Below are positions 1 to 51,415 of a DNA stretch of 51,415 bases, one piece after another (within the stretch, counting starts at the first letter, position 1; the number at the start of each line of letters is the position of its first letter). The notes below the pieces were generated by a model. It did not search any database. It had not been told where the DNA came from and saw nothing but the letters and a program-made list of their open reading frames with translations. The stretch is from a virus (taxonomy: Duplodnaviria; Caudoviricetes), in IMG/VR virus record IMGVR_UViG_3300015241_000018, positions 1 through 51,415 of that record; one strand, 5' to 3'. The position numbers and the translations under genes are program-made.

Positions 1-1
1 C

Positions 2-17
2 CTATAGATATCTATAG
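2..17. repeat. Perfect 16-bp palindrome CTATAGATATCTATAG at the left end
   Basis: Read directly from sequence. Confidence 0.85.
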
Positions 18-80
18 AGGGCGAGCCGGAGGCGAGCTAACGAATATGAACAGGGACGCCGGTTCATAATTGAAGCACAA

Positions 81-109
81 TATGCATGTCTGCCATGCAG
101 TATTGCATA
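81..109. promoter_or_regulatory. Putative LysR-type (LsrB/VtlR-like) binding site
   Basis: GCAT-GTC-TG-CCA-T at 84-96 fits the GCAT-N3-TG-N3-T motif recalled for rhizobial LsrB/VtlR; lies within TATGCA...TGCATA dyad upstream of the first gene. Confidence 0.45.
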
Positions 110-328
110 GCTCTTCACGTCCTTGTGATTAGATAGCTGGCTAACCTAGTTGCGTTAGCCCTCTAGACATGAGACACTAGGTCTAAGGTCGCAAGACTGA
201 GTTGGCCGCACAGTGAACCAAGGTTGACGGTTATACCCGTAAAGCCCCAACACTGAGGCGATACCCGACAGCTTCCCCAACCTGCAATAATGCAGAGTGC
301 GAAGCTATGAGCAGAGAGAGAGAATACC

Positions 329-1372
329 ATGACTAACGATAAAGACATTGGCGAACAACAAGAAGCATTGGCAACAGAACTCGCCGCGATGGCGACACCG
401 GAACTCAATGCTGCTATCGAGGTAGTACTGAAGGCAAAGGAAGATATGCTTTCAGGTCCATTCAAGATCATTGGTGCCCTTGAACAGGCATTCGGCGAGA
501 AGATGGAAAAGCTACCGCGACCGGGTGAGAAAGAGGGCAATAACCCTGCAATCTACAAGGTGGCAGTGACCGACAAGCGCACGGGCAAGCAAACCAAGCG
601 CGAGGTTAACTTCTACAATGTGTTCGCCGATAAGTTGCCCGAAGGTGCGGCTGTGATCGCCGAGTTGCGATACATCGCCCTATCACGCGACGTTGAAGCC
701 AACCATACGGGTATACCCCAGAACATCATGGACATGACACCACAACAGAAGAATGTCCGTGAGGGCTACCTCACTACGCGCAAGACTACTAACCGGGCAA
801 AGGTGCTGGCCGCTGTGGAACTCAGGTTCCAGCTTGTTGCCATCAACGACTTGACCGGCGTTGTTGCTGAACCGTTCTTTGACGATGAGGATCGGACAAT
901 CATCAACAATTCATCAACTCCGATCCATGTCTACAATCCCAAGAACGAAAAGAAAGAATGGAAGGCGATCAGCATCTCGTCTTTCATGAAACTGAATGCC
1001 GACAAGGCAAAAGAAAAAGGTGGCACCTTTGCCGCTGTGTTCGAAACCATCAAGCGCAAGCCAGCGGGTGACGAGCAAGACAACAGCAACAGCCAAGCCA
1101 AGCCTCAGTTAATCCGGACAATGGACACACTGAAGGCAAGGACAACGGACTTTCACGAGGGTCTGGATCATATCTGGACTTCGAGCGACAAGGCGCAGTA
1201 TCAAGCGTTGCTCAAGACAATGGGTCCGAAGTCCACGGCAGGCAACGGACAATTCAAGTTGGAATTGTACGCCATCTACAACATGCTCGGAGATATCTTC
1301 AAGCATGCTGAAATCAAGGCCCATATAGAAGCCTTGAAAGAAGCGGATGCACTTGGGCAGGATGCGGCCTAA
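329..1372 (+). CDS. Hypothetical early protein (347 aa)
   Basis: Long ORF, GAGAGAGAG purine-rich RBS; no recognised domain; ends ...GQDAA. Confidence 0.85.
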   Translation: MTNDKDIGEQQEALATELAAMATPELNAAIEVVLKAKEDMLSGPFKIIGALEQAFGEKMEKLPRPGEKEGNNPAIYKVAVTDKRTGKQTKREVNFYNVFADKLPEGAAVIAELRYIALSRDVEANHTGIPQNIMDMTPQQKNVREGYLTTRKTTNRAKVLAAVELRFQLVAINDLTGVVAEPFFDDEDRTIINNSSTPIHVYNPKNEKKEWKAISISSFMKLNADKAKEKGGTFAAVFETIKRKPAGDEQDNSNSQAKPQLIRTMDTLKARTTDFHEGLDHIWTSSDKAQYQALLKTMGPKSTAGNGQFKLELYAIYNMLGDIFKHAEIKAHIEALKEADALGQDAA

Positions 1373-1578
1373 TGAAGTATCGGCACACGCCTATTCAAAT
1401 TCATGGTGACATTGTGTTAGCATGGGTTTGGAACGGGCAGGAATGGCACGGTTCACCCGGTCACAGATTGCCAGTGTTTAGGTTAAAGAAACCTAAGCCG
1501 GGCATGTGGCGCAATGGCCGCGTACTTTCTATTCCCTTTCGATCCAGCTATGTAACAAACATGGCACCTAACAAATAA
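1372..1578 (+). CDS. Hypothetical protein (68 aa)
   Basis: TAATG coupling to upstream gene; followed by terminator. Confidence 0.55.
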   Translation: MKYRHTPIQIHGDIVLAWVWNGQEWHGSPGHRLPVFRLKKPKPGMWRNGRVLSIPFRSSYVTNMAPNK

Positions 1579-1582
1579 CATT

Positions 1583-1616
1583 AACCCCGTTGCCCTAACC
1601 GGCAGCGGGGTTTTTT
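1583..1616 (+). terminator. Rho-independent terminator
   Basis: AACCCCGTTGCC-CTAACC-GGCAGCGGGGTT stem-loop running into a T6 tract. Confidence 0.9.
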
Positions 1617-1667
1617 ATTGTCTTGATTAGATGCATGCGCATGCATGTTGCGTTGCCGTTATGTTCC

Positions 1668-1713
1668 ATGTTGCACTGCACCATAGATCACTTCTATGTT
1701 GCGATGCAACATA
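1668..1713. promoter_or_regulatory. Two putative PhaR/AniA-type TGC-N3-GCA operators
   Basis: ATGTTGCACTGCACCAT (1668-1684) and perfect dyad TATGTTGC-GAT-GCAACATA (1695-1713). Confidence 0.5.
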
Positions 1714-1786
1714 TCGTGATAGGAATTATACTATGCGCGTGTGTGGGGGATGTGTATGTACCTGGTTAGACTAATCAATTTAGCAT

Positions 1787-1802
1787 TTAATATATGATTA
1801 AC
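1787..1802 (+). promoter_or_regulatory. Putative CtrA box
   Basis: TTAA-TATATGA-TTAAC, exact TTAA-N7-TTAAC consensus, ~100 bp upstream of a sigma70 promoter. Confidence 0.55.
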
Positions 1803-1899
1803 ATGATAGGTTGCCGACGTACGTGTGTATACAGACCCATAATGTCACTGACCTAAATAGACGCTTAAACACTTATAAGCCCATAAGGTTCTGGCTGGT

Positions 1900-1928
1900 T
1901 TGCCTTAAGGAAGTCCAAGTGCTATAAT
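1900..1928 (+). promoter_or_regulatory. Sigma70-type early promoter
   Basis: TTGCCT-17 bp-TATAAT with extended -10 (TGC-TATAAT), upstream of ORF 1972. Confidence 0.7.
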
Positions 1929-1971
1929 CTGGATACTGGGAATTTCTTCCAGAAATTAAGGGGAAATACAA

Positions 1972-2277
1972 ATGGGACCATACAGTAGATACCGGGCTCA
2001 ATTCGAGAACATCCGGAATAACTCCAATCGCGTCATTACCCGACAGGTTGGTGAGATACCCGGTTGTGTGCCAGCAGTGGATGTGTTCATTGAGATGATT
2101 GAAGAACAGGTTCTAACTGAACTTAAAGCCAATCCATACTGGAAGGTATGGAATGACTATCGCTTCGGAGTTATTGGTTGGAATGAGTGGCTTAATCATC
2201 CCATTCATAAGCAACCCATTCGCTCATTCATCAAGAACCCTGTTACCAAATCAACTGGTAACAGGTACAATACTTAG
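1972..2277 (+). CDS. Hypothetical protein (101 aa)
   Basis: AGGGGAAATAC RBS, downstream of promoter. Confidence 0.7.
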   Translation: MGPYSRYRAQFENIRNNSNRVITRQVGEIPGCVPAVDVFIEMIEEQVLTELKANPYWKVWNDYRFGVIGWNEWLNHPIHKQPIRSFIKNPVTKSTGNRYNT

Positions 2278-2399
2278 TCTTGCGACACAAGACACGGCTA
2301 CGCTAGCCCAAATAGCGACACACCAAGACCAAGGTGTATAATAGTCCGAGGCTGGGCATCCTCGCAGCTTCTGCCCAATAACTCTAAGGGGAATGAATA

Positions 2400-2522
2400 G
2401 TGTCTACTAGAACTATATGGATTATAGCTGCTGTGCTCTGGATTATAGCAGCTATTGTAGCTTGTTCAGAGTTGCGTGTTAACGAGAGACCAATCCATCA
2501 CTACCCGCCAATAACTGGCTAA
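2400..2522 (+). CDS. Small membrane protein or lipoprotein (40 aa, MSTRTIWIIAAVLWIIAAIVAC...)
   Basis: Manually translated GTG-start ORF with AAGGGGAAT RBS and a hydrophobic helix ending in a lipobox-like IVAC. Confidence 0.5.
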   Translation: MSTRTIWIIAAVLWIIAAIVACSELRVNERPIHHYPPITG

Positions 2523-2540
2523 CAACAGAAGGGGAATAGC

Positions 2541-2804
2541 ATGTTGCGCATTGTTTGTCTTACTATGTTGATGTCCACATCAGCATTCGCTCAGGGTGGA
2601 TACGGTGGTCCACCAATGTGGGACCGTGGTCCTAATCCTGAATACCGACGAGAGAGGCCTATGCCTCCTCCGCGTCGTCCTTGGGGTCCTCAAATGGAGG
2701 ACTGCATCTACCAAAATAACTGTCGCGGACCGCGTTACCGTGACTTCGAGGATCCCCGTCCATATCCTATGCCTCCTTATCCTCGATACGAGGGGGAGGA
2801 CTAA
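2541..2804 (+). CDS. Putative secreted Pro/Arg-rich protein (87 aa)
   Basis: Signal-peptide-like N-terminus ending SAFA-Q; AAGGGGAATA RBS. Confidence 0.65.
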   Translation: MLRIVCLTMLMSTSAFAQGGYGGPPMWDRGPNPEYRRERPMPPPRRPWGPQMEDCIYQNNCRGPRYRDFEDPRPYPMPPYPRYEGED

Positions 2805-2808
2805 TACA

Positions 2809-2964
2809 ATGGACAAGAATGAACGCATCCTCGTCAAGGTGGGTGCAATCGTTGGTTGGGGCATTGCCCTGGCTTACTTGTGGCCATTGATACCATTGGC
2901 CATACTCAATCGCGTTATCGCGGAAGAACTCAGGCGCAAGGAACAGGACCATGACTCTCGTTGA
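2809..2964 (+). CDS. Small membrane protein (51 aa)
   Basis: Start re-placed at ATG 2809 after GGAGGA; one hydrophobic segment. Confidence 0.55.
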   Translation: MDKNERILVKVGAIVGWGIALAYLWPLIPLAILNRVIAEELRRKEQDHDSR

Positions 2965-3145
2965 GATAGCAATGACTAAGATCAAGGTTACCTATGCACA
3001 TGGCGTGGACGTGTGTATGCCGTGGGAGGATGAGCTGTTCGGCGATTGGTATGAGTTCGCCGACTGGCTGAAGAAGGAAAACCATTCGAACGGTCCTATA
3101 ACAATCATCGCGTGGGAATACGTAGACGCCAAAACAGGCATATAA
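2951..3145 (+). CDS. Hypothetical protein (64 aa)
   Basis: AGGA RBS, overlaps upstream stop. Confidence 0.55.
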   Translation: MTLVEIAMTKIKVTYAHGVDVCMPWEDELFGDWYEFADWLKKENHSNGPITIIAWEYVDAKTGI

Positions 3146-3164
3146 TATACACAGGGGAATACAA

Positions 3165-3347
3165 ATGACTAAGCATACCATGCCTAGATTCGCCATACTG
3201 GTTACACGAGACGATAACAATTGGTGGCACTACGTATTAGTGGTGGACTACAAGACCACTACTACTACGGGTCCATTCGAAACAGCTGACTCTGCATTCA
3301 AGGCAGCGAAGAACGATGCCAATAGGAAGGGATTGTTACCGGTATGA
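3165..3347 (+). CDS. Hypothetical protein (60 aa)
   Basis: AGGGGAATAC RBS; ATGA coupling to next gene. Confidence 0.65.
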   Translation: MTKHTMPRFAILVTRDDNNWWHYVLVVDYKTTTTTGPFETADSAFKAAKNDANRKGLLPV

Positions 3348-3931
3348 AACAGTACGATCGTAAGCGATACGGTCTGTTCATTGATGGGTCTAACCTGTAC
3401 GCTTCAGCTAAGGCCCTCGGTTTCCGAGTGGACTTCTCCAAGATCCACTCTCATTTCTCTAGCATGGGTGACGTAGCCCATGCCATGTACTTCACAGCCC
3501 TGCCACCTAAGACGGTGGAGTCTCCATTGCGTAGGATGGTAGACTTCGTGGAGTACAATGAGTTTACTTTGGTCTCCAAGGAGACTCATACTCACTACGA
3601 TTCAGACAATACACCACGATTGAAGGGGAATATGGATGTTGAGATCGCAGTCTATATGGAGGAGGTTGCTGGTACCCTTACTGATGTCGTTCTGTTCAGC
3701 GGTGACGGCGACTTTCGTTGTCTCATTGAGTCCGTACAGCGTCGTTTCGGTGTCCACGTCACGGTCATATCCACTCGTAGTCTGGTATCGGATGCGCTGC
3801 GACGACAAGCCAACAAGTACATTGACTTGTCCACACTCAAAGACAAGTTCATTCATCAGGCCGATGTGGTCAAGGTGAGTGAAGAAATTAAAGAGAAGCG
3901 TCGTCGGTTCTTGTTCGGCAAAGGGGAATAA
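3344..3931 (+). CDS. NYN domain (LabA/DUF88, PIN-fold) ribonuclease
   Basis: Motifs LFIDGSNLY, KGNMDVEIAV, LFSGDGDF and LRRQA. Confidence 0.92.
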   Translation: MKQYDRKRYGLFIDGSNLYASAKALGFRVDFSKIHSHFSSMGDVAHAMYFTALPPKTVESPLRRMVDFVEYNEFTLVSKETHTHYDSDNTPRLKGNMDVEIAVYMEEVAGTLTDVVLFSGDGDFRCLIESVQRRFGVHVTVISTRSLVSDALRRQANKYIDLSTLKDKFIHQADVVKVSEEIKEKRRRFLFGKGE

Positions 3932-3933
3932 CT

Positions 3934-4566
3934 ATGTTGCAACCATTCTTAGAAGATATGCTCAAAGCACTAGCCATCTTAGCTGGTGTATCGTTGTTCT
4001 TGAACGTAACCAGTCGTAGGATTATGCCTGCAATCGTGTTGATTGGAGGCTTATTCCTATCACAAAACGCCGATGCACGTGGCCATCGTCATCACCACAG
4101 ACATCGCCAACACCATCACGTTGAGAAGGTCAAACATGTCCCAATCCCTCATGTACGTCCGGTTATTCCTGGACCTGTTGATCCCGATCCTGTTCTTGAT
4201 CCTAGTGGTACTCCCGTGGTTGAGACGGTAATGGCTTTCAAGTATACGTTCAAGGATACCATTAAGTATATGGAACCTTGGGCTAATGCTTTGGGAATGT
4301 CTCCCTTTGACTTAATAGCCTATGCTGCCGGACAGCAGGCTTGGACAACTGATCCTTTGGAAGTTGTCCTATACAACCTTGATCGTAGAGCTAAATACGT
4401 CGAGGCTCAACGACAGATTGCCTTAGCTTATTATCTCAGTAATCCACCGCAGAAGAAGGTCCGTGGTTGGAAAGAACCTGTGGGTGTGATCTTCTTATTC
4501 CTCGGAATGTTCGTAGTAGTCGGAACGATGTGGTACGCCGCTCATACGTGGGGTAAGTCCGGTTGA
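3934..4566 (+). CDS. Membrane-associated protein with His-rich tract (210 aa)
   Basis: N- and C-terminal hydrophobic helices; RGHRHHHRHRQHHH tract; AAGGGGAATA RBS. Confidence 0.75.
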   Translation: MLQPFLEDMLKALAILAGVSLFLNVTSRRIMPAIVLIGGLFLSQNADARGHRHHHRHRQHHHVEKVKHVPIPHVRPVIPGPVDPDPVLDPSGTPVVETVMAFKYTFKDTIKYMEPWANALGMSPFDLIAYAAGQQAWTTDPLEVVLYNLDRRAKYVEAQRQIALAYYLSNPPQKKVRGWKEPVGVIFLFLGMFVVVGTMWYAAHTWGKSG

Positions 4567-4620
4567 CTTAGTCAACTAGAAATGGTATGATCTTGATAAT
4601 GCCAAGGAAAGGAGAAAGTT

Positions 4621-5139
4621 ATGGCAAATCGTACTATGGCGGCTAAAAGACTGAAAGAGAAGAAGCAACGACGCGCATGGGCTAAACACCTGGCAATTCC
4701 CAGTGGTATCACTCCCAATCGCGTAATACTTAACGAGTACAAGACGCGTGCGCTGGGCCTAGGTGTGAATGAGTTCGAAGTCGACGAACACATTCGATCT
4801 TGGTACAAGCGCGATCCTCTACATCAGTTGACACCGGGCCAAGAAGAAGTGGCCAAGCTATCTCGGGAGATGCGGTTGCGTCAGCCGGGACTGATGTTCT
4901 TTGATCTATTCAACAATGATGCCCAGCGTTACATCTGTTGGCGCAATGCCGATGGCTCGTGCTGGGTAATCCAATATATCAACAAGAGGAAAGATATGCT
5001 CTTTACCTCTGTTGAATACCCCAATAAGGCTGCCGCCCTGGCTGCCTACAATAATCAGAAGTTACGTTGGGCTCACCATGAGCCTTACGCCCCCGTACAA
5101 TCAGGATTGTGCCCTCCCCTGATTGCTACCGGCGGCTAG
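4621..5139 (+). CDS. Hypothetical protein (172 aa)
   Basis: AAGGAG RBS, basic N-terminus. Confidence 0.8.
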   Translation: MANRTMAAKRLKEKKQRRAWAKHLAIPSGITPNRVILNEYKTRALGLGVNEFEVDEHIRSWYKRDPLHQLTPGQEEVAKLSREMRLRQPGLMFFDLFNNDAQRYICWRNADGSCWVIQYINKRKDMLFTSVEYPNKAAALAAYNNQKLRWAHHEPYAPVQSGLCPPLIATGG

Positions 5140-5161
5140 TAGCCGCACTGCTAGCTGCCCC

Positions 5162-5204
5162 GCCCTCGTGTGCCGCTCCCCTCGGCGCACGGGGGCATTT
5201 CTTT
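5162..5204 (+). terminator. Terminator-like hairpin with CTCCCCT loop
   Basis: 14-bp stem 5162-5175/5183-5196 followed by ATTTCTTT. Confidence 0.6.
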
Positions 5205-5223
5205 GCCTATTGAGGAGATTCCC

Positions 5224-5559
5224 ATGTCTGTTAAAGCCGCACTCGAGAAGCTTCACAAGCAAATCCATGAGGACAAAACCGATGGACGCTTTCCTGTATT
5301 TGTTCTGGGTCTTGAGGTGGGATCTGCGTCTTCATGGAGTAGTTGGGAATGTGAGGAAGATTGCAAGATATACTTTATATTTGAGAACTTCAGACCGCGA
5401 GATAACTTAAAAAAGTTATTTAATAATTGGGATAATATACTGATTGATTATGAGGACGGAGAAATCCACAAGTATACTGACAATGGCGATAGCTGGGATG
5501 TTGATTGGGAATTCCCCATCACGATTCTCTCAATTCAAATCGCCTTGACTACGGACTAA
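5224..5559 (+). CDS. Hypothetical protein (111 aa)
   Basis: Start re-placed at ATG 5224 after GAGGAG RBS. Confidence 0.7.
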   Translation: MSVKAALEKLHKQIHEDKTDGRFPVFVLGLEVGSASSWSSWECEEDCKIYFIFENFRPRDNLKKLFNNWDNILIDYEDGEIHKYTDNGDSWDVDWEFPITILSIQIALTTD

Positions 5560-5570
5560 AGGAGAGAGAA

Positions 5571-6266
5571 GTGGAAGACAGAGGAATGGAGATGTTACGG
5601 AAAGCAGTCTCTCCCCGTGAGAGTCTGACTACCGGAAGCTGGGAAGAGAATACGAGTAACTACATTTCGCGTGTGTTTACTCAAGCAATGGGTTGGGTTG
5701 AGTCTAACCAAAGCAAACTCATCCTGTCCATTGGCGTTACCTTGGTACTGTGCGGTATGGTACTGGGTATTCGGGTCATCTGGCTGCAGTGGTTCCACAA
5801 AAGGTTCTTGGAACTTCACTACAATTGGGTTGTGTATCCTTGGCGTCGCTTCATTAAGCGGCCATACCAATGGGCATTCAAACCATTTCGTCGTATGCAC
5901 CGCAGGTGGTCCGAAAGGAACCTGAGGGCTAAGATGGCTAAGTTCGAGAAGAGACACCTAGCCGATATATTCATTGATGGCTTGTATAAGGGAGCCGAGG
6001 AAGGAGTCATATCAAGACAGACGTTCAAGAAAGTTCAGGCAGGACTTGCTGTGTTCTTCGATCTGCCTGATCTCAATCGTAAGAAGACACATCCTCAAGC
6101 CGTTGCCCATGAACAGGCAATGAAGAAAGCTAAGATCAAAGAGAGGAAAGGTAAAGTACCTGGTCCTCAGAATAAGATTCCCGGCGGCAAGCCCGGCGAG
6201 AATACTACGCCTGTGTATAAGGGGATTGGCCACTCTTACCTGGTCAAGAAGGCAGCTAAAGTTTAA
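5571..6266 (+). CDS. Basic single-pass membrane protein
   Basis: GTG 5571 after AAGGAGAGAG (ATG 5586 is an alternative); TM helix LILSIGVTLVLCGMVLGIRVIWL. Confidence 0.75.
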   Translation: MEDRGMEMLRKAVSPRESLTTGSWEENTSNYISRVFTQAMGWVESNQSKLILSIGVTLVLCGMVLGIRVIWLQWFHKRFLELHYNWVVYPWRRFIKRPYQWAFKPFRRMHRRWSERNLRAKMAKFEKRHLADIFIDGLYKGAEEGVISRQTFKKVQAGLAVFFDLPDLNRKKTHPQAVAHEQAMKKAKIKERKGKVPGPQNKIPGGKPGENTTPVYKGIGHSYLVKKAAKV

Positions 6267-6280
6267 CAGAGAGAGAGAAC

Positions 6281-7843
6281 ATGAACGCAATCAATCAACC
6301 ACAATCGATCGTCCGCAAGAAGGCTGGGTTCACAGTACCCAGAGAATTCTTCGAGACAGCGCTACGAAAGTGTCCATCAGCATCTGGCCTCGCTATACGC
6401 GATGTCGAAGGTGATGTGACTACCTTGTGTCTGGATCGCTTCGATACCACGGCAACCGTCGACAGCCTGATGGAAATGCAGGAGACGATCAAACCCTATG
6501 AGGCAGCCTATTGGTTCGCCAATCTACCCGGCGCCCACAAGGACAGCCTTCAACCATATACTCTCGAGGTACGTGAAGACGAGAGCTCTGAACCCGTAAC
6601 AGTGCTGACCTTCTTCGTCGAAGGTGATATCCCCAAGTACAGTATCGAGGGATCGGAACGTACTGATGAGGCCAACTTCGTCGCCGACGTGGTGATGCCT
6701 CTGCTGGAAGAATACTTTGAAGACTCTGAAGGCGACATCGGCAAGTTCACCGCCAAGTTGCACAAGCCCTCGTTCGAGAAGACCTTGATGGCGTATACCG
6801 GCCATCGAGCCATCTTCCTGTTCCTGCCTCTCGAAGGCGACCCGATCATGTTCGGTGATTCCAAGGGATTGGGCTCCGACTACGACTGGGGGAGTGTGTC
6901 TCAACACCTGGACTGGGACAAGAAGAAGGAGGAAACTCCTATCACAAAAGCGGCTGACGCGATCGTGGCAGGCGTCAAGAAGTACTCACTCATGGGTAAG
7001 AAAACCCCAGCAGTCACCACTGACGATAAGGGGATACATCACACTGCCCCAAAGCCGGCAGCTCCTCACCCCGATGCAGCAGCGGCCAAGGCTGGCGACA
7101 TTGCTTTGCCCACGGCTACAGCCGGTACACGAACTCGTGTCGAAGTTGTCGTCCCGAAGAAGCTGGACGGTGATGCCCGGAACATTTGGATTAGACTGTT
7201 CAATGATGGTGAGCTCCCAAAGGACCATCAGAAAAAAGACCTCAAGATTTGGGTCTACTCCGACCAAGTTCCCTTCGCTACTCGGGATGGGATCGTTACT
7301 AAGGCTCACGTCAAGGGACTGGAGAAGGAGATGCAAGGTCTCAAGCTCCCACCTCAGGACATGAAGGCCGCAGCACCCACGCCAGTAGCTCCCAAGTCTG
7401 GCTCAGACATTGCCAAGGAACGGGTGGCAGCAGGAGCCAGATCACCAGCAGACTTCATCCCGGACATGGACGACAAGGACATGACCGAACAGACTACCGT
7501 TCTCTCCGGCTTCGTCGGACGAGATAAGGTGCCAAGCTGGATGGAAATCCAGAAACTCGAAGCACCATGGCCCACGTATAGCCAGAAGATGGGAATACCT
7601 TTCGCCGATCTTCTGCGCTATACTGTCGGGGACATCTCTGCACTCTGCAAGGGCCACAAGCCATCGGTGATGCTCATCTTGGAGTTCAGGCGCAACCTGC
7701 TCCAGATGTTGTCAGCCGACAAGCTCAAGGACCTCATTGGTACGGCAACGACGGTCGAGAAGGAAACCGACAAGCACATCAAGGCCCAGGAAGTCCTCAA
7801 GCCTTCGGCCAACAAGAAGTACTCTGTCTTCGGTAAGAAATAA
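6281..7843 (+). CDS. Protein with degenerate class II glutamine amidotransferase (Ntn)-like N-terminal domain (520 aa)
   Basis: IVRKKAGFTVPREFFETALRKCPSASGLA, LQPY and ERTDEANFVADVVMPLL follow the pattern of phage GATase-II proteins, but there is no N-terminal Cys or HNG motif. Confidence 0.55.
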   Translation: MNAINQPQSIVRKKAGFTVPREFFETALRKCPSASGLAIRDVEGDVTTLCLDRFDTTATVDSLMEMQETIKPYEAAYWFANLPGAHKDSLQPYTLEVREDESSEPVTVLTFFVEGDIPKYSIEGSERTDEANFVADVVMPLLEEYFEDSEGDIGKFTAKLHKPSFEKTLMAYTGHRAIFLFLPLEGDPIMFGDSKGLGSDYDWGSVSQHLDWDKKKEETPITKAADAIVAGVKKYSLMGKKTPAVTTDDKGIHHTAPKPAAPHPDAAAAKAGDIALPTATAGTRTRVEVVVPKKLDGDARNIWIRLFNDGELPKDHQKKDLKIWVYSDQVPFATRDGIVTKAHVKGLEKEMQGLKLPPQDMKAAAPTPVAPKSGSDIAKERVAAGARSPADFIPDMDDKDMTEQTTVLSGFVGRDKVPSWMEIQKLEAPWPTYSQKMGIPFADLLRYTVGDISALCKGHKPSVMLILEFRRNLLQMLSADKLKDLIGTATTVEKETDKHIKAQEVLKPSANKKYSVFGKK

Positions 7844-7844
7844 G

Positions 7845-7964
7845 AACCCCGCGAGAGTGGGTTAATCGCACTAGCACGGTCAGGTGACCGCTGACTAGTA
7901 GTGGTGGAGTGATGACCATGGATGTTTAACCTGACGTTTTCATCCATGGTCCCTTCCTCAGGGG
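7845..7964 (+). other. Structured intergenic leader with four hairpins
   Basis: Hairpins 7845-7863, CGGTC/GACCG 7877-7890, perfect 11-bp GACCATGGATG/CATCCATGGTC 7914-7951, and CCCT-TCCTC-AGGG covering the RBS. Confidence 0.55.
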
Positions 7965-7972
7965 TATTTCCA

Positions 7973-8626
7973 ATGTTTAATAATGAAGCTAAAGCTCATC
8001 AAACCCTCCATCGGTTTGCTATGTCACGTACGAGATTTACTCCGGACATAGCTTACCTCGAACTCAGACAGTTCAACCTCGTATTCATCTGTGATGATGC
8101 AATGCTCGCAGGTAAGAACTACTCCCTCATACAAGAACACTCGGCGAAGGTGGCTAGAGGCTTCACTCGCAAAGCTTTCAACTTCTACGTCAAGCAGACG
8201 GATGGGTCTGCTATTCCCATGAGAGTCAAGCAGCAGCCAGGGTACTTCTCCTTTTCTTCCCTTAAGATCAAGGGTGAGATACATGCTGTGACGGCTGAAG
8301 GCATCATTAGACTTGACCACCACTACCAAAATGGAGTACAATACCGTCGAACTAGGACTCAGATCCTATTTCCCACCACTGAGCATGGTCGCGTAGTCAA
8401 TCGCGATGTCCAAGGTAGAGAACTCCCGCCTTGCTTAAGTGACAAGGATTATATACTCCCCGAGCGCGTAGATATTATTGATTGTTTCATGTACACTGGT
8501 GTACCGAACTATTGGAATGACTTACTCGACGGGGGTTTTGCATTTCAACCCTGTCCCATTAGATATCCGAAAGAAGAGAAGAGTTGGTTAATCAAATATT
8601 ACCATTATCAAAATCAACGAGGATAG
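7973..8626 (+). CDS. Gamma-glutamyl cyclotransferase (AIG2/GGCT)-like protein, divergent
   Basis: LVFICDDAM, IKGEIHAV, IIRLDHHY..G..YRR and CFMY follow the GGCT pattern; start at ATG 7973 after AGGGG. Confidence 0.7.
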   Translation: MFNNEAKAHQTLHRFAMSRTRFTPDIAYLELRQFNLVFICDDAMLAGKNYSLIQEHSAKVARGFTRKAFNFYVKQTDGSAIPMRVKQQPGYFSFSSLKIKGEIHAVTAEGIIRLDHHYQNGVQYRRTRTQILFPTTEHGRVVNRDVQGRELPPCLSDKDYILPERVDIIDCFMYTGVPNYWNDLLDGGFAFQPCPIRYPKEEKSWLIKYYHYQNQRG

Positions 8627-10179
8627 TAGAACAACACGTTCCTTGCGATGACTGTGGCTCATCTGATGCTAAGTGTACCTATGAGGATGGCCACAGTTAT
8701 TGTTTCAGTTGTTTAACCTATACTCCACCGGATCATAAAGATGAAGAGATACATACTTACGAGTACCTGCCCTGGCGTGGTGTGGACAAGCATACATTCG
8801 CCCTATACGATGTCAAAACTAAGATCGGATCTGAGGGCAATCCAATTTCTATTGGTTTTCCTTATCCTAATTCTTCTTATAAAATAAGGACACTAGATAA
8901 GAAAGCATTCTACTCAATAGGCGATATAGCTAAAGCTGGATTGTTTGGCCGAAATAAGTTTGCGGCTAGTAGTCACAAGACCGTGACAATCACAGAAGGG
9001 GAACTAGATGCTCTCTCGCTTTATCAAGTGGTACGCAGTCCTGTCGTCAGTGTTCACAGCTCTGCTAGTAGCGGAACTGACGTTGGCATCGATCGTGCCT
9101 GGGTCAACAGCTTCGAAAGAATTGTACTCGCATTTGATGCGGACGAGGCAGGACGTGAAGCAACACGTAAAGTCGCAAAGCTGTTTGATTACAACAAGGT
9201 TTTCGTGGTGTCCTTCCCTGGTGGAACCAGAAAAGACGCCAATGACTACCTCCGAGCCGGAGAACGCGACGAACTCTACACCATCTGGGCCAACGCCCGA
9301 CGCTTCCTCCCCGACGAAATAAAGTCTAGCTGGGAAGACTTCAAGAAGATACTTGCTGAGAAACCAAGGGACGGAGTTCCTTACCCCTTCCCTACTCTGA
9401 ACTACATGACGTATGGCATCCGCACTGGTGAGTCCGTACTAATTACGGCCATGGAGGGTGTGGGCAAAACAGAGGTGATGCATGCAATCGAACACCAGCT
9501 CCTTACGGCGACAGAGGATCCTATTGGCGCAATCTTCCTTGAAGAACCGAAGCGCCGGCATTTACAGGCGATTGCGGGCATTCATCTCGCTCGTCCCGCC
9601 CACCTGCCGGATAGTGGTGTCACTGACGCGCAAACTTTCCAAGCCGTACAGGACGTGGTTAGGACGGATGAGCGTCTTCACATCTATTCTCACTTTGGAT
9701 CAGATGATCCTGAGGTTATTCTCGATACAATTAGATTTCTGGTATCCGCACGTGGTTGCCGTTACATTCTTCTCGACCACATCACTATGGTTGTTAGTGG
9801 TCTTGGAGGGAAAGATGAAAGAATTTCGCTCGACTATCTCTCAACTCGTCTCGAAATGATGGTTAAAGAGTTAGACTTCGCGTTGATCGTTGTCAGCCAT
9901 GTCAACGACGATGGTTTAACTCGTGGAAGTCGTAATATCTCTAAGATTGCAGACATTCGTCTCGATCTATACAGGGATATTACGGCGTCAGATCCTATCA
10001 CGCGCCGCATAACGCGGATGGTCGTGAGCAAGAATAGGTTCTGCGGTCGCACAGGACCGGCAGGGGAACTGCTATTCGATCCTGCGACATACACTCTCAA
10101 CGAGGATATGGGTTATGGCACTAGCTCGTTCGCGAATGACAATTCACCCGGTGGCAGAAATGCTGCAATGGTCGCTTGA
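8584..10179 (+). CDS. T7 gp4-like DNA primase-helicase
   Basis: Zn finger CDDCGSSDA...GHSYCFSC, TOPRIM ITEGELDALS and FDAD, Walker A AMEGVGKT, LLDHIT, KNRFCG. Confidence 0.96.
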   Translation: MVNQILPLSKSTRIVEQHVPCDDCGSSDAKCTYEDGHSYCFSCLTYTPPDHKDEEIHTYEYLPWRGVDKHTFALYDVKTKIGSEGNPISIGFPYPNSSYKIRTLDKKAFYSIGDIAKAGLFGRNKFAASSHKTVTITEGELDALSLYQVVRSPVVSVHSSASSGTDVGIDRAWVNSFERIVLAFDADEAGREATRKVAKLFDYNKVFVVSFPGGTRKDANDYLRAGERDELYTIWANARRFLPDEIKSSWEDFKKILAEKPRDGVPYPFPTLNYMTYGIRTGESVLITAMEGVGKTEVMHAIEHQLLTATEDPIGAIFLEEPKRRHLQAIAGIHLARPAHLPDSGVTDAQTFQAVQDVVRTDERLHIYSHFGSDDPEVILDTIRFLVSARGCRYILLDHITMVVSGLGGKDERISLDYLSTRLEMMVKELDFALIVVSHVNDDGLTRGSRNISKIADIRLDLYRDITASDPITRRITRMVVSKNRFCGRTGPAGELLFDPATYTLNEDMGYGTSSFANDNSPGGRNAAMVA

Positions 10180-10369
10180 TGATGAGCGATGCACAATAAC
10201 CGGACATATTACTAAGTCCAGGTCTAAATACTACAGGAACGGAGAAGTCCACACAATTATGTATACTTCATTAACAAGTTATCCTTCTGGCCCGGATATG
10301 GGTCCCTACTATTTGGCTCGTAACCAGATGGGCTATTACTTTAAGTGCATGGTGGCACAACGAGCATGA
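10115..10369 (+). CDS. Hypothetical protein (start may be ATG 10160)
   Basis: Fills the gap; ATGA coupling to ung. Confidence 0.55.
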   Translation: MALARSRMTIHPVAEMLQWSLDDERCTITGHITKSRSKYYRNGEVHTIMYTSLTSYPSGPDMGPYYLARNQMGYYFKCMVAQRA

Positions 10370-11181
10370 ACTATCCGTGGAAACTAGATTTCTGGCAATC
10401 AGGGGAATGGCAGGTAGTCAATGAGCGTCTCAAAGAGTTTGACAAGTTGGGTGTGGTTTATAATCCGAAACGGTCGGCGTTGTTCCGAGCTCTTTCGCTC
10501 ACATCGTTGGAACAAACGAAGGTTGTTATACTTGGGCAGGACCCCTACCCAGACCCCAAGCTCGCAACGGGGTTATCCTTTTCTATCCCGAGAGGATTTG
10601 GACCAGGTTCTTTTCCGCCCACTCTGCGAACCATCTTCAATGAGTACACCAATGACCTCAAATACCCCACTCCTAGTCACGGTGACCTCGAAGTATGGGC
10701 AACACAAGGCGTGCTTCTATGGAACGCAATCCCAAGTTGTCAAGCAGGTAAATCACTTTCTCATGACTGGCCGGGAAATGAGTGGGGATACCTTACCAAA
10801 GAAATCGTTGAGCGATGCGCTAGGAAGGGCATTGTGTTTGCGTTACTTGGAGCTGTGGCTAAAAGATATTCAGAATTAATTGATTTAAGTAATAATGAGG
10901 TAATCTTAACATCTCATCCCTCTCCACGTGGTAGTCGTAATTCAAGGACCCCATTCGAAGGGTCCAGACTATTCTCCACGATCAACGCTAAACTAATATC
11001 TCAAGGTTTGACTCCGATCGACTGGAGACTGGATGATGTTCAAGATCAACGAGACAAAGGTAATCCGAAGGTTCTCCCCCAATCTGGTCGCGTCTGGGAT
11101 AGTAACCGACGTTTATCATGGGAGAAAGGGCCGGATACTCGTGGAGTTCGAGACCACGGAAGGTTGGTTGTGCATGAGTGA
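10366..11181 (+). CDS. ung: Uracil-DNA glycosylase, family 1
   Basis: KVVILGQDPY, ATGLSFS, QGVLLWN, SHPSP and IDW motifs; ATG 10366 coupled to upstream stop. Confidence 0.93.
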   Translation: MNYPWKLDFWQSGEWQVVNERLKEFDKLGVVYNPKRSALFRALSLTSLEQTKVVILGQDPYPDPKLATGLSFSIPRGFGPGSFPPTLRTIFNEYTNDLKYPTPSHGDLEVWATQGVLLWNAIPSCQAGKSLSHDWPGNEWGYLTKEIVERCARKGIVFALLGAVAKRYSELIDLSNNEVILTSHPSPRGSRNSRTPFEGSRLFSTINAKLISQGLTPIDWRLDDVQDQRDKGNPKVLPQSGRVWDSNRRLSWEKGPDTRGVRDHGRLVVHE

Positions 11182-11227
11182 TCCGTCTCATTTGGAGATA
11201 CAAGATGAAGGCCAGAAAGAAGCGTAA
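11033..11227 (+). CDS. Hypothetical protein overlapping the ung 3' end (64 aa)
   Basis: GGAG RBS; starts right where the UNG fold ends (IDWRL). Confidence 0.5.
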   Translation: MMFKINETKVIRRFSPNLVASGIVTDVYHGRKGRILVEFETTEGWLCMSDPSHLEIQDEGQKEA

Positions 11228-11408
11228 AGCCCATGTGTACATCCCTGAATTGGCCCTGGAGTGTCTACTGAATGATCTGATTGAGGGCGGTACTCCTAAA
11301 CAACTAGCCAATAAGTATGGCGTAGCTGCCACTACGGTTAGGGCTATAAAGACTAAGTACCTAGAAGTTAAATTAGTCCGTAAATCAGTACAGCTAAAGT
11401 TATTATAA
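11178..11408 (+). CDS. Small HTH DNA-binding protein
   Basis: GGTPKQLANKYGVAATTVRAIK helix-turn-helix pattern. Confidence 0.65.
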   Translation: MIRLIWRYKMKARKKRKAHVYIPELALECLLNDLIEGGTPKQLANKYGVAATTVRAIKTKYLEVKLVRKSVQLKLL

Positions 11409-11453
11409 ATCAATACGTATTAAAATTGTGCCGTAAATTTTGGGAGGGCTCAC

Positions 11454-11702
11454 GTGAAACTGATTTACACTTACAAAACGCGTGAGTTCATGATGGTAGG
11501 TCATCTGTGGGTCAAATACACAACTTTAGGACGGGCTTGGCAGATGGATAAAACTATCAACGAACAGGTCCACAAATACATGGAAAAGTACGCTAAAGTT
11601 AGTCTCGACCACTTTTCCCGGTGTCCCAGTACCTCCAAGTTAATTAAACGCACCAGTGAGCTTCCTAGAGGCTCCCAGACCCCTTCTAAAACAGGTGGAT
11701 GA
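11454..11702 (+). CDS. Hypothetical protein (82 aa)
   Basis: GGGAGG RBS, GTG start. Confidence 0.6.
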   Translation: MKLIYTYKTREFMMVGHLWVKYTTLGRAWQMDKTINEQVHKYMEKYAKVSLDHFSRCPSTSKLIKRTSELPRGSQTPSKTGG

Positions 11703-12022
11703 TGCTGAAACTAGTAGTAAATAATGAAATTGAGGAAGAGAAGCTTCCCACCCCTGTTTCTAAGACAAAAGGTAAGGGTCCGACGGGTGAAGATTGGCTG
11801 TCTGGAATGCTCTGTGGAACTGAGTTCTTAGTCAAGCCAAGGATGATGCAGACCTGGGTATTGCATGAGTTCATGCATGCTGGGTTGAAAGAAGGGAATG
11901 TTCTGCTCATTCCACACGGTAAGATTAATATCCCCGGTGAATGGGTGTGGACAGATCCAATTGAATTCTGTAAAGTATTTGAATTGAGGGCTATACTGGA
12001 AGTACCAAAGGATGACGACTAA
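11699..12022 (+). CDS. Hypothetical protein (107 aa)
   Basis: ATGA coupling. Confidence 0.7.
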   Translation: MMLKLVVNNEIEEEKLPTPVSKTKGKGPTGEDWLSGMLCGTEFLVKPRMMQTWVLHEFMHAGLKEGNVLLIPHGKINIPGEWVWTDPIEFCKVFELRAILEVPKDDD

Positions 12023-12215
12023 TATTATTGATGTGAGTGATCCAGCAGATTGGTTCACAATGAATATGTTAAAGCGATCCATTAAATTCATGAAGAACAT
12101 TAACAAGGAAGGTAAGTACGACATAGCCATCCACAAAGAAGAAGCCATACTTAGATCTTTCCTCGATAAAGCATTAGGAAGATCAGAAGCAGTAGCCGAG
12201 CAGGTTGCTGCCTAA
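12012..12215 (+). CDS. Hypothetical protein (67 aa)
   Basis: Overlaps upstream stop; ends ...EQVAA. Confidence 0.65.
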   Translation: MTTNIIDVSDPADWFTMNMLKRSIKFMKNINKEGKYDIAIHKEEAILRSFLDKALGRSEAVAEQVAA

Positions 12216-12228
12216 CTCGGAGCAAGGA

Positions 12229-12372
12229 ATGAATGTACACGCCTTCATTGCTGCCATCGTGGTGACACTAGCTGTCGCCACTGGCTTTCTCTACTACGTT
12301 AACGAGCATGCCGACGCCAATGGATGCGTTGACTTCGGCAAGTCTCAAGTCTGCGTCGCTCCTAAGAAGTGA
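12229..12372 (+). CDS. Small membrane protein (47 aa)
   Basis: Manually translated MNVHAFIAAIVVTLAVATGFLYYV...; GGAG RBS. Confidence 0.55.
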   Translation: MNVHAFIAAIVVTLAVATGFLYYVNEHADANGCVDFGKSQVCVAPKK

Positions 12373-12382
12373 TGCTCAAGAT

Positions 12383-12418
12383 AGCCGGCTCAGGGTTCCT
12401 CTCTCCCCTGGGTCGGCT
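12383..12418 (+). other. Intergenic hairpin with TTCCTCTCTC loop
   Basis: 13-bp stem AGCCGGCTCAGGG/CCCTGGGTCGGCT. Confidence 0.6.
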
Positions 12419-12463
12419 TATTGTTGAGGGAGCAACAAGTAAGACCCCCGTAAGGAGGCCAAG

Positions 12464-13435
12464 ATGGCTAAGCCAAAGCCTATTCCCGTTCCCATCAAGA
12501 TCATCAGCACAGAGGAACTCGAAGCTAACCGAGCAGCCCTAGCTGAACTCAACAAGGAACTTCTTCCTGAGCCTGAGGCAGGTGCTCTGTCCTTCCTGCG
12601 TAAGAGCATTGATGTTCCTACGACAGCTGAAGTCAAGGACATGATCCATCAGGAGATAATGGAGTACAATGTTCTCACAAATATTGAACTCAAGATTGGT
12701 GAGGAGATCAAGACTCTTCCAGAAGAGCCGAGACACTTTCTCTTCCCTGAAATCTTGGCGGCCACCAACGCGGACATACCAGCTGCTCTTGTGGGCCCTG
12801 CTGGTTCTGGTAAATCTACTCTTTGTGAACAAGTGGCTACCGCTCTGAGTCTGAAGTACTTCCTTCAGAACAGTGTGAGTGGTGATCACCAGCTCGCAGG
12901 GTATATGGATGCACACGGTCACTACCAGACTACATCATTCCGAACTGCGTTCGAGATGGGTGGACTGTTGTTGATCGATGAGGTTGATACCTCTGATGCT
13001 GGTGCCCTGAAGTGGGTGAACACTGCCTTGGCCAATGGTCACGCCATGTTCCCCGACAAGCCTGAGCCTGTGCGTAGACACAAGGACTTCCGCATCATGA
13101 TTGCCGCCAATACCTTCGGCAATGGTGCTGACCGACTGTACGTTGGTGCCAATCAGTTGGATGCCAGTACCTTGGATCGGTTTGTGTTCTTCGACTTCGT
13201 CTATGACGAGAAGTTGGAGACCATGTTGTCCGGTAATCTTCTATGGGCCAAGCGTGTGCAGAACCTGCGTAAGGCAGCTGCCACTGAGAAGGCTCGTATC
13301 GTCATCTCTCCCCGAGCTACCATCAATGGAGCCAAGCTCTTGGCTGTCGGTTGGAAGCAGTCAGTGGTTGAAGACCGCTTGATTTGGAAGGGTATCGATG
13401 AGGAACTGAAGAATAGAATTCGGAAGGCAGCCTGA
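12464..13435 (+). CDS. MoxR/CobS-like AAA+ ATPase
   Basis: Walker A GPAGSGKS, Walker B LLLIDEVD, IAANT, LDASTLDRF. Confidence 0.92.
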   Translation: MAKPKPIPVPIKIISTEELEANRAALAELNKELLPEPEAGALSFLRKSIDVPTTAEVKDMIHQEIMEYNVLTNIELKIGEEIKTLPEEPRHFLFPEILAATNADIPAALVGPAGSGKSTLCEQVATALSLKYFLQNSVSGDHQLAGYMDAHGHYQTTSFRTAFEMGGLLLIDEVDTSDAGALKWVNTALANGHAMFPDKPEPVRRHKDFRIMIAANTFGNGADRLYVGANQLDASTLDRFVFFDFVYDEKLETMLSGNLLWAKRVQNLRKAAATEKARIVISPRATINGAKLLAVGWKQSVVEDRLIWKGIDEELKNRIRKAA

Positions 13436-14442
13436 TGCAGATGTTATCTGGCAACGCCAAAGAATTGAATGATCTCATCCCCAAGCAGGCTTGGAGTTCA
13501 ACTTGGGATAGCCCTGAAACATTCGGAAGACACATCGCATCACTAGACAAGAAGAAAGCTTGGACTGATGCAGGTTGGAGTGGAGACAAAGATTTCTGTG
13601 GCACCGACGACATGGATGAAGCTCTCCGACTATCTCAGAATGGTTGGAAGGAAGGTGTGGCAGGCATTGAGAGGCTCAGAACTAAGATCCTCGCAATGAA
13701 CCCCACCCATCCTAAGATCAAGAAGTACTCTATCGCTGGGTCCTACCCTGATGTGGCTCGTGCTGTATCAGGTAACCCCATGAACATGAGAACTCTTGAC
13801 TCAGCTAAGTCCAGGCGTAGACCTGTGATCACGCTGCTCTCCAACATGTCAGCTAACTGTAATGTGGCTAAGGAGTCCATCACCAACAGAGCATCTGTCG
13901 TAGCTGCAATCATAGATCAGATTGAAGCTGCGGGTTATGCTTGTGAGGTGGTTGCTATTGCACCTACCTCAGGCAGTACTTGGGATGGAAAGCCAGGATA
14001 CAGCGCTTGCACATCTGTGATGGTCAAGCGAAGTAACCAAGCTGTCGATCTAAGTCGACTATCTTTTGGCATGGGTCATGCAGCCATGTTCAGACGCATG
14101 GTATTTGCTGACTGGGGTTCTTCTGAACCTAATAAGGAAGGACTCGGTCGTGGCTTAGGTCACAGTCACAACATCACGGATGAGTTCGTCGATGACCTGA
14201 ACTTCAAGAACATCTACGTTCTACCTTCAGCAGAAGGGAACAGTTCTAAGTTCAAGACGGAAGACGTCGCAGCTATTGTTGGTCTGAGGTTGATTGTGGA
14301 CTCACTCAAGAAACAGGGATGCCCAGCGTTTGCTGGGCCTCTCACTCCTGATATTCCATTAACTGATGCTCAGAAACAAATCCATACCATCAGAACCATT
14401 AAAGATCTCGTGGGAGACATCATAGACGGTCTTGAATTCTAA
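13435..14442 (+). CDS. VWA-like partner of the AAA ATPase
   Basis: Coupled to the AAA gene; YPDVARAVSGNPMNM followed by ITLLSNMSANC (degenerate MIDAS) and HAAMFRR. Confidence 0.65.
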   Translation: MQMLSGNAKELNDLIPKQAWSSTWDSPETFGRHIASLDKKKAWTDAGWSGDKDFCGTDDMDEALRLSQNGWKEGVAGIERLRTKILAMNPTHPKIKKYSIAGSYPDVARAVSGNPMNMRTLDSAKSRRRPVITLLSNMSANCNVAKESITNRASVVAAIIDQIEAAGYACEVVAIAPTSGSTWDGKPGYSACTSVMVKRSNQAVDLSRLSFGMGHAAMFRRMVFADWGSSEPNKEGLGRGLGHSHNITDEFVDDLNFKNIYVLPSAEGNSSKFKTEDVAAIVGLRLIVDSLKKQGCPAFAGPLTPDIPLTDAQKQIHTIRTIKDLVGDIIDGLEF

Positions 14443-14465
14443 AGGATATTATGCTAAGATGATTA

Positions 14466-16439
14466 ATGCGCGTCGTAATTGATATTGAATGTAATGGATT
14501 ACACAATCCCACACAGATTTGGGTCATTGTCTGCAAGGATATTGATACAAATTCCTATCACATTTTTAGAAATATAACCTCAGATGAAAATGAACTTAAT
14601 AGGTTTACTGAATTCAGCAACCAAGTGGCTCTTTGGATTGGCCACAATTTCTTGGGGTATGACCTCATTCATCTCCAACGACTTACAAACTGTCCGGCAT
14701 TCCACGATAATGATGTCGTTGTCTTACATAGCCTGGACACTCTTATTCTTTCCAAACTCATCGACTACCCCAGACAAGGCCACAGCATAGAAAGCTATGG
14801 TCTTGAGTTTGGAATGGAGAAGGGGAAGTATTCCGACTGGTCTAAGTATTCGTTAGATATGGAAGAATATTGTAAGAGAGACGTAGATATCTGTAGTAAG
14901 ATATATACTAAGTATCTTAGTTACATTGATAATGAAGAACATAGATTATGTATATCTATAGAACATAGGTTCCAATGTATAGTCAACGCCCTTAGTAGTA
15001 ATGGTTTTTCTTTCAATAAAGACAAAGCTACTAAGTTACTTAGTAAGGTAGAAGAAGAGCTAGCTATATTGGATGTGTCTATCTTAGAAGCATTCCCTCC
15101 CAAACTTAAACTGATTAGGGAAGTAACTCCTAAGGAGACTAAATATGGTACTATTAGTCTTACGTCTATACCTAAAGCTCTTAGAGATGACATTGCATCT
15201 CTTAGTGTGGGTAGCCCGTTCTCCTACTGTACGTGGGAAACCTTTAATCCTAGCAGCCATAAGCAAATTGTACATGTCCTTACTGAAGCATCTTGGCGTC
15301 CGGTAGACAAGACACAGACACACATAGATACTGAAAGAGAACTCACTAAGCTAAAACATACTAAACAACGTTCTAATGAACTTGACTTAAGACTTAAAGA
15401 ATTATATACTAAGCTCGAACTAATGAAGAAGGTTGGATGGAAGGTCAACGAGACTAATCTCGAAACCTTACCAAGAACAGCCCCTCCCAGTGCACGCTTC
15501 CTAGCGAAGCGTATCCTCCTTGAGTCCAGACGTCGTACACTCGTTGAGTGGCTAGGCCTAGTTGATGTAGGTGATGGCCGTATACACGGGCGCTTCTACG
15601 GAATAGGCGCCTGGACTCATAGGATGGCTCACCAACAGCCTAACACTGCTAACATTCCCAATGAATTTGATACTGCAGGTAAGAAGAAACTATACGGTAA
15701 AGAACTTAGATCATTGTGGCAGGCTCCTAAGAATAGATTATTAGTTGGAGTAGATGCTGAGGGAATACAACTTCGTATCTTCGCACATTACATCAATGAC
15801 CCTGATTTTACATTTGCTTTGGTCAACGGTAAGAAGGAAGATAAGAGTGACCCGCACAGTCTTAATCAATCCATTCTCGGATCTGTCTGTAAAAGTAGAG
15901 CAGCAGCCAAACGTTATATCTATGCCCTCCTTCTCGGAGCAGGACCAGGAAAACTGCAAGAGATTTTGGGATGCAGTGGTGAAGATGAACGCCAAGCTTA
16001 TGGAAGATTGGTTTCCAGATATACAGGGTTCGCTCATCTCAAAGAAACGATCATACCTCGTGACGCGAGACGAGGATGGTTCCGTGGACTTGACGGACGT
16101 TCAGTTCGTATCCTTGGAGACAGCGATGGAACACGTCGACACTTGTGTATGTCTGGCTACCTTCAAAACGGTGAAGCTGTCGTAATGAAGTCTGCCACTC
16201 TCAAGTGGCATCACCTACTCAAGCAAGACAATGCCATTCTCGTAAACTTAGTGCACGATGAATGGCAGACAGAAGTCCCCAACAATATGGAGGTAGCATT
16301 ACGTATAGCAAAGATGCAAGCAGACAGTCTGCGAGAAGTAGGTGAAGACCTTAAACTTAATTGTCCTCTAGCCGGTTCCTATTGGAACGATGACGACAAG
16401 GACTATACTATAGATACTAACTGGAGTAGGACACATTGA
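14466..16439 (+). CDS. DNA polymerase, family A, with 3'-5' exonuclease
   Basis: Exo motifs DIE, GHNFLGYD and YCKRD; motif A DAEGIQLR; motif B RAAAKRYIYALLLG; motif C VHDE. Confidence 0.96.
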   Translation: MRVVIDIECNGLHNPTQIWVIVCKDIDTNSYHIFRNITSDENELNRFTEFSNQVALWIGHNFLGYDLIHLQRLTNCPAFHDNDVVVLHSLDTLILSKLIDYPRQGHSIESYGLEFGMEKGKYSDWSKYSLDMEEYCKRDVDICSKIYTKYLSYIDNEEHRLCISIEHRFQCIVNALSSNGFSFNKDKATKLLSKVEEELAILDVSILEAFPPKLKLIREVTPKETKYGTISLTSIPKALRDDIASLSVGSPFSYCTWETFNPSSHKQIVHVLTEASWRPVDKTQTHIDTERELTKLKHTKQRSNELDLRLKELYTKLELMKKVGWKVNETNLETLPRTAPPSARFLAKRILLESRRRTLVEWLGLVDVGDGRIHGRFYGIGAWTHRMAHQQPNTANIPNEFDTAGKKKLYGKELRSLWQAPKNRLLVGVDAEGIQLRIFAHYINDPDFTFALVNGKKEDKSDPHSLNQSILGSVCKSRAAAKRYIYALLLGAGPGKLQEILGCSGEDERQAYGRLVSRYTGFAHLKETIIPRDARRGWFRGLDGRSVRILGDSDGTRRHLCMSGYLQNGEAVVMKSATLKWHHLLKQDNAILVNLVHDEWQTEVPNNMEVALRIAKMQADSLREVGEDLKLNCPLAGSYWNDDDKDYTIDTNWSRTH

Positions 16440-16585
16440 TTAAAGATATTGATGATCTATTAAATAGATTGGATGATCCCTCTAATACAGATGAATACGG
16501 AGACTGGTCCTTTAGATTTTCTGATGTTGAAAGAGATTTAATTATTGATGCATTAATACTTTACAAGGAGATGAATATTAAGTAA
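16436..16585 (+). CDS. Small acidic protein (49 aa)
   Basis: Manually translated MIKDIDDLLNRLDD...; overlaps both neighbours (TTGA and TAATG). Confidence 0.55.
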   Translation: MIKDIDDLLNRLDDPSNTDEYGDWSFRFSDVERDLIIDALILYKEMNIK

Positions 16586-17079
16586 TGGTATTTTACGGCA
16601 AGACAGAAACAATATACATACAAGGTAAGGTGGCTTGGTTCAAGCCTAACATACCTAATAAGTGGGATAAGTATTCTGTACAGATACACCCACAGCCTAA
16701 GGACTTGGAAGTCATCCGTGACTTACAGGCCAGAGGTCTTAAAAATCAAATGAAGAAAGACGATGATGGTTATTTCATACATTTCACACGACCTATATCC
16801 AAGCGATTTCAATCGGGTAAGATACGGGTATTCGAGCCCATCGAGGTATTCGACAAAGCTGGTGTTCCTTACGATGGTCCTGTTGGTAACGGATCAGATG
16901 CGACCCTGAAGATTGAAGTCTACGAGCATGAAGTTCCCGGTGGTGGTAAATCTGTTGCTGCCAGGTGGGTGTCAGCTCGTATCGATAACTTAGTTCCTTA
17001 CGAACCTGATCGGGACCTCACGGAAGGTCAACGCGAAGCCGCAGCAGGTTTGAAAGAGCAGCCAGAACAACTCTTCTGA
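16585..17079 (+). CDS. ssb: Single-stranded DNA-binding protein
   Basis: Follows the polymerase; VGNGSDATLKIEVY motif typical of podophage SSBs; acidic tail ending ...PEQLF. Confidence 0.8.
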   Translation: MVFYGKTETIYIQGKVAWFKPNIPNKWDKYSVQIHPQPKDLEVIRDLQARGLKNQMKKDDDGYFIHFTRPISKRFQSGKIRVFEPIEVFDKAGVPYDGPVGNGSDATLKIEVYEHEVPGGGKSVAARWVSARIDNLVPYEPDRDLTEGQREAAAGLKEQPEQLF

Positions 17080-17081
17080 CC

Positions 17082-18530
17082 GTTGGAGTGCTAAACACTT
17101 TTCAACAAACAGATCGCTAAGAAGCGAGCCGGGGAAAAGTTGTTCTAGCTTTACTAGGAGTCGACCGTGGGTGAAAACTCTTCCCGTGAAGATTGGGTAA
17201 GTCCCTGCACCCCGAGAGAATAACGGCGCTCTCCGTATTATTTAACACCAGCAACGCGAACCCTCCCCGCTCCGGGATACCCCAACCTCCCGCAGGACTC
17301 AGGTGCCTGGTTGCTGTGACTGCCTCGTATAGCCAGGCAGACCAAGAGACCGTTTGACCGTTCGTCTGCTAAAACGGTAGAGTATCATCCTACTGGGAAT
17401 ATAGCTGTTCGGGTGACGCCCCAGAACTTCGTCAGCAATAGACCATGAGTGTGGGTGCAATCCCCACTGGCACTACTACGGTGGCGAACCTAATAGGAGT
17501 GCATGGTGAGCAAGACAGTGAGCGAAGGTAGCGTGAGCGCCAGCACATGTGTATCATTAACACAATGACTGTCAGATCAAATAGATGTCGCGTATGCTAG
17601 GGTCGGTAGTGACCGATGCTATAACCTCTGTAGAGGGCGCGTATGAGGGTAAAGGCCTTGCCTTAACTGGCTAGAGTGTCTGAAGCGATAGTAGGTGGTA
17701 GAATTAGATGTCCAACCGGAGAGTTCGATCCTCTCCCCCCGTGTATCGGGGACTGGCGGCTGTAGGACTGGACCACTTGGTATGTGGAGGTTCGTGGACT
17801 AGGGATATACACATGGGGTGCAACCTGTGCATGTCAGTTCAAGTCTGACCCGGATATCGTAATGAAGTAGGACACCGATAAAAGCGAGACCCGACCGGAC
17901 AACGTCATCGGTATTGGCGTTAGCTTAGCGGTAAGAGTTCACCTCTCAACTACTCTGACCCGACTGCTAGGAAGCGCGTCATCTGGACTGCGCCTTCAGG
18001 AAGCGTAGACGCAGCATTCTATGACTGTACACTGGATACCTTGTAACCTCCAGGCTATTGCAGCAGTATGTACGATGCCGGAAGGCCTTAGGATGTGGAG
18101 CAACGATTATTGATCGTCTGGCTCAATATAGACTGCGTACATTCGCAGGGATGTGGTCTTCGTACCGTTCGGATGGTAGAAAGTATGTATCACTAGGTCA
18201 GGTTCCTAGCATTGAGCATGCGACGGCCAGGATACGTAAGAGCATCAAGCAACAGACTACTGTGACTAGGTGTACCGCTCAAGGACTGTGAGCCAGAGAG
18301 CATACGCTGAATGGGTGGAGTAAGACGCCTCTAACGCTGTCTAATAACATGGATGGTAAGAGCCGCAAGCCGGTCCAGCAAGTCCATATAACTGAATTCC
18401 AGTAACGCCAGATAAGCGTGAATCTAGCTGATGGAGGAGCCAATGCCCAAAAGAGCCTCTCAACAGCAGCCCCAGCCTCCTTAATACAACCAAGATGGTG
18501 GGGAGTGCCGAGTACGAGTACTCCCCAAGC
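17082..18530 (+). ncRNA. Candidate large structured noncoding RNA or RNA cluster (~1.45 kb)
   Basis: No ORF of 60 aa or more in 17080-18057 and only weak ORFs after; continuous hairpins, including T-arm-like stems at 17451-17467, 17718-17736 and 17833-17849. Boundaries approximate. Confidence 0.65.
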
Positions 18531-18549
18531 CACAGAAGGAGTAGATGTT

Positions 18550-18900
18550 ATGAGTAGATTTGGAGATATGATGACCATCGCGAAGATGCTCAATGACTCT
18601 AAGTCAGAGAAGCCATCTAAGCCGTGGAAGAAAGCTTCTAAGGAAAAGGATCCAATCGCTATACTGATTGAATTTCAGGAGAAGATGGATCGATATAATA
18701 AATGGCAGAAAGACCAGGAGAAGATTAACAAGAAGGAAGATAAGAAGGAACACAAAGGCTTGCTACCAGCCGACTGGTCAGTAGCCAAGCAGACAGCCTT
18801 CTTTGCCTTGGCTGGTCCACCGATAGCCATAGGATATTTATTCGGAATTATTATTCTGGTACGTATGCTCTCAGTATTTATTGTAGGATCACATGGATGA
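18550..18900 (+). CDS. Membrane protein (116 aa)
   Basis: Start re-placed at ATG 18550 after AAGGAG; C-terminal TM helix. Confidence 0.7.
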   Translation: MSRFGDMMTIAKMLNDSKSEKPSKPWKKASKEKDPIAILIEFQEKMDRYNKWQKDQEKINKKEDKKEHKGLLPADWSVAKQTAFFALAGPPIAIGYLFGIIILVRMLSVFIVGSHG

Positions 18901-18987
18901 TAAGATGTGAATACTGCACACAACCTGAAGAAGAATTATTGAAGCTAGATAAAGAACTATTAGAAATGAAAGAGTTAATACTAAAAG

Positions 18988-19854
18988 GTGATAAAAGATA
19001 TAAACACATTAATCCCGGACATCTACAAGCTAGTAGGCGGGAAGGAGAATTGGCTACAAGGTGACATCGCTAATCAGTTCACAACTGAACTCACTATTAA
19101 ACTCCAAGGATCCCTTGAAGAGAAAGGCAGCCCTAGGCTACGTCTCTCAGGTATGGGCCCAAAGTGCCACTGCGCACTGTGGCACTCAATACATTCCGCA
19201 ATGGATGCGGAACCACTCCCCCCTTGGGCTAAAATCAAATACACCTACGGACACATACTTGAAGCGCTTGTAATCGCAATGGCCAAGGCTGCCGGCCATG
19301 AAGTAACAGGAGAACAGGATGCTGTATCTGTTGACGGGATCGTGGGGCATAGAGATTGTGTCATTGACGGCTGCATCGTGGACGTTAAGTCTGCTTCTAG
19401 CCGTGGCTTCCAAAAGTTCAAGGACCGTTCAATCACATCCGATGATACTTTTGGCTACTTGGATCAACTTGATGGCTATATTGTGGGGTCCCTTCATGAC
19501 CCCCTTGTTCGGGATAAAGAGCATGGCTATCTATTAGCAATCGACAAAACATTAGGACATATGTGTTTATATGAGCATACTGCGCGCGAAGAAAGTATTA
19601 GAAAAAGAATTCGAGATTATAGAGATGTCGTCGCTCTTAGTAGAGCTCCACCGTGCACTTGTGAACAAGTTCCCGATGGAAAGTCCGGAAACATTAAGCT
19701 GGGCATTAGAGCAAGCTATAATGCGTTTAAGTACCAGTGTCACCCACAGCTTCGAACCTTTCTCTACGCAAGTGGACCAGTCTACCTCACCCATGTTGCC
19801 AGAAAGCCAGACGTAATTGAGATAGACAAATACGGTAAAGTAGTTTATAATTAA
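18988..19854 (+). CDS. PD-(D/E)xK (Cas4-like) exonuclease
   Basis: YGHILE, GHRDCVIDGCIVDVKS and YLDQLDGY motifs. Confidence 0.85.
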   Translation: MIKDINTLIPDIYKLVGGKENWLQGDIANQFTTELTIKLQGSLEEKGSPRLRLSGMGPKCHCALWHSIHSAMDAEPLPPWAKIKYTYGHILEALVIAMAKAAGHEVTGEQDAVSVDGIVGHRDCVIDGCIVDVKSASSRGFQKFKDRSITSDDTFGYLDQLDGYIVGSLHDPLVRDKEHGYLLAIDKTLGHMCLYEHTAREESIRKRIRDYRDVVALSRAPPCTCEQVPDGKSGNIKLGIRASYNAFKYQCHPQLRTFLYASGPVYLTHVARKPDVIEIDKYGKVVYN

Positions 19855-19870
19855 TACATTGGAGAACGAA

Positions 19871-20053
19871 ATGATTACCAGAGAATACGAGATTACTCCC
19901 CTTGAGAATGGCTATGTTGTAGAACACTCTTTTAAAGAACCCACAGATGGATTAGAATTCAACTACAAGTACAAGAGGTATATGTTTACTGATTGGAATG
20001 GCGTAGTCGATTGGGTAAAGAATAATCCCATTGCCATCCCGCAAGAAACCTAA
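19871..20053 (+). CDS. Hypothetical protein (60 aa)
   Basis: GGAG RBS before ATG 19871. Confidence 0.6.
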   Translation: MITREYEITPLENGYVVEHSFKEPTDGLEFNYKYKRYMFTDWNGVVDWVKNNPIAIPQET

Positions 20054-20384
20054 GCCCAGGAATAAGTTCGAGACTAGAGTCTATAGTGCCCTGACCTCTT
20101 CCAGGGTTAAGTTCAAGTATGAGTCTGAGAAGATACCCTACTTGATTTCAGGGCACTATATACCTGACTTCGTACTCAATACTAAGCAAGGAAAAATATA
20201 CATCGAGACTAAGGGACACTTCAGACCTGAGGCTAAACGTAAGATGGCAGCAGTGAAGAAGCTAAATCCAAGTCTCGACATTAGAATTCTATTCTATTCA
20301 TACAACAAGTCATACGTTAAATGGTGCACAAAACATGGCTTTCAATACGCGATCGGTGAGCTACCGGAGGAATGGTTACAATGA
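20031..20384 (+). CDS. T7 endonuclease I-like Holliday junction resolvase
   Basis: RNKFE, YESEKIPY, YIPDF, IETKG, DIRILF and WC.KHGF motifs. Confidence 0.9.
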   Translation: MPSRKKPKPRNKFETRVYSALTSSRVKFKYESEKIPYLISGHYIPDFVLNTKQGKIYIETKGHFRPEAKRKMAAVKKLNPSLDIRILFYSYNKSYVKWCTKHGFQYAIGELPEEWLQ

Positions 20385-20536
20385 GCTTTCAGCATGGTCC
20401 TAGCAATCAGGATAACCACGCTTTACTTGGGTGTCTATTTGGCGCTGTACTCGTTCTGGCTATATGCCTCGTAATAGGTGTATTAGATAAACACGGTACT
20501 CTTGATCCTATTCTGGACTACCTAGGGATACAGTGA
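20381..20536 (+). CDS. Small membrane protein (51 aa)
   Basis: Manually translated; ATGA coupling; TM helix LLGCLFGAVLVLAICLVIGVL. Confidence 0.55.
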   Translation: MSFQHGPSNQDNHALLGCLFGAVLVLAICLVIGVLDKHGTLDPILDYLGIQ

Positions 20537-20679
20537 CTACATACGCTACCCTACTTGAAGTATATACTTTAGAAGAAATACTTGAACTAAACGATAAGAC
20601 AGAAGAAGATTGCTTAGAGTACTTGGTCGACCAAGGCTACGTCAAGTTACCCACAATCAAACCATTGGACTTCGAATGA
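20533..20679 (+). CDS. Small acidic protein (48 aa)
   Basis: GTGA coupling; YTLEEILELNDKTEEDCLEYLVDQGYVKLP. Confidence 0.6.
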   Translation: MTTYATLLEVYTLEEILELNDKTEEDCLEYLVDQGYVKLPTIKPLDFE

Positions 20680-20777
20680 AAGAACTAAACTTTTGGATAG
20701 GAGCGCTAGCAGGAGCTTTAGCTCTTTATCTAGCTGAACGTACACACTGTGTTATGGGACATTGCTTCTTCTTCTAA
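20676..20777 (+). CDS. Small hydrophobic protein (33 aa)
   Basis: ATGA coupling; MKELNFWIGALAGALALYLA... Confidence 0.45.
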   Translation: MKELNFWIGALAGALALYLAERTHCVMGHCFFF

Positions 20778-20787
20778 TGAGGTTCGA

Positions 20788-20889
20788 ATGATGTCAACAG
20801 CCGAACATATCTATCGTCTTGAAATGGGGGTTATGTCTTTAATAGCAGCTATGTTTATTATGATCGTTATACTACTTTTAAAGAAATGA
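20788..20889 (+). CDS. Small membrane protein (33 aa)
   Basis: GAGG RBS; C-terminal TM helix; ATGA coupling to next gene. Confidence 0.45.
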   Translation: MMSTAEHIYRLEMGVMSLIAAMFIMIVILLLKK

Positions 20890-21071
20890 ATAAAACACAC
20901 CATCCTAGTAACCGTGCAGAGCGGCTACGCCTAAAGAGAATGAGAGATACCTTTGACAATAAATCAAGTGAGCTCGGAAGGATACGTAAACGAAACCTCC
21001 AAGAGCTCAAGACAAAGGAACTCGAAAATGAGCTTAGGATCGTCGTATCTGGCTCGCAAGAAGAAGTCTAA
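20886..21071 (+). CDS. Small basic protein (61 aa)
   Basis: Coupled ORF. Confidence 0.55.
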   Translation: MNKTHHPSNRAERLRLKRMRDTFDNKSSELGRIRKRNLQELKTKELENELRIVVSGSQEEV

Positions 21072-21261
21072 CTCTTCTTCAATTAAATCTCAGATCTCTC
21101 TGAGCCACATCACCAACGGGATCATACCCATCCTAGAGATGGTTAAACTACTCAAGCCTAGAGATGAGGTCATCTCCATTGACTTTGACTGGCACAACAT
21201 CAAGGACGATATATGTCCTATAACAATAAACGTAAGAAAGGAGGCGTCTAAGACCAAATGA
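21028..21261 (+). CDS. Hypothetical protein (77 aa)
   Basis: ATG 21028 after AAGGA, in frame with track ORF 20953..21261. Confidence 0.55.
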   Translation: MSLGSSYLARKKKSNSSSIKSQISLSHITNGIIPILEMVKLLKPRDEVISIDFDWHNIKDDICPITINVRKEASKTK

Positions 21262-21270
21262 CTACAATGA

Positions 21271-21513
21271 ATGGCTAAGGGGAATAGAAACTATCCAAAG
21301 GAAACTGCTTATGAAGAACGTCCTGCGCAGGTCAAACGCCGGGAAGCTCGCAATAGAGCGAGAACTAAAGCAGCTAAAGCCGGTAAAGTACACAAGCATG
21401 ATGGACTCGAAGTTGATCACCTTGGGTACCACAGAACTGGCAGTCTTGATCACGTTAGGACTGCTGTTGTCACAAAGCATGCGAATAGAATTAGGCAACC
21501 AAAGAGACATTGA
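21271..21513 (+). CDS. Small HNH-like basic protein
   Basis: RNRAR...GKVHKHDGLEVDH...HANR pattern of small podophage HNH-type proteins. Confidence 0.7.
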   Translation: MAKGNRNYPKETAYEERPAQVKRREARNRARTKAAKAGKVHKHDGLEVDHLGYHRTGSLDHVRTAVVTKHANRIRQPKRH

Positions 21514-21548
21514 TACTTAGGCTATTACAGCCCAACAAAGGAAATAAC

Positions 21549-21713
21549 ATGAATGAGATCATTCACGAAGTGGTTTCAGAAGATAGCAAGCGCTATGTAT
21601 TCGCTATCGATCCCATCACAGGTGAGCAGATTAAGATCGAGCTTGCAGGCACGGGGGAGTTCAGCCAGGATCTCGACGATGCTCCGGCGCCGGAAGGCGT
21701 AACCATCCACTAA
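21549..21713 (+). CDS. Small acidic protein (54 aa)
   Basis: AAGGA RBS before ATG 21549. Confidence 0.65.
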   Translation: MNEIIHEVVSEDSKRYVFAIDPITGEQIKIELAGTGEFSQDLDDAPAPEGVTIH

Positions 21714-21715
21714 CT

Positions 21716-21789
21716 CCAGCAGCGCATCCTCCCTTGAGGCTGCTGGTAAACTGACCCGGGTTCTCTTAACAGAGGCCCGGGTCCTTTTT
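21716..21789 (+). terminator. Anti-SD-loop hairpin followed by a Rho-independent terminator (possible 3'-UTR sRNA)
   Basis: CCAGCAGC-(GCATCCTCCCTTGAG)-GCTGCTGG, then GACCCGGG...CCCGGGTC stem and T5. Confidence 0.75.
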
Positions 21790-22422
21790 ATGAGTATAAC
21801 AATGAAATATATTGATCTAGATGAAATTAAATCTATGGGCTATCTTAAAGAAGTATTCAAAAAGCGTAGAGCTGAAGTCAATTCATTAGCACCTACTGAA
21901 GAAATAGGCGGCTATGCGGTGCCCGCCCAAGAAGGGAATAATCCCATGTTCGACAAGTATAGTGATGTCCCCACGCCGAAGGCTCCCCGTAACGCTGCAG
22001 TGGCTGCCAACAGTGTGGTTGGTTCGTCTCTGGTGATCGAGTCTCCTGCTAAGACGGAGGAAGATCAGCGCCGGTACCTCGGTGCACGCGCCATGGATGT
22101 GCTGCTGGAGAAGCAGGATGCTCTGATGGAAGAGTTCAAGATCACGTTTCGGTGGCGTCCCAAGACGGTGCAGGAAGCTCTGAAGCGTATTCAGGACGGT
22201 CTGTTCACCATGAAGGGTTCCGAGAAGACGGATCCAGTTCCCTACAGCTGGCTGGAGAATGTGTTCTCCTGGCGTGGCCCCGAGGATCAGCCGGATGAGG
22301 CTGGCTTCAAGGTTGCTTCGGAGAAGCTGCACAAGGCCTTCGGTGATCTCCTGGACAAGATGCGGATCCTCTCTCCCATCGACGGTCTGAAGGAGTTCCA
22401 GGCGTTCCAGGCTGCTGCCTAA
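21790..22422 (+). CDS. Hypothetical protein (alternative start ATG 21946)
   Basis: Long ORF; AAGGGAATA RBS and a shift to GC-richer codons near 21946; ends ...FQAAA. Confidence 0.8.
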   Translation: MSITMKYIDLDEIKSMGYLKEVFKKRRAEVNSLAPTEEIGGYAVPAQEGNNPMFDKYSDVPTPKAPRNAAVAANSVVGSSLVIESPAKTEEDQRRYLGARAMDVLLEKQDALMEEFKITFRWRPKTVQEALKRIQDGLFTMKGSEKTDPVPYSWLENVFSWRGPEDQPDEAGFKVASEKLHKAFGDLLDKMRILSPIDGLKEFQAFQAAA

Positions 22423-22526
22423 TGGACTACAAGAAATGGGAAGAGCTAAGGAAAAGAAGTAAAGAAGATTTCAAGCTCTCTCCAAAGTGGTTGAAGTTAC
22501 CAAACACTAAATGGTTGATTTGGTAA
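22422..22526 (+). CDS. Small hypothetical protein (34 aa)
   Basis: TAATG coupling; manual translation only. Confidence 0.35.
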   Translation: MDYKKWEELRKRSKEDFKLSPKWLKLPNTKWLIW

Positions 22527-22572
22527 CAAACTAGTTGTCCTCCTACTGAGCTTGCCGGCTTCGAAAGCGGAC

Positions 22573-22612
22573 AAAGAAAGACCCCCATGCCTTACGGTGT
22601 GGGGGTTTTTTT
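22573..22612. terminator. Bidirectional terminator between the two arms
   Basis: ACCCCCATGCC-TTAC-GGTGTGGGGGT stem with a T tract on the right and AAAGAAAG on the left. Confidence 0.9.
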
Positions 22613-22651
22613 ATGTCTATACTAGACTTTAAGCGCCTAATGATAGGAATT

Positions 22652-24286
22652 TTACTTCTGAATTTGTGTAAATCTAGGTCTGTCTTCGGTAAGGCGTGGG
22701 GGTGTGAAAGCTCTATCCCATTTATTCATGTACATTCTCTTCTGAACATTACGAGCTTCTACTTCACCCATGAGTCTATTGTACTGTTCAACCTGTTTCT
22801 TTGATTCTTGTTTAAGTAAATCTTCACCTTCAACCACATCTTTAAGACGTTGGATTAATTTGGGATCTGTATACTCGAATAGACGCTTGTGAAGACCTGA
22901 AGGTAGGGATTCAGGATTCCTAATTGCATTCTTAAGGTTAGTTAATTGAGTGCTACTTATCTTATAGTCTTCCTTAATTTGCTGTTCAGTCTGAGTCTTA
23001 ACATTATTGAACTTCTGTTCCTGCGTAAGTAACTCTTTAGACTTAAACTCCATAGGATTACCACCCCTAGCAAAGCCTTCTATATCTTGAATACGGTGTT
23101 GAGCCTCATGTAATACCAAACTCTTAACGTAGTTAGGATTTAATTTATCCCCTAAGCTAAGTGTATTAGATATAGGATCCATTGCAGCATGAGCTACATC
23201 CTTTAAGTAATCAGGTAATCTAGCTACTTTAGTATGCATTAATTCAGGGTAAGCCTTAAACAACTCTGGATGATCTAGTACATCAGGTAAGTAAATGGGC
23301 TTAACAGTCTTACCAAAGAAGTCTTTAGGTTGATCTTTAAGACTTATTAAACCTCCTTCTGGAGTTTTACCAACACTATCTGAAAGTAAGCCTGTATCAA
23401 AATGTTCAGTCTTCAGGAGAGCTTTAGAATCATCTATCTCTTGACGCCACTGTGTATCAGCACCCCGGAATGTACCTGTAGCAGCGTGAATCTCGTCAGG
23501 ATGGGTGACATTAGCTTCTAACTCTTGAGCTTTAGCTAAGGCAGCTTTATCGAAGGTTAGGGCCTTGACCCCCTTCATAGTACCTGGGCCTGCGCTCAGA
23601 CCTATATTAATACCTCTATCTATATCTTCAGGAGTAATAGTTATCCAAGGATTAACCTTAATATCTTGAGAAGAGTCTCTAGGAGGAATGTAAGTCTTAC
23701 CGTCCTCAGCCCAATGTCCAGCTAAGTCTGGACGATCTTTAGCATACATACTTTGGTCAGAGAAAGTAGGATGATTAGGTTTCTTGAAGGTATCTGGCCA
23801 ATGTCCTGTGGTAGCATCTGGTTCTAGTCCAGCCTTATAAGCTCCTCGTAAATCATAGTCAGCTCCTGAGTCATTAGGAGCAAACTTCTGCTTCCAATCT
23901 TGGAACTTAGTCTCCTCTTCAGGAGATAAGTTAGTCTCGTACTGTTTCCCCGGTGTATTGATACCCCCAGGTGATTCTAACGCACCACGGGGCTCCCCAG
24001 GGGCTTGGGGACCCCTTCCAGAGAGATCGTAGTCTATGATATTACCCTGTTCATCATAGATATTATGGGGATCTTTACCTATATCTAGGTTATTCTTCAA
24101 TTGATTGGGAGTCTGTACATTCTCGTCTCTAGTAGGAGCAGGTTCTACTACATTATTATCTTTAGTATCGGGGGGATTACCCTTGTAGACATCAATCCTA
24201 TTCTTATCTAGGGTAGGATCATGTTGAGCAGCAGCATGTTCAAAGTCATTCTCATAGACACTCCCATCGCTAGTTCCAATGGCCAT
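22652..24286 (-). CDS. LPD23-like protein with HExxH metallopeptidase motif, probably virion-associated
   Basis: TGTFRGADTQWRQEIDD, VLDHPELFKAYPEL, LVLHEAQHRIQDIEGFARGGNP, YNRLMGEVEARNVQKR; extra N-terminal YDLRG...KKPNHPTFS domain. Confidence 0.75.
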   Translation of the reverse strand: MAIGTSDGSVYENDFEHAAAQHDPTLDKNRIDVYKGNPPDTKDNNVVEPAPTRDENVQTPNQLKNNLDIGKDPHNIYDEQGNIIDYDLSGRGPQAPGEPRGALESPGGINTPGKQYETNLSPEEETKFQDWKQKFAPNDSGADYDLRGAYKAGLEPDATTGHWPDTFKKPNHPTFSDQSMYAKDRPDLAGHWAEDGKTYIPPRDSSQDIKVNPWITITPEDIDRGINIGLSAGPGTMKGVKALTFDKAALAKAQELEANVTHPDEIHAATGTFRGADTQWRQEIDDSKALLKTEHFDTGLLSDSVGKTPEGGLISLKDQPKDFFGKTVKPIYLPDVLDHPELFKAYPELMHTKVARLPDYLKDVAHAAMDPISNTLSLGDKLNPNYVKSLVLHEAQHRIQDIEGFARGGNPMEFKSKELLTQEQKFNNVKTQTEQQIKEDYKISSTQLTNLKNAIRNPESLPSGLHKRLFEYTDPKLIQRLKDVVEGEDLLKQESKKQVEQYNRLMGEVEARNVQKRMYMNKWDRAFTPPRLTEDRPRFTQIQK

Positions 24287-24288
24287 GA

Positions 24289-26466
24289 TTACCTCTGGAA
24301 TGCAGCGCCGAAGCGTTCATCGAAGTTAGGACCAGAGATTGGAGGAGTAACTCTACTGTCAATAGGTGGTTGATCTGGCTTCCTACCAGCATTAAGGATT
24401 GAGTTCATCATCTTAGTGGGAATACCCTCAACATTGTTCTTGAAGTCAAATCCACTATTAGACAATACCTTAACTATGTAAGCGTTAGTATCACCATTGT
24501 TAGAACGTTCAATGTGAGCTAAGTTAGCGATACCACTATTCATCCTAGTTGTTACTTCAGTAACTGGACGAGCATAGGAAGCTTCAGTCTGAGACATAGG
24601 CCTACCTTGTTTATTGAGTACTTCGAAGTAGGGTGCATTACCTGTACCACCTTCGGTGTGCCAGGCAATCTTATAGCTCTTCAGGAAGGTCTGGTCTTTG
24701 ATCTTAGACAGATCAGCAATGCTGTCTCTAGCGAGTACACCACCCCATTCCTTCTCAGCCCATTGGCGATACATCTCTTGAGTTCGCATGGGCATCTTAG
24801 CCACAGCATCTGTGATCTTAGGATCAGTCATAGTCTCGAAGGCAGCCTGTCTACCAGGAGCATCCGGACCATCCTTAGTAATCTTATTTAGAACACCATA
24901 GTTCTTAGGACTGAATAGAGAAGTCATAAGGTTAGCCTTAGCTTCATCTTTAACTGCTGGATTAGATATGACCTTAGCTACATCAGTGATGCTACCATAG
25001 ACATTAGGATCTTGAATCTTCTTCTGCCTAGCATCATCAATAGCACTGGATAGAGTAGTAGGAGTAGCTGGGTTAGCTGGTGCTAACATATCCATCTTCA
25101 CACCCTTGACATATTCAGTGTACTTCTTATCCATCTTATTAATGATGGCATCTTGTAGCAAGATAGCTCCAGTCTGAGGACCAACAGCTTCATTGACAGC
25201 AGACATACGCTGAGAGGCTTCACCTACTGTAGGATCATTATAGAGAACATTGGTAGCTTTATTATGAATGGCATTATTCATATTAAGAACAGCATAAACA
25301 CCTTGGTAATCTTTATCCTTAACGAACTTGATTACATTATCGTAAATACCAAGTTGTTCGTCCATTTCATCTTTAAGATTATGCAGACCCCCTGCAGACT
25401 TAGCATAGGAATTACCTTCGCTATCTCTACGTAAAGCTATGGACCTAAGTATATTAGCAGCAGAGTTACGTTGAGCTGCTAAATTAGTGAGCCACATCCT
25501 ATTTTGTGCTTCATCCATCTGAGGCATCTGACCCGTAGCTTGGCCTGTGAAATAATCAGACAACTCCTTAGGCGTCTGTACATTGGTAGCCATACGCTGT
25601 GTATTGAATGCGTCGTTGATAGTGGCTCCAGCTTCAGCCGTGAAGTCTTCTTTCACACGCTGCACGGTAAGCTCACCTTGGCTCTTAGCAGCAGCTCTGG
25701 CAGCTTCAGCAGCTACCTGATTGATATGTAGTTGGGACTTCTGAGCTACGAAAGCTCTTAGACCTTGGCCATCCATATCTCCTCTGAGATACTTCTCTCT
25801 AGCGAGAGCAGCACCTGGAATAGAATCCACGTACTTATCGATGAAGGTTAAATCTTTATTCTTCTCGGAGTTAGCGTTAGTAGCACCACGGTTAATATCT
25901 TCCAGAAGGTTCTTCATGAAAGCATTGGCAGGATCTACACCTGAGACAGACTTAATCTGTTCATCAATGTAATCTTTGTAACCTGGGTATTGATTGCGTA
26001 GTTGTTTAGCTAGAGCATTAAGGGAGCCTGTGTACAGAGTGTCGTTAGCTTTACCACCACCACCATTCTGTGCTTGAGCTGTACCAAGAGCTGAAGCCTT
26101 ATCGAGACCAGCCTGTAAGCCACCAGGGACGTCAGGAGCTGGGGTCTCACCTAGTGTATCTGCACTGATACCAGCAGCAGATAAAGCACCTGAGGGAGGT
26201 ACTGTACCAGCTATCTGCATGTTACGAACTTGAACTAGAGACCTAGTATAACTATCTCTTAGATCGTTGACACCAGTTTCAACCTTATCCTTAAGATAGC
26301 TCTTCTCTGTAGTGTCAGCTAGCTTAGCAGCAGTGTCTAGGCCTTCACCTATAGTTGCGAGAGTAAGTCCTGTGGACTTATCTGACTCAGGTTGCTGAAT
26401 AGGTTTAGAGAGTCTATCCCAATTAGGGGGATTGACATCGGGACCTGTTGGATTGAACACAGCCAT
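24289..26466 (-). CDS. Internal virion (ejection) protein
   Basis: 725 aa, Ala-rich, in the internal-protein block. Confidence 0.7.
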   Translation of the reverse strand: MAVFNPTGPDVNPPNWDRLSKPIQQPESDKSTGLTLATIGEGLDTAAKLADTTEKSYLKDKVETGVNDLRDSYTRSLVQVRNMQIAGTVPPSGALSAAGISADTLGETPAPDVPGGLQAGLDKASALGTAQAQNGGGGKANDTLYTGSLNALAKQLRNQYPGYKDYIDEQIKSVSGVDPANAFMKNLLEDINRGATNANSEKNKDLTFIDKYVDSIPGAALAREKYLRGDMDGQGLRAFVAQKSQLHINQVAAEAARAAAKSQGELTVQRVKEDFTAEAGATINDAFNTQRMATNVQTPKELSDYFTGQATGQMPQMDEAQNRMWLTNLAAQRNSAANILRSIALRRDSEGNSYAKSAGGLHNLKDEMDEQLGIYDNVIKFVKDKDYQGVYAVLNMNNAIHNKATNVLYNDPTVGEASQRMSAVNEAVGPQTGAILLQDAIINKMDKKYTEYVKGVKMDMLAPANPATPTTLSSAIDDARQKKIQDPNVYGSITDVAKVISNPAVKDEAKANLMTSLFSPKNYGVLNKITKDGPDAPGRQAAFETMTDPKITDAVAKMPMRTQEMYRQWAEKEWGGVLARDSIADLSKIKDQTFLKSYKIAWHTEGGTGNAPYFEVLNKQGRPMSQTEASYARPVTEVTTRMNSGIANLAHIERSNNGDTNAYIVKVLSNSGFDFKNNVEGIPTKMMNSILNAGRKPDQPPIDSRVTPPISGPNFDERFGAAFQR

Positions 26467-29400
26467 TATTGATTACCTTGTTTAAGTTGTTGGCTACGTA
26501 TAAATGTATCTTTACGAACTGCTCTCTTATCCGTGGGTACGTCTTCACCTAGATAGAAGTTATAGTCAGAACGATCAATTGAATTGGAGTTAGCTTTAGC
26601 TGCTTGTGCAATAGCTGAGAGCATCTTCTCGTAAGGGAAGCCTGCTGCATGGAGAGTAGCGAAACCATTCTTGTGGTATTGTTCAGCAGCCTCAGGATCT
26701 TTATTCTTAGCAGCCATATCAGCTCTAGCCATGTCCTGCATGTAGCTCTTTAATGCAGACTTCTGCATCTCTTTCTCTTCCTTCATGATGTCTCCCTTGA
26801 GCCAAGCATCGCCTTGCTCTGTAGGATTAAGACCTGATATACCCATGAAGATAGCATTAGCCTTAGACACATCCATCACTGGAGCATCACTCTTAGACAC
26901 CCACTTACCCAATGTAGTGCCTACAATTACTTTCTTCAAAGTACTTAGTGAAGAGATTTCCATGGCAGGTTTAACTAGGTCATCAAACGTAAGTTTGAAT
27001 CTCTCTTCAGCTGGATCTTGTCTAGCAAAGGAAATCATAGCCTTATACCAACCATCAAAGCCACCTAGGAATTTGAAGATATTATCTATACCAGCACCAC
27101 CTACGAGCTGTAACCAAGTCTTATCTCCTCTTAGAAGATCAGAGACAGTGGTCATACCCTTAGTACCCCACTTACCTCCTATGTCGTAGTTATTACCTGT
27201 AGCCTTATTCAAAAAGAGGGCGGGCCATCCTTCCATAATAGCAGTTGAATACCAGTGCTCACCAGGTATGTACCCGAAGTTATCCAAAGCATATTTACGG
27301 GCTTTATCTCCACCAGGAATACCTGTAACACCAATAGCACTAGGAATACCATACATAGCTCCATAGCCAGCCATGAGCCGGGCACGAGCTAAATTACGTT
27401 CTGTAGTTGTTTCACCTATTTCCTTACCAAGAAATGTTTCGCCTAATCTATATTGATATGATAGGAACTGCATGGGTAGAGACAACACACCTTCATTTAG
27501 AATGGAGTTGGAAGCTCTAGTCATGTTGTTAGTCAGAATGTTAGCGTGGTGTAAAATACCTTGACGATCTAGTTCAGTCAGCTTACCAAAAGGATTACCT
27601 TCTCGGTAGAGACGGAACGCAGTGTAGTAAGCAGGTATACGAGCAGCTTTCTCACCCCATTGGAATGGTTTCTGACCACCTCTAGTAATAGCTCCTGTAC
27701 CTTGTACCACTGAATGATTATTAAAGACACTATCAAGATCAACCATCTCGCCCCCTACATTGAGGAAGCCTGATCTAATTAATTCTTGTCTACCTTCCAT
27801 GAACTCTCCTGCACGCCAGCGACTAGAGCCAAGCATTACCTTGCCCATGTCAAGCTTGGTGGCAGCATTGTCCAAAGCTTTGAGAACCTCAGGATTACTG
27901 TTTACTGCAGCCCAGCTATGAAGCAGAGATGCATAGGTACCAGCCATACCAGCTCTAGGCTCTAGAGCCATAGTGGTAGTCCAGCTATTGAACTGAGTTA
28001 TTATTTGGGGTAGAGCATATAGACCTAGCTTGAAGTGGTAAGCTAATGATCGTACAGCGGATACGGGTTCTGCATGGTATGGGAGTAACCAGTGTGGAAC
28101 TAACAGAGCTGCACGCTTGAAAGGATTATTAGCCTCCCAGACTTGATCAGCAATGTACTGTGTTAACTGGTGTATGGTAGTATCAAACTTACTGGGTAGA
28201 CCAATGAACTCTCTAGCCTTATAACGATTAGAAAGAAGATTAGACTTCTTCATTAAGTCAACACTATCTAGACCGCTCTTCCACTCAGGAGTTAGGAAGT
28301 GAGCAAATGGAGCAGACCTAATCTGTTCTTCTGTAGGCTTCATATACTTAGAAGCTTCACGGAGCCAATGTTCTACTGTGTAGATCTTGTAGTCATCCAT
28401 GAAGGTACTGTTGATCATTCTGTTGAGAGAACGATCAAAAGAAGCAATAGGATCCACCATGCTAGCAGGCTGATATTCGTAATCAGGACGGCCAGCCTTA
28501 CCTTTATCATTGAAAGTATAGACACGGTCTGAGTCACGCTCCCTGTTATATTCAACTTGGAACTGTTTGGAAAGATCGCCTGATCTAGTACCATCTCTGA
28601 AGTTACCGGCATACTTAGCTTCTAGGTCTTTACCAGTAGGGAGATCAATGATCTGTCTTCCCTTAGGAACTACTTGGAAGTGTTCCTTAGTAGAGTATCT
28701 AGGAAGCTGCATTGTTCCGTCGTCTAGCTTCTTAGCTTCAAAGTATCCTTTGAACTTATCCCATTCAATAGGAAGTTTATGTTCTTCATACTTAGCTTTA
28801 GCTGCATCAAACTTCTTGGCATCTAGGAGATCAATGACTTCATTCATCTTCTTAGCAATGTCATTACCCATGGCTCTATTGTCCACAGGCATGAAGGTTC
28901 TATCTCCCTCGTAGAGAGCTTCCACCTTACTACCACGTCTATCAACGACTACGTTACCAGACTGAGTCTTAGTAACTATAGCTTGCTTAAGATAGTTATC
29001 GTAGTCAAAGTCAAAGTGACCACCACCACGTCTATTGACATGATTGTAGCCTAAGTCTTTAGTCTCAACGTTATCAGCTATAACGTAGACAACTCTTTCA
29101 TTGCCAGCAATCTTACTGAAGTCTTTTAGAGGACGTTCACCAGTGGCATAGATCTGAATTACTTTCTTCGAACCATTAGCTACTTCTTCTGTCCAACGTT
29201 CTCTATTGCCCTTGGGTATAGCATTAGTTTTGTATAGACGCTCATCACCTTGACGCTCACCTAATACAATTACGTTCTCACTGCCACCCGGTAGACGTTT
29301 AAGATCAACACCGTCTACGAAATCAGAGAGTACTCTCTTGCCGTCAGGTCCAATCATGGAGAACTGATGTTGCTCTACGCCTAAACGACTACGATACTTG

Positions 29401-31850
29401 TATTCAGAAATCTCTCTTAGCGTACGTTCAGCTTCCATCATCTTTACGAATGAGAAATAAGCATTAGCTTCATTGAAGCTAGGTGGACGCTCATAGTGAG
29501 TTAAGTAATGGCTTTCTAATTCACCTAGTGTCTTAAAGAAATAACCAGGCTCACCATTGAAGTTAGGATCAGGAGCATCTTGGGCATACTTCAATGTTCT
29601 GACAAATTGTTCCTTAACCTCGGCAGGAGATAGTTTACCAGTTATAGTTCTAGGTGCACTGCGGTACCAAGGAATAGGTTCACCAGTAACTTCATCATGG
29701 GTTATCTTACCCCGAGCAATATCTACTAGAGCCTGTCCTTCTTGAGAAGCCCATCTACGCAAACCTGAGGTAGAGAAGGTGGCAGCATTGCGCTGCATCA
29801 TCTCATTCTTAGACAGGGTCTGGTTAGCACCACGGATCCAGCCTGTAACACCATTAACGATATTAGAGAAGCCAGAAGCACTGGAAGTACCAATAGCATC
29901 AGGAACTAAGTTGCCTGCAGTATCTCTAATCATTAAATCTTTAACGAGAGTCTGACCCTCATTGAAAGGAACCAGCTTCTCAATGTAGAAACCAATGCCC
30001 TTCTGGTTGACCACAGCAGCAACAGGAGTAACACGTTTATTAACAGCAGCTAGAGTTTCTTTATATCCTTTAAGGATAACTCTAATACTATCCTTACCAG
30101 TAATGTGAGATTGAGCCTCAACTCTGGCAGCTTTAGATAGTCTGGGATTAGTAGCTGCAGCCTTGTATCTCTTTAGAGCAGCTTCAGTCTCAGGAATAGA
30201 TTTCTCTAGACGTTCCTTAGTAGCCAGATCAGTCTTAGATCCAGTGAACTTAGCAGCTTCCTGTTCTACCTTACCTTCAGCCTGCCCTACACGATAGCCT
30301 TGTGTATTAAGCTTTAGTTCTTGTTGGGCAAAGTTATGGGCCATCTCATCCGAAGAGAAGAGAAGGTTGTCATGGCTGCCAAACCTAACTGGCCATACGT
30401 GAGTATTGGTCAATTCATTAGGAATAGGATCCCCAATATCTAAGATAGCATTCTTGCTACCTCTAAACTCACCGTAGAGTTGTTGTCTAAGCTTATCTAC
30501 ATTCTCAGGAACAGACAAAGCCAGAGGAGTCCTCTGTACTTTAGACATCTCTATAGCTTCGTTGAGTAAAGTTTCTCCACCACGGATAATACCGTCTTGT
30601 ATTCTGGTTACAGCTTCACGAGTAAAGCTACCGATGTTGTTACCGAGCAATTCAACATCTTGTCTGAATCCAGACATTAAAGCTTCCCTGCCAACTTGAG
30701 TTGGATCAGCTGTACCCTGAACTGTTTTAATTAGGTTATCGGATACTCTAAGGGTAGCAGCCTGTGTAACGTTGCCAGCAGACTCAGCTATGGTAGCCTT
30801 AGTAGGTCTCTCAATCTCTAGGGACTTAGCAAGGTCCTTATAGATATTCTGAGTCTTATTAAATAGATCTACGCGTTTAGCTAACTTGACACCACCGCCT
30901 GCAACTGTAGCTACGTCTAATGGAGCTAGTACAGTGAAGATGTTGTTAAGGTATCTATCGGAAGTAGTTGAGCCTAGGATGGTCTTAGCGAACATTAAGG
31001 CTAGAGTGGGATTGTGCCCTTCTAAGTAGTCTAGTATTCTTGTAGTCTCAGATCTGAACTGAGGTCCAGGGAGAAACATAAGGTGATCAACAGTAGCTTC
31101 TAAGTTAGTACCTAGGAGGACACCACCATCTATCTTACCCACTTCTTGGACTAATCCTCTGAGCATGTACTCAGAGTAAGGTTGAGCTATCAAGGCTAGC
31201 TGGTCAGCAGACCAACCAATCCAACCTTGCTTAGCTATACCATCTTGTATATTCTGCGCTCGCGTCTCCACGAAACCACGCATGGAAGCTAGATCACTAG
31301 TCTTCGATGCCGTCTCGTCTACCTGATCTGGGATCTCACCGGTAGCTTTATCAAGAAAGTTGTCAGCCATATACCCTGCAGCAGTATTGGCGGAGCTGAC
31401 ATAGTTAGTAGCGTAGGCTCTCTCAATTACTTCATGAGGATCTGCAGGAGCATTAACAGGGCTAAAGGGATCAAGTACAGTAGCAACTTCCTTTGGGTCA
31501 AGTGGACCACCCTTACTATTAGCAGCGGCTACTATCTTCTGATGTTGTTCTTCTGCTTTGTTGTAGTCAATCTTAGCGGCAGCTTCCTTACGTATCCAAT
31601 CTTCCTGACCAGCAGCAATGGCAGATCTAACTCCATCCTCTGTCTGACCAATTAGATCAGCAATACCACCATAAGTAGTTTTGAAAGTTCTCTTCTCAAT
31701 GGTAGGATCTGAAGGTTGAGGAGGAGCTGCACCGGGAGCTGGTAAGCTCACCATAGGCAAGCCGTCCTTAGTTCCAGGTACTCCTAAGGCTACACCTTCG
31801 TCTTGTACGATTGGCTGAGGTTGAGGTTGGTCTTGAAGTTCAGGATCCAT
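26466..31850 (-). CDS. Large internal virion (ejection) protein
   Basis: 1794 aa; position after nozzle and small internal protein. Confidence 0.75.
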   Translation of the reverse strand: MDPELQDQPQPQPIVQDEGVALGVPGTKDGLPMVSLPAPGAAPPQPSDPTIEKRTFKTTYGGIADLIGQTEDGVRSAIAAGQEDWIRKEAAAKIDYNKAEEQHQKIVAAANSKGGPLDPKEVATVLDPFSPVNAPADPHEVIERAYATNYVSSANTAAGYMADNFLDKATGEIPDQVDETASKTSDLASMRGFVETRAQNIQDGIAKQGWIGWSADQLALIAQPYSEYMLRGLVQEVGKIDGGVLLGTNLEATVDHLMFLPGPQFRSETTRILDYLEGHNPTLALMFAKTILGSTTSDRYLNNIFTVLAPLDVATVAGGGVKLAKRVDLFNKTQNIYKDLAKSLEIERPTKATIAESAGNVTQAATLRVSDNLIKTVQGTADPTQVGREALMSGFRQDVELLGNNIGSFTREAVTRIQDGIIRGGETLLNEAIEMSKVQRTPLALSVPENVDKLRQQLYGEFRGSKNAILDIGDPIPNELTNTHVWPVRFGSHDNLLFSSDEMAHNFAQQELKLNTQGYRVGQAEGKVEQEAAKFTGSKTDLATKERLEKSIPETEAALKRYKAAATNPRLSKAARVEAQSHITGKDSIRVILKGYKETLAAVNKRVTPVAAVVNQKGIGFYIEKLVPFNEGQTLVKDLMIRDTAGNLVPDAIGTSSASGFSNIVNGVTGWIRGANQTLSKNEMMQRNAATFSTSGLRRWASQEGQALVDIARGKITHDEVTGEPIPWYRSAPRTITGKLSPAEVKEQFVRTLKYAQDAPDPNFNGEPGYFFKTLGELESHYLTHYERPPSFNEANAYFSFVKMMEAERTLREISEYKYRSRLGVEQHQFSMIGPDGKRVLSDFVDGVDLKRLPGGSENVIVLGERQGDERLYKTNAIPKGNRERWTEEVANGSKKVIQIYATGERPLKDFSKIAGNERVVYVIADNVETKDLGYNHVNRRGGGHFDFDYDNYLKQAIVTKTQSGNVVVDRRGSKVEALYEGDRTFMPVDNRAMGNDIAKKMNEVIDLLDAKKFDAAKAKYEEHKLPIEWDKFKGYFEAKKLDDGTMQLPRYSTKEHFQVVPKGRQIIDLPTGKDLEAKYAGNFRDGTRSGDLSKQFQVEYNRERDSDRVYTFNDKGKAGRPDYEYQPASMVDPIASFDRSLNRMINSTFMDDYKIYTVEHWLREASKYMKPTEEQIRSAPFAHFLTPEWKSGLDSVDLMKKSNLLSNRYKAREFIGLPSKFDTTIHQLTQYIADQVWEANNPFKRAALLVPHWLLPYHAEPVSAVRSLAYHFKLGLYALPQIITQFNSWTTTMALEPRAGMAGTYASLLHSWAAVNSNPEVLKALDNAATKLDMGKVMLGSSRWRAGEFMEGRQELIRSGFLNVGGEMVDLDSVFNNHSVVQGTGAITRGGQKPFQWGEKAARIPAYYTAFRLYREGNPFGKLTELDRQGILHHANILTNNMTRASNSILNEGVLSLPMQFLSYQYRLGETFLGKEIGETTTERNLARARLMAGYGAMYGIPSAIGVTGIPGGDKARKYALDNFGYIPGEHWYSTAIMEGWPALFLNKATGNNYDIGGKWGTKGMTTVSDLLRGDKTWLQLVGGAGIDNIFKFLGGFDGWYKAMISFARQDPAEERFKLTFDDLVKPAMEISSLSTLKKVIVGTTLGKWVSKSDAPVMDVSKANAIFMGISGLNPTEQGDAWLKGDIMKEEKEMQKSALKSYMQDMARADMAAKNKDPEAAEQYHKNGFATLHAAGFPYEKMLSAIAQAAKANSNSIDRSDYNFYLGEDVPTDKRAVRKDTFIRSQQLKQGNQ

Positions 31851-32404
31851 TAACCAGTTCCGTATCCAGAGGGACTACCACCACCCATTAAGCTTCCACC
31901 CATTGCACCAATGTTCTTACCAAAGCCACCAATGATTGGGCCTGCTTTAATTAGAGCACCACCGAGAGAAGCAATACCTTGGTCAGTAGCAGCCTCACCT
32001 CCAAGGGATGCTAGTTGTTCTTTATGTCGACTAATGTCAGCGTCAATGCCAAAGATGTTTTGACCAATCTGTAGGTTCTGACTTATATTTTTAGAATTGA
32101 GCAAACCTTGATCTGTAGCTTCAGCTTGTCCACCTTGTAAACCTGAACCAAACTCAGCTCCTTGCGAAGTAGCAGAAGCTAAACCTTGAGCTCTAGCTTT
32201 CTGTGCATTACGAAAGTTCTCCATCTGGGCTCTACTAGCTTCTAATTGCATCTGTTGCTGTTTTTGTTCATTAACTTGTTGTTCATCTGCAGAAATAGCT
32301 TGGCTTTGTTCGGCTTGAGCTTTAGCATTAGATGCTGCGGATAAGCCACCGAAGAGTTGCATACCCAGACCAGCTATGCCTAAACCTATTGTAATTGGAT
32401 CCAT
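31850..32404 (-). CDS. Small internal virion protein (T7 gp14-like)
   Basis: MDPITIGLGIAGLGMQLFGG hydrophobic start, Ala/Gln/Gly-rich, follows nozzle. Confidence 0.75.
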   Translation of the reverse strand: MDPITIGLGIAGLGMQLFGGLSAASNAKAQAEQSQAISADEQQVNEQKQQQMQLEASRAQMENFRNAQKARAQGLASATSQGAEFGSGLQGGQAEATDQGLLNSKNISQNLQIGQNIFGIDADISRHKEQLASLGGEAATDQGIASLGGALIKAGPIIGGFGKNIGAMGGSLMGGGSPSGYGTG

Positions 32405-34740
32405 TATGTACCTTGATTAATAGTATCTAGTTCGGCCCAGCCTTGAATATCAAAGGGCTTTCCATCTGTAGATATAACTTTAAATTGAAGAGCATAACCA
32501 TTGCCTCTTACCTTAACACGTTTAAATACAGTATCGAAGTGAGTTAAGCCATGATTAATTTGTTGAATACTAGACCATTTACCGGAGTTTTTATTATTAG
32601 CAAAGTTCCATATGAACTGTATTTTATAAGAATTAGGTTCTGAATTAGTTCGAGTATATAGTTGTAAGTATTGAAGTTGAAACTTCTTAATAGCTTGACC
32701 TCTAAGCTTAAATCCAGTTACGAAGTAACTAATGTAATTAATAGAGCCCCAATCTACGAAGGCAGTATCGTGTTCATCTGCAAAGCTACTACCAGTAGTG
32801 TTAGAAGATATATATTTAAAGCCAGAGGGCGATGAATTTAAACCACCAGGACTAGATACGTAGACAATACCATTAATAGAATTATTAGATGTATCAACTG
32901 TATAAGGATAGAAAGCTTTATTATAACTATTGAAGTTTAAAACTCTATTGAAAGTATATCTGTCTGTTACACTAATTGCCTCAGTATCTTTATACACCCA
33001 CTGCAAAGTATAATCTATCGGATGGTAGGCACCTCTTGCGTACTTCTTACTAGATAGAGGAATATTGTTATAGAAGGTAAGAATTGTACCTACCGTAATA
33101 GGAATAACTTCTAATGGGTTAACATGTAGGGGGCTGTTGAGAAGTGATGTACCTTGCTTAGCAGGTTCTACAGCATAGATACCCTCTTCATTCCAAAAGT
33201 ACGGTAAACCTTGAACATCTACATAAGACGTACAAGAGATAGATCTAACAGAAGACAGTTTAACGATAGTGTAATCATTAGCTGAAAACCCTATTCCCGA
33301 GCTTCCAGTAAGATACCAAACTCCATTAGCTGCAAATATTAGAAGAGCATTCTGAAGAGCAAATAGTTTATAGATAGTTCCACTGCCTTGAATAGTAATC
33401 ACCCCTCCATCAGAAGGAAGTAATCCAAATAGCTGCTCTGAAGTAGGATCGTTAGTTTGGTAACAAGCTCCGAAGTCGTTAACTCCTTGGACTATCTTGG
33501 AGAAATATATATTCTCTGTCCAAGTATAGTAAGGAGCATCTCCTGTAGGTTGCTGCGAATCATCTATCCCAGTATACCAAACTCTACCTTGAAACCAGGT
33601 TCCATTGGTGGGTCTCTTAAGAGTTGTTGTGGAAGTGACAGTGAGACTTGACGCGAGGTCCTTCCGTTGATTGAAAGCGGAGACAATGTAATGTCCCTTG
33701 GGTGCATTAGCAGAACCTAATGGTGTATTCGCAACTGTAGTTGTGGGATCAAATACATTACTAGTATTTTTAAAATACCACCAAACGTCTGCATTACTAG
33801 GGTAGTTTCCAATAGCTGTAAACCACGAAGTAATATGTCCTAAATTAGTTTGTTGAAGCTGCCATGAACTATGTGGTAAATTACCCCAAGGAGCACCTTG
33901 TGCAAAGGTAATAGTTATAGTAAGAGTAGTTCCTACGTAAGAAGATACAGTACCGGTTATGGCTACTGCTCCTCCCAGTAGATAAGCATACTGTCCTGTA
34001 TCATAGATATTGACAGTATCTCCTCCTGCTATAGTTAACCCAGAAGGAACCGTAAAGGCTTTAGTCCCAGTGTAAGGAGGATTAAAGGAAGTTGTAGAAT
34101 TCGCTATCCAAGCTGAACCTGAAGTCCATCCTTGGTTTTGAAGATTATATTGATGCTCGGCATTAAGAGTAGGAGGTCTGTTGGTTACTCCGATAGTTTC
34201 AGGTATACCTACAAAGTCTCTAATCTGTACAATTATAGGATTAGCAGTAATAACACCTGCATTATAGGAACAATAAATGGGCTCACAATTAGGATGATAA
34301 ACAAACAGGTATCCATTACCATCTGAAAATTGGCATTCTAAATTAGCATTGAATAAGACACCCAATACACCGAAGCTAGCTATATTTACGGTCGATGCTA
34401 ATAGTTGAGTAGATAGTGGAGTAGCCACCATAGCTGTACTAGACTTATAGAAATATAGGATACTTCCAATCTGTTCTACTACAATTTGAGTTAGACCATC
34501 TCCACCTGCGTTATTCCACTTATAAGAATTGATTGCAACGTTATCTCTACCAACGGGATTAAAAGAACCATTAATCTCAGTATTAATACCTTCACGTCGA
34601 GTAACATCGCCTACAAGAGTATAAATACAATTGTTAGTATCAGTAGTTGCATTTTCTGGAAAATTAAGTCCAGTAGATTCGGTTATAAGACCTTTAGTAA
34701 AGTTGTTCTCAACTGCTGTGGTAACTTGCTGTGGAGACAT
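32404..34740 (-). CDS. Tail nozzle (tail tubular protein B)
   Basis: 778 aa beta-rich; NNFTKGLITE, GRVWY, IYFS and DGGVITI motifs; position. Confidence 0.85.
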   Translation of the reverse strand: MSPQQVTTAVENNFTKGLITESTGLNFPENATTDTNNCIYTLVGDVTRREGINTEINGSFNPVGRDNVAINSYKWNNAGGDGLTQIVVEQIGSILYFYKSSTAMVATPLSTQLLASTVNIASFGVLGVLFNANLECQFSDGNGYLFVYHPNCEPIYCSYNAGVITANPIIVQIRDFVGIPETIGVTNRPPTLNAEHQYNLQNQGWTSGSAWIANSTTSFNPPYTGTKAFTVPSGLTIAGGDTVNIYDTGQYAYLLGGAVAITGTVSSYVGTTLTITITFAQGAPWGNLPHSSWQLQQTNLGHITSWFTAIGNYPSNADVWWYFKNTSNVFDPTTTVANTPLGSANAPKGHYIVSAFNQRKDLASSLTVTSTTTLKRPTNGTWFQGRVWYTGIDDSQQPTGDAPYYTWTENIYFSKIVQGVNDFGACYQTNDPTSEQLFGLLPSDGGVITIQGSGTIYKLFALQNALLIFAANGVWYLTGSSGIGFSANDYTIVKLSSVRSISCTSYVDVQGLPYFWNEEGIYAVEPAKQGTSLLNSPLHVNPLEVIPITVGTILTFYNNIPLSSKKYARGAYHPIDYTLQWVYKDTEAISVTDRYTFNRVLNFNSYNKAFYPYTVDTSNNSINGIVYVSSPGGLNSSPSGFKYISSNTTGSSFADEHDTAFVDWGSINYISYFVTGFKLRGQAIKKFQLQYLQLYTRTNSEPNSYKIQFIWNFANNKNSGKWSSIQQINHGLTHFDTVFKRVKVRGNGYALQFKVISTDGKPFDIQGWAELDTINQGT

Positions 34741-35036
34741 TAATCTTGGACTTCTACAATCTCAATATTGCGTTTAGCAAAATATGAACCAGCATGATTA
34801 AGTAAACCTTTAAAGCTAGTAAACTTACCTTTTAAAGGTTCAGGTAAAACACCACCCTGCTCATATTTGAAACTCCACATAGTGGTTGGGGGATCGAGTA
34901 CGGCACGTATTTTATTATCACCGGTAAATATTCTAGTATCGACATTACCAGTACCTAGTTTAGGATTTACTTTACGCAATACAAGAATTCTATCTTGACT
35001 ACGCATCTTGCTTTCTGGGCTATCCATTGGAAGCAT
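34740..35036 (-). CDS. Small protein between adaptor and nozzle
   Basis: Coupled ORF; GGVLPEPLKGKFTS motif. Confidence 0.75.
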   Translation of the reverse strand: MLPMDSPESKMRSQDRILVLRKVNPKLGTGNVDTRIFTGDNKIRAVLDPPTTMWSFKYEQGGVLPEPLKGKFTSFKGLLNHAGSYFAKRNIEIVEVQD

Positions 35037-36156
35037 CCCATCCTCTTGATTTGAAATAACTTACTGGGCTAGTAAAGCCTATACCACGTCTACCAAAGTT
35101 AGGCAGTTGATTAAAGTAAGTAGGTCTGTTCACTATTGCTTTAGTTTTTTGAACTGAACTCCATCCTCGCTTAATCTCCATCTCAGCCTTAGGATGTGGA
35201 GATTGCTTAAGCTCAAAGAAGGCCATAGCCTTAGCTTCATTGAAAAGCAAAGTAAATTGTTCATCATCCATATCAGGTATAAAAGAATCTACCATATTAA
35301 ACACTGGTATAATCTTACCCCATGCCATGGTCTTTTCCATCTGCAAGGTTGAGTCTTGAGTAGAATCATAACCATCGAAGATGACGTTGAAGTCACTTAG
35401 AATGCAACAGTATTGTGGCTGTTTATTGTTCTTATAATAGAACTTATAAGTACCTGGAATACCGTTTACATTATCTGTGAAGATAAAGCTGAATACATTA
35501 ATATCTGAAGGATTAAAAGTATTAACCATATCTATGAATTGCTTAACAGGAAGTATAGTTACGTAAGCATAACCTGGCACAGCAAACTGATTAGATAGAG
35601 CTGAGATAATCCAAGAAGTAAAAGTACCTGAACCAATTCTAGACGTTACATTGATAGATAAACTAGTTCCCGTATAAGCAGTTACAGAACCGGTGACTGA
35701 ATTACTTCCGGAAGTAGCTGTAGCTATTTGACTTACTTTAATAGGCAGAGTAGCTGAACCAACTGTAAACGTTAGGACACCTAAACCAATTGTATTAGAT
35801 GTAGTAGAGGTAGTCGACCAGAGTACAGTAGGAACGATGTTAGTGTTAACACCGTGAGTAACTGTGTTGCCTATTAACTGACTGTTAATATTAGTATTGA
35901 AATATTTAAGCCATTTAATCTCGGCTACATTATCCGGAACAAACATCTGTACAGGAGAGGTAGAATCTAAAGAAGGAAGCAGTTGTATAAGCTGCTCATG
36001 CTCGGGAAGATCAACTCTGTTAACTATATCAAAGTATTTATTCTTGATTATAGTCGCTACCTGCATAGACTCAACGGTATCCGAGATACTGTTAACTTCA
36101 TCAGAGCTAAGAGAACTCATAATATCTTGAGTCATTTGTAGTAAGGTCATGTGCAT
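35020..36156 (-). CDS. Head-tail adaptor (tail tubular protein A) with inserted beta-domain
   Basis: MTLLQMTQDIMSSLSSDEVNSISDTVES...FIPD...EAKAMAFFELKQ adaptor pattern. Confidence 0.8.
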   Translation of the reverse strand: MHMTLLQMTQDIMSSLSSDEVNSISDTVESMQVATIIKNKYFDIVNRVDLPEHEQLIQLLPSLDSTSPVQMFVPDNVAEIKWLKYFNTNINSQLIGNTVTHGVNTNIVPTVLWSTTSTTSNTIGLGVLTFTVGSATLPIKVSQIATATSGSNSVTGSVTAYTGTSLSINVTSRIGSGTFTSWIISALSNQFAVPGYAYVTILPVKQFIDMVNTFNPSDINVFSFIFTDNVNGIPGTYKFYYKNNKQPQYCCILSDFNVIFDGYDSTQDSTLQMEKTMAWGKIIPVFNMVDSFIPDMDDEQFTLLFNEAKAMAFFELKQSPHPKAEMEIKRGWSSVQKTKAIVNRPTYFNQLPNFGRRGIGFTSPVSYFKSRGWDASNG

Positions 36157-36524
36157 TATTTACGTCTCCAGACATTGAGAGCAAGGTTGCCTAATAGGAA
36201 AGCAAAGGCTGCTCCTGGAAGATAGGCTAGAGAGGGTGGGTAAGGAGGTACTTCAAAATATAACCAATTCCAATGGCGAACCACGATAGTATCCCAACCA
36301 ACAATACCAGCCCAAGCCACCGGGGGTAAAAGTAAAGCATCTCTAATTAACCTTATACCGATATCATCTCGAGTAGCATCAATAATAGAAGTAGAAGCCT
36401 TCATAGCTTCTACATCTACTTTACCATCGATTGTATACTTACCAAGTTCTGTATCTTGCCACTTCGAAAAGATGGAAGTTATACCTTGGATAATGGGCCC
36501 GATTAAGGGAATCCAACTAAGCAT
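36156..36524 (-). CDS. Putative holin
   Basis: Start MLSWIPLIG at 36524; several hydrophobic helices; in lysis cluster. Confidence 0.6.
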   Translation of the reverse strand: MLSWIPLIGPIIQGITSIFSKWQDTELGKYTIDGKVDVEAMKASTSIIDATRDDIGIRLIRDALLLPPVAWAGIVGWDTIVVRHWNWLYFEVPPYPPSLAYLPGAAFAFLLGNLALNVWRRK

Positions 36525-36810
36525 TATTATCCCGTCCATGGGCTACCCAAGTTACAATACCCAGAGCAGCTAAACCAATTGTGAAGGATTTAGGTAAGTC
36601 CATCTCACCTAAGTAACCCTTAATAGTAGGGTCACTTACGTAAGAATGCATTTCACCTAGTGTAAGGAGAGTGGCTCCTGAGAGGGCTTGTGTCCATCCT
36701 AGGAACTTAGTCCAGCTCTTATACCAGACAGCCTTAAGCGGCTGTAGGAGTAGATCCAGTGAGCTTGTCTTTGAGGGTTTTAATTTCGTTTTGCGCATTT
36801 GAAAGATCAA
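36517..36810 (-). CDS. Membrane protein in lysis cluster (start uncertain)
   Basis: Two hydrophobic segments in the C-terminal part; 5' part overlaps upstream gene. Confidence 0.55.
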   Translation of the reverse strand: MIFQMRKTKLKPSKTSSLDLLLQPLKAVWYKSWTKFLGWTQALSGATLLTLGEMHSYVSDPTIKGYLGEMDLPKSFTIGLAALGIVTWVAHGRDNNA

Positions 36811-37006
36811 TCTTTACTCCGGCCATACCTCGGCCCTTGACGTACCATCCGAGGCCAGCACCAACCATGGCACTAACAGCAGAGGCGATTACAGAATATA
36901 ACATGGGGACTCCATTTTGAATGTATTGGATTGCAGGTTTAAGGGGCTCAACAACCTGAGCTGCATGCTTTGCATGCGGGACTACTTCCATGAGTAGATC
37001 GGTCAT
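36734..37006 (-). CDS. Membrane protein in lysis cluster
   Basis: TM helix then coiled-coil-like segment; TAATG coupling to endolysin. Confidence 0.65.
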   Translation of the reverse strand: MTDLLMEVVPHAKHAAQVVEPLKPAIQYIQNGVPMLYSVIASAVSAMVGAGLGWYVKGRGMAGVKIDLSNAQNEIKTLKDKLTGSTPTAA

Positions 37007-37629
37007 TATTTACCTTTATTTGCGTACAGATGAATGAGTGTTCCAACTACCAGGGCAAGTACGCCGGCACCGATGAGAACTGCATTTTGATGTGCGTGAA
37101 TGTATTGTGAGAAGGTAACACCTGTACCAGCGATTACTGTACCAGCAACTGGACCAGCTACGTTATTCCTCGTGGCTAGAACTTTACTATAAGCTCTTAC
37201 GCCGTCCACTCTCTTTGCCCAACCCTTACCAAACGTAGACCATGTCGACAGTGACTTTAAGAAGGCCATACGTTCGTCATTAATAGCGTCTATTAGTTCA
37301 GTACCTGACTTCGATTTAAACCGCTGTAGAGCCTTCCTAGGGCGTCCTAGCCCACTATTGACGCCGTAATCGAAACAAGTATAATCAACACCAGAGGGAA
37401 GATCACTACAACCCAAAGCATCCCAGTACTTGGCTCGGTAAATCGATTTGGCATCTTCCACCTTCATTTTCCTGACATCATTAGCCGTACCTTGTTTATT
37501 GATATACTTTTGATAGTCGGTAAGAGTGATTCCAAAGTTAGTAGGACCACCGGGATCAAGAGGATGATTGCTATATCCACCTTCGTCCTTGAGAAGTCTG
37601 TCCAAACAGTCATTAAAATTTGATTTCAT
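37006..37629 (-). CDS. Endolysin, glycoside hydrolase family 108, with C-terminal TM helix
   Basis: EGGYSNHPLDPGGPTNFGIT, FDYGVNSG and FGKGWAKRV motifs. Confidence 0.92.
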   Translation of the reverse strand: MKSNFNDCLDRLLKDEGGYSNHPLDPGGPTNFGITLTDYQKYINKQGTANDVRKMKVEDAKSIYRAKYWDALGCSDLPSGVDYTCFDYGVNSGLGRPRKALQRFKSKSGTELIDAINDERMAFLKSLSTWSTFGKGWAKRVDGVRAYSKVLATRNNVAGPVAGTVIAGTGVTFSQYIHAHQNAVLIGAGVLALVVGTLIHLYANKGK

Positions 37630-37636
37630 AATTTAC

Positions 37637-38956
37637 CTATTGGTTACAATATTCTGTAATAATTACCACTCCAGCAGATCCTGCTCCACCAGTTCCAGTG
37701 GTAGCACTATTATTACTTAATGATCCAGCTCCTCCTGATCCATAAGCAGCAGCAGCTCCACCATTAGTCGATCCAGTACCACCGAAAGATCCTAGTCCTC
37801 CTCCTCCGAAAACAGAAGAACCACCATTACCTCCAGCTAATTGAATAGTTAGAGCCGTTGCAAATAAACCACAATTACCCGGCATTCCAGCTGAAGCTAT
37901 ATCACCAGCTCCTGCTGTTGCTCCTGCCCCACCACTAGGCGCTGCTCCAGAGTTTGCAACTGCACCTCCAGAACCTCCGTTAGCAATGCAAAGAACGCCT
38001 ACACTAGTAGCTGAACCATTACCACCTGAAAGACCAATACCACCTGCGCCTGCAGTTCCTATTGTGACTGCTTTAGATGCTCCGATAGTTGCAGTCGTAG
38101 CTAATGTTCTAGAATAGCCTCCCGAACCTCCGCCTCCTCCTGTAAAGAAGTCCGCGACTGTACCTACGGTTCCTCCTCCACCTGCCCCACCACCAACACA
38201 TTCAATGTTAGCAAAAAGCATTCCTGGGGAAGGAGTATAAGTACCACTTGCAGTAAATACTTGTTTCTTAACAGTTACAACTGCTCCTGTTGAACTATTA
38301 GTTCCTCCATTTGCAATTGGAAGTATTCCAGTTACACCAGTCGTTAAGGGTAAACCTGTTGCCCCCGTTAAAGTACCGGATGCAACTGTACCAAGAATAG
38401 GTGAAACTAAAGTAGGAGATGTACTGAGAACTACATTGTTTGTTCCTGTAACTGCAGTAAGCTGTGTGCCATTCACCTTTAAAACATTACCTGCACCAGC
38501 AGTATCGAATGTCTTATTAATTAATGTATCTGTAGAAATTCTAGACACTAAAGAACTAGCAGCTGCGGGAACTGCAAGATCAGCTCCATTATTAATAACA
38601 GGAGTAATTACTTTAGGAGTGGTTACACTCGTGGCAAAGTTAGGATTAGCAATGGTTGAGATTATTAGACCACCAACATTTATATTAGTGCCGCTGGTAT
38701 ATACCCCTAAACCACCGTTGATATTAATTTGATCTTGGAGTCTTAAAGGAGAATTAGCCGTGCCTGGAGCAGGTAGATTTACAATCTGGTTACCATTCAT
38801 ATCCAAATTAGAACCCATCTGATCAGGAGTTGTTCCATCTCTAGATAAGGTATTATCAAATGCTGTTTGCAGAGTAGCATTATTAGCATTAATAGTAGCC
38901 TGAGCTGTGGTAAAATTAGTTAAGTCAGCTACGTTGTTTAAAGTTATTTTACTCAT
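37637..38956 (-). CDS. Tail fibre with C-terminal glycine-rich domain
   Basis: Start re-placed at 38956 (ATGA overlap); VFTASGTYTP...VGGGAGGG...GSAGVVIITEY. Confidence 0.8.
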   Translation of the reverse strand: MSKITLNNVADLTNFTTAQATINANNATLQTAFDNTLSRDGTTPDQMGSNLDMNGNQIVNLPAPGTANSPLRLQDQININGGLGVYTSGTNINVGGLIISTIANPNFATSVTTPKVITPVINNGADLAVPAAASSLVSRISTDTLINKTFDTAGAGNVLKVNGTQLTAVTGTNNVVLSTSPTLVSPILGTVASGTLTGATGLPLTTGVTGILPIANGGTNSSTGAVVTVKKQVFTASGTYTPSPGMLFANIECVGGGAGGGGTVGTVADFFTGGGGGSGGYSRTLATTATIGASKAVTIGTAGAGGIGLSGGNGSATSVGVLCIANGGSGGAVANSGAAPSGGAGATAGAGDIASAGMPGNCGLFATALTIQLAGGNGGSSVFGGGGLGSFGGTGSTNGGAAAAYGSGGAGSLSNNSATTGTGGAGSAGVVIITEYCNQ

Positions 38957-40785
38957 GGATTTATTGGTCTCCATGTCCAAGTAGGTGCCACACTATATGT
39001 AATAGCGATTTGATCCCCCGGACTTAGTACTGCGGATATGCCGCTTCCAGTACCTGTTGCAATTTGTTGGGATGCTCCAATAGTAGCTGTAATAACATTA
39101 ATTGAAGTTACAGTACCTCCTATGATATAGGCCTCCACCGTTACATAACTAGTATTAGTTACAAAGGCAGTCGAAGCAGGAACTGATGGAGCATTGATAT
39201 TAGGAATCTGCGCAAGACCTCCATAAAGATTATTAGCTACTCTTATAAGGGTCGTAGTAGTTCCTACAAAAACTGCAGATGCTAATGAAGGTGCATTACT
39301 AGAAAATATATTACCTACAACACTTACTTGAGTTGCACCGTTTATGGAAACTGCTGGTACTGTCGTATTATTAAAATCATATAAGAAGGTGTTTCCCGTT
39401 ATAGAAACACCACCAATCCACGAAGGTATAGTAATACCTGCGGTCATGGAGACTCCTATATTAGTGAAGAATTCATTGCCTGTAATACACCAACCACTAG
39501 CAGAGCCTTGTGAAGAAGCATTAGGTGTAAATAGAATTCCTATAACAGTTCCCTCAATAGAATTGTTTGAAATAAGTCCGGGAGTCATTGTAAACGGAAC
39601 TCCTAGGTTTTGAGGAGAAATCTGGATGCCATTCTGAAAGATTCCTGAAGCACCTCCATTGATCTTATTATTACAAATCTTAAAACCGCTGCCAGATAAA
39701 AGCAGTATTGCAGTAGTTCCTTGAGTACCAAACATAGTACAATTCATAATTACAGGATCTCCAGCAACTGCCGATGTAGTTGATCCTGAATAGTTTATGG
39801 TACTGTTATTCTTACAAGTAATACATGCTGCATTATAAGCGAAGAAGATATTATCAAAAGTAAAACTTACCATATCAAAAGCTTGAATACCTAATCCAGC
39901 ATTATTGATATAAACATCTCTAACAATAGACCCTGTACTTGTTCCTATTCCAGATATAGAACCTAAGAAAGCTATTGCTATTCCGGTATTACCAATGGGT
40001 GAAACTGGATACGTAAGATGAAGTTTTTCAATACTTATTGGATCTTGGGTAGCACAGTTGAATATATTAACATTAGCAGGAGCTACTATGACACTACCTT
40101 TAAAACCAGTGCTTCTTAAATCATAAGCATTGGCTGCATAAAGACTAGGAGCTTGAAATCCACATCCCATTATTACACAATGGGCAGTTACGTTTAACTG
40201 AGCAGTTATTTTGTAAGTGCCTGCTGGAAAGAAACAAGTTCCTCCTATGGCGCATGCTGCGGTAAGAGCAGCTTGAATAGCCACAGTATCATCTGCTATA
40301 CCATTACCTACTGCACCAAAATCAGTAACAGTATAATATTGATCTAACAGCTTAGAATTGATAGTTCGAGCAACGGCTCCTACACCTGTTTGTGTAAACG
40401 GAATAACAGGAAGACCTGTGAAAGTAGGGGAAACAGACTCTACTACACTGCCAGATCCAGTAACAGCAATACCACCGAAGGTACCGCCATTATTAAATTG
40501 TATCTGTCCTGAAGTTCCTCCAGGAGTATTGTTGACAGTAATAGGTACGCCAGCAGCAACATCCTGAAGACGTGCTGCAGAGTTTATTGTAGACGGTGCT
40601 GGTAGGTTGAGAATTTGATTACCATTCATGTCTAGGTTGGAACTCATCGGGTTAGGAGCAGTTCCATCCCTAGACAGAGTATTATCCATTGCAGCTGTTA
40701 TTACTGCATTGTTAGCATTGATAGCGTTAACCGCCGTAGTTTCATTTTGGAGATTAACAAGATTGGTTAACGTTATTTTAGACAT
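38953..40785 (-). CDS. Tailspike with pectate-lyase-like beta-helix (depolymerase)
   Basis: VTDFGAVGNGIADDTVAIQAAL...FFPAGTY plus repeated ITGN beta-helix rungs. Confidence 0.87.
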   Translation of the reverse strand: MSKITLTNLVNLQNETTAVNAINANNAVITAAMDNTLSRDGTAPNPMSSNLDMNGNQILNLPAPSTINSAARLQDVAAGVPITVNNTPGGTSGQIQFNNGGTFGGIAVTGSGSVVESVSPTFTGLPVIPFTQTGVGAVARTINSKLLDQYYTVTDFGAVGNGIADDTVAIQAALTAACAIGGTCFFPAGTYKITAQLNVTAHCVIMGCGFQAPSLYAANAYDLRSTGFKGSVIVAPANVNIFNCATQDPISIEKLHLTYPVSPIGNTGIAIAFLGSISGIGTSTGSIVRDVYINNAGLGIQAFDMVSFTFDNIFFAYNAACITCKNNSTINYSGSTTSAVAGDPVIMNCTMFGTQGTTAILLLSGSGFKICNNKINGGASGIFQNGIQISPQNLGVPFTMTPGLISNNSIEGTVIGILFTPNASSQGSASGWCITGNEFFTNIGVSMTAGITIPSWIGGVSITGNTFLYDFNNTTVPAVSINGATQVSVVGNIFSSNAPSLASAVFVGTTTTLIRVANNLYGGLAQIPNINAPSVPASTAFVTNTSYVTVEAYIIGGTVTSINVITATIGASQQIATGTGSGISAVLSPGDQIAITYSVAPTWTWRPINP

Positions 40786-41258
40786 TACATATAGACCACG
40801 TAAGCTTCAGAACCAGGGGTTACATTCGTCAAACGAACGAATATAGTCTTAGCTCCTGCAATTGCAATAACCTTTGCACCAGCAGTTACGTTAGTATCAA
40901 ATGTGCCTCCAGTTCCTGTACCAATGGTAGAAGTACCAGTGTTAGCAGAGAACTCAAATGCAACCATGTCACCAACGTTAGCACCAGCTGAAGCAGTATT
41001 GACGCCTGCTACTATATTAGCAGCGGTATCAAGAGTGACTGTTGCACCTGCACTATTATTAACAACAATGCCCGTAAGCATATTTGCAATAGTTATAGTA
41101 AACGAGGTGGAAGTATTACTCAGAGGAGCGTTTCCGTTACCCCAGAGTTGTTTGAAGCCTGCACCACCTGTAGCCGCAGCCGTCATAATATTACGACAGA
41201 TAATGTCGTTACCGGATAGATCAACTACCCGTTCTTTAGCAATATAAGGTACCGCCAT
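40785..41258 (-). CDS. Virion structural protein (157 aa)
   Basis: AAGGA RBS; beta-rich Thr/Gly/Ala composition; position. Confidence 0.7.
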   Translation of the reverse strand: MAVPYIAKERVVDLSGNDIICRNIMTAAATGGAGFKQLWGNGNAPLSNTSTSFTITIANMLTGIVVNNSAGATVTLDTAANIVAGVNTASAGANVGDMVAFEFSANTGTSTIGTGTGGTFDTNVTAGAKVIAIAGAKTIFVRLTNVTPGSEAYVVYM

Positions 41259-41281
41259 TTATTTATCCTTTTAAGTAAGAA

Positions 41282-41301
41282 TAGGGGAGCGTCCTCCCCT
41301 A
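41282..41301 (-). terminator. Terminator after capsid genes
   Basis: TAGGGGAG-GACG-CTCCCCTA followed by TTCTTACTT on the - strand. Confidence 0.65.
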
Positions 41302-41306
41302 AACTA

Positions 41307-42023
41307 TTACTGACTGATGTTACCGTACAGGGTATAACGAAGCCGAAGCTTAATCAGACCATTAGTAAATGCACCGGTTGCAATCGTAGAGATGTACGCC
41401 TTCTGAGGAAGGGGTACAATCGCATTCGTTACAAGAGGAACGGTACCAAGCCACGTAGACGCACTGCCTGCTACTGCAGTACCAGAAGCATCCCATGCCA
41501 GACCGGTAGTAGCACCGGGAATGGTATAAGTAGTCTTCTGACCTGAAGTAGTCATACGAGCAATTGGGAACGCGTTAAGAAGCTGCGTGCCCGCGTTCGG
41601 CGTAAGCTGAACGTACTGTTGTGGACTGTTAGGATTTATACCTGCAAGACCAACTGAGATGCTGGTGCCGCCAGTAGCGCCAATTATCGTATCAACTTCT
41701 ACAGACTCAAAGAAGAGCTGCGAAGTTGTAAACGTAATAACACCACCAGAGACAGTAGTCACCGGAGTAATCTGTAAGGGTACAATATCAGTTAAAGACT
41801 GAATACCAGCTGCGATCGGGGTCGTAGTTCCAACGAACGATGTCGGTGGAGCGGGAACCTGAATACCACCGACACCATTAGCCATGGGGACGAGTGGAAT
41901 AAGCTGTTCAATCTCACGAGTTTCGCCGTAGACGAGATAATCGCCTCCGACTTCTGCGATAGCCTTCTGCGTTCCGAATTGGAGCGGAAGACCATCTTGG
42001 TTAAGCCAAAAACCTGCTACCAT
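41307..42023 (-). CDS. Capsid decoration or minor head protein
   Basis: Directly after capsid gene, AAGGAG RBS, WLNQDGL N-terminal motif. Confidence 0.7.
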   Translation of the reverse strand: MVAGFWLNQDGLPLQFGTQKAIAEVGGDYLVYGETREIEQLIPLVPMANGVGGIQVPAPPTSFVGTTTPIAAGIQSLTDIVPLQITPVTTVSGGVITFTTSQLFFESVEVDTIIGATGGTSISVGLAGINPNSPQQYVQLTPNAGTQLLNAFPIARMTTSGQKTTYTIPGATTGLAWDASGTAVAGSASTWLGTVPLVTNAIVPLPQKAYISTIATGAFTNGLIKLRLRYTLYGNISQ

Positions 42024-42034
42024 ATCATTTCTCC

Positions 42035-42994
42035 TTAGCTAGGCACAGCGGATGTGCTGGTAATGATAGTGACCATGTTTTCAGGGCGATAAAGCTTGAA
42101 ACCATATTCAGCGATTGTGAGGTATTCTTCTTGCTGAAGATCCTTATTGAACTCACTGTAAACAGTGGGCATCTGTCGGAATCCACCGATCCAAGGAACA
42201 GTGTCCCCGGGAGCTGCAGAGAAGAAATAGTTACATACGCCACCAGTTACCGTGATGCTATTGATCGTTTCCGATGCAATGGGCGGCAGGTAATTAGAAA
42301 CGTAGATATCAAAACCAAACACGTTGAAGCGGAACTTGAAACCAGTCATAAGACCGTCACGAGTCACGTCAGTCCACATCTGGACGGGCGAGAGCAAGTT
42401 AACGAGGTTAGCCTGAGTTGCAAGAGTATACGCGACGGATGGATCAACCACAGCGCACAGATTGGTCAGAGGAATATTAGCCTTAGTGAGGGCGTAATGT
42501 GCTCTAGCGAAATCGGAAAGCGTGATTGATTGTGTAACACCAGTAGCCACCCAACGATGGTCGGCGAGGTTGATGATGTTAGGGTTGCCTGCAATTTGTC
42601 CGGCATTCGCAACAGCGAATATCCGAGATTCAACGGCTTCCATCAGGGCGCGATGTTCGCGAGGTACAAACCTGGCAATAACATCGGAGCTGTAAAAGCT
42701 ATCGCGCTTAAACTTTTCGCTGATCGAGTGGGCAGAGTACTTGTACTGGTCGAAGGAGAAGGTAAAGTTACCTGTATCCATCGAGTTGTACTTGACTGCT
42801 TGATTTTCCATGAAATCTGCAGTTTCTGCTTCACCAATCGACGGAATATTAATCGTATAGCCATCGGGGAAGTCTTGAATAATTTTGACAAACTTCATAG
42901 CGTTCAGTTCATCCAGAAGAAGTTCCTTGATCTGTGTAGACCAAAGTTGACTCCTAATGAGATACTGATTATTGCTGTCTGTAAAACCAGCCAT
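42035..42994 (-). CDS. Major capsid protein
   Basis: 319 aa; LIRSQLWS, INIPSIG and YGFKLYRPEN; strong RBS; follows scaffold. Confidence 0.9.
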   Translation of the reverse strand: MAGFTDSNNQYLIRSQLWSTQIKELLLDELNAMKFVKIIQDFPDGYTINIPSIGEAETADFMENQAVKYNSMDTGNFTFSFDQYKYSAHSISEKFKRDSFYSSDVIARFVPREHRALMEAVESRIFAVANAGQIAGNPNIINLADHRWVATGVTQSITLSDFARAHYALTKANIPLTNLCAVVDPSVAYTLATQANLVNLLSPVQMWTDVTRDGLMTGFKFRFNVFGFDIYVSNYLPPIASETINSITVTGGVCNYFFSAAPGDTVPWIGGFRQMPTVYSEFNKDLQQEEYLTIAEYGFKLYRPENMVTIITSTSAVPS

Positions 42995-43019
42995 AATGAA
43001 GTCTCCTTAAATTATTAAA

Positions 43020-43760
43020 TTAATTCTTAGGCAATCCGAACTCTTCACCGAGGTCAAGAGCATCGTTATGCATCTGAATTGCGAGTTTGGGGTCTAGATA
43101 GCCCCTGGGATCTTTCTTAAGCAGTTCCTGATAATAGTTGTAGTCTCGCTTCGGTTTTACCGGTGCAAAGCGGTCAGGCCTTACAGTAGAGCGGGGTGGT
43201 GCAAAACTATCAGTTTGACGATTTGGCTCGTCCAATCCGAATGTCTTTAGGAAGACAGTAGGATGATTCTTAGCTAGTTCGTCGGTAAATGCTTGGTCGA
43301 GTCCAAGTGTATCCATACGTTGTTTAAGGTTAGCTGAGGCATTATCGCCAAACAGTTCCTTTAACTTAGCCTTAACGAAATTGAAGTTCTCAGTCTGCTT
43401 AGTAGAACGATCCCGTTCAGTAAGTTTCTTTTCGAGAAGTGTTTCAATGTCTTCGGCTTTTAGGGAGGGCTGGTTTACAGGTTCTTTAAGGTGTTCTAGA
43501 TCCGTATCCGTGTTAGCAAGATTCTTCTTGTGTTGGTCTATAAGTTCTTGTAACGAAGCCTTCGTAGTGGCCTCTTCGCGTAGTTTGATGTAGTCATCTC
43601 TGACTGCGTCCATCCTAGCGTTCTGAGTCTTAATGTAGAGGTCTCCCTCTACCTTTGCTGCGAGAATTTCTTCCTTGGTTTTGTCTTTCCATTTATTGAA
43701 GAGTTCATCTCGGTCTTTGTTGGATTGGTTACCAGTGTCGTCTAATAGGCTGTCAGCCAT
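43020..43760 (-). CDS. Capsid scaffolding protein
   Basis: Charged, coiled-coil-like protein between portal and capsid. Confidence 0.8.
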   Translation of the reverse strand: MADSLLDDTGNQSNKDRDELFNKWKDKTKEEILAAKVEGDLYIKTQNARMDAVRDDYIKLREEATTKASLQELIDQHKKNLANTDTDLEHLKEPVNQPSLKAEDIETLLEKKLTERDRSTKQTENFNFVKAKLKELFGDNASANLKQRMDTLGLDQAFTDELAKNHPTVFLKTFGLDEPNRQTDSFAPPRSTVRPDRFAPVKPKRDYNYYQELLKKDPRGYLDPKLAIQMHNDALDLGEEFGLPKN

Positions 43761-43763
43761 TGA

Positions 43764-44018
43764 TTATTCCTTGTCTAGGTTAAGTAATCGTTTAATAGTT
43801 CTCAATGTGGATTTCTGTCCATTCACATGAGCCTGTTTGAAGTCCCAGTTGGGAGTATCATAATTCTTAGCGCTGATTTCAGCACTGTTCAAATCGTTCT
43901 CAGCTTCAGTCAGAATATCTGAAAGACGATCTAATATGTATTTAGAGGAGCGTAGACCCTTTTCGAAGTTGTCCTTCTCCTGTTGAGTAGATAAATTTCT
44001 GGTCCATGCAGTAATCAT
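43764..44018 (-). CDS. Small protein after portal (84 aa)
   Basis: ATGA coupling to portal; YDTPNWDFKQAHVNG motif. Confidence 0.75.
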   Translation of the reverse strand: MITAWTRNLSTQQEKDNFEKGLRSSKYILDRLSDILTEAENDLNSAEISAKNYDTPNWDFKQAHVNGQKSTLRTIKRLLNLDKE

Positions 44019-45895
44019 TGCGTTCCGATAGTCCCCGTCGGGGTTGCGTTAGCTGGAGGATTTCTCTGTAAGCCCAAACCCGGTTTGGCAGGAGTCGTAG
44101 GCGGCGGAGTAAATTGTCCAGTTTGAGGGTGTACGTCATAGTCTCCACCGATCCCGGTTGCTGTTCCGGCTTCTTGGTGAAGTTGCTCTTGCATAGCTTG
44201 TATATATCGTTGGCCATCTGCTTGTTCAGCCAGCTGTATGTACGGAGTAACAACTCCATAATCCTTGAGGTCAAATGTAGTTTCAAGTATCTTAGCCAGG
44301 ATAATCCCCGAGAAATGGGGAGATACGGTTTGCCAGAGGTTCGATCCCGTAAGCGCAGTAAGGTTCTGTACGAGCTCCGCTTGTTCAGCAAAGTGCCTAG
44401 CTCCAACAGGCTTAATTCGTCCAACTCCAGTAATGTCGTCGACTGTAAGAGTTTGGAAGGTAGTGATGTTGAGGTCATTATCAAAGACTCGGATTGAGGT
44501 TGAGCCCGCCAAGTTTCTCCGCGCTAGTTCAAGCATGTAGTTCAGAAGCTGTTCAAGCATCTCTGAGAATTGAAATATCTTATTCTGGAATAGGCGTGAG
44601 CTCGCATTCTCAAGACGCTGTACTTCGTACTTTGTCTTTTCACCTGGAGAACGGATACCCATGGCTTCTCTGGGGGCTCCCGCCATCTCTTCCATTTGAG
44701 TGGCTAGCTTATCAATCTCCATGTTGGATTGCATGATCTGCACTTCAGGTTGGACAAGTTCCACATCTCCTTCATCGGAGACAAAGATCTTCTCACCTGG
44801 TTGCCAAGTATATTCTTCTACGAAACCTTTGACCTTCTGCACTGGATAAGTCACTAGATCCCAGATATCGGCCTTCATATTCTCTACGTGGTCCATGCGA
44901 TACTGCATACCCACGAGATTATCTAGGGGACCCATGCCCCAGAGGTTATCTTGCTTTCGTCTCCACGGTGAGTGGACGATCGTAGGATACCCATAGAAAG
45001 ACGGATTAGGTTTATTATTGATCAATTTATGACGATCTACAACCGTAATTACACGATTCTTTTCAAAGGTGTCCTGATAGGGATCATACCAGTCGCCGTA
45101 GAAAGTAAGCACTTCCACCATGTCAGATTTCAAGTAGTCTCGGAAAGAAGTGAAACCGTCCATTGCATATAGACGATCCTTCTGTATCCAGTCTCCTTGG
45201 AAATTCTGCGCGTGGAAGCGTATTTCTTTTATATAACCGTAAAGCTTTTCATATTCTTTTTGGTTCTCATCTGTAGACAGACGTTCTAGATGTTCTTTAA
45301 GCTCCCCAAGAGACAAGATAGTTCTTATAATCTTGGGAGACTCCATGAAGTTCTCTGAAGTCGGATTAAAGACGATGTCTAGAGGGCTGATGCGTCTAAT
45401 GGCCGGACCAACAAAGCCAGTCTGTGTTTTGTCAGATTGTTCTACTCTTTGGTCCATCCATTCGACTGTGGCAAAGCAATTACCGAAATCGATGTAATCT
45501 TGTACTACTTTCTCAATCTCAGTCTTAAATTGAGGTTGATCGAGCGCCCAAGCCATGTAATTGACTATGGCGTCTCGTTTAGCGACTTGACTCGAGTCTA
45601 GGTTATCGGCTTCCCAGACGAGCCACTTTCTCTTGGGAAATAGAGTTGCAATGTAGTTCGCAAAGAGATTATCCCGGATCTGACATAGTTTTGGTATTGT
45701 AGTTTTGTTTTTCCAAGGTAGTTGTGAATTTGTAGTTTGAGTTGTGTCAGTTGCATAAACGTATCTCCGAACTTCCTCCCAGGCGTCCTTCTTGACCTGA
45801 CGCAAGGTTTCCCACTGAATATACTTCTCTGTGATCTTTGTAGCCAATAAATCAGGAGAAATTACATTCTCCAGAGGCATTACCTTACCGGTCAT
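44015..45895 (-). CDS. Portal protein
   Basis: 626 aa after terL; RISPLDIVFNP, DNLWGMGPLDNL and GIRSPGEKT. Confidence 0.9.
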   Translation of the reverse strand: MTGKVMPLENVISPDLLATKITEKYIQWETLRQVKKDAWEEVRRYVYATDTTQTTNSQLPWKNKTTIPKLCQIRDNLFANYIATLFPKRKWLVWEADNLDSSQVAKRDAIVNYMAWALDQPQFKTEIEKVVQDYIDFGNCFATVEWMDQRVEQSDKTQTGFVGPAIRRISPLDIVFNPTSENFMESPKIIRTILSLGELKEHLERLSTDENQKEYEKLYGYIKEIRFHAQNFQGDWIQKDRLYAMDGFTSFRDYLKSDMVEVLTFYGDWYDPYQDTFEKNRVITVVDRHKLINNKPNPSFYGYPTIVHSPWRRKQDNLWGMGPLDNLVGMQYRMDHVENMKADIWDLVTYPVQKVKGFVEEYTWQPGEKIFVSDEGDVELVQPEVQIMQSNMEIDKLATQMEEMAGAPREAMGIRSPGEKTKYEVQRLENASSRLFQNKIFQFSEMLEQLLNYMLELARRNLAGSTSIRVFDNDLNITTFQTLTVDDITGVGRIKPVGARHFAEQAELVQNLTALTGSNLWQTVSPHFSGIILAKILETTFDLKDYGVVTPYIQLAEQADGQRYIQAMQEQLHQEAGTATGIGGDYDVHPQTGQFTPPPTTPAKPGLGLQRNPPANATPTGTIGTQ

Positions 45896-45996
45896 TAGTG
45901 ATACCCAATTCCAAATAAGACATCTCTAAATGCCCAACCAATATAAGCTATTGCAGCTAGTAAAGCTAGGAATAAGACTGGGCCTACTAATCTCAT
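45895..45996 (-). CDS. Small membrane protein (33 aa)
   Basis: Manually translated MRLVGPVLFLALLAAIAYIGW...; GGAGG RBS; overlaps both neighbours. Confidence 0.5.
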   Translation of the reverse strand: MRLVGPVLFLALLAAIAYIGWAFRDVLFGIGYH

Positions 45997-47564
45997 ACCA
46001 CACCTCCGAATTTACCATGGTAATTCCATAAAGGAGTAGCACCTCTGCGTACATTGTAATAATTCATGGGAGGGTGTGCAAAATCTATTGCAGATGCAAG
46101 AGCATCCTTAACATCATCGTGAGCTGGGTTAGTGTAAAGCAATTCTTCCTCTAATACCTGGCAATTACCGGCTTGGTAGTGCCATATTTGTCTATTGGCG
46201 TATTTAGGTTCTAAAATGGAGAATATCCTCTCTTCCTTGGAACCAATCCAGCGAGAGGGTCTATATTCATCTACTGAAAGAGACAAACCATTAGGTCTGA
46301 TGTAGTTTTCCTTCAGATCGTCTACGATGACCTTCTGAGCTACGCTGACTTCGGCTCGTATCTTCCTGAAGCCCCATTTCTCATAGAGTTTCAGTATGTG
46401 TTGGAAATATTCAGATATTTTAGTAGTTCTGAAGCGATCTATTTCGAGAATATAATAATTATTAAGACCATCAACACCCAGTACCACAATACTAGTGTAA
46501 TCAGACTTTTTTCCTGTTGAATACGCAAAGTCAACGGATGCAACGATGTTAAGGCGTTCTCGCTTAAAGAACCAGGTGTAATCTTTACGGGACAGATAGT
46601 TCTGGTCGTAGTATTGGAATAAATCTCTTTGGATGGGGGACGAGTCCACATCATGTGGGTCGTTGTAGTATTGGGCCCTAAAGTGTATCTTGTTGAGGTA
46701 TTGAGCCCTCTTTTTAGCCAGAATGTCTGAGTCGAACCCAAACCATTTACCATCTGAGCGCTGTTGTTTTGGCCAGATGAACTGTCCTGTACCGTCTCCC
46801 GCGGTTTCCACAGGTTATTCTTTACTCTCGAAAAGAGGCTCGGCTTTAACAACATTTCCGATTTCGTCGTATTCATCTACTTCCATCTCTAACAAACTGG
46901 AATACAAGTCCTTGGGGTGGTATCTAGTACCGACTACCCATTCGCGGGCATTGACAGTTTCAATAGAAGACAAGAGACTGTATTGATCTATAACCTTATT
47001 TCTTCCCTCTTCCAGATAGGCATTACTCTGGACTACGACGTCATCTAGGACCGCAATATCGCAATGCATGCCCACAATATTGGAGGTAAGGCCTGCAGTA
47101 AATATACTGGGATCGCGGATCGATTCCTCGCGTCTTCGCGGATGATCCAAGGATATTTCTCGTTCAGTCCACTTCTCTCGCTTCGCTTCTTCGGTGATGA
47201 CCATATCGGGCCAGTATAGGCGGTATACGTCATCAGTGAAGATATCCTTAATGAACTTAAGCTGCTTAGTAGCTAAATTTGATGTACTAGAAATGTATAG
47301 TACTCTGAGAGTAGGATCTCTAGTTAGTTCCCAAGCCACACGGTAAGCTATCAAAGCTGACTTCATGTGGTCTCTAGGTAACAATAATAGCTGGTGACTC
47401 TTGGATTTACCAGAGGTCCACCAGCTGATTACTTCTCTGTGAATATTACCTAGTAGACGTTTAGGATGTACTAGATTAATGAAACTTTCTAAGTTTGCTT
47501 CAGCTAGTTCTCTACGCTCTTTCCTTCGTAATTGTAAGTCAGAGAGGGGTTTCTTCTTAGGCAT
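45993..47564 (-). CDS. terL: Terminase large subunit interrupted by one in-frame TAA (46815-46817)
   Basis: ATPase half (LLPRDHMKS, AVLDDVV, VGTRYH) and nuclease half (SVDFA, SDYT, HDDVKDA) are in the same frame, separated only by TAA-CCT. Confidence 0.9.
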
Positions 47565-47841
47565 CGGATTTAGGTCTAATGGGAGACATTACCAATCCAT
47601 CTTTAGCGGCATTCCGAATACGGATGTCCCAAAGATCATTACTGATCCCTAGGAATCTGAAGTCATCGTGCTTTTCATGGTACTCTAGCTTCTCGAGAAT
47701 ATTCTTCTCGACTAGACCAATTCTCTCGTAAACCAAGTGACGGATCGAAGAGAACTGCCCCGATAACCACCAGGTCAGAGAGGACACTGCCGATACTACC
47801 GTAAAGATAATACCGAAAGTAGCCCATTCTGATCCGAACAT
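47557..47841 (-). CDS. Membrane-anchored protein (94 aa)
   Basis: N-terminal TM helix followed by a helical segment. Confidence 0.7.
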   Translation of the reverse strand: MFGSEWATFGIIFTVVSAVSSLTWWLSGQFSSIRHLVYERIGLVEKNILEKLEYHEKHDDFRFLGISNDLWDIRIRNAAKDGLVMSPIRPKSDA

Positions 47842-47843
47842 TG

Positions 47844-48143
47844 TTAGACTGCGGGTGCTACGGGCGTGTTAGCAGTAACGGCAGCCTGGATCTTAGCGGT
47901 GTTAGCATGGATACCATCAACCACGGCCTGAAGGGCGACGGGGTCATTGGCGGCCAAGGCATCCTTGAGTTGCTGGGCGATACCGTTCAGAAGAACGATA
48001 ATCGAATCATCAACGGTGCTTTCAGCAGCGACAGCTGCAGCGACATCTTGCATAGTAGCCATAATTGTATTTTCCTTTTGTATAATTTCTTTTAGAAGAC
48101 GAATAACATGATCGTCAGCGTGAAAGTAGTGGTGAATGTCCAT
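47844..48143 (-). CDS. Ala-rich helical hypothetical protein (99 aa)
   Basis: GAGGAAG RBS; heptad-like Ala-rich C-terminus. Confidence 0.7.
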   Translation of the reverse strand: MDIHHYFHADDHVIRLLKEIIQKENTIMATMQDVAAAVAAESTVDDSIIVLLNGIAQQLKDALAANDPVALQAVVDGIHANTAKIQAAVTANTPVAPAV

Positions 48144-48407
48144 TTACTTCCTCAGGGTTGCTAGGTTTGATTTAGAGTTGTACTTATAGTCGGAAGTCTT
48201 GTGTTTAGACTTCTTGGCAGCCCTGTCTTTAGCGCGGGCACCGGGAGTCATAGCTCCCCTACGCTTCCCTTTGGCCGTAGCCGTCTGGGTACCCTTCTTA
48301 AGCTCGCCGTGCTTCTGTAGAGCAGCAGTGGCGATAGCGAAAGCAGAGGATTTCGATTTACCTTTAGCTTGAAGCTGCGAAACTAGGCGTTCAAGGATTG
48401 CAGGCAT
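48144..48407 (-). CDS. Small basic protein (87 aa)
   Basis: Lys/Arg-rich; TAATG coupling. Confidence 0.7.
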   Translation of the reverse strand: MPAILERLVSQLQAKGKSKSSAFAIATAALQKHGELKKGTQTATAKGKRRGAMTPGARAKDRAAKKSKHKTSDYKYNSKSNLATLRK

Positions 48408-49969
48408 TATGGTAGTGCGTTGATGCCATTGACGAACAGCGTTGCTAGGAATGGTTGGGTTGCATCAGTAAGATGCACGCCATCACCTGCTGTTGAGAAT
48501 GTAGCATAGGAACCATCAACACCTACGTGAGTATCCGTGTGAATAGGCATGTAACTATCGATATTGAGTGTATGTGCAGCATCCCAAGCAGAATCATAAG
48601 TTGCTCGATTAGCGATTGGATCTGCAGTTTCACTCGTGGAAGTACCCCAGCATGTTTGTAGATTTGGAATCAATTTTCTCGGTGCCAAATAAAGTTGACC
48701 ATTTGCTGTCGTAGTGTCTTGTTGATTGTGCCACTCAAAACCTGTTACTGCAGTCTTCTTTCCAATCAATGCAGGAATGGGATCTACCCAAGTCGTAGCA
48801 AGCGTCTTCATATTATTGAGCGAGATACCACCAACAGCAATGTTATGCCACTGTCCAAGCGATAGTCCCAAGGTTTGAGCGGCTAAATACGGTGCCTGAT
48901 GTACAGTATCGCTAGCGCCAACGCCTTGCGTAATACTATCACCGAAGAAGACGTTAAAGCGGGTCAATCCAGCCCATGGATATGGTTGCGCGTACTTGTC
49001 GCAAGCCCACATTTGCGCCTGCATGTACTGTGCTGGTGTAAGCGGTTTATTCCATACAAGGATATCAAAAATCTCAGCCTGACATGAGAAATTATTTCCA
49101 GCGTTATTCCCAATGGTAATGGTGTTTCCACCAGTTCCAATGGCAGTAGCCACAGACGATGATACCGCTCCTCCATTCACATAGAGCGATTGAAGAGCGC
49201 CTGACGAACTAAAAGTAGGCGTTGTGCTAAATGATGTCGAACCAAGAGTTGAAAATGCCGCTCCTGTATAAGGTATATTAATTACAGAGCCGAAACCGCC
49301 GCTAAAAATATTCACGTTCGTACCATTGGCAACATACATGTACGCATTACCACCTGCCGAAGCTGCTAATAGCGCCCCAAAGCCAGCCGTACCCAAAGTT
49401 CTGAACACGATAAGAGTCGTACAGTCTAGACTATCTATAGCTGTTTTCATTGCGCCGGGAGTGGCGATAGCAAGCCCACCATTGGCGTTAAACTTTACCG
49501 AGGGTTTTCCGTTTAGACGGTTCGTTGTATAGAGAGGCGCGGTACCAACAATGGTTCCAGCTACGATACTATTAACACTATCAGTCCAAGATGTAAGAGA
49601 AGAATTGTTAGTTTGAATTGGAATTGCATCAGCGCTAAAACGAGTAACCAAATTACCAAGCAGAGGAAGAGCAGTTCCAAATAAAGATCCAGAAACTACA
49701 TTTACTCTCTGAGCCCCATTGGTAAAAGGTGTACCTGATACGTATAGACTACCATCAGGAGCTCTAATAGGTAAAGCACCTATGGTAGGTGCAATAGCAG
49801 GAGTTACCCACCAAGCTCCGCAAGGATGGTAAGCACCTACATAAGTAGAACCAGTCGCTTTAACAACATTAATAGAACCATCAGCAGCGTATAGACCAGT
49901 ATATGAAGTACCTGGTACTACAGTTACATTCATAGATCCATCAGCTGCGTAGAAACCAGGAGAAGGCAT
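48407..49969 (-). CDS. LamG-like plus SGNH/GDSL hydrolase protein, probable virion esterase
   Basis: FFGDSITQG (block I), AVGG, HN and DGVH (block V); AEIFDILVWNKPLT LamG-like end; N-terminal YAADGS repeats. Confidence 0.8.
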   Translation of the reverse strand: MPSPGFYAADGSMNVTVVPGTSYTGLYAADGSINVVKATGSTYVGAYHPCGAWWVTPAIAPTIGALPIRAPDGSLYVSGTPFTNGAQRVNVVSGSLFGTALPLLGNLVTRFSADAIPIQTNNSSLTSWTDSVNSIVAGTIVGTAPLYTTNRLNGKPSVKFNANGGLAIATPGAMKTAIDSLDCTTLIVFRTLGTAGFGALLAASAGGNAYMYVANGTNVNIFSGGFGSVINIPYTGAAFSTLGSTSFSTTPTFSSSGALQSLYVNGGAVSSSVATAIGTGGNTITIGNNAGNNFSCQAEIFDILVWNKPLTPAQYMQAQMWACDKYAQPYPWAGLTRFNVFFGDSITQGVGASDTVHQAPYLAAQTLGLSLGQWHNIAVGGISLNNMKTLATTWVDPIPALIGKKTAVTGFEWHNQQDTTTANGQLYLAPRKLIPNLQTCWGTSTSETADPIANRATYDSAWDAAHTLNIDSYMPIHTDTHVGVDGSYATFSTAGDGVHLTDATQPFLATLFVNGINALP

Positions 49970-49972
49970 TAA

Positions 49973-50101
49973 CTAGGGAATCTTATTGAAGACATCAGGA
50001 ACATGGGAAATAGAACTATGAGTTCCAAAGGCTGTCTTCAAGTCCTTCTTGGGTTTCATCTTAGCTTTATCGTCTTTCTGAGGTTTATTACCTTTGCTCA
50101 T
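49973..50101 (-). CDS. Small basic protein (42 aa)
   Basis: Manual translation; TAAGGA RBS. Confidence 0.5.
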   Translation of the reverse strand: MSKGNKPQKDDKAKMKPKKDLKTAFGTHSSISHVPDVFNKIP

Positions 50102-50110
50102 TAATGGAAT

Positions 50111-50327
50111 TTCCTTACCATGAAATTACTTTCTTTCATTCATTGAGCCTCCGTTAATACCCTTAACTTCTAGACCGAGTACCTGTATTCTTTCAGGAGG
50201 CATGTTGTTGGGGGAATGCTTCCTAGGATCTTGGGGGACACCATGGGCTACGCCATAGTCATCGTCACCAATGATCTCTGAGTTAGTATATTTCTCTACC
50301 ATTTTACTGAAAATTCCTTACCATGAA
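50111..50327. repeat. 14-bp direct repeat TTCCTTACCATGAA (50111-50124 and 50314-50327)
   Basis: Both copies contain the SD and lie just upstream of consecutive - strand starts. Confidence 0.7.
50126..50302 (-). CDS. Hypothetical protein (58 aa)
   Basis: Manual translation MVEKYTNSEIIGDDDYG...; TAAGGA RBS. Confidence 0.55.
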   Translation of the reverse strand: MVEKYTNSEIIGDDDYGVAHGVPQDPRKHSPNNMPPERIQVLGLEVKGINGGSMNERK

Positions 50328-50336
50328 TTTGCATAT

Positions 50337-50441
50337 TTAGTATTTACCTTTATCTTTCTTCTTATCTTTCTTAGAACCTTCTTTGATTCCAAACTTCTTA
50401 TCCTTGGCCATATCGGCCTTCTTGGCAGTAGACATAGCCAT
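50337..50441 (-). CDS. Very Lys-rich peptide (34 aa)
   Basis: MAMSTAKKADMAKDKKFGIKEGSKKDKKKDKGKY; AAGGA RBS. Confidence 0.5.
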   Translation of the reverse strand: MAMSTAKKADMAKDKKFGIKEGSKKDKKKDKGKY

Positions 50442-50457
50442 GTTTGTTATTAATCCT

Positions 50458-50565
50458 TTAACGATGGAGAAAAGAACCGATGAAGTTGAGGACGTTAGAT
50501 CCTACAATCCATCCCATTCCCATGAATAGACCCCAGAGAAACCAATCAATTGCCTTGTAGAACAT
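50458..50565 (-). CDS. Small membrane protein (35 aa)
   Basis: MFYKAIDWFLWGLFMGMGWIVG...; GGGAG RBS. Confidence 0.5.
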   Translation of the reverse strand: MFYKAIDWFLWGLFMGMGWIVGSNVLNFIGSFLHR

Positions 50566-50749
50566 TTATAGCTTCTCCCTTAATTATCTTAGACTTACTA
50601 AGTTCTTTCTTAGCTGTCTCTTCTGTAAGTAACTTCATAGCTTGCTGACCTAGAAGAATAGATAGAACTAAGATACCACGTTGATCTAGTCTTTCTATTA
50701 GAGCTTCTAAGGTACTTTCTTTAGGTACTATGGGTTTAATGTTTGACAT
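50546..50749 (-). CDS. Hypothetical protein, probably leaderless (67 aa)
   Basis: ATG lies 6 nt after a consensus -10 box. Confidence 0.6.
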   Translation of the reverse strand: MSNIKPIVPKESTLEALIERLDQRGILVLSILLGQQAMKLLTEETAKKELSKSKIIKGEAINVLQGN

Positions 50750-50771
50750 AGCACAATTATAAAGGTATTCT
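50743..50771 (+). promoter_or_regulatory. Sigma70 promoter, rightward
   Basis: TTGACA-17 bp-TATTCT upstream of ORF 50801. Confidence 0.65.
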
Positions 50772-50784
50772 ATTGGCTTGTCAA
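50756..50784 (-). promoter_or_regulatory. Perfect-consensus sigma70 promoter, leftward
   Basis: TTGACA-17 bp-TATAAT on the - strand at the head of the structural arm. Confidence 0.85.
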
Positions 50785-50800
50785 GAAAAAGGATATTACT

Positions 50801-51034
50801 ATGAAAATAGTTAAAGATAATAAACATCCGGAGATGTACAGATTAGACTGGGAAGATGGAACAAAGTCAGTTCCTTCACAAAATCCTAAGCCTTGGGCCA
50901 AAGGCGGTCACTACGGTTTTTACAATAAAACTAGGGCTAAAGAACATCTTCGTCGAGAAGGAATAGAAAACTACATCATCGGAAGAACCTACGATGCCCC
51001 TATGGCGCGATTAGAAGCCCGTGGGTGCGTTTAA
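50801..51034 (+). CDS. Hypothetical protein (77 aa)
   Basis: AAGGA RBS; downstream of the rightward promoter. Confidence 0.65.
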   Translation: MKIVKDNKHPEMYRLDWEDGTKSVPSQNPKPWAKGGHYGFYNKTRAKEHLRREGIENYIIGRTYDAPMARLEARGCV

Positions 51035-51314
51035 ATTGAAATTAGGTACCAAGGTACCGGAAAAGGTTAAAAGGTAAGATTTAGGTGTCAGAAGAAATAG
51101 AATTCAGAGGAGTAATTAATTTGATTGAATGGATTCAATACCACCCAGGCTGGACTATAGCAATCTTATTTGGGTTAGGTTACCTCGTAATGTTGCTAAT
51201 TGATATATTTAGTAAACCAGGTAATGGGACTCCAGGGGTATAAAAACTTGGGGCGATATATTTCTGGTGTAATTCAATGCGCTGGGAAGGCCCCCCGACC
51301 CCCTATAACCGCTT

Positions 51315-51331
51315 TTGCGAGTCATTTGCAA
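51315..51331. promoter_or_regulatory. Putative alphaproteobacterial Fur/Mur-like box
   Basis: Near-perfect dyad TTGCGA-GTCAT-TTGCAA. Confidence 0.35.
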
Positions 51332-51415
51332 CTGGAGGGAGGTAGAAAATTACCTTAAGATCCTGCTCTCGTAGAGCACTCTGCTGGCCAGATTACTCTG
51401 ACGATAGAATACGTA

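What the first reader, a model, noticed from the sequence alone, without database searches (positions are those of the whole stretch)
17082..18530. ~1.45 kb hairpin-dense region without a convincing gene: candidate giant phage ncRNA with three T-arm modules
Seen: this otherwise tightly packed genome leaves ~1.45 kb inside the replication operon without a credible gene. The region is tiled with stems. Three hairpins have 7-nt T-loop-like loops: GTGGG-TGCAATC-CCCAC (17451), GGAGAG-TTCGATC-CTCTCC (17718) and GTCAG-TTCAAGT-CTGAC (17833). There is a D-arm-like TAGCTTAGCGGTAAGAG (~17921), GNRA hairpins such as GCC-GGAA-GGC, and multibranch closers (CAGCAAC/GTTGCTG, CCATG/CATGG, GACAGT/ACTGTC, ACCGAT/ATCGGT). 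None completes a tRNA cloverleaf. Known: phage-borne large RNAs such as GOLLD and ROOL use T-loop and GNRA tertiary modules and are generally under 1 kb. Inference: this is a divergent or new large structured RNA, possibly a scaffold or a tRNA-mimicking decoy against host anticodon nucleases.
Basis: partly seen in the sequence, partly recalled or inferred. Interest (0 to 1): 0.9.

Follow-up and report, generated by a model that had tools for sequence, protein, structure and literature searches.

The report
New giant structured phage RNA
The gene-free stretch encodes a conserved, elaborately folded RNA of about 1,150 bases that carries tRNA-like hairpins, matches no known RNA family, and is found in a group of uncultured soil phages.

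Summary
Window 17236-18392 (+ strand) is a conserved structured RNA of about 1.16 kb. It lies between an SSB-like gene and a Cas4-like exonuclease gene.

- **Non-coding:** no ORF, no 3-base substitution periodicity, no tRNA, no Rfam match.
- **Homologues:** 25 distinct sequences from soil viral and metagenome contigs, about 60% identical between lineages.
- **Covariation:** 122 of 249 predicted pairs change on both sides (shuffled mean 66, 0 of 500 shuffles; slid controls 23-39). Five held-out sequences keep 83-94% pairing.
- **T-arms:** two hairpins are exact tRNA T-arms (GG-TTCGANY-CC) with compensatory stems. Relatives carry a third.
- **Folding energy:** no better than shuffles (z +0.5 to +2.2), so comparison, not thermodynamics, supports the structure.
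- **Boundaries:** the 5' 155 nt are not conserved. The 3' 100 nt are not part of the RNA. They hold a tiny leader ORF ending Pro-Pro-stop, found in 21 of 21 loci, plus a hairpin before the next gene.

Function is unknown and expression is untested. My best guess is a folded RNA particle presenting tRNA-elbow-like modules. It is a new class, longer than GOLLD.

The parts
16585..17079 (+). Upstream flank: 164-aa ORF, probably a phage ssDNA-binding protein, with an acidic tail ending EQPEQLF
   Evidence: Translation. No Pfam or PHROG hit and no PDB sequence hit. Language-model look-alikes are clusters carrying PF24083/PF10991/SBB_T7, score 0.97, which is a lead only. Strong period-3 substitution signal of 8.6-27.9.
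17082..17235 (+). Variable spacer, not part of the conserved RNA
   Evidence: Absent in L004, L053 and L031, where the upstream stop codon abuts the conserved start. Partly shared only with L047. nhmmer matches begin at profile position about 96-111 in most homologues.
17236..18392 (+). Conserved structured RNA core, about 1,157 nt
   Evidence: 25 distinct homologous sequences. Alignment A1 has 222 invariant columns of 1320 window positions. 249 predicted pairs are 91.5% paired, and 122 have changes on both sides. G.U 318 cells against A.C 93 cells gives the + strand. No period-3 signal.
17251..17314 (+). 5' helix CAGCA/TGCTG (17251-17255 with 17310-17314) enclosing hairpin 17293-17309
   Evidence: Covariation scan: 5 bp, 3 covarying pairs. 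Hairpin 17293-17296/17306-17309 has 4 of 4 pairs covarying.
17387..17534 (+). Long-range helices 17387-17394/17527-17534 and 17404-17409/17514-17519, closing a variable subdomain
   Evidence: 7 and 6-7 pairs, with 5 and 4-5 compensatory (helices 7 and 8).
17451..17467 (+). Hairpin GTGGG-UGCAAUC-CCCAC with a T-loop-like loop; lineage-variable
   Evidence: Present with compensatory stems in the window, L032, L041 and L002, which is 4 of 12 rows of A1. Other lineages have different inserts here.
17541..17571 (+). Hairpin with conserved loop UCUCAUUAG
   Evidence: Inner stem 17548-17552/17560-17564: 5 of 5 pairs covary, the top covariation score in the scan.
17654..17891 (+). Central multi-branch domain closed by long-range helices (17654-60/17885-91, 17674-81/17870-76, 17685-88/17857-60)
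   Evidence: helices 20-24. Independent RNAalifold on 15 sequences including L006, L008 and L038: 23 of 32 pairs have compensatory changes.
17718..17736 (+). T-arm 1: GGAGAG-UUCGAUC-CUCUCC, the canonical tRNA T-arm consensus
   Evidence: 6 bp, 5 covarying, 100% paired (helix 27). Shuffle test.
17737..17760 (+). Hairpin CCCCG-UGUAU-CGGGG followed by invariant ACUGGCGGC; with T-arm 1 this is the most widely conserved core
   Evidence: Model R1 hits the window once (17713-17765, E 8e-16). The motif is present in the distant clade L014, L019, L021.
17811..17830 (+). Hairpin with loop GGUGCAAC (UGCAA/UGAAA in relatives), 2 nt upstream of T-arm 3
   Evidence: 6 bp, 5 covarying (helix 33).
17833..17849 (+). 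T-arm 3: GUCAG-UUCAAGU-CUGAC
   Evidence: 5 bp, 3 covarying, 98% paired (helix 34).
17929..17962 (+).
   Evidence: 17929-31/17960-62 has 3 of 3 pairs covarying. 17934-38/17952-56 has 4 of 5.
17999..18120 (+). 3' domain with nested helices, a conserved GGAA tetraloop (18080-18083) and hairpin 18103-18117
   Evidence: helices 42-48. Found by nhmmer in 33 loci, the duplicate records included, but not in L006, L008 or L016.
18269..18308 (+). Hairpin 18269-18274/18303-18308
   Evidence: 6-8 pairs, 5-6 covarying (helix 53).
18433..18484 (+). Leader ORF: SD GGAGGAG 18433-18439, ATG 18443, MPKRASQQQPQPP, TAA 18482-18484
   Evidence: A short ORF (9-23 codons) with its own SD and ending Pro-Pro-stop is present in 21 of 21 loci examined. 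Pro codons vary synonymously (CCT/CCC/CCA).
18500..18526 (+). Hairpin GGGGAGU...ACUCCCC between the leader ORF and the next gene
   Evidence: 11 pairs, 8 covarying (helix 56).
18536..18900 (+). SD AAGGAG 18536-18541 and 116-aa ORF (ATG 18550) with a hydrophobic C-terminal segment
   Evidence: No Pfam or PHROG hit.
18988..19854 (+). Downstream flank: Cas4-domain exonuclease, used to collect the related loci
   Evidence: phrog_1990, E 4e-21. 22 related loci.

Best explanation
SHOWN. Window 17236-18392 (+ strand) encodes a conserved, multi-domain structured RNA of about 1.16 kb. It belongs to a family that is not in Rfam. It is a core feature of one clade of uncultured soil podophages of about 51 kb. 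It always lies in the replication module between an SSB-like gene and the unit formed by a Pro-Pro-stop leader ORF, a small membrane-like ORF and a Cas4-like exonuclease. It contains canonical tRNA T-arms (G53-T54-T55-C56-R57-A58-N-Y-C61): two in this phage and three in most relatives. It also has further UGNAA loops, a conserved GGAA tetraloop, long-range helices closing multi-branch domains, and many invariant unpaired stretches.

INFERRED, about 0.3. The RNA is made as part of the rightward replication-gene transcript; no promoter or terminator above chance flanks it. It works as a compactly folded RNA particle. The T-loops act as tertiary staples, and invariant C56 implies a docking G. They also present tRNA-elbow-like surfaces to host machinery that reads tRNA elbows (RNase P, ribosome, tRNA-modifying or tRNA-targeting enzymes). 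The RNA would therefore act as a scaffold, decoy or processing handle during infection.

A leader peptide ending (R/Q)-P-P-stop probably pauses ribosomes at termination, just upstream of a conserved hairpin and the next gene's ribosome-binding site.

The confidence given (0.7) blends about 0.9 for the identity claim with about 0.3 for the mechanism.
For: - No ORF, and all three stops frequent in six frames.
- Substitution period-3 power is 0-3.1 across the RNA against 8.6-27.9 in the adjacent ORF.
- A gap of 970-2855 nt lies between the SSB-like ORF and the leader ORF in 21 of 21 loci.
- 25 distinct homologous sequences, 57-69% identical between lineages.
- On A1 (12 sequences), 91.5% of cells are paired against 80.4% in shuffles and 36-41% in slid controls.
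- 122 of 249 pairs change on both sides, against a shuffled mean of 66.3 (sd 4.7; 0 of 500) and 23-39 in slid controls. The covariation score is 0.368 against 0.181.
- Hold-out: five sequences not used for the structure keep 82.9-94.5% pairing against 31-42% slid, with 11-31 both-side changes each.
- The central domain refolded by the tool on 15 sequences gives 23 of 32 pairs compensatory.
- Strand: G.U 318 against A.C 93 cells. All T-arms are on the + strand.
- T-arm enrichment: 2 observed against 0.007 expected.
- The core motif is found in the distant clade L014, L019, L021.
- No known family.
- No similar DNA in 50,697 phage records.
Against: - Folding energy is no better than dinucleotide shuffles and is worse for the core: z +0.54, +0.50, +2.20.
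- There is no evidence of transcription, stability or ends. No RNA run holds the sequence, and no promoter or terminator is above chance (3 and 4 sites against shuffle means of 5.0 and 2.6).
- The secondary structure was derived from the same alignment on which most covariation was counted. The hold-out test and the slid controls mitigate this but do not remove it.
- With 12 sequences, 4-bp chance helices reach covariation sums of about 1.5-2, so weaker helices are unreliable.
- Model R1 did not recover the most distant relatives at E<0.01: L005, L007, L009-L012, L015, L017, L020, L022, L023. Their homology rests on position, T-arms and inspection.
- Nothing tested here bears on the proposed interaction with tRNA-handling machinery.
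- Some lineages (L006, L008, L038) have lost T-arm 1, and 3 of 12 sequences lack T-arm 2. No single T-arm is therefore indispensable.
Confidence: 0.7

Rival explanations
1. The whole 1.2 kb is a giant cis-acting leader of the downstream operon (leader ORF, 116-aa ORF, exonuclease). Its fold controls processing, stability or translation of the downstream message and has no trans function.
For: The RNA and the Pro-Pro-stop leader ORF always occur together and in the same order (21 of 21 loci). No terminator-like site separates them. A conserved hairpin lies between the leader ORF and the next SD (helix 56).
Against: Known bacterial and phage leaders are far shorter (general knowledge). The best conserved parts, the central T-arm domain and the 5' domain, lie 600-1200 nt upstream of the leader ORF. 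A variable linker (18393-18432) separates the RNA from it. No covariation supports pairing between the RNA core and the leader-ORF region: the predicted helices there have 0 compensatory pairs (helix 41).
Confidence: 0.15
2. A decayed tRNA gene cluster: the T-arms are remnants of phage tRNA genes, and the rest is drifting spacer.
For: T-arm spacing of 72-75 and 103-108 nt in L002 and L004 is close to tRNA length. Phages often carry tRNA clusters (general knowledge). The hairpin before T-arm 3 has a loop reading U-GCA-A or U-GAA-A.
Against: ARAGORN finds 0 tRNAs in the window and in 22 loci. The Rfam tRNA model finds nothing at E<=10 in the window region or E<=1 in 10 loci. No acceptor or D arms are present. 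The sequence between and around the T-arms is itself highly conserved (222 invariant columns) and forms covarying non-tRNA helices, including long-range ones. Drift would not keep these.
Confidence: 0.03
3. A DNA-level element such as the replication origin or a packaging or recombination site, with stems formed in single-stranded DNA.
For: It lies in the replication module next to the DNA polymerase, SSB-like and exonuclease genes.
Against: No iterons or repeat arrays: only two 12-nt two-copy matches. The region is G+C-rich rather than A+T-rich. There is a strand-specific excess of G.U over A.C (318 against 93). The T-loop and GNRA motifs are RNA motifs. The 1.16 kb of conserved sequence far exceeds known origins (general knowledge).
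Confidence: 0.05
4. An unrecognised self-splicing intron or other mobile ribozyme interrupting the replication operon.
For: Phage replication genes often host group I introns (general knowledge). The element is large, structured and free of ORFs.
Against: No group I/II intron or ribozyme model matches, even at permissive thresholds. The upstream ORF ends with a complete SSB-type acidic tail, and the downstream ORF has its own SD and start, so no split gene is apparent. The element is at the same site in all relatives, with divergence tracking the flanking genes. That indicates vertical inheritance rather than mobility.
Confidence: 0.03
5. A patchwork of small translated ORFs rather than an RNA gene.
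For: One small conserved ORF does exist at the 3' end.
Against: No period-3 substitution pattern anywhere in 17230-18430 (maximum 3.1 against 8.6-27.9 in the coding control). Covariation follows base-pairing, not codons.
Confidence: 0.02

Closest known systems
GOLLD RNA (Rfam RF01998) and ROOL RNA (RF03087): large ornate phage/prophage RNAs
   Same: Phage-encoded, very large, ORF-free, multi-domain, with structure supported by covariation and function unknown. GOLLD and ROOL are associated with tRNAs: they lie 'often near tRNA islands', and tRNAs are sometimes found in the GOLLD linker (passages read in bioRxiv 10.1101/2024.12.08.627333).
   Different: No sequence or structure match to either model. 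At about 1.16 kb it is longer than GOLLD, which that paper calls the largest of the three classes it analysed, 'many members exceeding 800 nucleotides'. The tRNA-like parts here are T-arms built into the conserved core, not adjacent whole tRNAs. It lies in the replication module of a podophage with no tRNA genes. No covarying palindromic loops of the kind that mark GOLLD/OLE multimer contacts were found.
tRNA, and tRNA-like domains of tmRNA, bacterial Y RNA (YrlA) and viral TLS
   Same: Exact T-arm consensus GG-UUCGANY-CC with a 5-6-bp covarying stem.
   Different: No acceptor stem, D arm or anticodon arm. ARAGORN and the Rfam tRNA, tmRNA and Y-RNA models do not match. The T-arm is followed by another hairpin and an invariant ACUGGCGGC, not by an acceptor strand. 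The element is about ten times larger.
T-loop motif as a tertiary module in RNase P RNA, T-box stem I, rRNA and raiA
   Same: Recurrent U-(U/G)-N-R-A loops closed by a pair. A raiA T-loop with an intercalated A is described in the passages read. The other examples are recalled.
   Different: Here the loops keep the full tRNA sequence signature, not just the minimal motif. Their three-dimensional role is untested.
Termination-stalling leader peptides (TnaC; PepNL) and C-terminal Pro-Pro slow termination
   Same: A short leader ORF with its own SD and a conserved C-terminal residue pattern immediately before the stop, upstream of a regulated-looking gene. TnaC and PepNL act at the stop codon (abstract starts seen in the listing: PMC8450073, PMC11890864).
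   Different: No sequence similarity to TnaC or PepNL was tested. Only the last 2-3 residues, (R/Q)PP, are conserved. Stalling is inferred from recalled knowledge that C-terminal prolines slow termination. No effector is known.

Membership tests
tRNA | Cloverleaf with acceptor, D, anticodon and T arms, detectable by ARAGORN or Rfam RF00005 | tested here: not met
   0 genes in the window and in 22 related loci. No RF00005 match at E<=10 (window 16900-18700) or at E<=1 (10 loci).
tRNA | T-arm: 5-bp stem and 7-nt loop, G53 T54 T55 C56 R57 A58 N Y C61 | tested here: met
   17718-17736 and 17833-17849. Stems covary (helices 27 and 34). 2 observed against 0.007 expected.
GOLLD / ROOL / OLE / HEARO / raiA (large bacterial and phage RNAs in Rfam) | Match to the family covariance model | tested here: not met
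   cmscan of all 4227 Rfam 15 models: 0 at gathering over the whole window. Only chance hits (IRES_Bip E 5.8; mir-252 E 0.65) at permissive thresholds.
tmRNA | tRNA-like domain plus tag reading frame | tested here: not met
   ARAGORN and Rfam are negative.
Group I / group II introns, RNase P RNA, small ribozymes | Match to the Rfam models; a split host gene for introns | tested here: not met
   No matches. The flanking ORFs look complete.
Structured non-coding RNA (generic) | Base pairs maintained by compensatory changes beyond controls | tested here: met
   122 of 249 pairs against 66.3 shuffled (0 of 500) and 23-39 slid. Hold-out pairing 83-94% against 31-42%. 23 of 32 pairs compensatory.
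Structured non-coding RNA (generic) | Thermodynamic stability above shuffled sequence | tested here: not met
   z +0.54, +0.50, +2.20.
Structured non-coding RNA (generic) | Expressed as a stable transcript | not testable with these tools
   No RNA run holds the sequence. The host is unknown.
Ribosome-arrest / termination-stalling leader peptides | Short ORF with its own SD, upstream of a gene, with a conserved C-terminal motif at the stop | tested here: met
   21 of 21 loci: 9-23 codons, an SD-like sequence, ending PP-stop. The preceding residue is R in 12, Q in 8 and V in 1; an extra short ORF in L016 ends EPP. Wobble variation within the Pro codons.
Ribosome-arrest / termination-stalling leader peptides | Ribosome actually stalls, and this changes downstream expression | not testable with these tools
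   Needs toeprinting or reporter assays.

The most novel reading that the evidence does not exclude
This is a previously undescribed class of giant ornate RNA: a core of about 1.16 kb, and up to about 1.3 kb in relatives. It is longer than GOLLD and is a vertically inherited core gene of a soil podophage clade. Its fold is built around several genuine tRNA T-arm modules. It acts in trans as a tRNA-elbow-presenting particle that captures or diverts host tRNA-reading machinery (ribosome, RNase P, tRNA-modifying or tRNA-cleaving defence enzymes). It is functionally coupled to a Pro-Pro-stop ribosome-pausing leader immediately downstream.
Probability: 0.3. Interest if true: 0.92.

Novelty: new variant of a known kind. 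Interest (0 to 1): 0.85.

Why it matters
Very few large, highly structured non-coding RNAs are known in bacteria and phages; GOLLD, ROOL and OLE are the main examples. Each has opened new structural biology, such as RNA-only nanocages, while its function remains unsolved. This element adds a new class. It is longer, it comes from a different phage lifestyle and habitat (lytic-type soil podophages), and it sits in a different genomic setting (the replication module). Its unusual feature is several canonical tRNA T-arms embedded in the conserved core.

The alignment already carries more than 100 covarying pairs, so it is ready for structure determination and for biochemical tests with tRNA-binding factors. 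The universally linked Pro-Pro-stop leader ORF is a second, independent lead. It may be a phage regulatory device that reads the host's capacity to terminate or to translate prolines.

Tried and rejected
- **Expression:** no RNA holder was listed for window 16000-19900. The 11 rows that hold part of it are soil DNA runs, all with under half of the words.
- **Whole-RNA RNAalifold by the tool:** The full alignment was folded with ViennaRNA in a script, and the central domain was folded with the tool.
- **Structure prediction of the 164-aa flank:** The SSB assignment therefore rests on the language-model lead and the acidic tail. Profile and sequence searches of the PDB gave nothing meaningful.
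- **Genome-contig scan with the 20-base motif:** one hit in a Lachnospiraceae MAG (L060). None of the nhmmer sub-profiles nor model R1 matched it, so I treat it as chance. No host was identified.
- **The genome search 'relatives':** not available for a virus record.
- **Model R1 (53 positions):** too small to reach the most distant relatives. Hits at E 0.19-0.81 in L017, L020, L022 and L023 are T-arm-only and were not counted.
- **Multimer contacts:** no covarying palindromic loops, only invariant TCGA, CGCG, TTAA, TATA and ACGT.
- **Iterons or repeats:** none.
- **Sigma-70 promoters and intrinsic terminators:** not above shuffles. A conserved -10-like TAnnAT at the RNA's 5' boundary overlaps the upstream stop codon in three lineages and has no conserved -35, so it was not called a promoter.
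- **Alternative genetic code:** rejected, because all three stops are common in every frame.
- **Anti-SD-like strings:** CCUCCUUAA is explained by the Pro-Pro-stop codons (synonymous variation), not by an RNA motif. Pairing of GAGGGUAAAGG with it has no covariation.
- **Literature:** three full-text searches found no description of this RNA. PMC10690425 predicted about 8,500 short structured RNAs (mean 67 nt) from IMG/VR. I read passages only, and its supplementary tables could not be seen, so pieces of this RNA may be among them.
Full report
**What is at the coordinates.** The window is a complete IMG/VR virus record of 51,415 bp. Rightward genes encode a primase/helicase, an AAA ATPase, a DUF7192 protein, a family-A DNA polymerase (14466-16439), a 164-aa ORF (16585-17079), a 116-aa ORF (18550-18900), a Cas4-domain exonuclease (18988-19854) and an endonuclease.

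Between 17080 and 18549 no frame stays open for more than 88 codons. TAA, TAG and TGA are all common in all six frames, so no stop reassignment rescues a gene. G+C rises to 0.50-0.54 against 0.40-0.41 in the flanking bins.

ARAGORN finds no tRNA or tmRNA in the window. Rfam 15 gives nothing at gathering thresholds over the whole window. At E<=10 it gives only a chance IRES_Bip match, inside the upstream ORF. blastn against 50,697 phage records finds nothing.

**Chance controls on the single sequence.** Minimum free energy is not better than dinucleotide-preserving shuffles:

| Stretch | Strand | z-score |
|---|---|---|
| 17082-18030 | + | +0.54 |
| 17082-18030 | - | -0.14 |
| 17644-17895 | + | +0.50 |
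| 17230-18229 | + | +2.20 |

'Hairpin-dense' is not, by itself, more than chance.

The tRNA-type T-arm hairpins are far above chance. Two have a perfect 5-bp stem and a TTCRANN loop, against a shuffle mean of 0.007 (0 of 3000 shuffles). They are the only two on the + strand of the entire genome.

**Relatives.** The exonuclease retrieved 22 related IMG/VR loci at 54-83% protein identity. All those that include the upstream region have the same arrangement: an SSB-like ORF of about 160 aa, a stretch of 970-2855 nt with no large conserved ORF, a tiny ORF, an ORF of about 100 aa, then the exonuclease.

The closest three (L002-L004) align with the window over the whole gap. Identity is patchy, up to 95% over 87 nt, while the neighbouring ORF is 68-70% identical.

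A conserved 26-nt motif retrieved 9 viral and 27 metagenome stretches. nhmmer then defined 25 distinct homologous sequences, 16 of them near full length. They fall into about eight lineages that are 57-69% identical to each other. A second motif added two more viral contigs. The run search listed the window's DNA only in soil metagenome runs, each holding under a quarter of the sampled words. The nearest cultured phages by DNA polymerase are marine Roseobacter and Lentibacter podophages at 33-37% identity. The host is unknown.

**Structure.** I aligned 12 non-redundant full-length sequences (A1) and derived an RNAalifold consensus with ViennaRNA. The tool's pair counting gave these results for 249 pairs in 56 helices:

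| Measure | Observed | Shuffled | Slid controls |
|---|---|---|---|
| Cells paired | 91.5% | 80.4% | 36-41% |
| Pairs changed on both sides | 122 | 66.3 (sd 4.7; 0 of 500) | 23-39 |
| Covariation score | 0.368 | 0.181 | 0.064-0.077 |

The structure came from the same alignment, so I ran a hold-out test. Five sequences not used for the structure were added to the alignment (L026, L059, L058, L056, L040).
- They keep 82.9-94.5% of pairs, against 31-42% when the partner is slid.
- Each shows 11-31 both-side changes relative to the training consensus.
- Four distant sequences (L006, L008, L038, L016) keep 63-71%.

The tool's own RNAalifold on 15 central-domain sequences, including the distant L006, L008 and L038, recovers the long-range closing helices and the T-arms. 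23 of 32 pairs are compensatory. An unbiased covariation scan ranks the same helices highest.

The RNA strand is +. G.U cells outnumber A.C cells 318 to 93, and all T-arms read correctly only on the + strand. The pattern of substitutions has no 3-base periodicity anywhere in the RNA (0-3.1), whereas the adjacent ORF gives 8.6-27.9. The region is therefore not tiled by conserved small ORFs.

**Anatomy in window coordinates.**
- **17082-17235, variable spacer.** It is missing in three lineages, where the upstream stop codon abuts the conserved start.
- **17236-18392, conserved RNA.** It has 222 invariant positions of 1320 aligned.
- **5' domain.** It includes helix 17251-55/17310-14, the hairpins at 17293-17309 and 17320-17340, and the long-range helices 17387-94/17527-34 and 17404-09/17514-19 around a variable insert. 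That insert holds the 17451 UGCAAUC hairpin, which 4 of 12 sequences have. The domain also includes a hairpin with the conserved loop UCUCAUUAG (17541-71) and the block GCGCGUAUGAGGGUAAAGG.
- **Central domain (17654-17891).** It is closed by three covarying long-range helices and contains:
  - T-arm 1 (17718-36);
  - an adjoining hairpin and the invariant ACUGGCGGC (17737-60);
  - in 9 of 12 sequences a second T-arm module, which this phage, L041 and L031 lack;
  - a hairpin with a UGCAA/UGAAA loop (17811-30);
  - T-arm 3 (17833-49).
- **3' domains.** These include a hairpin with the conserved 13-nt loop UCACCUCUCAACU (17929-62), a nested domain at 17999-18120 with a conserved GGAA tetraloop whose closing pairs covary, and further covarying hairpins up to 18354.

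The T-arms match the full tRNA consensus (G53 T54 T55 C56 R57 A58 N Y C61). The flanks, however, form non-tRNA helices, and neither ARAGORN (22 loci) nor Rfam at E<=1 (10 loci) sees a tRNA.

**Breadth.** The unit formed by T-arm 1, the hairpin and ACYGGCGG is also present in the distant clade L014, L019, L021, whose exonucleases are 54-58% identical. A covariance model of it (R1) hits the window once (E 8e-16) and the non-training L016 at E 0.006.

In L005, L007, L010, L020 and L022 a T-arm followed by a hairpin and UGGCG is visible by inspection, but R1 does not reach them. Strict T-arm hairpins occur on the + strand inside the gap in 15 of 22 loci. Weak blastn links connect the divergent gaps transitively. 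The module composition varies: L006, L008 and L038 have lost T-arm 1 and the 17999-18120 domain.

In 21 of 21 loci a 9-23-codon ORF with its own Shine-Dalgarno sequence ends in Pro-Pro-stop, preceded by R (12), Q (8) or V (1). In the window this is:
- SD at 18433-39;
- ATG at 18443;
- peptide MPKRASQQQPQPP;
- TAA at 18482-84.

The two Pro codons vary at the wobble position (CCT, CCC, CCA), which argues for a coding rather than an RNA constraint. A covarying hairpin (18500-26; 8 of 11 pairs compensatory) and the SD and ATG of the 116-aa ORF follow.

From recalled knowledge, C-terminal prolines slow termination. Leader peptides such as TnaC and PepNL act at the stop codon; I saw only the abstract starts of PMC8450073 and PMC11890864 in the listing. 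On that basis this looks like a ribosome-pausing leader. That reading is inference.

**What it most likely is and does.** It is shown that this is a real, conserved, + strand structured RNA of a new family. How it works is inference.

No promoter or terminator above chance flanks it, so it is probably made as part of the replication-operon transcript and perhaps processed. The strict tRNA signature of the T-arms, including invariant C56, suggests two roles. The loops may dock on G-containing partners as tertiary staples. They may also form tRNA-elbow-like surfaces that host tRNA-reading factors could recognise. I put about 0.3 on a trans-acting scaffold or decoy of this kind and about 0.15 on a purely cis-acting giant leader. 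Small probabilities go to an origin-like DNA element, an intron or ribozyme, decayed tRNA genes and small ORFs. Each of these is argued against by specific results given under the rival explanations.

**Comparison and novelty.** The closest known things are GOLLD and ROOL. Like this RNA they are phage-borne, ornate, of unknown function and associated with tRNAs (passages of bioRxiv 10.1101/2024.12.08.627333). Membership was tested and not met.

This RNA differs in four ways:
- it is longer than GOLLD;
- it has its tRNA-like pieces built into the core;
- it sits in the replication module of a podophage that has no tRNA genes;
- it shows no covarying palindromic loops.

Three full-text searches found no description of it. 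A survey of short structured RNAs in IMG/VR (PMC10690425, passages read) may list fragments of it in supplements that I could not open.

**Limits.**
- Expression is unverified.
- The host is unknown.
- The SSB assignment of the upstream ORF is a lead only, because the structure job failed.

Noticed in passing
window 18433-18484, and the equivalent place in L002-L023: A tiny leader ORF with its own SD, ending (R/Q)-Pro-Pro-stop, is present in 21 of 21 loci, with synonymous variation in the Pro codons. It is likely a ribosome-pausing leader for the 116-aa ORF and the exonuclease operon.
   Followed up: partly
window about 17770-17777 (A1 columns 715-795): This phage, L041 and L031 lack an ~80-nt module carrying a second canonical T-arm (GG-TTCGATS-CC) that 9 of 12 aligned relatives have. 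L006, L008 and L038 instead lack T-arm 1 and the 17999-18120 domain and carry a ~70-nt insert. The RNA is therefore modular.
   Followed up: partly
window 17939-17951 and 18046-18053: The conserved unpaired or loop strings UCACCUCUCAACU and UAACCUCC resemble the anti-Shine-Dalgarno end of 16S rRNA. This was not tested for any pairing partner.
   Followed up: no
window 17060-17076 with 17134-17150: A 17-nt inverted repeat (88% complementary) links the last codons of the SSB-like gene with the variable spacer. Conservation was not examined.
   Followed up: no
window 17236-17248: The conserved boundary string TAnnAT-TTAACAC (a -10-like hexamer) lies at the RNA's 5' edge. In L004, L053 and L031 it overlaps the stop codon of the upstream gene. 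No conserved -35 was seen.
   Followed up: partly
window 16585-17079: The 164-aa ORF has no Pfam, PHROG or PDB sequence match. It ends in an acidic tail with a terminal Phe (EQPEQLF), and its nearest language-model clusters carry phage ssDNA-binding families. It is probably a T7 gp2.5/Enc34-type SSB.
   Followed up: partly
window 1-8600: Seven ORFs of 172-520 aa at the left end have no PHROG match at all. No phage RNA polymerase was recognised among those scanned, so transcription is presumably by the host enzyme.
   Followed up: no
L060 (Lachnospiraceae MAG contig), 4419-4444: This was the only genome contigs match to the 20-base RNA motif. No profile or model hit surrounds it, so it is a chance match and not a host clue.
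   Followed up: yes
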